Shown: in pieces, positions 1 through 64,000 of the stretch
Position numbering within the stretch: position 1 is the stretch's first letter
Layout of the letters: each line of letters begins with the position of its first letter
From: an uncultured Gammaproteobacteria bacterium
GTDB taxonomy: Bacteria > Pseudomonadota > Gammaproteobacteria > Magnimaribacterales > D2472
Assembly: GCA_964523375.1 (NCBI GenBank)
Contig: CAZFYG010000005.1
Coordinates: 9,372-73,371 of the forward strand
Direction of reading: 5' to 3'
Length of the DNA stretch: 64,000 bases
Notes under the pieces: model-generated
The model's input: only the letters and a program-made list of their open reading frames with translations
The model's database searches: none
What the model was told of the DNA's origin: nothing
Made by a program: the position numbers and the translations under genes

Positions 1-205
1 AGGGTGGGTTTCTGTAGAGGCTTCTCTCGGAAAGCTAAGGTCTGAGCTTTATGGTATGGGGTGTATTGTGCAAGAGGAAAATTCTGGGCAAGGAACCACT
101 TATTTGAAAGTTGATATAGGAAGAGATGAGTTGGATAGGCTGCTTATCAACAAAGGTTTTAACATTTGCTCAGATGAGGATATACTTTTATTAAACGAGG
201 CTTAA
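1..205 (+). CDS. hflX: GTPase HflX, C-terminal fragment (5' part lies outside the window)
   Basis: Frame 2 is open from the window edge to TAA at 203-205. The translation ...SLGKLRSELYGMGCIVQEENSGQGTTYLKVDIGRDELDRLL... resembles the C-terminal domain of E. coli HflX (GRLRSRFYQLQAIEKEW..DGSVSLQV...). Recognised by eye only. Confidence 0.45.
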   Translation, partial: GWVSVEASLGKLRSELYGMGCIVQEENSGQGTTYLKVDIGRDELDRLLINKGFNICSDEDILLLNEA

Positions 206-209
206 ACCA

Positions 210-629
210 ATGAGTATTAATAACACTTTAGATAAAATTGCTAAACCATTTACGGGCATAGCTCCATGGATACTAAGGCTATCTCTTGGAATTTCATTTT
301 TTCTTCATGGCTATGGAAAATTCCCACTACCGCCTCAAAAAATGGTGGTATGGTTTGAGAGTAAAGGGATTATTTGGCCTGAATTAATTACTAGCCTAGT
401 CGCACTTGGCGAGGTCATAGCAGGGGTCGGCATAATCATAGGCGGTCTTTTGTTCAATCAAATAGGTAACCTCATCACAAGATTGTCTGGAGGAGCAGTT
501 GTTGTAATAATGATAGGCGCTTTCGCTATTGCACACCCAGATTGGTTTATTACAGAGAAGCTCTTTATGAGTGAGCAGATATTCTTATTATCACTTGGTC
601 TATTTTTTGCCATCAAAGGCAACAACTAA
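210..629 (+). CDS. DoxX family membrane protein
   Basis: 139 aa with about 4 hydrophobic helices. The LRLSLGISFFLHGYGKF motif is typical of DoxX. ATG lies 4 nt after the upstream stop. Confidence 0.75.
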   Translation: MSINNTLDKIAKPFTGIAPWILRLSLGISFFLHGYGKFPLPPQKMVVWFESKGIIWPELITSLVALGEVIAGVGIIIGGLLFNQIGNLITRLSGGAVVVIMIGAFAIAHPDWFITEKLFMSEQIFLLSLGLFFAIKGNN

Positions 630-677
630 AAAAACTAATCTAAAAAACTACTTATCAAAAATAAAAGTCTTTTGGGC

Positions 678-706
678 TTGCATTTGTAAATGAGAATCAT
701 TATCAT
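678..706 (+). promoter_or_regulatory. Candidate sigma70 promoter of the TonB-dependent receptor gene (-35 TTGCAT, 17-bp spacer, -10 TATCAT)
   Basis: TTGCAT at 678-683 and TATCAT at 701-706. The position is suitable for the ATG at 823, and the Fur box overlaps the spacer and -10. Confidence 0.45.
686..704. promoter_or_regulatory. Fur box (iron-responsive operator)
   Basis: GTAAATGAGAATCATTATC matches the 19-bp consensus GATAATGATAATCATTATC at 16/19 positions. It lies upstream of a TonB-dependent receptor gene. Confidence 0.7.
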
Positions 707-822
707 TTGCATTTACAAGAGTTGGTGAATATATATTCCCCTAAAAGTGATGGAATTTATATATCTTCGTTTTATACAAAATATATTCACCAGCTCCCAT
801 TTAAAAACATATAAGGTAGATT

Positions 823-3009
823 ATGAAAATTATAAAACAAAATAAATTAGCTATTGGAATCTTATTATTGTTATCAGCTGCTTCAGTTACATCTGAAATT
901 TATGCAGATACACAAGAGGTAGAGACAGTAACCATTATAGGAACTAAAGCAGACGTGAAAGAGCTTCCTGGTTCTGGAACAGTTGTCAGCAATGAAGAGT
1001 TGCAGAAAGCAATGGACACAGATATTCATAAGATCTTATCAGCAGTTCCAGGTGTTTATTTTAGAACAGAAGATGGTTATGGACTTAGGCCTAATATCTC
1101 AATCAGAGGAACATCAATAGACAGGTCAGCAAAAATTACTCTTATGGAAGATGGCATACTTGTAGCACCTGCTCCATATACATCCTCTTCAGCATATTAT
1201 TTTCCAACTACAGGAAGAATTAATTCAGTAGAGGTTCTAAAAGGACCATCTTCAATTAGTCAAGGACCAAGTACGATTGGAGGTGCTATAAACATGATCA
1301 GTACACCCATAACTGAACTAGCTTCTGGTAAATTAACTCAGGAGTTTGGCCAAAATGGAATGCTAAGAACTCATGCATATTATGGTGGAGTATCTGGTAA
1401 TTTTGGCGGATTAGTTGAAATTCATGAACATCAAAGTGATGGGTTTGATAGCGTTGCAAATGTTGGCGGCGATACGGGTTTTGATAAATCAGATCTAATG
1501 ATTAAAGCAAGATATGAAAATGGGGATCATTCTGTAACTTTCAAAATGGTTGATATAGACGAGGTATCCAATCAATCATATGTTGGCTTGTCAGGCCAAA
1601 GCTTTAATGCTAATCCAAGGGTAAGGTATGGAATGACTCAGTACGATGAAATGAATAACGATGGTGATCAAAAGTCTCTTACATATTTGGGAGATTTTGA
1701 AAAAATTAGAGTTATTGCATCGACATGGAGCAATGATTATCACAGAGACTGGTTTAAAGTAGATAAAGCAAATAATAACTCTGATCATGGTGTTGGAAAT
1801 GGAATCAATACTGTTATTTCTGCTGCTAATGCTGGTAACGAAAATGCACAGGCTATCTTAGATGGTACATTGGCTGTTCAGGTTAAGCTTAAGCATAACA
1901 ATAGGTTCTATACCAATGAAGGCTACCAATTTAAAGTTTCAACAGATATAAAAAATCATAATATAACAATTGGCTATAGAGATATGGAAGACTCTGAAAG
2001 CAGATACCAGAATTATGAATGTTTTGATCAAAGTGCTAATGGAACTAACTCTGCTTTATATGCTTGTTCTTCTGGGTATACAGGAAGTAATAATAGACTA
2101 AGAGTGTCAAAAGCAACTTCTTTTTATATAGAGGACAAAATCACGATAGGAGCACTGGCTCTGACAATTGGTCACAGATCTGAAGATTATGACCAAGTGG
2201 AGAATAGGTGGGATGATGGTGTTCCAACAAGGACTATGCTCGCATCAGGGTATCCAAAAACAAAAGATGGCGACCACAGCACAACTGGTTTTGGGGCCAC
2301 TTATGATATGAGTGAAAATTTACAGCTAGTAGCTGGGTTCCACGAGGGGATGACAGCAATGTTTGGAACAGACCCTGAAAAGGCAGATAACATGGAGCTT
2401 GGTTTTAGGTATGCTAAGAATGATTCAAGCCTTGAAGCATTCTATTTTGCTAGTGACTATAAAAACTTAAAAGCTGTTTGTAAAAATTCACAAGGTGGAG
2501 ACTGTAATGATGGTGATATTTTTGATGGTGGAGCAGTAGACGTTTCTGGAATAGAGATTTCAGGATCTCATATATTCAATGGATCAGAGGGAATGCTATA
2601 TCCAATTGGGCTAACATTCACCTCTACAGATGCAACATTTAAAAATAGCTTTGATGATGATGGAGAATATTGGGGTGTAGTTGCTGCGGGTGATGATGTC
2701 CCTTATGTTCCAAGCTCTTCTCTTGCTTTAGTTGTTGGGTTTATTAATTCAAATGGGTTGAGTGGAAATATAAGGCTTGTAGAGAATGGAAGCGCTTGCT
2801 CAACAGCATCTTGTGGCGTGAATCAAAATATTGAAGCCCACTCATTTATAGATTTAAATTTAAGAAAGCCTTTGAATGATAAAACAGATGTATATTTCGT
2901 AATGGAAAATATTCTTGATCATGAAGATATTGTCGCCAGAGCTCCAAAAGATGGCGCAAGATCACAAAAACCAAGAACACTTAAAGTTGGGTTTACTTAT
3001 AAGCTTTAA
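823..3009 (+). CDS. TonB-dependent outer-membrane receptor (probably iron-chelate uptake, FecA-like)
   Basis: 728 aa with a signal peptide (LLLLSAASVTSEIYA). Plug-domain motifs are present (VVSNEELQ, PGVYF, IRGTS, ITLMEDGILVAP). The C-terminus is a long beta-barrel-like region. A Fur box lies upstream. Confidence 0.9.
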   Translation: MKIIKQNKLAIGILLLLSAASVTSEIYADTQEVETVTIIGTKADVKELPGSGTVVSNEELQKAMDTDIHKILSAVPGVYFRTEDGYGLRPNISIRGTSIDRSAKITLMEDGILVAPAPYTSSSAYYFPTTGRINSVEVLKGPSSISQGPSTIGGAINMISTPITELASGKLTQEFGQNGMLRTHAYYGGVSGNFGGLVEIHEHQSDGFDSVANVGGDTGFDKSDLMIKARYENGDHSVTFKMVDIDEVSNQSYVGLSGQSFNANPRVRYGMTQYDEMNNDGDQKSLTYLGDFEKIRVIASTWSNDYHRDWFKVDKANNNSDHGVGNGINTVISAANAGNENAQAILDGTLAVQVKLKHNNRFYTNEGYQFKVSTDIKNHNITIGYRDMEDSESRYQNYECFDQSANGTNSALYACSSGYTGSNNRLRVSKATSFYIEDKITIGALALTIGHRSEDYDQVENRWDDGVPTRTMLASGYPKTKDGDHSTTGFGATYDMSENLQLVAGFHEGMTAMFGTDPEKADNMELGFRYAKNDSSLEAFYFASDYKNLKAVCKNSQGGDCNDGDIFDGGAVDVSGIEISGSHIFNGSEGMLYPIGLTFTSTDATFKNSFDDDGEYWGVVAAGDDVPYVPSSSLALVVGFINSNGLSGNIRLVENGSACSTASCGVNQNIEAHSFIDLNLRKPLNDKTDVYFVMENILDHEDIVARAPKDGARSQKPRTLKVGFTYKL

Positions 3010-3046
3010 TCTTGTGGGAGAGATAGCCTAATTAAGTTTAGGTGTT

Positions 3047-3077
3047 AAAAAAGGATGGCTTAGCCATCCTTTTTTTT
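3047..3077. terminator. Bidirectional intrinsic terminator (copy 1)
   Basis: AAAAAAGGATGGC-TTA-GCCATCCTTTTTT: perfect stem flanked by an A-run and a T-run, immediately after the receptor gene. Confidence 0.8.
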
Positions 3078-3088
3078 AAATTAAATAG

Positions 3089-3094
3089 TACAAT
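3089..3094 (+). promoter_or_regulatory. Candidate -10 box (TACAAT) for the peroxiredoxin gene
   Basis: It sits inside the 11-mer AGTACAATTAT, which recurs at 3744-3754 after the second terminator copy. No convincing -35 element was found. Confidence 0.3.
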
Positions 3095-3139
3095 TATATT
3101 TCTCATGAAATGTTGATTGAGATATTAGGAGAAAAATAT

Positions 3140-3661
3140 ATGTTAACAGTAGGTGATAAATTCCCAGCTTTTAAGCTTCAGGGAGTTAATAGTGATAACG
3201 AGCTGGTAGAGGTTTCTGTAGAAGAGAATTACGAGCCATTAAAAAAAGATTGGAGCGTAATTTACTTTTACCCAAAAGACTTTACATTCATTTGCCCAAC
3301 AGAAATTGCTGCAATGGACAAACTTGTTGATGAAGCAACAGTTATTGGAATAAGTGGCGACAACGAATTTTGTAAGCTTGCATGGAAGAACGATAATAGT
3401 TTAATTGGTGGTATAAAACACTCATTAGCTGCAGATACAGGCCTTGGCTTATCTAACGAGCTAGGTGTTGTTAATGTTGAAGCGGGTGTTTGTTATAGAG
3501 CAACTTTTATTATCGATGATCAAAGAATAATTCAGCATGTTTCAGTAAATGCTTTGGACACTGGAAGAAATGCAGATGAGGTTCTTAGGACACTTAAAGC
3601 ATTAAAAGCTGGAGGCCTTACTGGCTGCTCATGGGCGGAAGGCGATGACTTTGTAGCTTAA
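3140..3661 (+). CDS. Peroxiredoxin (AhpC/TSA family)
   Basis: The motif DFTFICPTE carries the peroxidatic Cys. C-terminal Cys is in GLTGCSW. The preferred start is ATG 3140, preceded by TAGGAG; the tracked ORF starts at 3110. Confidence 0.9.
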   Translation: MLTVGDKFPAFKLQGVNSDNELVEVSVEENYEPLKKDWSVIYFYPKDFTFICPTEIAAMDKLVDEATVIGISGDNEFCKLAWKNDNSLIGGIKHSLAADTGLGLSNELGVVNVEAGVCYRATFIIDDQRIIQHVSVNALDTGRNADEVLRTLKALKAGGLTGCSWAEGDDFVA

Positions 3662-3674
3662 GTTATTATTTATT

Positions 3675-3706
3675 AAAAAAAAGGATGGCCTAGCCATCCT
3701 TTTTTT
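3675..3706. terminator. Bidirectional intrinsic terminator (copy 2)
   Basis: AAAAAAAAGGATGGC-CTA-GCCATCCTTTTTTT has the same stem as 3047-3077 and differs by one loop base. Confidence 0.8.
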
Positions 3707-3745
3707 ATTTATAGAAATATGAGTAGATATATTTTATTTTTAAAG

Positions 3746-3751
3746 TACAAT
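3746..3751 (+). promoter_or_regulatory. Candidate -10 box (TACAAT) for tRNA-Ala
   Basis: It lies in the 11-mer AGTACAATTAT shared with 3088-3098, 14 nt upstream of the tRNA 5' end. Confidence 0.3.
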
Positions 3752-3765
3752 TATCAGTTCAAAAT

Positions 3766-3841
3766 GGGGCTATAGCTCAGCTGGGAGAGCACCTGCTTTG
3801 CAAGCAGGGGGTCCGCGGTTCGATCCCGCGTAGCTCCACCA
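3766..3841 (+). tRNA. tRNA-Ala (anticodon TGC), CCA encoded
   Basis: 76-nt cloverleaf: acceptor stem GGGGCTA/TAGCTCC with the G3:U70 Ala identity pair, anticodon loop CTTTGCAAG, T-arm CGCGGTTCGATCCCGCG, 3' ACCA. Confidence 0.97.
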
Positions 3842-3847
3842 TTTTAT

Positions 3848-4711
3848 CTAATTGTTAAATACAACAGTCTTAGACCCATTAATAATAACCCTTTTTTCTG
3901 CATGCCATCTAACCGCTCTAGATAAAACGCTAGATTCAATATCATTACCTTTTCTTGTTAGATCCTCTGGAGAGTCATTATGTGAAACTCTTTGAACATC
4001 TTGTTCAATAATATGGCCCTCGTCTAAATCCCCAGTAACATAATGAGCAGTTGCTCCGATAATCTTTACGCCCTTATGAAATGCTTGGTGATACGGCCTG
4101 GCCCCTTTAAAGCTAGGCAAGAAACTATGGTGGATATTAATACATTTTCCTGACCATTCATTTGCAAGATTGTCAGATAAAATTTGCATATACCGAGCCA
4201 GTACTACTAGCTCCGCATCACTGGAAGCAACAACAGACCTGAACTCATTTTCTTGCATTTTCTTTGACTCAGAGCTCTTTTCTATTGGAAGATGGTGAAA
4301 TTTTATACCACTAAATTCTACTATCTCTCTATAAACTTCATGATTTGAAACTACCCCAACTATTTCTATGGGCATATCTCTATATCTTGCTCTATACAAT
4401 AAATCATTTAAACAATGACCTTCTTTTGAAACAGCTATAACAGTTTTAATTTTTCTAGATTCATCATCAATAGACCATTGCATTGAAAGCTTGATTGCTA
4501 AAGCCTCAAATTCAGAAAAAAACTCTTCTGTTACTACTTCCATATCATTAATAAAGAAAACAATTCTAGAAAAGAATCTATTCGAATCTTTATCAGAGTA
4601 GGACTGCACATCTGTTAAAAAGGCATTGTACTTATCCATCAAGCCTGTAACTTTTGCCTGGATACCTGATTGATCAGGGCATGAAAAGGTTAGTATTTTT
4701 ACTTTTTTCAT
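3848..4711 (-). CDS. purU: Formyltetrahydrofolate deformylase
   Basis: N-terminal ACT-like domain plus a formyltransferase core (NIHHSFLPSFKGARPYHQA, GATAHYVTGDLDEG). Confidence 0.92.
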   Translation of the reverse strand: MKKVKILTFSCPDQSGIQAKVTGLMDKYNAFLTDVQSYSDKDSNRFFSRIVFFINDMEVVTEEFFSEFEALAIKLSMQWSIDDESRKIKTVIAVSKEGHCLNDLLYRARYRDMPIEIVGVVSNHEVYREIVEFSGIKFHHLPIEKSSESKKMQENEFRSVVASSDAELVVLARYMQILSDNLANEWSGKCINIHHSFLPSFKGARPYHQAFHKGVKIIGATAHYVTGDLDEGHIIEQDVQRVSHNDSPEDLTRKGNDIESSVLSRAVRWHAEKRVIINGSKTVVFNN

Positions 4712-4795
4712 AATATTTTATTTATCTTGTTATGATTTTATATTACTTTGCATACCATAGGTATTCTTAATAGTTTAAGTTTATAATCTTTTGTT

Positions 4796-5569
4796 ATGAG
4801 TAAAAGTGTATGGGAAAATATTAGAGATGAGATAGGGTTAAGAGTTGATGCAGAACCATCACTGGGTTCTTTTTTGCATTCTCTAGTTTTGTCCCAAAAA
4901 AATCTTACTAACGCAGTTGCATCCATCCTCTCATCTAAACTCCATAGTGACGCTTTGTCTGCTATGGATATCAAGAAATTTATTATTGACGTTTTTGATG
5001 ATTGTAAAAATATAGAGGGCGATATCGAAAAAGATCTTATCTTTTTTAAAGATAATGATCCGTCATGCGACTACTTTTCAACACCATTATTGTTTTATAA
5101 GGGCTTTCTTGGCTTAGCTACATACAGGGCTTCTCATTGTCTATGGAATAAGAATAGACACACTATGGCACTATTTTTTCAAAATAGATCATCAGAAATT
5201 TTTGGCATAGATATTCACCCTGCTGCGAAGATTGCAGGGGGAGTTATGATGGACCATGCAACTGGAATTGTTATAGGAGAAACCGCTGTAATCGAATCAG
5301 ATGTTTCAATTTTTCAGGGTGTTACGCTTGGGGGCAAGGGTAATGAGGTTGGAAAGAGGCATCCAAATATTAAAAGTGGTGCAACAATATACGCTTCTAG
5401 CACCATTTTAGGGAATATTACTGTTGGTAACAAAGCGGTTATTGCAGCAGGAAGTCTGGTTCTGAAAGATGTAAAAAATGAGACAACCGTTGCTGGAATC
5501 CCCGCCAAAGAAGTTAATAAATTAAATATTTCCAGCAATGACTGGGATCCAGGAGATTCAAGCCTTTAA
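4796..5569 (+). CDS. cysE: Serine O-acetyltransferase
   Basis: SATase N-terminal helical region, then left-handed beta-helix hexapeptide repeats (GIDIHPAAKIGG..MDHATGIVIGETAVI..V.I.QGVTLGG). Confidence 0.9.
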   Translation: MSKSVWENIRDEIGLRVDAEPSLGSFLHSLVLSQKNLTNAVASILSSKLHSDALSAMDIKKFIIDVFDDCKNIEGDIEKDLIFFKDNDPSCDYFSTPLLFYKGFLGLATYRASHCLWNKNRHTMALFFQNRSSEIFGIDIHPAAKIAGGVMMDHATGIVIGETAVIESDVSIFQGVTLGGKGNEVGKRHPNIKSGATIYASSTILGNITVGNKAVIAAGSLVLKDVKNETTVAGIPAKEVNKLNISSNDWDPGDSSL

Positions 5570-6544
5570 ATGATTAAATACATTGGAAATACACCGCTAA
5601 TAAAACTAGAACATCTTTCTAATGAGACAGGCTGTAATATTTTTGGCAAAGCTGAGTTTATGAATCCAGGCGGTTCAGTTAAAGATAGAGCAGCTAAATA
5701 TATTTTAGAGGACGCAATAAAAAAAGGCCTTATAAGAAAAGGTGGGACTATTGTTGAGGGTACAGCTGGTAATACGGGTATTGGGTTGGCACTTGTAGGA
5801 AATGCCCTTGGCCTCAAAACAGTTATAGTTATTCCAGATACTCAATCTGAAGAAAAGAAAGCAACCATAAGAGCTTGCGGAGCAGAGCTAATAGAAGTTC
5901 CAGCTGTGCCATATAAAGATGAAAATAATTATGTGAAATATTCAAAAAAAGTTGCAGAATCTTACGAAAACCCTAATGGCGTTCTATGGGCCAATCAATT
6001 TGATAATGAGGCGAATAAGATAGGCCATTACAATGAAACTGGGCCAGAAATATATAATCAGCTTGATGGAAAAATAAATGGCTTCATATGCTCTGTTGGA
6101 ACGGGTGGAACTCTTTCTGGAATAGCTCAATATCTTAAAGATAAAAATAAGGATATTAAAATCGGCCTTGCTGATCCTTATGGTGCGGCTATTTACTCTT
6201 TCTTCCAAGATGGGGAATTAAAATCAGAAGGCTCTTCGGTTACAGAAGGTATTGGTCAAGGAAGAATTACAAAAAATATTGAAGGATTGAAGGTTGATAT
6301 CCCTTTAAGAATAAGTGATACAGATGCTCTAAGCGCTATGTTTCAGATGGTTGAAACTGAAGGCTTATATCTTGGAGGTAGTGCCGGTATCAATGTTGCC
6401 GGAGCAGTTGAAATGTCTAAACATATGGAAGCTGGAAGTAATATTGTTACTATATTGTGTGATTCGGGTTCCAGGTATTTAAGCAAACTTTATAATAGAA
6501 ATTTTTTAATTAATAACGATCTTCCTTGTCCCGATTGGGTTTAA
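5570..6544 (+). CDS. cysK: Cysteine synthase (O-acetylserine sulfhydrylase, PLP-dependent)
   Basis: GNTPLIKL, NPGGSVKDRAA (PLP lysine) and GTGGT motifs. ATG directly abuts the cysE stop. Confidence 0.85.
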   Translation: MIKYIGNTPLIKLEHLSNETGCNIFGKAEFMNPGGSVKDRAAKYILEDAIKKGLIRKGGTIVEGTAGNTGIGLALVGNALGLKTVIVIPDTQSEEKKATIRACGAELIEVPAVPYKDENNYVKYSKKVAESYENPNGVLWANQFDNEANKIGHYNETGPEIYNQLDGKINGFICSVGTGGTLSGIAQYLKDKNKDIKIGLADPYGAAIYSFFQDGELKSEGSSVTEGIGQGRITKNIEGLKVDIPLRISDTDALSAMFQMVETEGLYLGGSAGINVAGAVEMSKHMEAGSNIVTILCDSGSRYLSKLYNRNFLINNDLPCPDWV

Positions 6545-7789
6545 TTAAGCGTTAGCTAACTCAATTCCAAATAATCGCTTGTAAAGAGCTATTACTGCAA
6601 TACCAAATGCACTAATACCAAACTGAGCAACTAGAAGCTTTGATGATAGTACTTCATAATCAATGATCTCAAAACTTGTTATTCCAACAGCACCTATGCA
6701 TGAAAGTGTAAATAGCGCAATATAGGCATTATGGCTTTGTAGCAGCATGCTTGTGAGGGTAGTTAGGGATATTATGAACACCCCAATAATAGCAATTTCT
6801 GTTTTTGTATATTCAGATATAAAAAATAATACACTCCCTGATACAGCAATTGTAAAAATTAACTGAAAGAAACTAAATACTTGTACATCTGTTGTAACTA
6901 CTGGGTTGAATTTGGCATGAAAGTCTTTTGCGTCTTTTTCTTCTATACAGTCCTCTGGCCTCCAGTATGTCTTAGAAAACCAAACCTTAACTTTGTCACT
7001 CCATTTTTTGGTTTTAATTGAGTCATTGAGCATTGTTGAAAAAACTTGAAAGTTAGCCCAAATAGGATTCCAGCTTTTAAGAGCAGAAACTGTTCCATAT
7101 ACCGGTTTTACATCTGGTAGCTCGGCAGTATACGTACCAAACATCCTATCCCATATTATGAAAACTCCACCATAATTTGCATCAATATACTCTTTATTTT
7201 TGGCATGATGTATGCCGTGATTCATTGGGGTTATAAATATCTTTTCTAAGAAACCAAGGTGACCTATATGTTTTGTATGAACCCAGAACTGATATACCAA
7301 ATTTATACCAGCTACTGTTACAAATACTTCTCCTGGTATCCCAATAAGAACCATAGGTAAATAGAAAACCCATTTCCATAACCAGCCAGTACTAGTCTGC
7401 CTCAACGCAGTGGACAAATTAAAATCCTCACCATGATGATGAACACTATGTGTAGCCCATAAAAATTTAATTTCATGATGCATTCTATGCATCCAATAGT
7501 AAGAAAGATCATACATAAGGAATGCTAGAATCCAAGTGACTGGATTTAAATTAGAAAGCATATTTAGATTGAGATTAGAGCTTATGTAAATAAATACAGC
7601 GCTTTGAAAACCAAGATTTAACATGGTTGGATACCTGCTTATCATGCCTATGGATATGCTAGTAAAAGTATCATTTAGTCTGTATGTATTTTTACCAACA
7701 TATTTTCCGTAAATATATTCTATTAGAATCAATAAGAAAAAAACAGGAATTGCAAAGGTTATGACTAATGATTTATCTGTAATTACCAT
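6545..7789 (-). CDS. Fatty-acid hydroxylase/sterol desaturase superfamily membrane protein, alkylglycerol-monooxygenase-like architecture
   Basis: His boxes are HRMHHE, HSVHHHGE and HGIHHAKN. A long C-terminal multi-TM extension follows. Confidence 0.7.
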   Translation of the reverse strand: MVITDKSLVITFAIPVFFLLILIEYIYGKYVGKNTYRLNDTFTSISIGMISRYPTMLNLGFQSAVFIYISSNLNLNMLSNLNPVTWILAFLMYDLSYYWMHRMHHEIKFLWATHSVHHHGEDFNLSTALRQTSTGWLWKWVFYLPMVLIGIPGEVFVTVAGINLVYQFWVHTKHIGHLGFLEKIFITPMNHGIHHAKNKEYIDANYGGVFIIWDRMFGTYTAELPDVKPVYGTVSALKSWNPIWANFQVFSTMLNDSIKTKKWSDKVKVWFSKTYWRPEDCIEEKDAKDFHAKFNPVVTTDVQVFSFFQLIFTIAVSGSVLFFISEYTKTEIAIIGVFIISLTTLTSMLLQSHNAYIALFTLSCIGAVGITSFEIIDYEVLSSKLLVAQFGISAFGIAVIALYKRLFGIELANA

Positions 7790-7818
7790 AATTGAAGATG
7801 TAAATTTATTACATTATA

Positions 7819-8640
7819 TCAACTTTCCTTGTTTAAGAAAAACATCACTCCAAGAGCGTTACCAAACCCAGATTGACTATCAAAATTACCTTTTATATTT
7901 GCAAGTGCCAATCTATCAGTTATTCCACTCCTGACTACTTCCAGGTTACCAACTCGCCCTATAAAAAATACTTCACTTACGCCCATAAGAAGAGCGTTCA
8001 AATATGAAACAGTTCCTATTATTTCTCCAACCATATTTGATAGGGAGGCAGCGATATCACTATCAGAGTGATCATCACCATATCTAGCTTTTTCAAAGTT
8101 TGATGCTGTAACTTCAGGGTGCAAGGAGCCAATATCGTTTACAACTTCTCCGATTAGTGAATCAAGATTTTTTCTATTTCCAGCTAATGATAATTTTTCA
8201 AGAATACCTGAGGAATCTTCATTCAGTAATTTCTTAGATAGCCCCTGAAGGGTTCCTCCTCCTACTGAGATGCCTCCAAGGTGAGTTGTAACTCCATTAT
8301 CGTTATAAATACATGCGGTCCCTGTTCCCGCACTTACAGCTATAAAGGGCAGACCATCTTTTATTTTAAAAATAGACTTTGCACCCATTGCAATAGCATC
8401 TACCTCATTAACTTTTAATATTTTTATATTTAGATATTTATCAGACAGATCGCTAGATTTACCCCCTGTCACTCCAATCAATGAGAATTTATCAGCAGAA
8501 AGATCTATATAAGAAAAAATTTTCTCTAGGAATCGCTCATCAATTTTTTTACTTGTCGGGTGTGAAAAAAATTTATACTCTTTTCCGTCATTAACAATAA
8601 TGTCAGTATTTGATATTCCAAAATCTATTGCTAGAAGCAT
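7819..8640 (-). CDS. Type II (CoaW/Fumble-like) pantothenate kinase family protein
   Basis: Motifs are AIDFGISNT, VSAGTGTA, GGISVGGGTLQGL, TASNFEK and a C-terminal GFGNALG. They are collinear with S. aureus CoaW as recalled (VGTGTS, GGIGTGGGMIQGL, TAANFG, GAFSGAIGA). Confidence 0.65.
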   Translation of the reverse strand: MLLAIDFGISNTDIIVNDGKEYKFFSHPTSKKIDERFLEKIFSYIDLSADKFSLIGVTGGKSSDLSDKYLNIKILKVNEVDAIAMGAKSIFKIKDGLPFIAVSAGTGTACIYNDNGVTTHLGGISVGGGTLQGLSKKLLNEDSSGILEKLSLAGNRKNLDSLIGEVVNDIGSLHPEVTASNFEKARYGDDHSDSDIAASLSNMVGEIIGTVSYLNALLMGVSEVFFIGRVGNLEVVRSGITDRLALANIKGNFDSQSGFGNALGVMFFLNKES

Positions 8641-11021
8641 TATCTATGAGAAGTTATTTGCTTATTTCTCTCCATTAAATCCTTCATTAAGTTTTTTGGA
8701 TTAGATCGATATGGTTTTGGTTTAAGTCTTGAAGGTACCATTCTCTGAGGGTAATAATTGTTTTCTATATTTGTATCCGCTAGCTCCCAGTATGGATCAA
8801 GAACCACTGAGCTTATTGGTTTGAGTGATCTTTTGAGCCATCTTGCATTTTTAGGGTTTTTTCTCCAAATTTCAGCAGGTATTTTTAGCTCTTCATTTGA
8901 ACCATCTGCATAATTAATCTTTAAAGGCAGGGGCATAACCAACCCACCAATATTTTCAAATTCTAAAATATAATAAAGTTCATTCTTTGCAATAGCTTCT
9001 GTGAGAGCTTTTTTCATCCACTCAGGGTCACTATTGTTTCTGTCATATAAATCATCAAGAATATCTTCATAGTCTCCCATTTCTCTCTCAGATGGGGTGA
9101 ATTTATCGTATTGATCATAGATGTCTAATAGCTCAGGCCTAACAGTAACTCTTTCAATAATACCTTCATCAATATTTCTAATATCAGATATCATTTTTGG
9201 TTCATTTTTAAAGTCCTGCCTATCTTTCTTAAGATTTTCTTCTGGATTTAGAGTATCCAATGTTGCTTCATAAATATTATTTATAGAGATATCTACGTGG
9301 TCCGTAGAAAAAAACCAACCATTCCAAAACCAATCCAAGTCTACACCTGACGCTTCTTCCATTGTTCTAAAAAAGTCATATGGAGTAGGGCGCTTAAATC
9401 TCCATCTTAAGCAATATTCTTTAAAAGCCTGATCAAATAACTCTCTTCCTAGAATAGTTTCCCGAAGAATTACTAAAGCAGTAGCAGGTTTTGCATATGC
9501 ATTGTTTCCAAATTGAAGAAGTGATTCTGAATTAGTCATAATTGGAACTTGATTCTCACTCTTCATATAGTCAACGATCCACCTAGCCTCACCCCGTCTT
9601 GAATTATATTCAACATCCCATTCTTGCTCTGCAATATATTGCATGAAAGTATTAAGACCCTCGTCCATCCATGTCCACTGTCGCTCATCTGAGTTAATGA
9701 TCATTGGAAAATAGTTATGCCCAACCTCGTGAATTACAACCCCAATAAGAAATTGTTTTTCACTTCTTGAATAAGTCCTTGTTCCATCATCCTCAAGATC
9801 AGTCCTTGGTCCATTGAAAGTAATCATGGGGTATTCCATTCCCCCAACAGGGCCATTAACGCTTTGAGATGTTGGGTATGGGTATTCAAAAGAGAATTTA
9901 GAATAAACCTCCATCGTATGCATTACTGCTTCCGTAGAATATTTTGACCATAATGGCTCACCTTCAAATGGATAAAATGACATCGCCATAACTAACGGAT
10001 TCTTTTCAGACTCTTGTTTGTAACCAGCCGCATCCCATATAAATTTTCTTGATGATGCCCATGCAAAATCTCTTACATTTTCTGCCTTGAATACCCATGT
10101 TTTTTTACTCAAGGACCTTTCTTTTTCATTTTCAAAAGCTTCTTCAGGGGTGACAATAAATATTGGCTTTTCTGAATTCTCAGCTTCTCTTAACCTTTTA
10201 ATTTGTGATTTAGTAAGAACATCTTTCTCATTTTGCAATACACCTGTAGAAGAGACAATATGGTCTGATGGTGTCGTTATAGAAACCTCAAAATCTCCAA
10301 ACTCAAGAGTAAACTCACCATTGCCTATAAATTCTTTGTTATGCCAGCCCTCATAATCAGAAAATGCAGCAACTCTTGGGTACCACTGAGCTACAAGAAA
10401 AATATCATTACCGTCTTCAAATGTCTCATAACCATTTCTAGCTCTTACAGCATTCTCTTCAACAAGTTTATATTCCCAATTTACAGATAATTCGATTGAT
10501 TTATTTTCCTCCAAAGGAGTATCAAGATTAACTCTTACCAATGTTCCAACTAAATTTACTTTTGCTTTTTTACCTGCAATTGATATTGATAAATTTTTGT
10601 ACCCGCCATCAAACTTATCCATAAAATTATTTCTTCTAAGCTCGCTGAAAGAAATTCTGCTCGTGCTTGATTGAGTTATAGTTTGATTCTTTACAGAATC
10701 AGATTTAAAAATATTTTGATCAAGCTGAAGCCAAATATATTTTAAATCAAGCGGCGAATTATTATGATAGGTAATAATTTCAGAGCCCTTAATCGATCTT
10801 TCATCTTCGTCTAAAGAAACTGAAATCTTATAATCTGCTTTTTGCTGCCAGTACTCTTTTCCAGGCTCTCCAGTTGCAGGTCTATATTGATTTGGGTCTG
10901 GATATCTTTCTTCCAATTGACGAAACTTATCGTCAAAGGCAATTTTTGATTGATGTGTTGTATGAGCATAAAGCAGGTTAGTTGAAACTAGCAGTAGCAG
11001 TAATATATTATTTGTTTTCAT
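8640..11021 (-). CDS. Secreted M1-family zinc aminopeptidase
   Basis: Signal peptide (LLLLLVSTNLLYA), GGMEYP exopeptidase motif, HEVGHNYF...WMDEGLNTF zinc site. The stop overlaps the downstream ATG by 1 nt. Confidence 0.88.
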   Translation of the reverse strand: MKTNNILLLLLVSTNLLYAHTTHQSKIAFDDKFRQLEERYPDPNQYRPATGEPGKEYWQQKADYKISVSLDEDERSIKGSEIITYHNNSPLDLKYIWLQLDQNIFKSDSVKNQTITQSSTSRISFSELRRNNFMDKFDGGYKNLSISIAGKKAKVNLVGTLVRVNLDTPLEENKSIELSVNWEYKLVEENAVRARNGYETFEDGNDIFLVAQWYPRVAAFSDYEGWHNKEFIGNGEFTLEFGDFEVSITTPSDHIVSSTGVLQNEKDVLTKSQIKRLREAENSEKPIFIVTPEEAFENEKERSLSKKTWVFKAENVRDFAWASSRKFIWDAAGYKQESEKNPLVMAMSFYPFEGEPLWSKYSTEAVMHTMEVYSKFSFEYPYPTSQSVNGPVGGMEYPMITFNGPRTDLEDDGTRTYSRSEKQFLIGVVIHEVGHNYFPMIINSDERQWTWMDEGLNTFMQYIAEQEWDVEYNSRRGEARWIVDYMKSENQVPIMTNSESLLQFGNNAYAKPATALVILRETILGRELFDQAFKEYCLRWRFKRPTPYDFFRTMEEASGVDLDWFWNGWFFSTDHVDISINNIYEATLDTLNPEENLKKDRQDFKNEPKMISDIRNIDEGIIERVTVRPELLDIYDQYDKFTPSEREMGDYEDILDDLYDRNNSDPEWMKKALTEAIAKNELYYILEFENIGGLVMPLPLKINYADGSNEELKIPAEIWRKNPKNARWLKRSLKPISSVVLDPYWELADTNIENNYYPQRMVPSRLKPKPYRSNPKNLMKDLMERNKQITSHR

Positions 11022-11190
11022 CTAAATCTCGAATTATCTTGATGTCATTTTCTGGTTTTCTATCACCAAACCTGTTGATTTTATCTGGCCTATCTAGTTG
11101 TTTTTTTGAAGCCTTAAATTTAGAAAGATTTATAAAAATAAATAGAGAAAGGATAAACATTCCACCAAATATAATAGTGTTCCAGGACAT
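11008..11190 (-). CDS. Small hypothetical membrane protein (one N-terminal TM helix, charged tail)
   Basis: 60 aa. ATG directly abuts the upstream stop and the 3' end overlaps the M1 peptidase start by 14 nt. No homology was recognised. Confidence 0.45.
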   Translation of the reverse strand: MSWNTIIFGGMFILSLFIFINLSKFKASKKQLDRPDKINRFGDRKPENDIKIIRDLDENK

Positions 11191-11937
11191 TTATCTTCTA
11201 CTATTAAGTTTCATGAGAAGGCGAAGAATCTCTATGTATAGCCATATAAGAGTAACCATTAAAGAGAATGCACCATACCATTCCATATATTTTGGCATAC
11301 CTTTATCTGCACCTTCTTCAATAAAATCAAAATCTAAGACAAGATTAAGCGCAGCTATACCAACAACAAAAACAGAAAAACCTATACCCATAAGGCCATT
11401 AGAATGAATGAACCCTATGCTATTTCCAAAAAAGCTCATTATGAAACTAATTAAATACAGCAATGCTATCCCAGCAGTTGCTGAGAAAATCATTAATCTA
11501 AAGTTTTCTGTAGGTTTTATAATTCCACTTTTGTAACAAAATAAAAGAGAAGCAAGTATTCCAAAAGTTAAGCCTAGCGCTTGAATAGCAATGCCAGGAT
11601 ACATGGTCTCTGCAAACATTGTTATTCCACCCAACATAATACCTTGGCTTAAAGAGTATAATGGTGCAGTTGACCCAGCCTTTGAAGGGCTTCTAAAAAT
11701 TGTAACCATTCCTAGGATAAAACCAATAATTCCAGCTGGCAAAGACAATACAGGCATATTCCAGCCAACTCCAGCCCCTAGAAAACAAAGTACAAGTAGG
11801 ATAGATGTCTTATTGACTGCTCCATCAAGGGTCATTCTTTCACTTGAAGCAAGTGTAGAATCATTCGATGTGAAGTTTCTAGTAAATGCTGGGTTACCAG
11901 ATCTACCAAATGTATTAAGTGCTGAATGTTTGGACAT
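11191..11937 (-). CDS. Bax inhibitor-1/YccA family membrane protein
   Basis: N-terminus is SGNPAF, followed by about 7 TM helices. The preferred start is the internal ATG at 11937 (MSKHSALN); the tracked ORF extends to 11988. Confidence 0.75.
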   Translation of the reverse strand: MSKHSALNTFGRSGNPAFTRNFTSNDSTLASSERMTLDGAVNKTSILLVLCFLGAGVGWNMPVLSLPAGIIGFILGMVTIFRSPSKAGSTAPLYSLSQGIMLGGITMFAETMYPGIAIQALGLTFGILASLLFCYKSGIIKPTENFRLMIFSATAGIALLYLISFIMSFFGNSIGFIHSNGLMGIGFSVFVVGIAALNLVLDFDFIEEGADKGMPKYMEWYGAFSLMVTLIWLYIEILRLLMKLNSRR

Positions 11938-12007
11938 TAATATTCTCCTAATTATATGAATATGTATATAGTAATTATCTAGTAACAAATAAACAAATTA
12001 AAAGGCT

Positions 12008-13051
12008 TTACATGCTTTTAATCCATTTATTTATAAGAGCTACACCTTCGTCATGATTAAGAAATCTACCAGACTCAGGCATCATTATACCCGGATCTCG
12101 TGACTGCATTCTAAAAGGCATAATTGATTCTTCGGGCGCGCCTGGTTTAATTGAATATTTAAAATTATTGCTTGCTCTACCTGCTGCAACTGGCTTTTTA
12201 TAAACCCCTATATGCTCACTTCTATCTTCAGCAAAGTTAAGATAAAGACCTGTAGTATCTGCAGAGCCTCCAGGTATATGACAATGACCACAATTGATGT
12301 CCAAATATGCTCTAGCCCTTGAATCAAGATCAATAGATGTATTAGACCAATCAGGCATGGTGCTATAGTCTATTTGAGAATCTATCCAACCTTCATTTGC
12401 CCATCTATTAAGCTGATTCATGCTTATATCTTGATAATCATAATCATGATTGAGATTTCTAGCCTTAGGGCCTATAGGCTTAATTTCTTTTCCAGATTGA
12501 TGACATTCTTTACATTGATTGATGTTGGGCACTCTGTAGCGGACTTCTCTTATATCTCCTTTGTCATTTACAAATGAAGTATTTATAGTCTTTCCTGCGA
12601 TATTTAAGAATGCATCGCTTTGCTCTTCATTCCATACATAGCTAATATTTCTCCAAGCATTACCTTTTTTAATTAACAAACGAGTTTCAAGTAGCTGCTC
12701 TTCTAATTCTGATTCACTAGAATTGTTTAGGTATGCAAATGTTTTAATCAGGGCAGATCCATCTGGAAAATTAAAAACATGGTTCTCTTTATACTCAGCC
12801 TTTCCACCTGCAGGAATGTAAATAAATCTTAATTTATCTGTGTAATCTGTAAATAACGGGTTTACAAGATCATATGGCAAAACACCATCTTGCGGTGTCT
12901 GCAACTTCATATTTGAGAAAAAACCAAAATCAGAAAGTTTCTTTGGCATTTTGCTAGCTAAAACCACAGAATCATTTACTGTTGCATAGACTAGACCTGG
13001 AATAGTTAAAAAGTATAGAAAGAGAAAAAATAAGCTTTTATTATTCTTCAC
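12008..13051 (-). CDS. Secreted dihaem c-type cytochrome (HNE_0200/SO_2930-like family, function unknown)
   Basis: Signal peptide plus two CxxCH haem motifs (CKECH, CGHCH). It overlaps the upstream beta-helix gene by 11 nt. Confidence 0.75.
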   Translation of the reverse strand: MKNNKSLFFLFLYFLTIPGLVYATVNDSVVLASKMPKKLSDFGFFSNMKLQTPQDGVLPYDLVNPLFTDYTDKLRFIYIPAGGKAEYKENHVFNFPDGSALIKTFAYLNNSSESELEEQLLETRLLIKKGNAWRNISYVWNEEQSDAFLNIAGKTINTSFVNDKGDIREVRYRVPNINQCKECHQSGKEIKPIGPKARNLNHDYDYQDISMNQLNRWANEGWIDSQIDYSTMPDWSNTSIDLDSRARAYLDINCGHCHIPGGSADTTGLYLNFAEDRSEHIGVYKKPVAAGRASNNFKYSIKPGAPEESIMPFRMQSRDPGIMMPESGRFLNHDEGVALINKWIKSM

Positions 13052-14270
13052 TTAGAACAACTCTTTCAAGAGGCGAAATTCCCCCAACGTACCAGTCATA
13101 ATCCCTAACAACAGGATCAAATAATGGAAGCATATACTTTAGTGGGCTTATGGTAAGAAACGTTGCATCTCCGTTATCGCCTAAAATTATTGTTTCTTTT
13201 TTAGTTTTTGAAGAAAATATCTTAGATACCGGAACAACTCCATCCCAGAAGATGTCTGGCATATTCCCATCAGATAATTCATATAAAATTTTAGCAAGCT
13301 CTCCAGTTTCAAGATCAGGATTATGCCCAGATTTAGAAAATTTATTACCATGGATTTGTATTCTAGAAGGATGTGGATTGTATTGCTCGTCATCTGTCTC
13401 ATAGGAGTAGGTAACCACTGCAATATTTATAGTTTCGTTGCCACCAATATTATTGTTAAAAATTTCAACATCAGAGTTTGCTTGAACAAGAACGCCTGTA
13501 CCTCTGGGAACTTCTCCAACAATATTTCCCTCTGGAGCAAAGTTATCAGTATTGTTGTTCACAATATCATTATCATAAACTCTTACATGATGACCACCTT
13601 GCTGGGGAAGGCTGGGCAAATCAAAGACAAGAATTCCACCAGTATTATTAGTAGCAGTATTGTTATACACATCGGCATAGTAAGAGTTTTCAATTTCAAT
13701 ACCAGCTACATTAAATTCAGCAGTACTATTTTTGACTACAATGTTTTGAGATTGACCCACATATATCCCTGCATCAGATGCTCCAATTGCAACACAACCA
13801 TCAATAAGAACGTTTGTAGACTCAACTGGGTATAGGCCATATGCACCATTTTTTGAATTGGGGCCACCAGTCCATTCAGTCTTAACTTTAATAAATTTAA
13901 TGTTATCAACACCCTTTGCTTTAATAGCATCACCTTTGGCATTTTGAATTGTGAATTCTTTTAAAGTGACATTATCTGAAGTAACAAGAAGGCCTTGAGC
14001 ACCACTTTGTTGGTTTGCAAATGAGATTATTGTGCCATTCATACTAGAGCCAACCAAAGTAATACCGTCAACGTCTATGGATAGTGAATCTTCTAATTCG
14101 TAGTATCCATCTGAAAGCTTAATTATGTCTCCAGAGGATGCGAGTATTAAGGCTTCTTGAATTTCCGAGTAAGGGTCGGTGCTTGGTGATACCTCAATTA
14201 GATCAGCAGATAATAAAGTGCTATGAATCAGTAAGAGGCAAAAACTAGCTTGCTTCAGGTATTTCATCAA
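13041..14270 (-). CDS. Secreted right-handed parallel beta-helix repeat protein (NosD/CASH-like)
   Basis: Signal peptide (FCLLLIHSTLLSA). Repeated N/G-rich turns are present (NVLIDGCVAIGASDAGIYV, NIVVKNSTAEFNVAGIEIE, VYNNTATNNTGGILV, VYDNDIVNNN). Confidence 0.8.
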   Translation of the reverse strand: MMKYLKQASFCLLLIHSTLLSADLIEVSPSTDPYSEIQEALILASSGDIIKLSDGYYELEDSLSIDVDGITLVGSSMNGTIISFANQQSGAQGLLVTSDNVTLKEFTIQNAKGDAIKAKGVDNIKFIKVKTEWTGGPNSKNGAYGLYPVESTNVLIDGCVAIGASDAGIYVGQSQNIVVKNSTAEFNVAGIEIENSYYADVYNNTATNNTGGILVFDLPSLPQQGGHHVRVYDNDIVNNNTDNFAPEGNIVGEVPRGTGVLVQANSDVEIFNNNIGGNETINIAVVTYSYETDDEQYNPHPSRIQIHGNKFSKSGHNPDLETGELAKILYELSDGNMPDIFWDGVVPVSKIFSSKTKKETIILGDNGDATFLTISPLKYMLPLFDPVVRDYDWYVGGISPLERVVLSEE

Positions 14271-15351
14271 ACTTTTCGAGAGGTTTATTTAGTTCAGCCC
14301 AGTCACACTCAAAGTCATCTGGGGCATTCTCATACTCTAACAAGCCCAACGCTTCAAATTTTGGTCTAATTTCATCAGTTAAAAGACCTATTCTAGAAAG
14401 ATTAGGTATGACTCTTGAGAATAGAAAGTTCCTGAACATCTCAAAAGATGAGGTTTGCATCTGAAAATCTCTAGCTTCTTCTGCTGTCATTTTAAGATAT
14501 TTTTGCTCAGCTTTTGTATTGATCAGCCTTTCTCGTGAAATAACACATGCTTCGTATGCAAACTCAGCTCTATCTTGAATTTCTTCTGGACTTAAGGTTT
14601 TTACAAAGTCTTCAAGATAATTGATACCAAAAGTTACATGTCTGGCCTCATCCCTTATTACATAATGCAAAAGCTGCTTCAAAAGAGGGTCTTTTGTAAT
14701 ACTTTTTAACATCTGGAAAGCTGCAAGAGCTAATCCCTCAATAATAATTTGCATGCCTATAAATTTAAGATCCCATCTCTCATCTGTTAAGATTTTGTCT
14801 AATAAAAGCTTTAATGATGGGTTGATTGGGTAATGTATTCCAATCTTATCTTGTAAATACTTATTGAAAACTTCTACATGTCTTGCCTCATCAAAGGTTT
14901 GTGATGCTGCATACAGTTTTGCATTATAAGTTGGAGCACAACTAGCAAGTTGAGAAGCAACAAGAAGAGCGCCTTGCTCACCATGAAGGAACTGACTCAA
15001 AAGCTCCGCAGTAGTATGCCTATCAAAATTAATTTTATCTTCGTCTGATAGGGCCTCATAGGCTGCTAAAGTTTCATGTGGTAACTGCTCATCAGGGTCA
15101 ACAAGCTTTTCATCAGCAGGGTGGTTATAATCCCATTGTAAATCTATGGAACCGTTCCAATTTAATTCCTTACCAAGCTCATATAGTTTTTTTATTCTAT
15201 TATCAGCAACTGTGTAGTCCCAATTATATGCGCCTGTTAGCGGCGTGTTAAATATTTCCACCACATCTTCTACATGCGAAGGCTTTATATCTAGCTCATC
15301 ATCAAAGTATAGTAAATCTTTAGGGGGACCATCTTGCTTATTAATTTTCAT
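14245..15351 (-). CDS. Ferritin-like diiron oxygenase (AurF-like family)
   Basis: Two DEARH motifs plus HGEQGA and IIEGLA, which together make a diiron-carboxylate ligand pattern. No signal peptide. The 3' end overlaps the next gene by 26 nt. Confidence 0.7.
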   Translation of the reverse strand: MKINKQDGPPKDLLYFDDELDIKPSHVEDVVEIFNTPLTGAYNWDYTVADNRIKKLYELGKELNWNGSIDLQWDYNHPADEKLVDPDEQLPHETLAAYEALSDEDKINFDRHTTAELLSQFLHGEQGALLVASQLASCAPTYNAKLYAASQTFDEARHVEVFNKYLQDKIGIHYPINPSLKLLLDKILTDERWDLKFIGMQIIIEGLALAAFQMLKSITKDPLLKQLLHYVIRDEARHVTFGINYLEDFVKTLSPEEIQDRAEFAYEACVISRERLINTKAEQKYLKMTAEEARDFQMQTSSFEMFRNFLFSRVIPNLSRIGLLTDEIRPKFEALGLLEYENAPDDFECDWAELNKPLEKFDEIPEAS

Positions 15352-15375
15352 GTAACCTCAACTATTAGTAATTCA

Positions 15376-15394
15376 ATGTTTACAGTGTAAACAT
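15376..15394. promoter_or_regulatory. Perfect palindrome ATGTTTAC-AGT-GTAAACAT (candidate operator or weak terminator)
   Basis: 8-bp arms located between the cobT stop (15413) and the diiron-oxygenase start (15351). Confidence 0.35.
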
Positions 15395-15412
15395 ACATCC
15401 ATTCTATAGTAG

Positions 15413-17182
15413 TTAGCTTGTTTTGAAAAGTTTTGTTAATTTCTCAAGCAATACCTCTCCAAGTTCTTCGGCTCTATGAATAGTGATAGCGTCTTTATAG
15501 TATTTATTGACATCATGACCGATGCCGATAGCTTGAAGCTCTATATTTTTTGAAGACTCAATATACTCAATACTATCTTTCAAATGACCGTCTAGGTAGT
15601 TTTCTGAATTAGCTGAAAGGGTACTATCATCTACTGGAGCACCATCAGATATAACAATAATAATTTTTCTTTGCTCTTGCCGTTTCATTAGCCTGCTATA
15701 AGACCATAGCAAGGCTTCCCCATCTATATTTTCTTTAAGCAAACCTTCTCTTAACATTGCGCCAAAATATTTTCTTGCTCTTCGCCAACTATTATCTGCA
15801 CTTTTATAAACAATATGCCTCAAGTCATTCAATCGGCCAGGGTTTGCAGGCTGACCTTTATCTACCCATTCTTGTTTAGAACTTCCGCCTTTCCAATTTT
15901 TGGTAGTAAACCCCAAAACTTCTGTTTTAACAGCACATCTTTCAAAAGTACTGCTGATAATATCTCCGCATATAGCCGCAAGACTTATAGATCTTCCTCT
16001 CATTGAGCCGGAATTATCTATCAATAATGTTATTACCGTGTCTTTAAATTTATTTTCAGATTCTTGCTTATAACTAAGAGGGTAGCCTGGCTCTGCTACA
16101 ACTCTATGAAGCCTAGATGTATCTAATGTTCCCTCTTCAAGATCAAAATTCCAGCTTGTGTTTTGTTGAGACAGTAACAGCCTCTGCAATCTGTTGGCTA
16201 ACTTTCCTATTGTTGTTAAATGGGGTTTTATTAAATTGTCGAGTTGAGATCTCAGTCTTATTGCCTCTTCTGGTGATATTAGATCTCGCGCCTCGATTAC
16301 TTCATCAAATTTATTTGTAAAAACTTTATAATTTTTTTCACTAGCACCAATGAGATCAATGTTATTGATATTGCTTAATTCAATTTCTTCATCAATCGAG
16401 CTTTCGCTTGAAGAAATTGTGACTTCTTGTTGCAACTCATCAATATCCATTTCTACTTCAAGAATTTCTTCTGAATTAATATCATCACCACTGTCATCAC
16501 TTCTATTTTCTGCGTCATCTTCATGCGTGGTTTCATTCGACTGACTTACGTCATCAGCCATCTCTTCAGAATCTTCACTTACACTTTCAACCTTGATAAG
16601 GTCGAGTGACTCTAAAAGTTTAATTGCTAATGAGGTAAAGCTATCTTGATTATCAAGAGATTTTAATAAGCCTTGTTTGTATTCATCAAGCCTATCTTTT
16701 GCATATTCTTTCTCTAGCTCGCTAATAAGTTTTTTTGATTTTTGGTTTAAAGGGTGATTGCTTGCTTGCTTAAGCCATAAGTTGAACACCATTGGAGGGT
16801 TTTCATGAATATCATAAAGCTCACCTGCAATGACATTGTAATACTCAGTAATATTTTTTTTTGAGCCATAAAATTGAGCACTTCCTAAAATCTCAACTCT
16901 AGATATTTCTAATTCACTTATTATGTCTTTTGCAAATGAATTGATATTGGGTTTTATAAGCTCCTTATGGAAAGTATGCCAGAAGGCTTGAAAATCTGAT
17001 TCAGCCCTCCATGCATTAAGTTTTTTTGAAGATCTTGGGACGGGAGATATTTTTGCTTCATTAAATTGTGGAGGCCTTGAAGGAGAGCCAATTTTTGTTT
17101 CGATTTCTTTGTTATTTGATATGGCTTTCAAAGAAGAAATCCCAGCTTCATGAAGCATTTCCCTTCTTTTTTTCCAATTCAT
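15413..17182 (-). CDS. cobT: CobT-family protein (vWA domain with MIDAS, acidic central tract)
   Basis: The C-terminal vWA domain carries LLIDNSGSM (DxSxS). A long D/E/S-rich central region is typical of aerobic CobT. Confidence 0.85.
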
Positions 17183-17191
17183 AATAAGTCT

Positions 17192-18166
17192 TTAATCTGG
17201 TCTTTTCTCTTGGATATCTTCACCAAAGCACCTTTGATAATACTCAGCAATTATAGGCTTCTCCGTATCATCACATTTATTAAAGAAACTAAGTTTAAAT
17301 GATGCGCTTATGTCTTTAAATATAGTGAAGTTCTCAGCCCATGAAATTACAGTTCTAGGGGACATAATTGTCGAAATATCTCCATTAATAAATCCAGCTC
17401 TTGTAAGATTTGCTAATTGGATCATATCTTTAATTAAAGTTTTATTTTTTTGAGATTTTAGTTTTTTAAGCCTTGAAGAGACAACATTAAACTCTTGAGT
17501 TGGGCTTAGATAATTCAAAGATGAGAGAATATGCCATCTATCAAGCTGGCCTTGATTGATTTGCTGAGTGCCATGGTAAAGACCAGTCACATCTCCAAGA
17601 CCTATTGTGTTAGTTGTCGCAAAAAGCCTAAAAGATGGGTGAGGGTTAATCACTTTATTTTGATCTAATAACGTTAACTTTCCTTCAACCTCTAAAATTC
17701 TTTGAATTACAAACATTACATCAGGCCTTCCGGCGTCATACTCATCAAAAACTAATGCAACAGGATTCTGAATAGACCACGGCAGTAAACCTTCTTGAAA
17801 TTCTGTAATTTGCTTACCATCTTTAAGTTTAATTACATCTTTACCCAACAAGTCTATTCTGCTTATATGGCTATCTAGATTTATTCTCACACAAGGCCAA
17901 TTTAATCTTGCCGCTACTTGCTCTATGTGTGTGGATTTTCCTGTTCCATGAAAACCCTGAACCATGACCCTTCTGTTATGTTGAAATCCTGCAAGGATGG
18001 ACAAAGTTGTTTCTTGATCAAAAACATAATTATTATCTACTTCTGGAACCCACTCTGTCTTTTCTTTATAACCTTTAACAATCAAATCAGATTTTATTTT
18101 AAATACCTCTGATACTTTAAAATCAGCATTGGGTTTTTGTGGAAGCTGAATATTAGAATTAGACAT
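17192..18166 (-). CDS. cobS: CobS-family AAA+ (MoxR-like) ATPase
   Basis: Very close to canonical CobS as recalled: GFHGTGKSTHIEQVAARLNWPCVRINLDSHISRIDL, FDEYDAGRPDVMFVIQRILE, LYHGTQQINQGQLDRW. Confidence 0.9.
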   Translation of the reverse strand: MSNSNIQLPQKPNADFKVSEVFKIKSDLIVKGYKEKTEWVPEVDNNYVFDQETTLSILAGFQHNRRVMVQGFHGTGKSTHIEQVAARLNWPCVRINLDSHISRIDLLGKDVIKLKDGKQITEFQEGLLPWSIQNPVALVFDEYDAGRPDVMFVIQRILEVEGKLTLLDQNKVINPHPSFRLFATTNTIGLGDVTGLYHGTQQINQGQLDRWHILSSLNYLSPTQEFNVVSSRLKKLKSQKNKTLIKDMIQLANLTRAGFINGDISTIMSPRTVISWAENFTIFKDISASFKLSFFNKCDDTEKPIIAEYYQRCFGEDIQEKRPD

Positions 18167-18203
18167 TATTTTTTTCCCATTATTTTTTAAAATTATCCTA
18201 CCT

Positions 18204-18217
18204 TTTGATATATCAAA
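18204..18217. promoter_or_regulatory. 14-bp perfect palindrome TTTGATATATCAAA in the cobS/tesB divergent region
   Basis: Seen directly in the sequence. It may be an operator, but AT-rich palindromes also arise by chance. Confidence 0.2.
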
Positions 18218-18279
18218 GTTCTAGTTTTTTATCAAACAATGTAAGATGTAAACCATTATAACTTAGACAGAGAACCAGA

Positions 18280-19154
18280 ATGCCCGACAAAGAAAATCTT
18301 TTAGAAAATTGCTTAGGGCTATTTGAGCTGAACAGAGTTGATAGAGATATTTATACCTGGACTGGCAAAAACGTTGGGTGGGCAAGAATTTTTGGAGGCC
18401 AAGTGATGGCTCAAACTTTGGTTGCAGCCTACAAAACTGTTAACAAAGATCATTTTGCACATTCATTTCACTCTTATTTTTTAAGACCTGGTCAAATGGA
18501 TAAACCTATTACATTTACTGTCGATAGAATACGAGATGGAAAGAGCTTTACCACCAGAACGGTAAAAGCTATACAAGATGGAGAGGCTATTTTTAGTTGT
18601 TCTGTTTCATTTCAAAAGAATGAGGATGGCCTAGAGCATCAAATTGAAATGTCAGATTTTCCCTTGCCAGATGGTTTGAAAAACGAACATGAAATTAGAA
18701 AAGCAATGGCTAATGATATTGATCCTAAAATAGCACCTTTATTTTTGAGAAAGCGCGAGGTTGAGATGAGACCAATTGAAGTTCAGGATTATGCTAATCC
18801 ACAAAAAACACCTCCTTATAAGAATACGTGGATTAGACCCGAAGGAAATCTTCCTGATAATGAAATAATACAACAAGCTTTTTTATTATATATTTCTGAT
18901 ATGGGGCTTTTAGCTGCAGCAAATAATCCTCATGGGGTTAATTTTTTGAATGATAATTTACAAGTTGCCAGTCTTGATCATGCAATGTGGTTTCACAGAA
19001 AATTGGATCTTAATGACTGGGTTTTGTACTCAATAGACAGTCCTATATCTGGAAATGCTAGAGGTTATGCAAGAGGAGCAATATACACACAGGCTGGTGT
19101 TTTACTTGCATCTTGTGCTCAAGAGGGATTAATTAGGCAGTGGCCAAGTAAGTC

Positions 19155-19158
<4 letters not shown>
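18280..19158 (+). CDS. tesB: Acyl-CoA thioesterase II
   Basis: 292 aa double hot-dog protein. Motifs are FGGQVMAQTL, RDGKSFTTR and LDHAMWFHR. Confidence 0.88.
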
Positions 19159-26359
<7,201 letters not shown>

Positions 26360-26363
<4 letters not shown>

Positions 26364-27436
26364 TTTAATTTGAATGCTTTTGAAAAGTTAGAGGGATTAA
26401 ACTTATCGGTCTTATAACCAGTTAAGTCCTTGTTTAATAAGATTAAATTCAATTTTCCGCCACTAACTTTTTTGTCATTCATTAGGTAGCGTCGAAGCTC
26501 GGCATATTTAAACTTTTGGAAATTAGTATCAAGGTTTAAAGAGTTTAGAATCTCATCCATTTCAATGTAATTATCTTTTTCAATCAACCCTTCCAAAAAA
26601 GAAATTCTAGCGATTATTTGCATCCCGTATATTACAGCTTGACCATGAGATATATTTCTATACCCACATTTTGCTTCAATAGCATGCCCAAATGTATGGC
26701 CTAAATTAAGAATTGCTCTAATACCATTTTCCTTTTCATCCCCAGTAACTATCTTAGATTTAGTTTTTATTGATTCAACTATAAGTTCTTCCATTAACCT
26801 CGGCTCTCTTTTGGTGACTTTGGTTGGATTATTTTTTAAGATACTTTTTATTTTTTTATTTCCTAAATAGCTATATTTTACAATTTCACCTAACCCAGAA
26901 TTAAATTCATCATCATTTAAGGTTTTTAAGAATGAAGTGCTAACGAGCACTAATTTTGGATTATAAAATGCGCCTACCAAATTCTTACCTTGCTCAATAT
27001 TAATTGCTGTTTTGCCCCCAACTGAAGAGTCAACCTGAGCCAAAAGGCTTGTAGGTATCTGAATAAAACCAATGCCTCTTAAATAAGTTGAGGCACTAAA
27101 ACCTGTTATGTCTCCAACCATCCCACCACCAAGAGCAATAAGGAGATCAGATCTATCAAATTTTTGTATTGCAAGCTTCTCTATAATTTTTACATATTCT
27201 GTAAACGACTTAGATGTTTCACCCATTGGTATTTTATGAACGTAAATCTTGATGTCTTTACTAAGCTTATCTTTTAAATTTTTTAGATAGGATTTTGGTA
27301 TGCCAGCATCTGTAATTATAAGAATTTTCTTTGAAGACCTGGTAACTGCTTTAAGGTTAGATTTGGTTAGTGAGTTAGAAGATACAATAACCTCATATCT
27401 AGAGCTACCTTTGCCAACATGAATAATTTTAGCCAT
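26360..27436 (-). CDS. aroB: 3-dehydroquinate synthase
   Basis: Motifs are GGGMVGDITGF, VDSSVGGKTAIN and LNLGHTFGHA. Confidence 0.93.
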
Positions 27437-27962
27437 AATTTTTAACGAGCTTTATAATCTCTGAGGCCACTTCTTGGCTAGAGAGGTTCTCAGTATTAAC
27501 AACGTAATCTGCAACTTCCTCATAAAGAGAAACTCTTTCATCATGAAGCTTCTCAAGAATCTTTCCAGGATCACCATCTTTTAAAAGTGGCCTGTCTTTA
27601 TCTTTAGAAGTTCTTTCTAGTTGGACATTAATTGGGGTAGCTAAATAAAAGACAGTACCCCTTGATGACAAGATATCCCTATTTGTGTCTGAAAGAATAA
27701 TTCCACCACCTGTAGACAATACTATTGAGTTAAGTTCAGCAAGTTCTGCAAGAATACCGCTTTCTCTTTTGCGAAAACCTTCTTCACCCTCAAGATCAAA
27801 AATCCAGTCTATGGAAGCTCCTGTTCTTGATTCAATTTCAGCATCTGTATCATAAAAAGTGAGAAATAATTCACTTGATATAATCTTGCCTACTGTTGAT
27901 TTTCCAGATCCCATCGGACCAACTATAAAAATATTCATGATTGATTTTTGTTTAATGTACAC
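27429..27962 (-). CDS. aroK: Shikimate kinase
   Basis: NIFIVGPMGSGKST P-loop. GGG motif in LSTGGGII. The start may instead be the ATG at 27938. Confidence 0.9.
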   Translation of the reverse strand: MYIKQKSIMNIFIVGPMGSGKSTVGKIISSELFLTFYDTDAEIESRTGASIDWIFDLEGEEGFRKRESGILAELAELNSIVLSTGGGIILSDTNRDILSSRGTVFYLATPINVQLERTSKDKDRPLLKDGDPGKILEKLHDERVSLYEEVADYVVNTENLSSQEVASEIIKLVKNYG

Positions 27963-28043
27963 AATTTTAGCATCTTACTATCTAAAATAGATTTTTTTAG
28001 TGCTTAAAAGTTGTATTCTAGATAACTGGAATACAATCGGCTT

Positions 28044-30485
28044 ATGGTTAAATTAATTAAAATAATTTTCTATGCATCATTATTGGCGTGTGCCATAGCA
28101 ATGTCTAGTGTGATAGCAACTTATTTTTATCTTAAACCTAATTTGCCTGAAATTTCTTTGGTTGACGAATCTCAGCTACAGCTTCCATTAAAAATTTATA
28201 CCCAAGACAAGATGCTGATCGGAGAATATGGGGAAATAAAAAGAAGACCAGTTATATTTAATGAAATTCCCAATGATTTAAAAAATGCATTTTTAGCTGC
28301 AGAAGATGATAGGTTTTTTGAACACCAAGGTATAAGTTATACAGGAATTATTCGATCTTTCATTAGATGTATTGGCCCTAATGGGTGCCTTGGAGGAGGC
28401 GGAACTATATCAATGCAGGTGGTAAGGGGTTATGTATTAACAAGAGACCAGACGATAATAAGAAAATTAAAAGAGATATATCTTGCTTATGAGCTTGAGG
28501 GAAAGGCTTCAAAAGAAGAGATATTTGAGCTGTATGTTAATAGAATTTTTTTAGGTAATCGCTCCTATGGAATTCAAGCTGCATCAAATACTTACTTCAA
28601 TAAGTCTGTTGATCAATTAACCTTATCAGAATCTGCAACCATAGCTGCTTTAGCTCAACTTCCTTCAGTCATAAACCCAATTAAATCTCCACTTAGGACA
28701 AAACAAAGAAGAAATTGGATTTTATCAAGGATGCTAAAACTTAATTTAATATCTAAAAGTCAATATATTGAAGCCATAAGCGATGAAGTGAAAGTTGTAA
28801 AAAATATAGATTTATATGAAGTAGATGCAAAGTATCTAGCCGAGCTTGCAAGACAGGAGATTATTAAGAGGTTTGGTCTCAAGGCCTACAAAGAAGGATG
28901 GAATGTATACACAACAATTAACTCTTCTTATCAAACAGCAGCCAATAAAAGTGTCCAGAAACATCTTGCTGACTATGACAAACGTCACGGTTGGAGATTA
29001 GCAGATAATTATAAAAATATTTTTAGTAACCAGCAGATGGAATTTTTATCAAAAGGGTCATCAGGTTTTTTAAAAGAAGATATAGAGCAAGCATCATCTT
29101 TTAATAATAACAGCAACATCATTGGAAGCAGGGTTAGTGATGTATTTTCATCTTACCCATATTATGAATCTCATGTTAAAGGCATAGTTGCTGGGATATC
29201 TGACAATGAACTACTTTTTATTGATGAAAACTTAGATATTCAAACCATCAATTGGTCTTCGCGCTATAACTGGGCTAGGAAACAAATTAATATCAACACA
29301 AAAGACCGGCTCCCAAGCGGATTTGATGATTTTTTAAATTTTGGTGATTTTATTTATTTAATTAAGATTGGTGATTTATTATTTTTAGATCAATTGCCAA
29401 TAGCTGAATCTGCTTTGATATCTGCAGACCCAAATACAGGAGCAATTAGGGCTTACGTTGGAGGTTCAAATTTCGATAAGAGTAATTTTGATAGGGTGCG
29501 ACTCTCCTATCCTCAATCTGGCTCGAGTTTCAAACCTTTTATATATGCATCAGCCCTATCTAATGAATACAATCTCTCATCATTAATAAATGATGCCCCA
29601 ATTGCTTTCAAGGATGATAACCTTGAGAGCGTTTGGAGGCCGCAGAATTACACTGGTAAATTTTATGGTTTAACGCCTCTTCGAAGTGCTTTGATTAGGT
29701 CAATAAATATTGTTTCTATAAAATTGCTAAGAGAAGTAGGGATTCAAACTTCAAGCGATACTATAGAAAACTTTGGTTTTGAAAGAGAAAGGCTACCAAA
29801 AGATCTATCTCTGGCACTTGGTTCTGGTAACTTCTCTCCTGCTGAGATGGTTAGGGCTTTTGGTGTTATTGCTAGTGAAGGATATATCACAGACCCATAT
29901 TATATTGATAAAATTGAAGATAGATTTGGTAATATAATTTTTTCATCGCAGCAAACCTCCCAAGAAAGTAAAGATCTAATAGCTTTCCCATGGCTAAATA
30001 CATTAGAAATGGATATTAAAAAACCATACTACCTATTAAAGCCCATAAATAGATCAGACAAAGTTATTGATGAAAGAGTTGCTTATTTAATAAAAGACAC
30101 TCTTAAAGATTTTATGAAAAATGGTACAGCAGGGCGAAAGTCAGCATTTTTAAATCGAGATGATATTGGCGGCAAAACAGGAACTACCAATGATGCAATA
30201 AGCACTTGGTTCTCAGGCTTTCATGACGACTTAGTTACAACGGTTTGGGTGGGAACTGATGACTTCACATCCCTTGGAGAAAATGAGTACGGATCAACAA
30301 TTTCTATGCCTATATGGCTAGATTATATGTCTGTAGCATTGGATGATTTGCAGATAAGACCAATAACAATCCCCTCAAATTTGAGTTATGTAAAAGTAAA
30401 TAAGGCAACTGGAAAGGTTGATAAATCTCAGGAAGCAAAAAATACATATTTTGAGCTATTTTTAGATGAAAATATTAAAGACTAA
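28044..30485 (+). CDS. mrcA: Penicillin-binding protein 1A (bifunctional glycosyltransferase/transpeptidase)
   Basis: GT51 motifs are EDDRFFEHQG and RKLKEIYLAYELE. Transpeptidase motifs are SGSSFKP and KTGTTND. Confidence 0.93.
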   Translation: MVKLIKIIFYASLLACAIAMSSVIATYFYLKPNLPEISLVDESQLQLPLKIYTQDKMLIGEYGEIKRRPVIFNEIPNDLKNAFLAAEDDRFFEHQGISYTGIIRSFIRCIGPNGCLGGGGTISMQVVRGYVLTRDQTIIRKLKEIYLAYELEGKASKEEIFELYVNRIFLGNRSYGIQAASNTYFNKSVDQLTLSESATIAALAQLPSVINPIKSPLRTKQRRNWILSRMLKLNLISKSQYIEAISDEVKVVKNIDLYEVDAKYLAELARQEIIKRFGLKAYKEGWNVYTTINSSYQTAANKSVQKHLADYDKRHGWRLADNYKNIFSNQQMEFLSKGSSGFLKEDIEQASSFNNNSNIIGSRVSDVFSSYPYYESHVKGIVAGISDNELLFIDENLDIQTINWSSRYNWARKQININTKDRLPSGFDDFLNFGDFIYLIKIGDLLFLDQLPIAESALISADPNTGAIRAYVGGSNFDKSNFDRVRLSYPQSGSSFKPFIYASALSNEYNLSSLINDAPIAFKDDNLESVWRPQNYTGKFYGLTPLRSALIRSINIVSIKLLREVGIQTSSDTIENFGFERERLPKDLSLALGSGNFSPAEMVRAFGVIASEGYITDPYYIDKIEDRFGNIIFSSQQTSQESKDLIAFPWLNTLEMDIKKPYYLLKPINRSDKVIDERVAYLIKDTLKDFMKNGTAGRKSAFLNRDDIGGKTGTTNDAISTWFSGFHDDLVTTVWVGTDDFTSLGENEYGSTISMPIWLDYMSVALDDLQIRPITIPSNLSYVKVNKATGKVDKSQEAKNTYFELFLDENIKD

Positions 30486-31051
30486 GATTTAAATAGATTT
30501 ACAGACAAAAGGTCCCAGGCATTATCAATATAGTTGCTTGGAGAATCTTTAAACTTTGATCTAATGTATCTTGAAACATTCCCTTCCAAGTAAGTTGTAA
30601 TTAATTGAGCTGATATGCCTGGTTGAGATATCAGCCCATCAATATCTTCTGCAAGAATTTGTTTGATAGTTAATTCAAATCTTTCGTAAAATTGATTAAC
30701 AGAGTCAGAAACATTTTTCTCGGATGGAGACAGCGCTTCCCTCGAAAGAAGCCTTGCAAAACCTTTATTTTTTTCAACAAAAAGCATAAAAAATTTAAAT
30801 ATATTCATTACTTTGTCTTTTGAACTTAAATCAGATTTTTTCAATTCAGAGCTCTTTAAAAATATAGCCTCATCACAATATGAAAAAAGCTCTGCATATA
30901 TAGATCTCTTGCTTGGAAAATGTCTATATAAAGCTGCTTCAGTAATATTAGATTTTTTAGCCAAAAGAGCTGTAGTGATTTTTGTAGATGAGGCCTCCTC
31001 AAGAAGCCCTGCTAGTGATTGCAAAATAATGTTTTTGCGATTTTTATCCAT
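30482..31051 (-). CDS. slmA: Nucleoid occlusion factor SlmA (TetR family)
   Basis: [12 protein letters not shown]...[28 protein letters not shown] closely parallels E. coli SlmA ([40 protein letters not shown]). Confidence 0.8.
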   Translation of the reverse strand: [189 protein letters not shown]

Positions 31052-31052
31052 G

Positions 31053-32429
31053 CTAGGTTAAATTTATAACAATATCAGGCGAAATGCGAGAAAGCTCAGA
31101 AAGAAATTCGCTTTGTATGTTGTTCATATCTTCAATAGTGTTTCCTTCAAATCTTAATACTAGCTTGGGTGAGGTATTGGATGCCCTTATTAAACCCCAG
31201 CCATTTTTATAATTTACTCTTAGTCCATCAATAGTAATTTCTTCGCCTTGAAGGTTATTTTCACTAATAAATTTTTCAACAATTTGAAATTTATTCTCAT
31301 CAGTAACATCAATATTTAACTCAGGAGTTGAAAAGGATTCTGGATAAGTCTTCATAATATCCGATATACTTTTATTGCCTTGATATTCTGACAAAGCTTC
31401 AATAATTCTTGCACCTGAGTATGGGCCGTCATCAAAACCATACCACTTGTCATTAAAAAAAATATGCCCACTCATCTCACCACCAAGTAGAGCATTATTT
31501 TCTTTGATCGCCCTTTTAATATGAAAATGTCCTGTTGGAGCCATCACAGGAACCCCATTATTTTTAGCAATTAATTCATCAAGGTGGTTAGAGCATTTAA
31601 CATCAAAAACTATTGGCCCAGGTTGTTGAGATAAAATATTTTCAGATAACATCATCATATATTTATCTGGAAATATATTTTCTCCAGTATTGGTTATTAA
31701 ACCAACCCTATCGCCATCACCGTCAAAAGCAAGACCTAAATCAGCATTATTATTTTTTACACTTTTAATTAAATCTTCCATATTTTCTAATTTACTTGGA
31801 TCTGGATGGTGATTCGGAAAATTACCATCAACCTCGCTAAATAGCTCTATTACTTCACAACCTACTTTTTTGAAAAGTTCAGGAGCTATACAACCAGCAG
31901 CTCCATTTCCACAGTCAATAACAACTTTATATTTTTCAGGGTTTAAAATAGAAATTGATTCAGTAACTTTTCTTAAATACTCTTCTTTAATATCTTTGAA
32001 TTGCAAAGTTCCTCTTCTAAACGTTTCACTCTTCATACCCTCAATTAATGCTAGAACTTCTGTTCCAGAAACTGGTTTATCATCAATCACCATCTTAAGT
32101 CCGTTATGATTTTTAGGGTTGTGACTTCCAGTTATAATAATTCCACTTTTGGAGTCATTGATTTTAGCTTCAAAGTAAAGCATTGGACTTGTAACCAAGC
32201 CTACATTTGTTACATTGATTCCCGAGTTGACCAAGCTATCACAGAAAGCATCTAGCAGGGACTCTCCTGAAAGCCTTCCATCTCTTCCAACTGATATGGC
32301 ATCTATATTCTCTTTCCTGCATTTAGCAGCAATTGCTTTACCAATTTCACCAATAGTGTATTCATTTAATTGCTCGGGGTACGTTCCCCTTATGTCATTT
32401 TCTCTAAATATTGATTTGGTTACTTCCAT
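31053..32429 (-). CDS. algC: Phosphomannomutase/phosphoglucomutase
   Basis: Active-site motif TGSHNPKNHNG, Mg site FDGDGDR, and GEMSGH. Confidence 0.88.
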   Translation of the reverse strand: MEVTKSIFRENDIRGTYPEQLNEYTIGEIGKAIAAKCRKENIDAISVGRDGRLSGESLLDAFCDSLVNSGINVTNVGLVTSPMLYFEAKINDSKSGIIITGSHNPKNHNGLKMVIDDKPVSGTEVLALIEGMKSETFRRGTLQFKDIKEEYLRKVTESISILNPEKYKVVIDCGNGAAGCIAPELFKKVGCEVIELFSEVDGNFPNHHPDPSKLENMEDLIKSVKNNNADLGLAFDGDGDRVGLITNTGENIFPDKYMMMLSENILSQQPGPIVFDVKCSNHLDELIAKNNGVPVMAPTGHFHIKRAIKENNALLGGEMSGHIFFNDKWYGFDDGPYSGARIIEALSEYQGNKSISDIMKTYPESFSTPELNIDVTDENKFQIVEKFISENNLQGEEITIDGLRVNYKNGWGLIRASNTSPKLVLRFEGNTIEDMNNIQSEFLSELSRISPDIVINLT

Positions 32430-32492
32430 TTTTTTCTTTTGTTATAAGTAGTTGTTTGTCATAATATCTTCGTAAATTATAACCTCACGCAT

Positions 32493-33428
32493 ATGTTTAA
32501 CAACACCGAAAATAAATCAATTTGGAACAATGGGAAATTTGTTAAATGGGATGAAAGCTTAGTCCATTTAATGTCTCATACCTTAAATTACGGTACCGGT
32601 GCTTTTGAAGGCGTAAGAGCATATAAAACAAGTAATGGACCGGCTATTTTCAGATTAAATGATCATACCGATAGGCTTTTTAATACAGCCAAGAAAATTG
32701 ATATTGATATTCCGTTTTCCAAAGAAGCTCTAAACAATGTGCAAAAAGAAATTTTTATTAAAAATAATTTAGACGAGGGATATATCAGACCAATTGTATA
32801 TCTTGGAGCAGAATCCTTAGGAATTAGAGCTTTTGATTTGTCTGTAAACGTTGCAGTAGCAGCTTGGGAGTGGCCATCATATATGGATCCAGAAGCTAAA
32901 GAGAAGGGAGTTTCAATAATAAAATCATCACATGAGCAATATTCAAATCCTCTTCATTCTGGAAATAAAATAATTGGCACTTACATCAACTCAACTATGG
33001 CGCTTCATGAGGCGTTAAAAAAAGGCGCAGACGAGGCTGTGTTGATGGATAAGAATGGCTATATTTCTGAGGGTAGTGGAGAAAATATATTTATGGCTAA
33101 AGGAAACAAAATTTATACCCCAACTACAGACCATTGTCTGAATGGAATTACAAGGCAATCTGTTATATCTATTGCATCAGATGAAGGGCTTGAGGTTATT
33201 GAAAAAGATCTTACATATGAGGATCTAGCTAATTCTGATGAAGCATTTTTTACAGGAACAGCTGTAGAAATAACACCCGTAACAACACTTGATGCTAAAC
33301 CTATCGGTTCAGGTAAAAGAGGTGATATAACAAGAAAACTCCAAAGTATTTATTCCGATGCTATTTCCGGAAATTCTGATAAATATAGCTCGTGGTTGAC
33401 GTATGTTAATCCTCAAGCCAGTGACTAA
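32493..33428 (+). CDS. ilvE: Branched-chain amino acid aminotransferase
   Basis: 311 aa class IV aminotransferase. Motifs are GAFEGVRAY, EGSGENIF and GITR. Confidence 0.9.
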   Translation: MFNNTENKSIWNNGKFVKWDESLVHLMSHTLNYGTGAFEGVRAYKTSNGPAIFRLNDHTDRLFNTAKKIDIDIPFSKEALNNVQKEIFIKNNLDEGYIRPIVYLGAESLGIRAFDLSVNVAVAAWEWPSYMDPEAKEKGVSIIKSSHEQYSNPLHSGNKIIGTYINSTMALHEALKKGADEAVLMDKNGYISEGSGENIFMAKGNKIYTPTTDHCLNGITRQSVISIASDEGLEVIEKDLTYEDLANSDEAFFTGTAVEITPVTTLDAKPIGSGKRGDITRKLQSIYSDAISGNSDKYSSWLTYVNPQASD

Positions 33429-34671
33429 GTTAAAAATTGGAATTCTGAGCTACAGGTCTGCTCCATTTGGAGGCGGTCAAGGTATATATGTAAGAGATAT
33501 CTCACAAGCTCTTTCGTCTCTTGGGCACTCAGTTGATGTAATATCTGGAAATCCTTACCCCCAATTACCTCCTAATGTAAAACTTATCAAGCTGCCCGGA
33601 CTTAACCTCTTTGAAACTTTTAACTTTAAAGACAGGCTAAAGAAATTTTTAAATAACCGCAAAAGTTTTGCAAATACTCAGGAATTTATCTCTACTCTAT
33701 TTGGAGGATTCCCTGAAATGCGCTCTTTTGGAAAGAGAGTTGATAAGTTTTTACTTGATAACAATGAATACGATATTATTATTGATAATCAATCTCTTAG
33801 TTATGGAATCCTTAGTATTCAAAAACGATTTCCATTAATTGAAATAATACATCATCCAATTACTATGGATCTCAAGCATGATCTTGAAGCAAATAATAAA
33901 TTTTTATACCGGCTTTCAAGGAAAAGATGGTACTCATTTCTTAATATGCAAAAAAAAGTTGCCCCTAATATTAGAAAAATTATTACTCCATCTGCTAACT
34001 CTAAAGAAGATATAGTAAGAGATTTCAGATGCAATAAAGGCAATATATCTGTAATTCACAATGGGCTAGATACAAGTATATTCAAGCCACATGAAAATAT
34101 AAAAAGAGATAAATACAGATTAATTTCTACTGCCAGTGCAGATACTCCACTTAAAGGGTTGGACTATACACTTAGAGCCATTAGTGAACTGAAAAATGGC
34201 GGCATGGATATTAATTTGCTAGTCATTGGTAAAATGAAAAAAGATGGCCACACAGCAAGACTGATAAAGACATTAGGTATATCTGATAATGTGTCTTTTA
34301 AAACAAACTTAACAAAAGAGGAAATATCAATTGAGTATGCAAAAAGCTCCATAGCCATTGTAAGTTCTTTATATGAAGGGTTTGGTTATCCAGTCATAGA
34401 AGCAATGAGCTGCGCGATACCTTTAATTGCTGCAAAAACTTCTTCAATACCCGAGCTTGTTGGAGATCATGCCACTTTAATTGAGCCTAAAAATAGCGAT
34501 TCTCTTGCTGCTTGTGTTAAATATATCATAGGGCACTATGATGGATATGACTTAATAGCAAAGGAAGGACGAAAACATGTAATTCGTCATTTTAATTGGA
34601 GTAAAATTTCTAAAGAATACGAAGACATAATTATTGAAAATATTAGAGACTTTCATAATGCTGACATTTAA
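33403..34671 (+). CDS. Glycosyltransferase, GT4/GT1-like (GT-B fold)
   Basis: N-terminus carries FGGGQGIYV. The C-terminus carries SSLYEGFGYPVIEAMSCAIPLIA (E-x7-E motif). Confidence 0.85.
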   Translation: MLILKPVTKLKIGILSYRSAPFGGGQGIYVRDISQALSSLGHSVDVISGNPYPQLPPNVKLIKLPGLNLFETFNFKDRLKKFLNNRKSFANTQEFISTLFGGFPEMRSFGKRVDKFLLDNNEYDIIIDNQSLSYGILSIQKRFPLIEIIHHPITMDLKHDLEANNKFLYRLSRKRWYSFLNMQKKVAPNIRKIITPSANSKEDIVRDFRCNKGNISVIHNGLDTSIFKPHENIKRDKYRLISTASADTPLKGLDYTLRAISELKNGGMDINLLVIGKMKKDGHTARLIKTLGISDNVSFKTNLTKEEISIEYAKSSIAIVSSLYEGFGYPVIEAMSCAIPLIAAKTSSIPELVGDHATLIEPKNSDSLAACVKYIIGHYDGYDLIAKEGRKHVIRHFNWSKISKEYEDIIIENIRDFHNADI

Positions 34672-35368
34672 TTTTAATAAAATAACTTTACCCAAAAGCA
34701 ATAGCACTATGCTTGATATTGGCTGTGGTGAAGGGCGGCATGTTTTTGGAGTAATGCAAAATTTTAAAGATACTTTATGCATTGGCTTAGACATGGACGA
34801 CTCATCGATTGCTAAGGCTAGAGAGGGCTATGAGTTTTTTAAATCCATATCAAATCAAAGCGCTAGCTTTATAAAAGGATCAGCATACTCATTACCTATT
34901 CCATCAAACACTCTTGATCTTGTGATTTGCTCAGAAGTTTTAGAACATCTTGATGATTACCATCTTGCTTTAGAGGAAATTTACAGGGTCTTAAAGCCCG
35001 GAGGTAAGTTTCTTGCTAGTGTTCCATCCTATTGGCCTGAAAAAATTTGCTGGATGATATCGAATGAATATCAAAATATGCCAGGTGGCCATGTAAGAAT
35101 ATTTAAGAAAAAAGGTATTATTGATGATGTGCAAAAAATGGGATTCACCTTTCAAACATCCGAAAGATTCCACTCCATTCACAGCCCATACTGGTGGCTT
35201 AGATGCTTATTTTGGGATAATCAGGATAGTAATATTTTGATAAGAATTTATAAGAGAATTTTAGAAAAACATATCCTTGAAAATCCCTTCTATATTGATT
35301 TAGTTGATAAAGTCTTAAATCCTGTTCTTGGAAAAAGCTTAGCCTTGTATTTCGAAAAAAAAGTATGA
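34658..35368 (+). CDS. Class I SAM-dependent methyltransferase (type 11-like)
   Basis: MLDIGCGEGRH (motif I), DLVICSEVLEHL and VLKPGGKF. ATG 34658 overlaps the glycosyltransferase 3' end; the tracked ORF starts at TTG 34634. Confidence 0.8.
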   Translation: MLTFNFNKITLPKSNSTMLDIGCGEGRHVFGVMQNFKDTLCIGLDMDDSSIAKAREGYEFFKSISNQSASFIKGSAYSLPIPSNTLDLVICSEVLEHLDDYHLALEEIYRVLKPGGKFLASVPSYWPEKICWMISNEYQNMPGGHVRIFKKKGIIDDVQKMGFTFQTSERFHSIHSPYWWLRCLFWDNQDSNILIRIYKRILEKHILENPFYIDLVDKVLNPVLGKSLALYFEKKV

Positions 35369-36420
35369 AATATTATCCAGAAAAAAAACTGCATAATGTT
35401 GATGCTTTGGACAATAAATTAATTTTTAATATTATTGGGAATTATGTGCTTGAATCGCAGAATGACAATGGAACTATTCCATCAAATGCAGATGGTTCAT
35501 TTGATCCATGGGATTTTATAGAGTCAATTACTGCTATTAATTTTATAGGTGATATTGGCAATGCAGAGAAAGCTTTCTTGTGGCTAAAGGCAAATCAAAA
35601 TGATGATGGAAGTTGGTATGCAAAATATTCAAGTAATGGAGACATTCTTGAAAAAAATAAGCCTACTCACTTTTCACCTTATATTTCTATTGGTCTTTTG
35701 CATTACTATAAGATTTTTTTGAACAAAGAATTCTTAAAAAATTTATGGCCAACTGTTGAAAAAGCATTAAATTTCAGCCTGTCACTGCAAAATAAAAATG
35801 GAACTATACCTTGGTCTGTAGATCAAAATGGAAATATTGAAGACGATTATTTGTTAACTGGATCTAGTTCTATCCTTAAAGGAATTGAATGCGCAATGGC
35901 TATAAGCAAGATTCTTGGATTTAGTGATCAAGAGCAATGGAAACAATCATATGAATTTCTTTCAACAGCTATAAAAAACCCATCTGGTTTATTCGACCTT
36001 CAAAAAGATCGATCAAATTTTTCAATGGATTCATATTATCCAATACTGTCTGGTTGTCTATCTAATGATGAGATAGACAAACATATCACGCATACTCTAG
36101 TTAATTTTTATGATGAAGGGTTGGGGATAAGGTGTGTTCAAGAAGAGCCATGGGTAACAGTTGCTGAGACTAATGAATTTATTATTGCGCTTGTTATGGC
36201 AAATAATAAAAAGCTAGCCAAAAAAATACTCAATGAATCTCTAAGAATGTCTGATGATAAAAATATTCCATATATGGGGTGGCAGCATGTTCAAAATATT
36301 TTTTGGCCAGATGAAAGACCCACCTGGACCTCGGCTGCAGTTTTGCTTGCAGCTGATGCTATATTTGAGTTTACTAAAGGGTCTGATCTTTTTTTAAAAA
36401 ATCAATTAGACCTTTATTAA
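35365..36420 (+). CDS. Alpha/alpha-toroid protein (prenyltransferase/squalene-cyclase-repeat-like), function unknown
   Basis: Recurrent Q-N-x-(D/N)-G-(S/T)-(W/I) segments are present (QNDNGTIP, QNDDGSWY, QNKNGTIPW). No signal peptide. ATGA overlap with the upstream methyltransferase. Confidence 0.55.
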   Translation: MKYYPEKKLHNVDALDNKLIFNIIGNYVLESQNDNGTIPSNADGSFDPWDFIESITAINFIGDIGNAEKAFLWLKANQNDDGSWYAKYSSNGDILEKNKPTHFSPYISIGLLHYYKIFLNKEFLKNLWPTVEKALNFSLSLQNKNGTIPWSVDQNGNIEDDYLLTGSSSILKGIECAMAISKILGFSDQEQWKQSYEFLSTAIKNPSGLFDLQKDRSNFSMDSYYPILSGCLSNDEIDKHITHTLVNFYDEGLGIRCVQEEPWVTVAETNEFIIALVMANNKKLAKKILNESLRMSDDKNIPYMGWQHVQNIFWPDERPTWTSAAVLLAADAIFEFTKGSDLFLKNQLDLY

Positions 36421-37008
36421 ACATACTATTGTGTCTACTCTTTCATGCTCTATGAAACCATTTTGCAAAGCTTTTTTATATATTTCATATGGGGCTTGAC
36501 CACCTTTCTCAGGATCTTCGTAGATATCATGAATAACCAAAGCTCCTCCTTTTATGACATGTTTTGCCCATGAATTATAGTCATTTAAAGCAGATTCCAT
36601 TGAGTGTCCTCCATCAATAAAAACAAGACCAGCAGATGTACCCCAAGATTTTGAAGCCATTAAAGAAGAAGCAACAATTGGCACTATATTTTCTAAATTA
36701 TAATATTTGATGTTTTTTAAGAAAAGAGGGAATGTATTAACTTTGCTGTTTGCTTGATCATATACCTCATTATCAAAATACTCCTCTTTCAGCTGATGCT
36801 CTTCTGAGCCACTGTGATGATCAATTGTATAAACCACTTCATCAGCCTCGATCGCACCATGGGCAAGATAGATGGTTGATTTGCCACAGTATGTCCCTAT
36901 TTCAATAACAGGGCCCTTATAGCAGAAATTTTTAGCCCATTTATATAGAGCTTCTCCCTCATGAATTGGCATAAAACCCTTTATACTTTCAATATTTTCA
37001 ATAATCAT
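36406..37008 (-). CDS. Class I SAM-dependent methyltransferase (Methyltransf_24/O-methyltransferase-like)
   Basis: Motifs are IEIGTYCGKST, FIDGGHS and GGALVIHDI. ATGA overlap with the lpxL stop. Confidence 0.7.
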   Translation of the reverse strand: MIIENIESIKGFMPIHEGEALYKWAKNFCYKGPVIEIGTYCGKSTIYLAHGAIEADEVVYTIDHHSGSEEHQLKEEYFDNEVYDQANSKVNTFPLFLKNIKYYNLENIVPIVASSLMASKSWGTSAGLVFIDGGHSMESALNDYNSWAKHVIKGGALVIHDIYEDPEKGGQAPYEIYKKALQNGFIEHERVDTIVCLIKV

Positions 37009-37877
37009 TTATAAAAATTTTCCTTACCAAGCGTTGATTTAAACCTTCTATGCTGCCACAAATATTCTGAAGGATACTCCCTTATTGATTTTTCAAAAAT
37101 TTTATTCAAATCAGTAGACATTTTAAATGAAGAGGCCATATCAAGATTTAACTTTTTGAGATCAATTATATACTTACCATTTTTTATGTAGCTATCTAAA
37201 TAATATGTTTTACAGTCAGTCTTTTTTATTATTTTGTAAGGAGCGCTTAATGTTGCAGCTGGCTGACCAAAGAATTCAATAATTTCTGCCCCCTGCAAGC
37301 CATAGTCTTGATCAGTAGCATATAAAACAGTTTTTCCAGATTTGAGCCATTTTATAAATTTAAAAGGGTTATTTTTATTACATAAACCCTTAACTCCTTT
37401 TAATCTGCCATCCTTTTGGATTACATCAAAAAAGTCAGAGTTATGATTTCTTTCAACCCCATAAACATCAATACTCATACCCAAAAGCCTTGCATCAAGC
37501 TCTAAATGAAGGGAATGCTTAAAGAAAAGCAGAACGCCATAACCACTTTCTTGTTCTTTTTTTAATTCAGCCAATCCATTAATGCAATAATCAATCTCTT
37601 TATTGATTCGTGAATTGCTCCAAAACCAAGCCACTCCTGTATCAAACATAACTGAACCAGATTGGGCAATATTCTCTTTTATTAATTGTTGTTTTTTATG
37701 CTCTTCTAAATCCTTAAAACATACTTCTATATTTTTTTTACTAATAGCACTTCTTTTTTTTAAAAATATATTAAATATTAGGCTAACAAGATAACTAAGC
37801 TTATTTTGATATTTTCTTGGAATAGAAATAGACAGTTTCCAAAAAATTATTAGAAGTGATAAAAAATTATTTTTCAT
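37005..37877 (-). CDS. lpxL: Lipid A biosynthesis late acyltransferase (LpxL/HtrB family)
   Basis: 290 aa with an N-terminal membrane anchor. An HS(x4)E-like motif is present (FKHSLHLE). It sits divergently from waaA. Confidence 0.75.
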   Translation of the reverse strand: MKNNFLSLLIIFWKLSISIPRKYQNKLSYLVSLIFNIFLKKRSAISKKNIEVCFKDLEEHKKQQLIKENIAQSGSVMFDTGVAWFWSNSRINKEIDYCINGLAELKKEQESGYGVLLFFKHSLHLELDARLLGMSIDVYGVERNHNSDFFDVIQKDGRLKGVKGLCNKNNPFKFIKWLKSGKTVLYATDQDYGLQGAEIIEFFGQPAATLSAPYKIIKKTDCKTYYLDSYIKNGKYIIDLKKLNLDMASSFKMSTDLNKIFEKSIREYPSEYLWQHRRFKSTLGKENFYK

Positions 37878-37904
37878 ATAGATTTAGAATGTATTATTAC
37901 ATTA

Positions 37905-39161
37905 ATGTATGCAATGGTTGATTATATGAGACTACTTTTTTATAACTTATTAATTCTTATTTTCCTGCCTTTCATGCTTGCTCGAATATTAATTAAAAGT
38001 AAATATGATACGGACTACAGGCTGAATTTAACTCAGCGACTGGGCCGCTTATCATATGATGGCCCGGAGGGCGTGATATGGTTTCATGCAGTGAGTCTAG
38101 GAGAGGTCATATCTTCTGAAAAGCTTGTAAGAGAACTCCTGGAACATTCAAAAATTTTCTTAACTGTTTCGACCCCAACAGGGCTCAGGCAGGCTAAAAA
38201 AATCTATGGTGCAGGTGTTGAAATTGCATATGCTCCATGGGATTTTAACTTATTCATTAAAAGCTATTTTAATAAAATAAAGCCCTCAGCATTAGTTATT
38301 TTTGAGACAGAAATTTGGCCATCAATGATAAATACTGCATACCAAAATAATATTCCTGTTTTTCTCTGCAATGGAAGAATGTCAAATAATTCTTTTAAGA
38401 GATACGCTCGTTTTAAAAATATTACTTCGGATACTCTTAAGAAAATAAAAAGAATATTTGTTCAAAGTAAAGTGCAAGCTACTCGCTTTATTGAACTAGG
38501 TGCTGATGTTAATACTACAGAGGTTGTAGGATCTGTTAAATTTGATTCTGAAGAAATTTTCATTAATTCTATGAATAATACAAATAACGAAAAAATTGTT
38601 CTTTTTGCAAGCACTCACCCTGGAGAAGATGAAATTTTAATAGACGCCTTTATCAATTTAAACCAGGAGATACCAAATACAAAACTGATAATCGTTCCAA
38701 GGCATCCAGAAAGAGCAAGTTCTATATCATCAATTTTAAATAAAAAAAATATTTCTAATTCCTTGAGCTATAACAGCTCACTCAATTTTAATTCAGAATC
38801 AGCAATTGTAATTGCATCTATTGGACTGCTGAGTTCTCTATACTCACAAGCTAGCGTTGCTTTTGTTGGAGGAAGTTTGCTTGGAAGCTCGGGGGGTCAC
38901 AATATAATAGAGCCAGCTGCGGCTGGATGTCCTTTTGTTGTAGGTCCGTACATGTATAACTTCCAGGATATTTTAGAGGAATTTTTAAATGCAGATGCTT
39001 GTATCCAGATAACTGAATACAAAGAAATAGAACAATCATTGAAAACAATATTGACTGATAAAGATCAGCATGAAAAAATAAATGCTTCAGCTCTAGTTAC
39101 GCAAAACAAAGGTTCCTCAAAGCTGCAGGCAAATAAAATATTACAATTATTAAAAAATTAG
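37905..39161 (+). CDS. waaA: 3-deoxy-D-manno-octulosonic acid (Kdo) transferase
   Basis: WFHAVSLGE motif, GT30 fold and PRHPER motif. The true start may be ATG 37926 (MRLLFYNLL). Confidence 0.9.
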   Translation: MYAMVDYMRLLFYNLLILIFLPFMLARILIKSKYDTDYRLNLTQRLGRLSYDGPEGVIWFHAVSLGEVISSEKLVRELLEHSKIFLTVSTPTGLRQAKKIYGAGVEIAYAPWDFNLFIKSYFNKIKPSALVIFETEIWPSMINTAYQNNIPVFLCNGRMSNNSFKRYARFKNITSDTLKKIKRIFVQSKVQATRFIELGADVNTTEVVGSVKFDSEEIFINSMNNTNNEKIVLFASTHPGEDEILIDAFINLNQEIPNTKLIIVPRHPERASSISSILNKKNISNSLSYNSSLNFNSESAIVIASIGLLSSLYSQASVAFVGGSLLGSSGGHNIIEPAAAGCPFVVGPYMYNFQDILEEFLNADACIQITEYKEIEQSLKTILTDKDQHEKINASALVTQNKGSSKLQANKILQLLKN

Positions 39162-39509
<348 letters not shown>

Positions 39510-39550
39510 ATACTATTAACAAAATACCAAAAAATAAAATTATATTCCTA

Positions 39551-40450
39551 TTGGGCCCAACTGCTTCAGGAAAAACTGAGCTGGCCATAAATCTATTTGA
39601 AAAATTTAATATAGAATTAATAAGTGTTGATTCTGTGATGGTTTATAGGGGTGCCAACATTGGCTCTGCAAAACCAACTGACGATGTGCTCTCTAATTAT
39701 CCCCATCATCTTGTTAATAATAAATCATTAAATGAAATATATTCTGTTGCAGAGTTTTGTAGTGATTCATTGCAATTAATTCAAGAAGTGCATTCAAGAA
39801 ATAAAGTGCCTTTATTTGTTGGAGGCTCAATGATGTATTTCAAATCACTCTTAAGGGGAATTGATAAATTACCACAAAGAGATGATGGTTACAGGGAGGC
39901 GCTTATGAAGTTGAAAGCATCAGAGGATAGTCACTATCTCTATAATTTACTTTTCTTAAAGGATCAAGATTATGCAAGAGTAGTTAAACCAAATGATGAA
40001 AAAAGAATAATCCGAGCACTAGAAGTTATAAATACAACAGGAGAGAAAATGTCAGAACAAATCAATTCTGGCTCCAATTTAACCCTCTTTAATAAATATA
40101 ATATTCATCAAATAGCAATTTACGATCAAGATAGAGAAATGCTACATAAAAGAATAGAGAATAGGCTTTCAATCATGCTTAATGACGGTCTCATTGAAGA
40201 AGTTAAGGGGCTTGTTAATAGATACACCCTTAAGGAACAACATCCAATTTTAAGTGCTGTAAATTATAAGCAAACCATAAACTATCTCGAGGGCTTGATT
40301 GATAGAAAGGATTTATTTAACAAGGCTTTATATGCCTCAAGGCAATTAGCAAAGAGACAAATAACCTGGATTAGATCATGGGATGATTTAAATATATTTA
40401 ATATTAATTCCCAGCGCGAAATAGAAAAAAGTATCAGAAACTTTATCTAG
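39551..40450 (+). CDS. miaA: tRNA dimethylallyltransferase (5' boundary uncertain, see findings)
   Basis: GPTASGKT P-loop, SVDSVMVYRG and RQ.TW motifs. The frame is open back to 39488 and encodes the conserved KIIFL strand, but it has no ATG, GTG or TTG. Confidence 0.88.
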   Translation: MGPTASGKTELAINLFEKFNIELISVDSVMVYRGANIGSAKPTDDVLSNYPHHLVNNKSLNEIYSVAEFCSDSLQLIQEVHSRNKVPLFVGGSMMYFKSLLRGIDKLPQRDDGYREALMKLKASEDSHYLYNLLFLKDQDYARVVKPNDEKRIIRALEVINTTGEKMSEQINSGSNLTLFNKYNIHQIAIYDQDREMLHKRIENRLSIMLNDGLIEEVKGLVNRYTLKEQHPILSAVNYKQTINYLEGLIDRKDLFNKALYASRQLAKRQITWIRSWDDLNIFNINSQREIEKSIRNFI

Positions 40451-40524
40451 ATGGCTTTAAATATTTTCTTAAGACCATACATAAGGGATATAATAAATTA
40501 ATATTATTTAACGAGGTATCTCAC

Positions 40525-41587
40525 ATGAACTGGGAAAATAAAGATAAAGACCCATGGGGCGGCAAAAATAATTCAGGTGATTTTGATGATCTCCTAAAAA
40601 AATTCGCTTCCGTCATGGGAGCAAAAAAAGAAGGATCCTCAAACGGTTCTAATTCTTCTGGCGGTGGCTTTAATATGTCTTCTGGAAGAATGTTTTTGTA
40701 TGCCTTTTTTGCATTTACTATTGTTTATGCATCTCAATGTATTTACCAATTAGATGCATCTGAAAGAGCAGTAATCTTAAGGCTTGGAAAGTTTCATGAA
40801 GAGCAAACTGAAGGATTGAATTTTAGACTTGCAGGCATAGATGATAGGTATATAGAAAATGTTTCGCTAACTAGAAGATATACCCAAACAAATAGCATGT
40901 TAACAAAAGATGAAAATATAGTAGATGTTACTGTGTCAGCTCAATATAGGATTGCTAACCTGAAAGATTTTGTGCTCAATGTAAAAGATCCTGAAGGAAG
41001 TTTAAGGAATGCTATTGAAAGCGCTCTACGACATGTTGTTGGAGATAATACTCTTGACCAAACTTTGACTGTAGGAAGGGAAAATATTGCATTCGAAGTT
41101 CAGAATAGACTTCAGGAATATTTAGACTTATACCAAACAGGATTGCTTGTTCAACAGGTTAATATTGAAAAAACAGATCCACCAGCTGCAGTAAAAAATG
41201 CATTTGATGATGTAGTAGCAGCAAGAGAAGATAAAGAGAGGCTTCAAAATGAAGCACAAAGATATGCTTTAACCATTGTGCCAGAAGCAAGAGGTCAAGC
41301 GCAGGCAAGAATAAGAAATGCTGAAGGTTACAAATTAGAGGTTGTTGCTAATGCAGAGGGTGAAACCGAAAGATTTAGCCAGCTTTTGCAAGAATATAGC
41401 AAGGCCCCAGAGGTAACAAGAGACAGGCTTTATTTAGATGCATTACAGTCTGTTTTGACTAATTCAACTAAAATAATGGTTGACGTTGAAGGCGGTAACA
41501 ACTTGTTATACCTACCGCTGGATAAAATCATGGAAGAAAACAAGAAGCAAGATAATTACAATAGAAATAATTTAAGGAGAGACGACG

Positions 41588-41595
<8 letters not shown>
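40525..41595 (+). CDS. hflK: FtsH protease modulator HflK
   Basis: N-terminus carries DPWGG and a Gly/Ser-rich tract, followed by a TM helix and a SPFH/band-7 domain. Confidence 0.9.
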
Positions 41596-43682
<2,087 letters not shown>

Positions 43683-43686
43683 GGCT

Positions 43687-44103
43687 TTACTTTTGTAATT
43701 TTAAATATTTATCAAGATAAGTATTTATAAATTTATAAGATTCAGGGTTTGAAAATTTCTTTGATAACCTTAATGACTCGTCAATTATTAGAGGCCCATC
43801 TAATTCCATCGCCTTAAATTCATTTATTGCAAAGTAAAGAATAGATTTATCGATCAACTCCATATCAGAATTTTTTATATTTAAATCCTCTAGATTCTTT
43901 TGAATAACATCTTGATGCTCGCTTATTGATGTCAATGATCTATTAAAATAAGCAAAATCTACATTTTTTTTCTTTGCATGTTCTTTTTTAAACTGCTTTA
44001 AAATACTATCCGCATCTTGATCATTAAAAAGAAGTTGAAAGATTGCTTGAACTAAATATTCCCTTGTACGGATAATATTTTTATATTTCGCTAAATTTTT
44101 CAA
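43687..44103 (-). CDS. nusB: Transcription antitermination factor NusB
   Basis: 138 aa helical protein located downstream of ribH, the canonical position. Confidence 0.85.
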   Translation of the reverse strand: MKNLAKYKNIIRTREYLVQAIFQLLFNDQDADSILKQFKKEHAKKKNVDFAYFNRSLTSISEHQDVIQKNLEDLNIKNSDMELIDKSILYFAINEFKAMELDGPLIIDESLRLSKKFSNPESYKFINTYLDKYLKLQK

Positions 44104-44565
44104 TTATATCTCCATCATCTCTAATAGAGATTGAGTAATTTCTTTGCCTTTATTCAGACAGGTGGGCGAGGCTCTCTCCTCAGCTTGTTCAAGATTATTT
44201 GTTGCTAAGATACCATTAGCTATTGGAACCATACTTTTTAACGTAATATCCATCAAGGCCTGAGACGATGTATTGGAAATAATATCAAAATGAGGTGTTT
44301 CACCTTTTATTATTGCTCCAAAGGCTATAATTCCATCCGCACCTCTTTCTATAGCTTTTAGACATCCGAATGGTATTTCCCATGCACCAGGAACTCTTAA
44401 TACTTCGACATTGGTAACATTTAAACTACCTAAGTGTTTTAAAGATTCATTAACCATTTTTGTAACAATCCCATCATTCCATTTACTAGCAACAATTGAA
44501 ATATTTTTGTTACCAATCAATGAATTTGTTAAATCGCCATATTGAAACCCATCCTGTGTTTTCAT
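44104..44565 (-). CDS. ribH: 6,7-dimethyl-8-ribityllumazine synthase
   Basis: Motifs are VPGAWEIP, GAIIKGETPHFD and ANGILT. Confidence 0.92.
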   Translation of the reverse strand: MKTQDGFQYGDLTNSLIGNKNISIVASKWNDGIVTKMVNESLKHLGSLNVTNVEVLRVPGAWEIPFGCLKAIERGADGIIAFGAIIKGETPHFDIISNTSSQALMDITLKSMVPIANGILATNNLEQAEERASPTCLNKGKEITQSLLEMMEI

Positions 44566-45638
44566 TTCACAAACCCCACAATTTCTATATCAAAACCAGA
44601 CAACGAAGGATATTTAAGAGGTGCGGCAAGAAGTCTAATTTTCTTCAACCCCAGCTCTCTTAAAATCTGCGACCCAACTCCAGAAACTCTTGTGTCGGGA
44701 ACCCATTTTTTTTCAGAACCTTGCAAATGTCCAATTAGTTCGTCGGGAGTTTCTTGATTGCCAATTAACAGCAAAACTCCCACTTCTTCTTTACATACTC
44801 TATCAATTGCATCTTGAAAAGAAAGCCTGGAACCAAATTCATCTATACCAACCAAATCATGAATTAAGTTTGGCGCATGAACACGCACAATAGGGGCTTC
44901 TTCTGAGCTCAAGTTACCTTTTGTAAATGCGAGATGTAACTTACCAAAGATAGTATCTTTCCATGCGGTAAGAGTTAATTTATTGCCTCTTACATGAACC
45001 TCTCTTTCGTATTCTTTAGTAATTGATTTTTCTTTAACAGCTCTATATTGAATGAGATCAGCGATCGTTCCAATTTTTAAATCATGCTTTGCTGCAAACA
45101 GCATTAGGTCGTCTCTTCTTGCCATTGTTCCATCATCATTCATGATCTCACAAATAACTCCCGAAGGTTCTAATCCAGCTAGTCTTGATAAGTCGCATGC
45201 CGCCTCTGTGTGTCCAGCTCTATTAAGAACCCCTCCATCCATAGCTTTTAATGGGAAAATATGACCAGGTTGGACAATATCATTTTGATCAGATTCTTCT
45301 GCAACTGCTGTTCTGATTGTATGAGATCTATCAGCTGCTGAAATTCCTGTAGTTATTCCAGATGCAGCCTCAATAGAGACGGTAAAAGCTGTTCCATGAT
45401 TTGCTTTATTGCTATCTGTCATCATGGGGAGATTTAATTCATCACATTTTTTTGAATCTAGAGTAAGGCAAACCAAACCTTTGGCCTTAGATATCATAAA
45501 ATTAATAATTTCAGGTGTTACTAGCTGAGATGCACATACAAGATCTCCTTCATTCTCTCTATCCTCGTCATCAAGCAGGATAACCATTTTGCCATTTTGG
45601 ATATCAGTGATTAGTTCTTCGACTTTATTAAAATTCAT
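44562..45638 (-). CDS. ribB: 3,4-dihydroxy-2-butanone-4-phosphate synthase fused to a degenerate GTP cyclohydrolase II-like domain (RibBX type)
   Basis: The N-terminal half has intact RibB motifs (DDEDRENEGDL, GHTEA). The C-terminal half has RVHAPNLIHDLVG where RibA has RVHSECLTGD, contains a single Cys and lacks the Zn-binding Cys triad. Confidence 0.8.
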   Translation of the reverse strand: MNFNKVEELITDIQNGKMVILLDDEDRENEGDLVCASQLVTPEIINFMISKAKGLVCLTLDSKKCDELNLPMMTDSNKANHGTAFTVSIEAASGITTGISAADRSHTIRTAVAEESDQNDIVQPGHIFPLKAMDGGVLNRAGHTEAACDLSRLAGLEPSGVICEIMNDDGTMARRDDLMLFAAKHDLKIGTIADLIQYRAVKEKSITKEYEREVHVRGNKLTLTAWKDTIFGKLHLAFTKGNLSSEEAPIVRVHAPNLIHDLVGIDEFGSRLSFQDAIDRVCKEEVGVLLLIGNQETPDELIGHLQGSEKKWVPDTRVSGVGSQILRELGLKKIRLLAAPLKYPSLSGFDIEIVGFVK

Positions 45639-46747
45639 TTATATTTATTTTTTTTACGCATTATAATCTTAATATCATCACCAACGAGCATTGAATCATA
45701 TATTTTAAATTTCTTTGCATCACTTAAAATACTTGGAGGCTTAATAGACATACTGTCTATGGATTTTTTTCCTAAAATTTTTGGAGATATATAGAGGATT
45801 AGCTCATCCACAAGACCTTCTTCCAGAAAAGAAGTAAATACATTTGAGCCTCCTTCAACCAATATAGAATTTAATTCATGCTTGGCTAATTCTTTGAGAG
45901 TATCATGCAAGGTTGAACTTTTCTTAATTGGAATTTTTGTAAGGTTCCCATCTTTTGAATGCGACAAAAATTTCCTCGAACATACAATAACTTCACCAGC
46001 CCCTTTTAGAATTTTAATATCATCTTGACCAGTTAAAAAACTGGAACCCAAAACAATTTTCTTTGGCTGTCCTCTATTTGAGTTACTAATATTTTCTCTT
46101 ATATTAAGCCTAGGATTATCTTTTAAAATAGTGCCTGACCCAACTAAAATACCATCACTGGCTAACCTTATTTGTTGCACATCATCTCTAGATTTCTTTG
46201 AGGTTATCCATTTACTTTCTCCATTAGATAATGCAATTTTTGCATCTAAAGACTGAGCTATTTTTATTCTTATAAATGGTCTTCCTTTTTTATGCCTAAA
46301 AAAGAAGTCATGATTGATACTGATAGCTTGTTTTTCAAGTAACCCCACCTCAACATTAATACCGCTTTCTTTTAGAATTTTTACCCCATTTCCATTTATT
46401 TTTTTATTTGGGTCAAGGCTTGCACAAAATACATTCTTAACACCATGCTCTATAAAAGAAGATGTGCATGGTGGAGTTTTTGAAAATATAGAGCAGGGCT
46501 CAAGAGTGACATATGCAGTAGAATCAAAGAGAAGTTTAGCCGCCTTAGCCTTGCCGTATTTTCTAATACAATAATTAATAGCATTTACTTCTGCGTGATG
46601 ACCACCATATTTTCTATGGTAACCCCTTCCAATAATTTCATTATTTTTAACTAAGATGCATCCGACCTTTGGATTTGGATGCACATTATATGAACCTTTA
46701 AGAGCAAGGCTTATAGCTTCCTGCATATAACCTTCTTGAGTCATCAC
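45635..46747 (-). CDS. ribD: Bifunctional riboflavin biosynthesis deaminase/reductase
   Basis: Deaminase motifs are HAEVNA and LEPCSIFSKTPPC. A C-terminal reductase domain is present. Confidence 0.92.
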   Translation of the reverse strand: MMTQEGYMQEAISLALKGSYNVHPNPKVGCILVKNNEIIGRGYHRKYGGHHAEVNAINYCIRKYGKAKAAKLLFDSTAYVTLEPCSIFSKTPPCTSSFIEHGVKNVFCASLDPNKKINGNGVKILKESGINVEVGLLEKQAISINHDFFFRHKKGRPFIRIKIAQSLDAKIALSNGESKWITSKKSRDDVQQIRLASDGILVGSGTILKDNPRLNIRENISNSNRGQPKKIVLGSSFLTGQDDIKILKGAGEVIVCSRKFLSHSKDGNLTKIPIKKSSTLHDTLKELAKHELNSILVEGGSNVFTSFLEEGLVDELILYISPKILGKKSIDSMSIKPPSILSDAKKFKIYDSMLVGDDIKIIMRKKNKYK

Positions 46748-47215
46748 TTATTTCTTTTTAGGATTTTCTTTATTGAGGGAGTTTATCTCCGCAGAAAAAT
46801 CTTTAATATCTTGGAAGTCTCTATAAACTGAAGCAAATCTTACATAAGCAACTTTATCAACCTCTTTTAGAGAGTCCATTATAAATTCACCTACGCGAAG
46901 AGATTTAATTTCTCGTTCTCCACATGTTCTAATTTTATATAGTATTTTATTAAAACAAGCATCAACTTCTTCAGTAGAAAGTGGTCTTTTCTCAAGAGCC
47001 CTCAACATTCCTTTCTTAAGTTTTGATCCATCAAACAGCTGTCTTTCACCATCACTTTTTATTACCTTAGGCAAGGCTAGATCAGCAGTTTCAAAGGTGG
47101 TAAATCTTGATTGACAAACTTCACATGAACGCCTTCTTCTTGTCTGGGAACCATCTGCAACAAGACGAGAGTCTATTACTTTAGTATCTTCAGCTTGGCA
47201 ATATGGACAGTGCAT
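46748..47215 (-). CDS. nrdR: Transcriptional repressor NrdR
   Basis: MHCPYCQAEDTKVIDSR zinc ribbon plus an ATP-cone domain. Confidence 0.95.
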   Translation of the reverse strand: MHCPYCQAEDTKVIDSRLVADGSQTRRRRSCEVCQSRFTTFETADLALPKVIKSDGERQLFDGSKLKKGMLRALEKRPLSTEEVDACFNKILYKIRTCGEREIKSLRVGEFIMDSLKEVDKVAYVRFASVYRDFQDIKDFSAEINSLNKENPKKK

Positions 47216-48535
47216 CTATAGGCTGTAAACAGGGTATTTATTGCAAAGAGCACTTATCTTCTTTTTAATTTCTTCGTGTTTTTTATTGTCATCCATATTC
47301 AAGATAATATCGCATATCCAATTGCTTATTAACTTAACTTCTTTTTCTTTAAACCCTCTAGTTGTGATTGCAGGAGTTCCAAGCCTCACTCCAGATGTAA
47401 CAAAAGGAGATTTAGGATCATTTGGCACAGAGTTTTTATTGACTGTAATATTTACTTCACCTAAAACTCTTTCCAAGTCCTTGCCTGTAATATTCTTACT
47501 TCTAAGGTCAACTAGAACTATATGGTTTTCAGTCCCACCTGTAACAACATCAATACCACGAGACATAATTGTTTGGCTCATTACTTTTGCATTATTTATA
47601 ACTTGCTTAATATATTTTTTAAATTCAGGATCTAAGGCCTCTTTAAAACAAATAGCTTTTGCAGCAACAACATGCATCAGAGGTCCTCCCTGAGACCCAG
47701 GAAAAACAGCAGAATTAAGTTTTTTATGAAGCTCCGGATTTTCTTTAGCTAATATTATTCCAGATCTTGGTCCTCTTAAAGTTTTATGAGTTGTTGAGGT
47801 TACAACATCGGCATATGGGATTGGAGAGGGGTATAGCCCTGCTGCAACCAAGCCAGAAACATGCGCCATATCTACAAGGAAATACGCCCCCACCTCATCT
47901 GCAATTTCCCTAAATTTGCTCCAGTCTACTATTCCTGAAAAAGCAGAAAACCCTGCAATGATTAATTTAGGCTTATGTTCAATTGCCATTTCACGAACTT
48001 GATCATAGTCTATGTCATGAGTTTCCGGATGAAGGCCATACTGGTAACTTGTATAATTTCTACCTGAAAAATTAACTTTTGCACCATGGGTCAAGTGGCC
48101 ACCATGATCTAAGCTCATACCCAAAATAACATCATTTGGTTTTAGTAAGGCTAAAAATGCTGCAGCATTTGCTGAAGAGCCAGAGTGTGGTTGAACGTTT
48201 GCGTATGCTGCTCCAAATAGCTTTTTAGCTCTTTCAATTGCAAGCTCTTCCGCAACATCAACATGCTCACACCCTCCATAATACCTTTTTGATGGATAGC
48301 CTTCGGCATATTTATTAGTTAGGATTGAACCCTGGGCTTCTAAAATTCTATTGCTAGCATAATTTTCTGATGCTATTAGCTCGACATGATCCTCTTGCCT
48401 TTGAGATTCATTTTTAAAAGAGCTCCATAACTCATCATCATAACTCTCAATATTTTCAGTATTTGAAAAAATTGAGTCTGCTCTCGAAGATTTTTGCGTA
48501 GAGCTAAACAAACCGTTTTTAATCTTATTAAACAA
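47216..48535 (-). CDS. glyA: Serine hydroxymethyltransferase
   Basis: ELIASENY motif and [10 protein letters not shown] (PLP Lys). TTG start after GGAG gives about 20 extra N-terminal residues relative to E. coli GlyA. Confidence 0.95.
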
Positions 48536-48578
48536 CTTTTTCTCCAGAAGTATTAATTATCGACTTATTTTAAATCAT

Positions 48579-49232
48579 CTAAGGCTGGTTGTGGACAAAA
48601 CGCCTAACTCTTTTTGGATAACAGCCTCTGCATATTTTACAATCAAGACCAAAACATCCTCTAGCAGAACAAAACTGTCTTCCCCAAAATATTATCTGGA
48701 GATGTAACTTATTCCATCTATTCTTTGGAAAAACTTTTTTTAGATCTCTTTCAGTCTGAACAACATTTTTTCCATTTGATAGGCCCCATCTTTGAGCTAG
48801 TCTATGAATATGTGTGTCAACAGGAAAAGCAGGAACACCAAAACCTTGACTGATTACAACCGAAGCTGTTTTATGGCCAACGCCTGGAAGTTGTTCTAAC
48901 TTTTCAATTTCAGAAGGGACAATTGAATCATACTCTTCGACTAGAATCTCTGAAAGCTTTTTTATAGCTTTTGATTTTTTGGGACCTAATCCACATGGCT
49001 TGATTATTTTATAGATCTCTTTTTCAGACAAAATAGACATTTCCTTAGCATTCTTAGCTTTTGCAAAAAGGATGGGTGTTACTTTGTTTACCCTTTCATC
49101 TGTACACTGTGCTGATAGCAAAACTGCAACAAGAAGTGTGAAATGATCACAGTGCTCCAAAGGAACAGGTGTTTCAGGATAATGATCCTCTAGAGTTTTT
49201 AATATAAATATAGCCCTTTCAGATTTTTTCAT
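48579..49232 (-). CDS. nth: Endonuclease III (HhH-GPD DNA glycosylase/AP lyase)
   Basis: HhH motif LPGVGHKTA, VDTHIHR, and a C-terminal Cys cluster (the spacing looks atypical for the canonical Cx6Cx2Cx5C). Confidence 0.88.
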   Translation of the reverse strand: MKKSERAIFILKTLEDHYPETPVPLEHCDHFTLLVAVLLSAQCTDERVNKVTPILFAKAKNAKEMSILSEKEIYKIIKPCGLGPKKSKAIKKLSEILVEEYDSIVPSEIEKLEQLPGVGHKTASVVISQGFGVPAFPVDTHIHRLAQRWGLSNGKNVVQTERDLKKVFPKNRWNKLHLQIIFWGRQFCSARGCFGLDCKICRGCYPKRVRRFVHNQP

Positions 49233-49255
49233 ACTAAGAAATGTAGCATAATATT

Positions 49256-49576
49256 ATGTTAAATATGAATACAAAAAAAATACAAAAATATCTGCTCAAG
49301 ATTAAGGAAAGCTTTTTAGAAGAGTCTGATGAAAATAAAAAAATGTTAGATATCTATGTCAAATACATTGAAGGGTCTGTAACAGAAAATGAGTTAGACT
49401 TTGCAAACGAACAACTCACTCAAGTTTTAAAAAGTATAGGTCTCGGAGTATTAGTTATTCTACCTTTTAGCCCAGTTACTATTCCCTATATCTTAAAGAA
49501 AGCTGATGAATATGAGATTGATTTAATACCAAAGTGGTATAAGACTTTAAGAAGTGAAGAGGATAGATTAGAATAA
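49256..49576 (+). CDS. Small hypothetical membrane protein (weak LETM1-like motif)
   Basis: 106 aa with one hydrophobic segment (IGLGVLVILPFSPVTIPYIL). Only 23 nt separate it from the divergent nth start. Confidence 0.45.
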   Translation: MLNMNTKKIQKYLLKIKESFLEESDENKKMLDIYVKYIEGSVTENELDFANEQLTQVLKSIGLGVLVILPFSPVTIPYILKKADEYEIDLIPKWYKTLRSEEDRLE

Positions 49577-49606
49577 TCCTGTAAATTTTTTACTAATGGA
49601 GAAAAA

Positions 49607-50794
49607 ATGAAAAATGTAGTTATTGTAGATAGTGTAAGGACTGGGTTGGCAAAATCTCATCGTGGTGGGTTTAATATGACGCGACCAGATGACATGCTGG
49701 CGCATATCATAAATGCTTTGCTTGAAAGAAACCCTAACTTGCCGCCTGAGGCAGTAGAAGACATTATTATGGGTTGCGGAAATCCAGAGGGTGCACAAGG
49801 ACATAACATTGGTAGGAATGCAGCGGTGCTTTCAAATCTTCCTATGTCTACTGGTGGAACTACAATTAATAGATATTGCTCATCTGGAATTCAGTCAATT
49901 TCTATGGCTGCTGGCCAAATTATGGCCGGTTGTTATGACACTGTAATAGCTGGTGGTGCAGAAACTATCTCAATGATGAAAATGAATACTGATAATTTTG
50001 TTAATGAGAAGCTTGCAGAGCAATCTCCAGGGATATATTACCCAATGGGGATGACTGCAGAGGTTGTTGCAAAAAGATATGGGATTTCAAGAGAGGCACA
50101 AGACGAGTTAGCTTTTCAAAGTCAAATGAGAACTGCGGCTGCTCAAGAAGCAGGTATATACGACGATGAAATTATACCTATGGATACCAAAATGTTACTT
50201 ATGAATAAGGAAACAGGAGAATCTAAAGAGGTTGATGTTACAGTTGATAAAGATGAATGTAATAGACCAACTACAACATTAGAAGGTTTGGCCGGTCTGA
50301 AACCTGTTTTTGACCCTGAAAATGGAAGTGTCACAGCTGGAAATTCATCTCAGCTATCAGATGGAGCATCTGTTAATTTAATTATGTCCGAAGATAAAGC
50401 TCTTGAGCTTGGTTTAAAACCAATAGCATATTTTAGAGGCTTTACAACAATGGGATGTGAGCCTGATGAAATGGGAATTGGCCCAGTCTACTCAGTACCT
50501 AAGTTGCTCAAAAACTATGGCATGTCTATGGGTGATATTGATCTATGGGAGCTCAATGAGGCATTCGCTGTTCAAGTGGCATACTGTAGAGATAAACTGG
50601 GAATTCCAATGGATAAACTTAATGTTAATGGTGGATCAATCTCAATAGGCCATCCATTTGGAATGACTGGATCAAGATGTGTAGGTCACCTTACAAGAGA
50701 GCTTGTAAGAAGAGACGCACAATTTGGAGTAGTCACAATGTGTGTTGGTGGAGGAATGGGAGCTTCAGGGTTATTCGAAAGATATCCTAGCTGA
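49607..50794 (+). CDS. Acetyl-CoA C-acyltransferase (thiolase)
   Basis: Active-site Cys is in NRYCSSGIQS. Also present are NVNGGSISIGHPFGMTG and CVGGGMG. Confidence 0.9.
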   Translation: MKNVVIVDSVRTGLAKSHRGGFNMTRPDDMLAHIINALLERNPNLPPEAVEDIIMGCGNPEGAQGHNIGRNAAVLSNLPMSTGGTTINRYCSSGIQSISMAAGQIMAGCYDTVIAGGAETISMMKMNTDNFVNEKLAEQSPGIYYPMGMTAEVVAKRYGISREAQDELAFQSQMRTAAAQEAGIYDDEIIPMDTKMLLMNKETGESKEVDVTVDKDECNRPTTTLEGLAGLKPVFDPENGSVTAGNSSQLSDGASVNLIMSEDKALELGLKPIAYFRGFTTMGCEPDEMGIGPVYSVPKLLKNYGMSMGDIDLWELNEAFAVQVAYCRDKLGIPMDKLNVNGGSISIGHPFGMTGSRCVGHLTRELVRRDAQFGVVTMCVGGGMGASGLFERYPS

Positions 50795-50797
50795 TCA

Positions 50798-51676
50798 TTG
50801 GCATCTGAATTTGAGCTGATAGATCTATTCCAAGATATCGGCTCTGAGTTTTATTCTCAAAACGGCATAATTATCCCTCCAGGGGATGATTGTGCTGTTT
50901 TTCAATCAAAAAAACCTATTATAACTTCTGTTGATTCTTCTGTTGTGGGAGTGCATTTTCCCGAAAATATAATGCCATCTCAGATAGCCTATAGGTCTAT
51001 TGCAGTTGCCTTAAGTGATATTGCTGCAATGGGGTGTCGGCCAATTGCTTTTAGCATATCCATATCAAGCCTAATAAATGATATTGACTGGTATAGAAAT
51101 TTTTCCAACGGAGTTAAAGAAATTTCAAAAATTTACCAAATACCTCTTATAGGGGGTGATTTCACAAAAGGGCAGCTTAATATCAATATAATTGTGTATG
51201 GAGAACCTTTTTTGGATAAAATTTTAAAAAGAAGTGGTGCGAATGATGGAGATTTTATTTGTATTTCAAAGCAGGTTGGAAGGGCAAAAAAAGGTTTGAA
51301 AGATCTTCAATTAGGTAAAACAAATTCAAGTTTTATAGATGATTACCTGAGACCAGAATCTAAGATAGATCTCGGCAAAGAAATTTCTGAAATAGCTACA
51401 TCCTGCATTGATACTTCAGATGGCTTGCTTGCAGATTTAAAGCATATATTAAATAGCTCAAATGTTGGGGCTGAGATATATTTAGATGAAATACCATTTA
51501 CACAGAATATTGATGATATAAATGCTGGCGATGATTATGATCTTTGTTTCACCATTCCAGAAAACTACTTAAAAGATAGTTTTTACATAATTGGCAAGGT
51601 TACAAAAAATAAATCTATAAAACTTATTTCTGAAAAAGGTTATGATGTTGAAATTAATGGATATAAGCATTTCTAA
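50798..51676 (+). CDS. thiL: Thiamine-monophosphate kinase
   Basis: AIR-synthase-like fold. Motifs are PPGDDCAV, LSDIAAMG, GGD and DTSDGL. TTG start. Confidence 0.85.
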   Translation: MASEFELIDLFQDIGSEFYSQNGIIIPPGDDCAVFQSKKPIITSVDSSVVGVHFPENIMPSQIAYRSIAVALSDIAAMGCRPIAFSISISSLINDIDWYRNFSNGVKEISKIYQIPLIGGDFTKGQLNINIIVYGEPFLDKILKRSGANDGDFICISKQVGRAKKGLKDLQLGKTNSSFIDDYLRPESKIDLGKEISEIATSCIDTSDGLLADLKHILNSSNVGAEIYLDEIPFTQNIDDINAGDDYDLCFTIPENYLKDSFYIIGKVTKNKSIKLISEKGYDVEINGYKHF

Positions 51677-52164
51677 TGAGCAACTTTCCAAACCTTAAAA
51701 AACCAACACATATTATTGCAACACTAGGCGGAATTGGTAATGCTAAATATGCACCAGGAACATGGGGTTCTTTGGCTGCCTTATTATTATTTATCTTCAT
51801 TTCTCATCAAAGCATCAATATTGAAATATTAATTATAGGTATTACATTTTATGCAATTTATATCTCTGGAATAGTTTCAGAAGATCTTGTTGAAAAAGAT
51901 CATAAAGCCATTGTTATTGATGAGCTTGCAGGCATGTGGATCGCAGCGTACCCAGCAATCTACTATAGCTCTCAAAATGAAAGGGTTGCATTTGTTGTTT
52001 TAGCTTTTATTTTATTCAGAATATTTGATATTACTAAACCATATCCAATTTCATATATTGATAAGAATATCAAAGGCGGACTTGGTATTGTGCTTGATGA
52101 TGTTGTTGCTGGGTTTATAGCTGCTGCTATGAGTATAGGTTTAATGAATCTAATATTTGGCTAG
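51676..52164 (+). CDS. pgpA: Phosphatidylglycerophosphatase A
   Basis: PGTWGS, IDE and KP motifs. TAATG overlap with thiL, the canonical thiL-pgpA pairing. Confidence 0.88.
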   Translation: MSNFPNLKKPTHIIATLGGIGNAKYAPGTWGSLAALLLFIFISHQSINIEILIIGITFYAIYISGIVSEDLVEKDHKAIVIDELAGMWIAAYPAIYYSSQNERVAFVVLAFILFRIFDITKPYPISYIDKNIKGGLGIVLDDVVAGFIAAAMSIGLMNLIFG

Positions 52165-53986
52165 CATTAATTCCAGCATCTTCAATCATCTCCTCTCTTG
52201 AAGCATGTTCTATAAAAGTATCTGGTATTCCAAATAATTTTGATTTTATTTCTATATTTTTATGAGAACAAAATTCCTGAACTGCACTTCCTGCACCGCC
52301 CATGATCGATCCATCTTCTAAGGAAATAAACATATCAGCATTCGCTAGATGCTTTAGAAGCATCCCTTCATCAAGAGGCTTTACAAATCTCATATCTATT
52401 AGAGTAAGGCCTAATTTTTCAGCAACTATTATTGCCTCAGATAGTAGAGCTCCAAAATTAAGAAAAATAATATCACTCCTTCCTTCTTTAATGAGCTTTG
52501 CCTTCCCAATTTCTATTGTTGTGAGTAAATTATCTCTTTTTGCATTTGGTCCTGACCCTCTGGGGTATCTTATAACCGCAGGCCCATTAAAGTTATAACC
52601 TGTAGAAAGCATCTTTTGTGTTTCCGCTTCATCAGATGGAGCCATAATAATAATATTAGGAATACATCTTAAGAATGCTATATCAAAATTCCCAGAATGC
52701 GTGGGACCATCCTCACCAACTAAACCAGATCTATCTAATGCGAAAGTAACATCAAGGTTTTGAACTGCTACATCATGAATAACTTGATCATAAGCTCTTT
52801 GTATAAAAGTTGAATATATTGCCACTACTGGTTTTTTATTTTTCCTTGCTAACCCTGCTGCAAAAGTTACAGAATGCTGTTCTGCAATTGCAACATCAAA
52901 ATATCTTTCAGGAAATTTTTTGCTGAACTCGACTAGTCCTGAGCCCTCTCTCATTGCCGGAGTTATCGCAACAAGCTTTTCATCATTCTCAGCTTGATTG
53001 ACAACCCACTCTCCAAAAACATCTTGATATTTTATACTGTCAGATGAACTACTTTTAATGCTATTAATTTTTCCTATAGCATGAAACTCAATTCTATCAG
53101 CCTCTGCAGCATCAAGGCCCGCACCTTTTTTTGTAATTATGTGTAAAAACTGTGGACCTTCAAAGTCTTTTAAATTACCAATTACTTCTAACATTTCATT
53201 AATATTATGCCCATCAATTGGCCCAATATAATTAAAACCAAGTTCTTCAAATATTGAACCTGGAGCAACCATAGCTTTCATTTGTGTCTCAACCTTTCTA
53301 GCCAAATGGTAAGCTTGCGGGAGCGGCTTCAAGAAGCTTGCACCTCCTTTTTTTATGCCTTTGTATACTTTTGATGCCCATATTCTTGAAAAGTAATTAG
53401 ATAATCCGCCAATATTTTCAGATATAGACATATCATTATCATTAAGTATTACTAGCATGTTTGGTTTAAGGTGACCTGCGTGACTAAGGGCTTCAAAAGC
53501 CATTCCAGCGGTCATTGCTCCATCGCCAATTACAGCAACAGTTCTTTCATTATTTTTAGCTGCCATTGCCATACCAAGAGCAGCACTAATGGAGGTACTA
53601 GAATGTCCTACTCCAAAAGAGTCATATTCGCTTTCTGTAATGTTGGGAAATGGAGCCAAGCCACCCTTGTGTCTAATAGTTTGGATTTCCTTTTTTCTGC
53701 CAGTCAATATTTTATGAGGGTAGGCTTGGTGCCCAACATCCCAGATCAAATTATCAGATGGGGTGTTAAAAATATAATGAAGCACCACTGTTAACTCCAC
53801 AACACCAAGTCCACCCCCAAGATGTCCACCACTTTGACCAACTGAATATAAAAGGTACTCCCTCAACTCATCAGCCAATAACTCTAATTCTTGAGATGAA
53901 AATGATCTAAAATCGCTTGGAGTATTAATATTGCATAAAAGTTTAGATTCTGGCTTTTCATTAGGTATCTTATTAAAAATCTTCAC
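52127..53986 (-). CDS. dxs: 1-deoxy-D-xylulose-5-phosphate synthase
   Basis: Motifs are GGHLGGGLGVVEL, DVGHQAYPHKILTGR and GDGAMTAGMAFEA. GTG start. Confidence 0.96.
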   Translation of the reverse strand: MKIFNKIPNEKPESKLLCNINTPSDFRSFSSQELELLADELREYLLYSVGQSGGHLGGGLGVVELTVVLHYIFNTPSDNLIWDVGHQAYPHKILTGRKKEIQTIRHKGGLAPFPNITESEYDSFGVGHSSTSISAALGMAMAAKNNERTVAVIGDGAMTAGMAFEALSHAGHLKPNMLVILNDNDMSISENIGGLSNYFSRIWASKVYKGIKKGGASFLKPLPQAYHLARKVETQMKAMVAPGSIFEELGFNYIGPIDGHNINEMLEVIGNLKDFEGPQFLHIITKKGAGLDAAEADRIEFHAIGKINSIKSSSSDSIKYQDVFGEWVVNQAENDEKLVAITPAMREGSGLVEFSKKFPERYFDVAIAEQHSVTFAAGLARKNKKPVVAIYSTFIQRAYDQVIHDVAVQNLDVTFALDRSGLVGEDGPTHSGNFDIAFLRCIPNIIIMAPSDEAETQKMLSTGYNFNGPAVIRYPRGSGPNAKRDNLLTTIEIGKAKLIKEGRSDIIFLNFGALLSEAIIVAEKLGLTLIDMRFVKPLDEGMLLKHLANADMFISLEDGSIMGGAGSAVQEFCSHKNIEIKSKLFGIPDTFIEHASREEMIEDAGINASQILDSLNLYS

Positions 53987-53988
53987 TT

Positions 53989-54873
53989 TTAACTTTCTCT
54001 ATTAATTATAAAATTGGCAAGGTTTTCTAGTTTATCAGTGTGCTCGTTATTGTCATAAGAAACACTTTTCAATAATAATAAAGCATCTTCTGTAAGTGCC
54101 TCATATCTTTCAATTGCATTTTCCAAGCCCACAATCTTCACATATGTAGATTTATCATTTCTTAAATCTGATAGTTTATTTTTGCCTAGTTTTTCACTGC
54201 TACCTATTATGTCTAACACATCGTCCTTGATCTGAAATGCTAAACCTATTTTCTGACTGAATAATTCCAATTTTTTTTGATCATCAAGATTAATATTTGA
54301 ACCAATTTGCCCCATTAAGATTGAGCACTCAATTAGCCTTCCAGTTTTTAAATGGTGTATTTGCTCAAGATCTAGCTGAGTGATATGTTTTTTATTTTCA
54401 TTTTCAATGTCTAGATGCTGCCCATAAACCATTCCATTTTTGCCACATGCACTAGACAGCAACTTAATGGCTTTAATTTTTTGCCCATCATTCAATTTTT
54501 CATCTTCAGCAATAACCTGAAAGGCAAGGGCTTGAAGCGCGTCACCAGCTAAGACAGCATTAGCTTCCCCAAATACAACATGATTAGATGGGCTATTCCT
54601 TCTAATATCATCATCATCCATACAGGGAAGATCATCATGTATCAACGAGTAACTATGCATCATTTCAATTGCACATGCCATATTTACAAGGCTTGATTTA
54701 TCGATATTGGCATTTGCTTCTCCTGATGCAATAACCAATCCTGCCCTAACCATTTTACTGGGAAGCATAGAGGTGTACGCCATAGATTTTTCTATTAGGT
54801 TGGATTCACCAATAATATCTTTTATTCTTGATTTAACTTCAGTCTGAACGGATGAAAGGAAGACTTGCAACAT
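53989..54873 (-). CDS. ispA: Farnesyl diphosphate synthase
   Basis: First Asp-rich motif is HDDLPCMDDDDIRRN and the second is KDDVLD. Confidence 0.92.
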   Translation of the reverse strand: MLQVFLSSVQTEVKSRIKDIIGESNLIEKSMAYTSMLPSKMVRAGLVIASGEANANIDKSSLVNMACAIEMMHSYSLIHDDLPCMDDDDIRRNSPSNHVVFGEANAVLAGDALQALAFQVIAEDEKLNDGQKIKAIKLLSSACGKNGMVYGQHLDIENENKKHITQLDLEQIHHLKTGRLIECSILMGQIGSNINLDDQKKLELFSQKIGLAFQIKDDVLDIIGSSEKLGKNKLSDLRNDKSTYVKIVGLENAIERYEALTEDALLLLKSVSYDNNEHTDKLENLANFIINRES

Positions 54874-54881
54874 TTGTTTTT

Positions 54882-55100
54882 CTAAACTTCTTCTGTAGCT
54901 GTCCCATCGTCAAGTAGTTTGCTTACTTTTAACTCGGCATCTTTAAGTTGTTTTTGACACTTTTTTACAAGTTCTATTCCCTGCTCAAATGATTTGACTG
55001 AATCTTCTAGATTGATGCTGTCATCCTCTAACTTTAATACTATTTTTTCAAGCTGAGATAGGGCTAATTCAAAATTTATGTTTTCATTATCTTTAGTCAT
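54882..55100 (-). CDS. xseB: Exodeoxyribonuclease VII small subunit
   Basis: 72 aa helical protein with FELALSQLEKIV. It sits in the canonical xseB-ispA-dxs order. Confidence 0.88.
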   Translation of the reverse strand: MTKDNENINFELALSQLEKIVLKLEDDSINLEDSVKSFEQGIELVKKCQKQLKDAELKVSKLLDDGTATEEV

Positions 55101-55116
55101 AGCTTATTGTAATTGA

Positions 55117-58100
55117 TTAATCTGATGCTTTTATATATTTCTTTAGATCATTTCTTATGCCATATGGCAAAGCGAGAACAGCAGGAGTAAGTATTAAAGT
55201 TATAAAAGTACTAAACCCTAATCCAAAAACAATAGACACAGCTAGGTTTGACCACCAATCAACTATCCTGCTTCCTATTAAAATTTCTCTTCCTATCAAA
55301 TCAACACTAACACCCATTGCTAAAGGCAATAAACCAAATATTGTTGTTAAAGAAGTTAAAAGAATTGGTCTAAGTCTTTGTTTGCATGCGCTAACAATAA
55401 GGTTTGATTTTTTGAGATTTGGAGACTCCTCTTTCATCTTATTAAAAGTATCAATTAGGACAATATTATTGTTCACAACAATGCCCGCTAATGTAACTAT
55501 AGATAAACCAGTCATTGTTGTACTAAATGGACTATTTGTAATCAATAAACCCAGCATAACACCAACAATAGATATCGTTACTGAGGTCAATATAATTAAG
55601 GATTGATAAAAGCTATTGAATTGAGTTAAAAGCATTATAAGCATTATAAATACTGCAGCTATTCCTGCTCCTGCCATAAAGTTATTAACTTCATCAGTTT
55701 CTTCCTGCATTCCCTCAAAAACAATTTCAACACCAGAATCAAGAGGACTTGTGTTAACCCATTGTTGTATTTCAATAATTTTTTCAGCTACTTTAGACTC
55801 ATCCTCTGTTCCAGCTCTTATTCTGTGGTGATATCGCCCATTTTTTCTTCTAACTGTTTGTCTATTTTCTTTTGGTACTACAGTAATAAATGAGCTCACA
55901 GGAACCAAGCCCTGTTTGGTTGTAACATTAAGATCTTTTATGCCTGTTAGGGTTCTATCAGCCTCAGGAAATCTTGCCCTTATCTCAACTTCATCTTTAG
56001 AGTCATCAGGCCTATACTCACCAACTTTAAAGCCATTGGTAAGCATTTGCACTAAAGCACCAACATCACTGATGTTTACACCCAGTTGAGCTGCTTTTTG
56101 TTTATCAACTTCAACACTCCACTCAACAGATGGATAGGCTTTTGATGATGAGATGTTGATTAAGCCCGGAACATTTTCAGTAAGATATTTTTCTATAACA
56201 TTGGCAGCATTATTAACTTCAGATTCAGTTTTTGCATAAACAGCAATCTCAATAGGTGAGTCAAAAGATGGTCCACCCAAAACGGGCTCTGCCTCTACTA
56301 TTATGCCAGCTATATCTTTTGTTGAATTCGTAACTAGTTTCATAACCTCAAGTCCAGAGATAGATCTTTCATAAGGTGGTGCAACCTCAATAAAGCCACT
56401 TCCAATTTTATCAGCACCTCTATCCCACCAATTAGAACCAGCTCTAAGATATACACTGCTCAACTCATCAATTTGTAAAAACCTTTCCTCAACACTTTCA
56501 ATTATTTCTTTTGATTCCAATGCAGAAAAATTACCTCTTGCTCTAATAGTTATCTCTGCCTGAACAGGGTCAACAATAGCAAAGTAAACAGTTCCTTTGC
56601 CAAAATTTGTATATGTAAAAATTATTACAGCAAGAACTGTAAAAACCCATAGTATTGTTTCGATAGGATTTTTTACGAATTTATAGGCATAGTTTCCATA
56701 TTTTTCAGCTAAATTAGCAAAGAAAGATGTGTTATTTTGGCTAGAAATATGGAGTGCAGATTGTTTTTGTCCAAATAGAGATCCCAGAACTGGAATTACA
56801 ATTAGTGAATAAAAAAGAGATGCGATTAGTACCAAAAACACTGTAATTGGTAAAAGTTTCATAAACTCTCCAGTAAAACCTGGCCATAGCATTACTGGAA
56901 TAAATGCTGCCATGGTCGTTCCTGTTGAGGCAAGAATAGGGTAAAACATTCTTTTTGATGCAGACCTATATCCTTCGTAGCGCGACATGCCCTCCGATAT
57001 CTTTTTGTCTGCATATTCAGTGATTACAATTGCCCCATCAATGAGCATTCCCATTCCTAGGAGTAGACCCATCATTACAAGGAAACTTACTTCACCACCT
57101 GCAGCATATAACGCAAGGTATGTAAGAAGGAAGCAAAAAGGAATTGAAAGCCCAACTAACATAGATACTCTGGGTCCTAAACTTGCAATTATGAGAATCA
57201 TTATCAAAACAACAGCAGTGATAATATTGCCATTTAGCTCTTTCACCATTTCTCTTGAATAAACTGAATCATCATCAGTGATTACCAGGCGAAGGTTTGT
57301 TGGAAGAGTCTTTCTAAAATCAGATAGTAAATTATTGATTTTTTGAGAGGCATCAATAGCATTAGCACCTTCTCTAAGAACTATTTCCAGCGTGACCGCA
57401 TCCTCACCGTTAACTCTTGCATAAGATGAAAAGTCTTTAAACGTTCTTCTTATATCCGCAACATCCCCTAAGGTAACAATAGCGTCTTTAGTTACTTTTA
57501 TTGGTATTGAATATACGTCTTGGGCTGACTCAATAATGCTTGGAACTTCAATATTGAAACTCCCTCTTCCAGTATCTTGCGTGCCTCCAGGGATTATTAA
57601 ATTATTATTAGCTACAGAGTAATAAATGTCAGAAAGCGTTACACCGTATGACTCTAATTTTGATTTATTAAAAATTCCTTCCAAAACCTCGTCTGGAGCT
57701 CCTGCCATTTCTGCTTGGAGTATTTCTTCTAATGCCTCTATCTTGTCTTTCAAATCGCGAGCATAGAATACTTTTTGACGGATTGATCCTGATCCAACGA
57801 CGCTAATATTCATCACTGGAAAGCTAGACTCATTATATTCATTAACAACTGGATCTTCTGCCTCTCTTGGTAATTCAAACTTAGTCTCTTCAACCGCTTG
57901 CTTCACATCTACAAGAGCCTTCTCCATGTCATAGCCAACCTCAAATTCTGTAAAAATTCTGGAGTAGCTCAAAGAACTTGTTGATGAAACATTTTTAAGC
58001 CCCGGAACAGTTCTTAGCCTATTCTCAAGAGGTTTTGCTATTAATCTTGATGTGTCATTGGGTGATGCTCCATCTAGATAGACTGATATAGATAGAAAAG

Positions 58101-58230
58101 GTAACTGAACATTTGGTGATGCGGATATGGGAATAGCCTGCCTCGCAAAGGAGCCAGCAATTACTATTAAAAAAGCAATTGTTAATGTGGTTTTTGACTT
58201 TTGAAGAGCAAAATCTACTATTGATGTCAT
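55117..58230 (-). CDS. RND efflux transporter permease (AcrB/HAE family)
   Basis: 1037 aa with the 12-TM RND topology and two large periplasmic loops. Confidence 0.9.
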   Translation of the reverse strand: MTSIVDFALQKSKTTLTIAFLIVIAGSFARQAIPISASPNVQLPFLSISVYLDGASPNDTSRLIAKPLENRLRTVPGLKNVSSTSSLSYSRIFTEFEVGYDMEKALVDVKQAVEETKFELPREAEDPVVNEYNESSFPVMNISVVGSGSIRQKVFYARDLKDKIEALEEILQAEMAGAPDEVLEGIFNKSKLESYGVTLSDIYYSVANNNLIIPGGTQDTGRGSFNIEVPSIIESAQDVYSIPIKVTKDAIVTLGDVADIRRTFKDFSSYARVNGEDAVTLEIVLREGANAIDASQKINNLLSDFRKTLPTNLRLVITDDDSVYSREMVKELNGNIITAVVLIMILIIASLGPRVSMLVGLSIPFCFLLTYLALYAAGGEVSFLVMMGLLLGMGMLIDGAIVITEYADKKISEGMSRYEGYRSASKRMFYPILASTGTTMAAFIPVMLWPGFTGEFMKLLPITVFLVLIASLFYSLIVIPVLGSLFGQKQSALHISSQNNTSFFANLAEKYGNYAYKFVKNPIETILWVFTVLAVIIFTYTNFGKGTVYFAIVDPVQAEITIRARGNFSALESKEIIESVEERFLQIDELSSVYLRAGSNWWDRGADKIGSGFIEVAPPYERSISGLEVMKLVTNSTKDIAGIIVEAEPVLGGPSFDSPIEIAVYAKTESEVNNAANVIEKYLTENVPGLINISSSKAYPSVEWSVEVDKQKAAQLGVNISDVGALVQMLTNGFKVGEYRPDDSKDEVEIRARFPEADRTLTGIKDLNVTTKQGLVPVSSFITVVPKENRQTVRRKNGRYHHRIRAGTEDESKVAEKIIEIQQWVNTSPLDSGVEIVFEGMQEETDEVNNFMAGAGIAAVFIMLIMLLTQFNSFYQSLIILTSVTISIVGVMLGLLITNSPFSTTMTGLSIVTLAGIVVNNNIVLIDTFNKMKEESPNLKKSNLIVSACKQRLRPILLTSLTTIFGLLPLAMGVSVDLIGREILIGSRIVDWWSNLAVSIVFGLGFSTFITLILTPAVLALPYGIRNDLKKYIKASD

Positions 58231-59096
58231 ATTTTACTTACTAAAACTTGCTGCCCATCTTCCACAAACCCCTGGCCCTGAACAATTAAGTCAGCATTTT
58301 CTGGTATTCCCATTACCCATATACCCTCTTCAGAGTCTTCAAGAATTCTAACTTCTTTAAATTTAACTATATCGATATTCTCAATCACTTTAATACCAAG
58401 AAGCCCCTTATCATTCAACATAAGAATTGATGGAGAGATTCTATGAGCCATTATTTTCGAAGTCCTTATTATCATTTCTGAAGTAATACCATCTCGTATT
58501 TGACCATTTATATTATTAACTTCAGCTTCAACTTTAAATGTTCTTGTCTGACTTGATGCGCTCTTAGAAACAAAGCTTAAGCTACCATCAATTCTTTCAC
58601 CTGTAATTAAATTTAAATTAACAGTCTGACCTACTTTTACTTTATTGATATCCGACTCTGGCACCTCTGCAACAAATGTTATGGGATCTAGCTGAATTAT
58701 AGTTGCACATACCTGACCTCTCTCTAAGAAATTTCCTGGCTTAACAATCTTCTCAAGATAGCCTGAGAAGGGCGCTTTGACCTCTGTTCTATTGAGTTCA
58801 ACAATACCAAGGCTGCATAGAACAGAATCCCCTTCAACAAAATTACCTTGCCTTGCTCCAATGCTTACAACCTCTCCAGATGTTTTAGCTCTTACATCAA
58901 CTCTTGTTTCTGAAATCGTAGTCGATTTAAGTTTAATTAATGGTTGATAGGGAATAGCAACACTCTTCATTGTTGCTACAGTAAACAGCTCTTTTTTTAT
59001 AACCTCTTTTTCAACCACTTCTTCGAATCTTCCAGAAATTAAAGCAAGCGCAGCAATAATAAAAATTGCTAGTGATATTCTTATGTTTTTATTCAT
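58227..59096 (-). CDS. RND efflux periplasmic adaptor (membrane fusion protein)
   Basis: 289 aa with a signal anchor and lipoyl/beta-barrel-type segments. ATGA overlap with the RND pump gene. Confidence 0.8.
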   Translation of the reverse strand: MNKNIRISLAIFIIAALALISGRFEEVVEKEVIKKELFTVATMKSVAIPYQPLIKLKSTTISETRVDVRAKTSGEVVSIGARQGNFVEGDSVLCSLGIVELNRTEVKAPFSGYLEKIVKPGNFLERGQVCATIIQLDPITFVAEVPESDINKVKVGQTVNLNLITGERIDGSLSFVSKSASSQTRTFKVEAEVNNINGQIRDGITSEMIIRTSKIMAHRISPSILMLNDKGLLGIKVIENIDIVKFKEVRILEDSEEGIWVMGIPENADLIVQGQGFVEDGQQVLVSKI

Positions 59097-59099
59097 ACT

Positions 59100-59747
59100 T
59101 TATATATTGTGTTTTTTTCTTAGCTGTTCAAGTAATTTTTGATCTAAAGGCTTTAAATCAGACTTTTTAGATTCTTCAGACGGCAATACAAATTTTTCAC
59201 CCTTGATAGCAAGATCTTTCATCTTTATATATGTCCTTGAAAACGCACTAAATAATTCTTTAGAGTCCCTCTCATCTAAGAGGTTCCAACCTATTTTTTT
59301 TCCAGAGAAATAAACTACCGGATGTGACCAGTTATAAGATGCCCTAGGAGAAAATGATTTTCTTGCTTCTATATAAGCTTCTTCAACAGATGGAAACCCA
59401 TCTAAGCTCAAAATATCATTACATGCTCTGATAACATCAGTTAATGTAGGAAGATATGGCTGGTTATCAACAACAGTTTCTGCTGAACTTAATATTGTAG
59501 TAGCATCAAATTTTTTTAAGCTAGATGCCCATAGCTTTTTACCCTCATTCAGCCTTTGGTCTGTTCCAAAAACCTTATAGAATTGATAATGGTAAGCAAG
59601 CTCAAGTTTTAAGAATAAGGAATCTATTGCATCTACAAATTCATTCTTACTCAAAGTTGATCTCTTCTGCCCAGGATTTATCTTTTTTTCTTTCGTCGAA
59701 GCCCTGTTTGAAGGTTCCAGGTTCAGAATGGTTTTTACTTTTTTCAT
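59100..59747 (-). CDS. Lambda replication protein P-like protein (putative helicase-loader-like)
   Basis: Collinear resemblance to lambda P as recalled: W..S/F...TT; PYLPTLTDVIRAC vs PFLPSPGQFVAWC; GFPSVEEAYIEARK vs GLPNVSELVDMVYEY; YNWSHPVVYF vs YPWKSNAHYW. An alternative TTG start at 59654 would reduce the overlap with the upstream gene to 8 nt. Confidence 0.55.
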   Translation of the reverse strand: MKKVKTILNLEPSNRASTKEKKINPGQKRSTLSKNEFVDAIDSLFLKLELAYHYQFYKVFGTDQRLNEGKKLWASSLKKFDATTILSSAETVVDNQPYLPTLTDVIRACNDILSLDGFPSVEEAYIEARKSFSPRASYNWSHPVVYFSGKKIGWNLLDERDSKELFSAFSRTYIKMKDLAIKGEKFVLPSEESKKSDLKPLDQKLLEQLRKKHNI

Positions 59748-60438
59748 TTTGATTTTTATTACTTACAAGATGCCTTCTTTTAACGTGATCAATAAATTTT
59801 GAGTTCCAAGTATTGAAAGCACTGCCGTTATCAGTCCAGTATAGTATAAATTCGGCTAAATAAGGCGACGCATCTTCTTCAGTAATATTTGATAATGATA
59901 GTATTTGATATACATCATCACTTGGCACCCAGCTCTTGCTTATAGGAAAGGGCAATCCTTTATTTGAATTATTTTCTTTGGCCCATTCGCGTCTTATATA
60001 GTCAATAAATGTACTATTCCAATTATTTCTTTGCTGACCTCTTTCCATCCAATAAATCCTAAACTCTGGTATTTTTTTAGAAATAAAGCTTTCCTCTATC
60101 GAGCCCATCTCAAGAACATCCATAGCCTCACTAGAAGGAAGCCAGCCATTGCCCATATCCTGCTTTTCGAATGGTTTAGCTCGTGGAAGTCTAAGATTTG
60201 ACCTGCTATCTTCCTGTTGGTATTTTTTTATAAGATTGAACCTTAGCAACTCATCAAGACTTTTTTTAATATCCTCTTTTTTAATAAAGGTAAGCTCATT
60301 CGAAAGTCTTTCTATTAAAACATCTTTAGATCTAATTTTTTTAAATATATCCTGATTGCATTTATCGAGAATAATTGCACTTTCTATATTTAGAGTTTCT
60401 GCAACTTCTTTGGAAAATGAAATCTTATCATCTGCCAT
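59647..60438 (-). CDS. Protein with a lambda-O-like winged-helix N-terminus and two tandem DnaT-type domains
   Basis: The N-terminal LSNELTFIKKEDIKKSLDELLRFNLIKK resembles lambda O LSEITKLPVKRCNEAKLELVRMNIIKQ. Two repeats follow, W-x-P-S...EF-x-x-YW...G...N-x-WNS-x-FID, which match the E. coli DnaT C-terminal pattern (W.P...EL.SFIAYWQAEG...W). Confidence 0.55.
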   Translation of the reverse strand: MADDKISFSKEVAETLNIESAIILDKCNQDIFKKIRSKDVLIERLSNELTFIKKEDIKKSLDELLRFNLIKKYQQEDSRSNLRLPRAKPFEKQDMGNGWLPSSEAMDVLEMGSIEESFISKKIPEFRIYWMERGQQRNNWNSTFIDYIRREWAKENNSNKGLPFPISKSWVPSDDVYQILSLSNITEEDASPYLAEFILYWTDNGSAFNTWNSKFIDHVKRRHLVSNKNQNEKSKNHSEPGTFKQGFDERKKDKSWAEEINFE

Positions 60439-60443
60439 TTTAA

Positions 60444-61493
60444 TTATGAATCTCTTCGTTGCTGAACTGCTTTATCAAGAGTATTAAAACATACCGAAGT
60501 ATCTTCAAGGTTAATGCACGCATCAGTAATGCTTTGCCCATATTTTAAATTAGAAGATATTTTCTGATTACCTTCGTGTATGTGACTTTCTATCATAACG
60601 CCTTTAAGGTTGTGGTCTCCAAGGGTAATTTGCTTGCCTATATCCTCTATTACATTAATTTGTTGCTTAAACTTTTTTTGGCTGTTTCCATGACTAGCAT
60701 CCACCATGATAGATTCATTAACTTCAGCTTCTTTGAGAGCAGTAAGAGTTTCTTTGATTGAATGGTTGTCATAATTAGGCTCTTTCCCACCTCTTAATAT
60801 AATGTGGGCATCATTATTGCCAGCAGTTTTCAACATTGCTATCTCTGCTTCTTTTGTAGCACCGAGAAAAACATGAGAGTGATTTGCAGCTTGGATTCCA
60901 TCAATTGCTGCTTTTAAACTTCCGTTAGTGCCATTTTTTATGCCAATTGGACAAGAAAGGCCTGATGCTAGCTCTCTATGAATTTGGCTTTCTGCAGTTC
61001 GAGCACCTATTGCACCCCATGATATCAAGTCAGTTACATATTGAGGTGAGATAGGGTCAAGAAACTCTGTACCTACTGGCATATTCAGCTCCGCTATATC
61101 AATAAGCAATTTCCTAGCCTTTTCAATGCCCTTTGCAATTTTATAGCTACCATCTAAATCAGGATCGTTGATCAAACCTTTCCATCCGACAGTCGTCCTG
61201 GGCTTCTCAAAATAAACCCTCATAACTAGCAAAAGAGTATCTTTATATTTTAAGCTTTCTTCTTTAAGCCATTTTGCATACTCTAGGGCACTATCAGTAT
61301 CATGAATTGAACAAGGTCCTGTCACAACCAAAAGCCTATCATCTGCGTTATGGAGAATTTGGCTAATTTCATTTCTTGTTCCATAAACCAATCTTGAAAT
61401 TTCATCGTTAAGGGGGTATTTGTTAACTAATTCATAAGGGGCAGGAACCTTTTGTCTATCAATTATTCTTGTGTTGTCGGTGAGGTAATTCAT
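60444..61493 (-). CDS. Class I 3-deoxy-7-phosphoheptulonate (DAHP) synthase (AroF/G/H type)
   Basis: Motifs are GPCSIHD, KPRTTVGWKGLINDPDLDGS and IGARTAESQ. Confidence 0.93.
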   Translation of the reverse strand: MNYLTDNTRIIDRQKVPAPYELVNKYPLNDEISRLVYGTRNEISQILHNADDRLLVVTGPCSIHDTDSALEYAKWLKEESLKYKDTLLLVMRVYFEKPRTTVGWKGLINDPDLDGSYKIAKGIEKARKLLIDIAELNMPVGTEFLDPISPQYVTDLISWGAIGARTAESQIHRELASGLSCPIGIKNGTNGSLKAAIDGIQAANHSHVFLGATKEAEIAMLKTAGNNDAHIILRGGKEPNYDNHSIKETLTALKEAEVNESIMVDASHGNSQKKFKQQINVIEDIGKQITLGDHNLKGVMIESHIHEGNQKISSNLKYGQSITDACINLEDTSVCFNTLDKAVQQRRDS

Positions 61494-61674
61494 GGCTTAT
61501 CAATTTATTGTTTAATCCACCATATTAAATCAATGCTCAAAAATTAATATAAAAAGTAGTAAAAAATAAACTATTTTTTATTTATAAATATTTCCAATAT
61601 TTCTAGCCAAATTAATGCTTTTTTTTATAAATACTATATGTTGTATTAAATATGTCTAAACCTTACACTATGTA

Positions 61675-62484
61675 GTGTTTACTATGATAAATGTCACACA
61701 AAAACAGTTAGAATTTCCGATGGTAATGGGTCAGCCATATGAGACCCTCCCTGATGATTTATTCATACCACCAAATGCACTTGAGCTTTGTCTGGAATCT
61801 TTTTCTGGGCCAATGGATCTTTTGCTTTATCTTATTAAAAAAGAAAATATCAATATACTCGAGCTTGATGTCTCGGAAATAACACAACAATATGTTCAGT
61901 ACATTGAGTTAATGGATATCCTTAAGTTTGAATTAGCAGCAGAATATCTTGTTATGGCAGCAACTTTGGCTGAGATTAAATCTAGAATGATGTTGCCCAA
62001 AGAGCAGTTCGATGAAGAAGAGGAAGATCCAAAGCTTGCTTTGATTAAAAGACTTCAAGAATATCAAAGATATAAAACAGCCTCAGAAAATCTTGCAAAC
62101 CTTCCAAGGGTTGATAGAGATTTTTTTGTTGCTTCTACTGCACTGCCAAAATTTGAAGTAGTCACACCTGATATTAACGTTACTGCTGAAGACTTAAGAG
62201 ATATTCTTCATGAGGTGCTCAGCAGGCCTGATCTCAAATCAAATCATCAGATAGATTTTGAAGAGCTTTCTACTCAAGAAAGAATCCAGATTATTTTAAG
62301 TATCTTAGCAAAAAGAAATATAATAAGTTTTTCAAAAACACTTCGAAAATCAGAAGGAAGACAGGGCGTGGTAGTCACTCTTCTTGCATCATTAGAATTA
62401 GCAAAAGATGGTCATTTAGAGCTTATTCAAAATGAATCAAATGAAATCTTTTTAAAATCTAAAGGGAGAATAGGAAATGAGTAA
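61675..62484 (+). CDS. scpA: Segregation and condensation protein A
   Basis: FSGPMDLLLYLIKKENINILELDVSEITQQY motif. The start is either GTG 61675 or ATG 61684. Confidence 0.88.
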   Translation: MFTMINVTQKQLEFPMVMGQPYETLPDDLFIPPNALELCLESFSGPMDLLLYLIKKENINILELDVSEITQQYVQYIELMDILKFELAAEYLVMAATLAEIKSRMMLPKEQFDEEEEDPKLALIKRLQEYQRYKTASENLANLPRVDRDFFVASTALPKFEVVTPDINVTAEDLRDILHEVLSRPDLKSNHQIDFEELSTQERIQIILSILAKRNIISFSKTLRKSEGRQGVVVTLLASLELAKDGHLELIQNESNEIFLKSKGRIGNE

Positions 62485-63037
62485 TAAAGTTTCAACAAAT
62501 ACAATCGAAGCATTACTATTTGGGGCAGGGCGTCCTTTAAGGTTATCTGAAATTAGATCTCTTTTAGAGAATAACGGCATAACAGAAGACTTGGCATCAA
62601 TTAAGCAATCTATTAATGAAATAGAAGTTAGATATGAAGGTACCTCTCTCGAAATTAAAGATGTAGCATCGGGCTATAGACTTCAAATTAAGCAAGATTT
62701 CTCTGGCTGCCTTTCTCATTTATGGAACGAAAGTACACCTAGAATTTCAAAGGCGCTGATGGAAACCATATCAATAATTGCATATAAGCAACCTGTAACA
62801 AGGGGTGACATAGAAGATATTAGAGGCGTTCATGTGGGCACCTCAAGCATTCGTTCTTTGCTTGAAAGAGAATGGATAAAAGTTTCAGGATTTAGAGATG
62901 TTCCAGGAAGACCTGCTTTATACGTGACCACAAAGCAATTTCTAGATGACTTTGATGTAAAAAATATCTCATCATTGCCTTTATTGCCTGAAATCGTTGA
63001 GCAAGACTCGGAAGCCTTTCTTTCTGAAGTAATTTAG
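62477..63037 (+). CDS. scpB: Segregation and condensation protein B
   Basis: Motifs are IEALLFGAGRPL, LETISIIAYKQPVTRGDIEDIRGV and GRPALYVTTKQFLD. Confidence 0.9.
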   Translation: MSNKVSTNTIEALLFGAGRPLRLSEIRSLLENNGITEDLASIKQSINEIEVRYEGTSLEIKDVASGYRLQIKQDFSGCLSHLWNESTPRISKALMETISIIAYKQPVTRGDIEDIRGVHVGTSSIRSLLEREWIKVSGFRDVPGRPALYVTTKQFLDDFDVKNISSLPLLPEIVEQDSEAFLSEVI

Positions 63038-63044
63038 CGCTCTC

Positions 63045-63776
63045 ATGACAGAAAGACTTCAAAAGTTTTTAGCTAAATCTGGAATTGGTTCTAGGCGTTA
63101 CTGTGAAAATTTAATTAAGCAAGGCTTAGTAAAAGTAAATGGTAAAGTTGCTCAGGTTGGCTGCACTGTTTCATCAAAAGACGAGGTTGAGTATAAAGAA
63201 GAAATTATTCAAAATGCGGATGAAGAGCTCAAGGTTGTTATCCTTAATAAGCCCGAGGGCGTCTTATCATCAAATGCTAGAGAAAAAAAACTACCCATTG
63301 TCTTTGACTACTTGCCAGATGATGGGAATCAAAGGAACTGGATATCTATAGGTAGATTAGATATTAATACATCTGGACTAATGCTATTTACTAATGATGG
63401 CGGGTTTGCAAATAAATGCATGCACCCTTCTTATAAGGTTGATAAAGAATATCTAGTGAGAGCTAGAGGAGAATTCAATCAAGATATTAGATCGCGAATG
63501 CTAAAAGGAATTGAAATTGAGGGAAGCCTCCATAAGTTTACCGATATTGTTGAGGGAGAAAAAAAAGGAACAAACCAATGGTTCTCTGTATGTCTAATAA
63601 GTGGTAAAAATAGAGAAGTAAGAAAAATATTTAATCATTTTGATATGGACGTTAGTAGATTAAAAAGAACTAGATTTGGACCAATATTTCTTCCATCAAC
63701 CCTGTCAAAAGGAAAATCTAAGTTACTATCGCAGCCTGAGATTGAAGAGTTATCCAAGTATGGCTTTAAAAAGTAA
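63045..63776 (+). CDS. rluB: 23S rRNA pseudouridine synthase RluB
   Basis: S4 domain (RLQKFLAKSGIGSRR), catalytic GRLDINTSGLMLFTNDG, and the scpAB-rluB order. Confidence 0.88.
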   Translation: MTERLQKFLAKSGIGSRRYCENLIKQGLVKVNGKVAQVGCTVSSKDEVEYKEEIIQNADEELKVVILNKPEGVLSSNAREKKLPIVFDYLPDDGNQRNWISIGRLDINTSGLMLFTNDGGFANKCMHPSYKVDKEYLVRARGEFNQDIRSRMLKGIEIEGSLHKFTDIVEGEKKGTNQWFSVCLISGKNREVRKIFNHFDMDVSRLKRTRFGPIFLPSTLSKGKSKLLSQPEIEELSKYGFKK

Positions 63777-64000
63777 GCTTGTTCATAAAAAATTTATTGA
63801 TGTAGCTTTAAAAAATAATCACTTAGAGTTTTTAAAATTACTAGATTTACTAGACCCTATTAAATTAAGTGATAGATCTAATCATGACCTGCCCTTAAAA
63901 CTATTTATTATAAAAACTATAATAGGGCAACAGGTCTCTGTGAAAGCTGCAGATGCGGTTTGGAATAAAGTTAAACCAGTTGTAGCTGGCGATAGTCTAA
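63760..64000 (+). CDS. HhH-GPD DNA glycosylase (AlkA/3-methyladenine glycosylase II-like), 5' fragment running off the window
   Basis: ATG at 63760 overlaps the rluB 3' end by 17 nt and the frame stays open to the window end. It encodes IIGQQVSVKAADAVW, which is typical of AlkA-like proteins. Confidence 0.5.
   Translation, partial: MALKSKLVHKKFIDVALKNNHLEFLKLLDLLDPIKLSDRSNHDLPLKLFIIKTIIGQQVSVKAADAVWNKVKPVVAGDSL

Follow-up and report, generated by a model that had tools for sequence, protein, structure and literature searches.

The two overlapping genes studied here are, in our judgement, likely to be orthologous to dopC-dopE and to represent this pair in the SAR86 clade: a phage replication module that has become fixed in the chromosome and is vertically inherited, with DopE acting as the helicase loader and DopC as its adaptor. 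The dopC-dopE pair was defined in Cellvibrionales and dciA-less Oceanospirillales (Brezellec et al. 2017, Genome Biol Evol, PMC5509034), DopE having come to notice because it and dciA or dnaC/I exclude one another in published genomes; in later papers it is still a ‘suggested’ loader. We make this identification because the synteny is kept, because DopE and its housekeeping neighbours diverge in parallel and because DopE groups with the resident clade. The initial annotation had proposed a domesticated loading module of lambda O/P type, probably the published dopC/dopE, and this proposal is supported by the domain content, the resident context and the clustering of DopE. The pair is not a new kind of system; rather, it widens the known host range and adds some details. 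Positions below are those of the window, i.e. the whole 64,000-nucleotide stretch of DNA that was analysed, in which the locus is arranged as follows:

61631..61660, minus strand: promoter-like hexamers (consensus match only) upstream of aroG, in the divergent aroG/scpA spacer
60444..61493, minus strand: aroG-type DAHP synthase gene (TIGR00034, E 5e-150), which opens the same-strand array
59647..60438, minus strand: dopC, an ORF of 263 aa with Pfam DnaT in two stretches
59100..59747, minus strand: dopE, an ORF of 215 aa, predicted helicase loader of the lambda P family
58227-59096, minus strand: RND efflux adaptor gene, directly downstream of dopE
55117-58230, minus strand: RND permease gene, after the RND adaptor gene
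52127..55100, minus strand: xseB, ispA and dxs, the last genes of the same-strand array

The initial annotation described the surroundings correctly. The two ORFs are present, adjacent and overlapping on the minus strand; they are packed between the DAHP synthase gene and the RND pump with gaps of 5 nt (aroG/dopC) and 3 nt (dopE/RND adaptor gene); and xseB-ispA-dxs follow the RND genes, with aroG, the RND genes and these three all on the minus strand. The statement that the pair does not lie in a prophage also holds: the 29 further window proteins scanned include neither an integrase nor any other phage gene, and they, like the flanks, are housekeeping. The hexamers upstream of aroG are a candidate promoter for the whole array. 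From aroG to the RND genes, a terminator scan gave no clean candidate, and the one weak terminator-like hairpin, inside dopE (59317-59332), is within chance expectation; the promoter and terminator scans gave matches at or below chance level. As the Rfam scan of the window yielded tRNA-Ala as its sole match, no RNA element is tied to the locus. We also considered that dopC might hide a replication origin, and ruled this out because the locus is devoid of both DnaA boxes (no match within 59100-60438, with the window total below chance expectation) and, as judged by a repeat search, of any iteron array or iteron-like family.

A scan of genome contigs placed all of the genomes closest to the window in the SAR86 cluster, classified as Gammaproteobacteria incertae sedis in the NCBI taxonomy. 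The host is thus outside Cellvibrionales and the dciA-less Oceanospirillales, i.e. outside the published DopE host set, and we found no link between SAR86 and helicase loaders in the literature searched. The gene order rluB-scpB-scpA | aroG-dopC-dopE-RND-xseB-ispA is common to approximately 40 SAR86 species representatives, in line with the synteny across relatives that the initial annotation had put forward for checking: aroG lies upstream of dopC in every SAR86 locus that has this flank, the RND genes keep their position downstream of dopE, and full-length DopC homologues are present in all SAR86 loci. In public assemblies, the identical DopC protein was located in 396 index blocks (24 contigs were read), and the neighbours are the same at all six of the exact-DopC places listed, which are metagenome or MAG contigs; the dopE genes in these public contigs are called as 184 aa.

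Both proteins come from phage replication families, and related phage modules occur in viral contigs, which is what one would expect if the pair were a lambdoid prophage relic, decaying and of no use to the cell. We consider this exceedingly improbable. Instead of a sporadic spread with phage flanks, the relatives present a fixed, non-phage context across the SAR86 loci, with no other phage genes near the pair, synteny kept and both frames of the dopC/dopE overlap constrained (see below). Both ORFs are intact in approximately 40 species-level SAR86 lineages that share 33-98% identity, and the genome is a streamlined one, with intergenic gaps of 3-5 nt.

The pair is inherited vertically: within SAR86, DopE identity tracks that of the housekeeping neighbours (rho 0.75-0.90). 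In a DopE tree of 74 sequences, only 20 of them viral, built by a simple neighbour-joining (NJ) distance method with 200 bootstraps, SAR86 DopE is monophyletic (200/200), and SAR86 together with Pseudomonadales-type DopE splits from the viral P-like proteins (194/200, with those 20 viral sequences). We considered an independent domestication in SAR86 and rejected it because the clade, the DopC tail motif and the same-frame overlap are all shared with the Pseudomonadales-type pairs. The same distribution bears on a protective role, in which the P-like protein would occupy DnaB against hijacking by a phage loader without itself being the cell's essential loader. The 2017 authors speculate that phage replication might be hampered by a domesticated loader (PMC5509034), and lambda P out-competes DnaC for DnaB (cited in PMC5509034). 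Defence genes, however, are usually patchy and mobile, whereas dopCE occupies a fixed position in all SAR86 loci recovered and has diverged along with its housekeeping neighbours; on this argument from context, we regard a protective role as very unlikely.

The homology of DopE to lambda P is supported at several levels, as the initial annotation had suggested when it called the downstream product collinear with lambda P. DopE scores 31.9 bits against Pfam Phage_lambda_P (PF06992) over aa 40-185, a modest margin over the gathering score of 26, and matches PHROG 109, ‘P-like helicase loader’ (7.7e-13); the blocks quoted in support of collinearity, PYLPTLTDVIRAC, GFPSVEEAY and YNWSHPVVYF, are all found in its translation. 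A single-sequence search of DopE against PDB sequences gave nothing significant. The DopE family profile reaches lambda P of PDB 8v9t with E 3e-4 and is collinear with it over residues 20-227, and it aligns end to end with the lambda P of the DnaB-lambda P structures 8v9t and 9oa1. Foldseek comparison of the DopE AF2 model (pLDDT 85) returned lambda P chains (9oa1, probability 1.0) as the only significant PDB fold matches. In DopE, a disordered N-terminal segment (aa 1-33) precedes two helical domains (aa 34-95 and aa 102-181), after which come a linker and a C-terminal helix (aa 203-212); this domain order agrees with the four domains described for lambda P (PMC12661323).

DopC begins with an N-terminal helical domain of HTH type; after a disordered linker come two DnaT-type three-helix bundles, and a conserved tail forms the C-terminus. 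We set the bounds of the DnaT repeats with a purpose-built repeat HMM, and the domains map to the window as follows:

60175..60438, minus strand: N-terminal domain (aa 1-88), with helices in aa 10-66 and the motif SFSKEVAETLxIExAIIL
59956..60168, minus strand: DnaT-type repeat 1 (aa 91-161), with the Y129-W130 aromatic pair and W140 kept
59746..59946, minus strand: DnaT-type repeat 2 (aa 165-231), with Y200-W201, F208, W211 and K214 kept

The two DnaT-type domains that had been noted in the upstream product were recovered by Pfam DnaT PF17948 in two stretches (E 4.3e-38); DopC also matches PHROG 1032 in a profile search. A single-sequence search against PDB sequences gave no significant match for DopC, while Foldseek placed the DnaT ssDNA-binding domains 6aeq and 4ou6 at the top of the PDB matches to its AF2 model (mean pLDDT 74), with probability 1.0. 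As the DopC profile match to DnaT in the PDB stayed weak (E 0.57), the link between DopC and DnaT rests on the Pfam and fold matches. The Y-W, F and K residues of DopC align with Y127, W128, F135 and K143 of DnaT, on which ssDNA binding by the E. coli protein critically depends (PMC4132743); the basic ssDNA-contact residues K133 and R146 of DnaT are not conserved in the DopC repeats.

The duplication of the DnaT domain is not peculiar to this locus: repeated DnaT domains are a trait of the dopC family, three in Pseudomonadales-type DopC and two in SAR86. The text of the 2017 paper mentions just ‘a domain’ of DnaT type in DopC (PMC5509034). As in the DopC defined there, a DnaT C-terminal (ssDNA-binding) domain stands where lambda O has its own C-terminal domain. 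SAR86 repeat 2 corresponds to canonical repeat R3 in 38/38 SAR86 sequences, and repeat 1 scores best against canonical repeats R2 and R3.

The initial annotation had likened the N-terminal domain to the winged helix of lambda O, a resemblance that is weakly supported. Phage_rep_O (PF04492) gave no match in DopC at E <= 1, the controls lambda O and Ab31 O scoring 123 and 69 bits, respectively, and the DopC N-domain has no profile similarity to the N-domains of lambda O and Ab31 O (hhalign probability <1%). It has no significant structural match in the PDB or BFVD by Foldseek either, and the matches of the DopC model to phage replication proteins in BFVD are weak and non-significant. The SAR86 N-domain does align with that of Pseudomonadales-type DopC (hhalign probability 94%, E 1e-7), which in turn aligns with the N-domain of the phage StM171 initiator (probability 98%, E 1e-13) and also matches the ‘O-like’ protein of phage HannyBb (1e-16). 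As judged by these profile alignments, the domain resembles another class of phage initiators, exemplified by StM171 and HannyBb.

These phage proteins also suggest where the DopC architecture comes from. The ‘replication initiation protein’ of Stenotrophomonas phage StM171 (PHROG 1032) has a DopC-type N-domain followed by a Pfam DnaT domain, and in four IMG/VR viral contigs (L096, L099, L112 and L115) an initiator with one weak DnaT-like domain lies directly upstream of a P-like gene. Since phage initiators share the N-domain and DnaT, and some adjoin a P-like gene, the sequence comparison suggests that the architecture was inherited from phage and not assembled in the cell. Unlike DopC, the phage initiators have a single DnaT domain and a phage context; their overlaps with the P-like gene are short (4 nt in L096) or unverified, and StM171 and HannyBb have no P gene downstream of the initiator.

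The SAR86 pair and the published dopC-dopE have the same two-gene unit and gene order, a DopE of the lambda P family that falls in one clade (194/200), a DopC made of an initiator-type N-domain, DnaT-type domains and a D-x-S-W-A tail, a same-frame long overlap, and a non-phage chromosomal context with no iterons or DnaA boxes. They differ in the host, SAR86 not being covered by the 2017 paper, and in DopC, which in SAR86 is approximately 115 aa shorter, with two DnaT repeats as compared to three and an N-terminal region of approximately 90 aa as compared to approximately 130. The overlap is 101 nt in the SAR86 pair and 89 nt in the published ones, and the aroG / RND-xseB-ispA-dxs context is absent from the Pseudomonadales-type loci examined. 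Lambda O-P likewise has the initiator gene directly upstream of the loader gene, and DopE is collinear with all four lambda P domains and has, as modelled, the same fold. On the other hand, neither the N-domain of lambda O (Phage_rep_O) nor the C-terminal P-binding domain of lambda O has a detectable counterpart in DopC, dopC has no internal ori or iteron array, the dopC/dopE overlap of 101 nt compares with 4 nt for O/P, and the context of dopCE is chromosomal and not that of a prophage. E. coli dnaT-dnaC offers an analogy, since there too the gene for a protein with a DnaT ssDNA-binding domain adjoins that for a loader of phage origin, and the aromatic ssDNA-binding residues of DnaT are conserved in DopC. 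However, DopE is unrelated to DnaC and is not AAA+/IstB; DopC scores 16.2 bits on the equivalog NCBIfam PRK02854 against a cut-off of 201, with only the C-terminal domain aligning, and lacks the PriB-binding/oligomerisation N-domain; and where DnaT is reported to trimerise (PMC4132743), DopC has tandem DnaT modules on one chain.

The dopC/dopE overlap and the alternative dopE start are placed as follows:

59647..59747, minus strand: out-of-frame overlap of the dopC 3′ end and the dopE 5′ end, 101 nt
59652..59654, minus strand: TTG taken as the dopE start by gene callers, giving a 184-aa product and an 8-nt overlap

The overlap encodes both the DopC tail (...KDKSWAEEINFE), which carries the D-x-S-W-A motif, and the N-terminal segment of DopE (MKKVKTILN...INPGQKR). 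The dopE ATG gives an overlap of 101 or 98 nt in all SAR86 loci and of 89 nt in almost all Pseudomonadales-type loci. The dopE frame is open across the overlap in every locus, while in SAR86 the third frame is interrupted by 2-6 stops. Conservation at the third codon positions of dopC is higher in the overlap, both in SAR86 (0.65 vs 0.47) and in the non-SAR86 relatives (0.59 vs 0.38). The overlap is thus constrained, and from these patterns both frames appear to be under selection. The upstream ATG is the sole possible dopE start in 8 relatives and the TTG is missing from many SAR86 relatives; the latter is probably not the true dopE start. An A8 run in the overlap led us to consider a programmed frameshift to a DopC-DopE fusion, which we rejected: a -1 slip enters the stop-rich third frame, and the run is unconserved in GC-rich relatives. 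Because the dual-coding overlap is conserved, public annotation often cuts DopE by about 20-30 residues, losing the segment equivalent to the N-terminal lasso of lambda P, and this matters to anyone cloning dopCE genes.

By homology to lambda P, DopE would use its pair of helical domains and the ‘lasso’ segments at its N- and C-termini to bind the C-terminal tier of the DnaB hexamer, hold the DnaB ring open and deliver DnaB to single-stranded DNA, presumably replacing DciA in dopCE genomes. DopC would be the DopE adaptor, combining the initiator-type N-domain with two DnaT-type bundles that carry the Tyr-Trp pair needed by E. coli DnaT for ssDNA binding. We infer that these bundles bind ssDNA where it is exposed, be it at an unwound oriC or at a stalled fork, and bring in DopE-DnaB, and the conserved D-x-S-W-A tail may mediate this contact. 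Both proteins would be translated from one message, with the conserved 101-nt dual-coding overlap coupling their expression. DopC may not be obligatory for DopE, since dopE occurs without a neighbouring dopC in some Pseudomonadales-type genomes.

A narrower role is conceivable, in which the DnaT-like DopC and DopE serve fork restart, and loading at oriC is left to another factor or to none. E. coli DnaT, the only cellular protein with a DnaT domain, acts in PriA-dependent restart and not at oriC (PMC4132743), a restart role of DopC was raised by the 2017 authors (PMC5509034), and there are no DnaA boxes or iterons near dopC. While these points favour restriction to restart, E. coli DnaC alone serves both initiation and restart, which would make a dedicated restart-only loader unusual; moreover, the mutual exclusion with dciA and dnaC/I in published genomes (PMC5509034) speaks against it, and two loader systems are unlikely in a streamlined SAR86 genome. 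We therefore consider a restart-only module unlikely.

Taking the overlap and the DnaT repeats together, we tentatively entertain a more specific version of the loader-adaptor reading, less assured than the identity of the pair itself. The overlap would be a functional feature of the whole dopCE family, its ~30 codons encoding both the D-x-S-W-A motif of DopC and the lasso of DopE, with coupling and co-evolution of the two proteins as the outcome. The DopE N-terminal lasso would be the counterpart of lambda P domain I, gripping DnaB at the ring breach. The tandem DnaT modules, three in most lineages and pared to two in streamlined SAR86, would form a covalent oligomer that nucleates on ssDNA, so that one DopC polypeptide might substitute for a primosome adaptor and direct the P-type loader to oriC and stalled forks.

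Next to DciA and DnaC/DnaI, DopCE has been proposed as a third bacterial system for helicase loading. Among the bacterial groups of the surface ocean, SAR86 is one of the most abundant and most streamlined in genome, and dopCE is fixed, syntenic and under purifying selection throughout it. Its range therefore extends beyond the two original orders, and the case for indispensability is stronger; we infer that the pair is essential. The SAR86 DopC, with its two DnaT modules and short N-domain, is the smallest natural DopC found here and offers a minimal unit for biochemistry.

Both genes of the pair lie on the minus strand, and their ORFs share 101 nt:

59647–60438, minus strand: dopC ORF, 263 aa, Pfam DnaT (PF17948)
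59100–59747, minus strand: dopE ORF, 215 aa, Pfam Phage_lambda_P

The initial annotation had read the upstream product as carrying two DnaT-type domains and the downstream product as lambda P-like, and Pfam agrees on both counts: two stretches of DopC match DnaT (PF17948; E 4.3e-38), and DopE scores 31.9 bits against Phage_lambda_P, above the gathering score of 26. In PHROGs, DopC matches phrog_1032 ('replication initiation protein') via its DnaT region, and DopE matches phrog_109 ('P-like helicase loader', 7.7e-13). As also described initially, the pair is packed into a same-strand housekeeping array with 3–5 nt gaps, with a DAHP synthase gene (aroG) upstream of dopC and the RND adaptor and permease, xseB, ispA and dxs downstream of dopE. 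Beyond aroG lie scpA, scpB and rluB, in divergent orientation.

The 20 other window proteins scanned are products of ordinary metabolic and envelope genes (including a TonB receptor, gltBD, mrcA, cobT, glyA and cysE/K-like genes), with no integrase among them; a formyltransferase gene adjoins tRNA-Ala, the sole RNA gene in the window. No DnaA boxes are found in the dopC-dopE locus, with window-wide matches below chance expectation, and a repeat search of the locus found no iteron array. The sole notable direct repeat, 26 nt long (59789–59814 and 60002–60027, 77% identical, 213 nt apart), is a DNA-level echo of the two DnaT modules, with their motif W-N-S-x-F-I-D. The locus is thus not an origin, and it is not a prophage. 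Elsewhere in the window, two otherwise unremarkable minus-strand genes encode a 347-aa ORF without a Pfam family at E <= 1e-5 (12008–13051) and a 793-aa M1-peptidase-domain protein without an NCBIfam match (8640–11021).

The identical DopC protein occurs in 396 indexed blocks of public assemblies, and gene order around it is alike in 6/6 long contigs inspected. Scanning one genome per GTDB species, we recovered 580 DopE relatives; the best 40 of these are nearly all labelled SAR86 cluster (in NCBI taxonomy, Gammaproteobacteria incertae sedis), followed by Pseudohongiella, Porticoccaceae (including HTCC2207), Halieaceae, Cellvibrionaceae and OM182 at 33–40% DopE identity. All SAR86 loci with enough flank have the same order, rluB-scpB-scpA followed by aroG-dopC-dopE-adaptor-RND-xseB-ispA, and the deepest SAR86 branch keeps it though its DopE is just 33% identical to that of the window. 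Across SAR86, DopE identity to the window protein rises and falls with DopC identity (rho 0.87) and with the identity of the housekeeping neighbours (rho 0.75–0.90). Together with the synteny, these correlations are the signature of a resident, vertically inherited pair rather than a prophage; the initial annotation, too, had placed the pair outside any prophage. In one SAR86 MAG, P_MB137_1, dopC is present as two overlapping ORFs (5267–5674 and 5511–6101); with dopE and the neighbouring genes undamaged, an assembly error that shifted the frame is more probable than a pseudogene.

Brezellec et al. 2017 (PMC5509034) described dopE as a domesticated lambda P gene and dopC as its companion, whose product has an O-like HTH at its N-terminus and a DnaT domain at its C-terminus. 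When 74 DopE and P-like sequences are placed in a neighbour-joining tree (213 columns, 200 bootstraps), SAR86 DopE is monophyletic (200/200), and chromosomal DopE, SAR86 included, stands apart from viral P-like proteins (194/200). Mean identity of SAR86 DopE is 29% to the Pseudomonadales-type proteins and 20% to the viral ones. The tree and the shared derived characters (DnaT repeats, DopC tail, gene overlap) place the window genes in the dopCE family, bearing out the suspected identity, and argue for a single domestication event behind the SAR86 and the published genes. The earlier observation is therefore real and its interpretation essentially right: the pair is a further member of the published family, in a SAR86 host outside the orders originally described. 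Later papers cite the loader role of dopC-dopE as a suggestion only; our literature search found no experimental follow-up and no paper connecting SAR86 with helicase loaders. To what is known of dopCE we make three modest additions: a two-repeat DopC, a family-wide dual-coding overlap that leads to a misannotated dopE start, and a likelier candidate phage ancestor for DopC.

Several recovered loci are atypical. In six Pseudomonadales-type MAGs dopE has no dopC upstream and adjoins an ettA-like ABC-F gene and glyA:

about 5850–6700 in most of L058, L071, L074, L075 and L078: lone dopE
4006–4698 in L067: lone dopE

According to PMC5509034, dopC always adjoins dopE; in these genomes dopC may lie elsewhere, or the lone dopE may be a second copy. 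A further locus, L055, and L071 come from MAGs labelled Klebsiella pneumoniae and Enterobacteriaceae yet carry Pseudomonadales-type dopE, in L055 with a three-repeat dopC as well; mislabelling or contamination of the bins is the likeliest explanation. Finally, an IMG/VR 'viral' contig (L091) encodes a resident-clade DopE at 4977–5549 (family HMM E 3e-69) without a dopC upstream; the contig may be bacterial sequence filed wrongly among the viruses.

The DopE family profile, built from 30 diverse members, aligns along its whole length to residues 20–227 of the 233 of lambda P (E 3e-4), taken from the chains deposited in DnaB-lambda P complexes 8v9t and 9oa1. The AF2 model of DopE (mean pLDDT 85) has a disordered N-terminus of 33 residues, helical domains at aa 34–95 and 102–181, a disordered linker and a C-terminal helix (aa 203–212), a segment order matching lambda P domains I to IV, of which I and IV are the 'lasso' segments gripping DnaB (PMC12661323). 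In the PDB it significantly matches only the lambda P chains in 9oa1 (Foldseek probability 1.0); next comes the N-domain of the SPP1 loader G39P (probability 0.97, with a non-significant E-value). Its homology to lambda P predicts that DopE opens the DnaB ring to load it; DnaB binding, ssDNA binding and essentiality of dopCE are likewise predicted, and DopE would presumably replace DciA in these genomes.

Public gene calls begin SAR86 dopE at a TTG (59652–59654) located 8 nt ahead of the dopC stop, for a 184-aa product, or start it elsewhere, for 193 aa; in loci L001–L006 the called starts omit some 20–30 N-terminal residues equivalent to lambda P domain I. Our comparison favours the conserved ATG at 59747 (59745–59747), present in all SAR86 loci (overlap 101 or 98 nt) and in nearly all Pseudomonadales-type loci (89 nt). 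In eight relatives it is the sole possible start before the conserved core. The dopE frame is open through the overlap in every locus with the upstream ATG, while the third frame contains 2–6 stops in SAR86. Inside the overlap each third codon position of dopC is a second position of dopE, and conservation of dopC third positions is markedly higher there than elsewhere (0.65 vs 0.47 in SAR86, 0.59 vs 0.38 in other loci); this holds in every amino-acid conservation bin. Both frames are thus constrained: the overlap encodes the conserved DopC tail D-x-S-W-A (window: KDKSWAEEINFE) and the N-terminal DopE segment with its G-Q motif (INPGQ here, T-E-A-G-Q in relatives). In contrast to the 101 nt of the window, O and P overlap by 4 nt in lambda and by 1 nt in Pseudomonas phage Ab31. 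The word 'overlap' is absent from the text of the 2017 paper. The arrangement would likely couple translation of the two genes and force co-evolution of both termini. An A8 run inside the overlap (AGAAAAAAAGAT, DopC residues R-K-K-D, about 59682–59689) looks slippery, but a -1 slip leads into the third frame with its many stops, and GC-rich relatives do not conserve the run.

The AF2 model of DopC (mean pLDDT 74) comprises a helical N-domain (aa 10–66), a disordered linker, three-helix bundles at aa 103–158 and 174–227, and a poorly ordered tail; in the PDB, its fold is closest to the ssDNA-binding domains of DnaT, 6aeq and 4ou6 (probability 1.0). In E. coli DnaT, the Y127A/W128A double mutant loses ssDNA binding, F135, K133, K143 and R146 also contribute, and each module binds two nucleotides and packs into a cooperative filament (PMC4132743). 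Aligned to DnaT, repeat 2 of DopC retains Y200-W201, F208 and K214 and repeat 1 retains Y129-W130; with these aromatic residues kept and the other basic ones not conserved, ssDNA binding by the repeats is plausible. While every SAR86 DopC has two DnaT domains, Pseudomonadales-type DopC (about 360–410 aa; from Cellvibrio, Pseudohongiella, HTCC2207, OM182, Halieaceae and Pseudoteredinibacter) has three, by repeat HMM and Pfam alike, making the SAR86 protein the shortest version. SAR86 repeat 2 is the equivalent of canonical repeat 3 in 38/38 cases, and SAR86 repeat 1 that of either canonical 2 or canonical 3; among the canonical repeats, the first has diverged most. Judging by these alignments, DnaT repetition is a trait of the DopC family; the 2017 paper, in its text, speaks of just 'a domain'.

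The initial label 'lambda O-like' suits DopC in position and role but not in sequence family: the window protein has no Phage_rep_O match in Pfam, and in hhalign the DopC N-domains show no resemblance to the N-domains of lambda O and Ab31 O, with the caveat that the phage-O profile contained only two sequences. The SAR86 N-domain does match the Pseudomonadales-type one (probability 94%, E 1e-7), which in turn matches that of the 'replication initiation protein' of Stenotrophomonas phage StM171 (probability 98%, E 1e-13), an initiator with one Pfam DnaT domain. 'O-like' initiators that take the O position in lambdoid coliphages HannyBb and mEp460 have the same type of N-domain, as do DnaD-like initiators of Staphylococcus phages, and on four IMG/VR contigs (L096, L099, L112, L115) an initiator with one weak DnaT-like domain precedes a P-like gene. 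Given phage initiators that combine a DopC-type N-domain with a DnaT domain, replacement of the lambda O C-terminus by a cellular DnaT domain is the less likely origin; DopC probably took over its entire architecture from a phage initiator, with tandem duplication enlarging it later.
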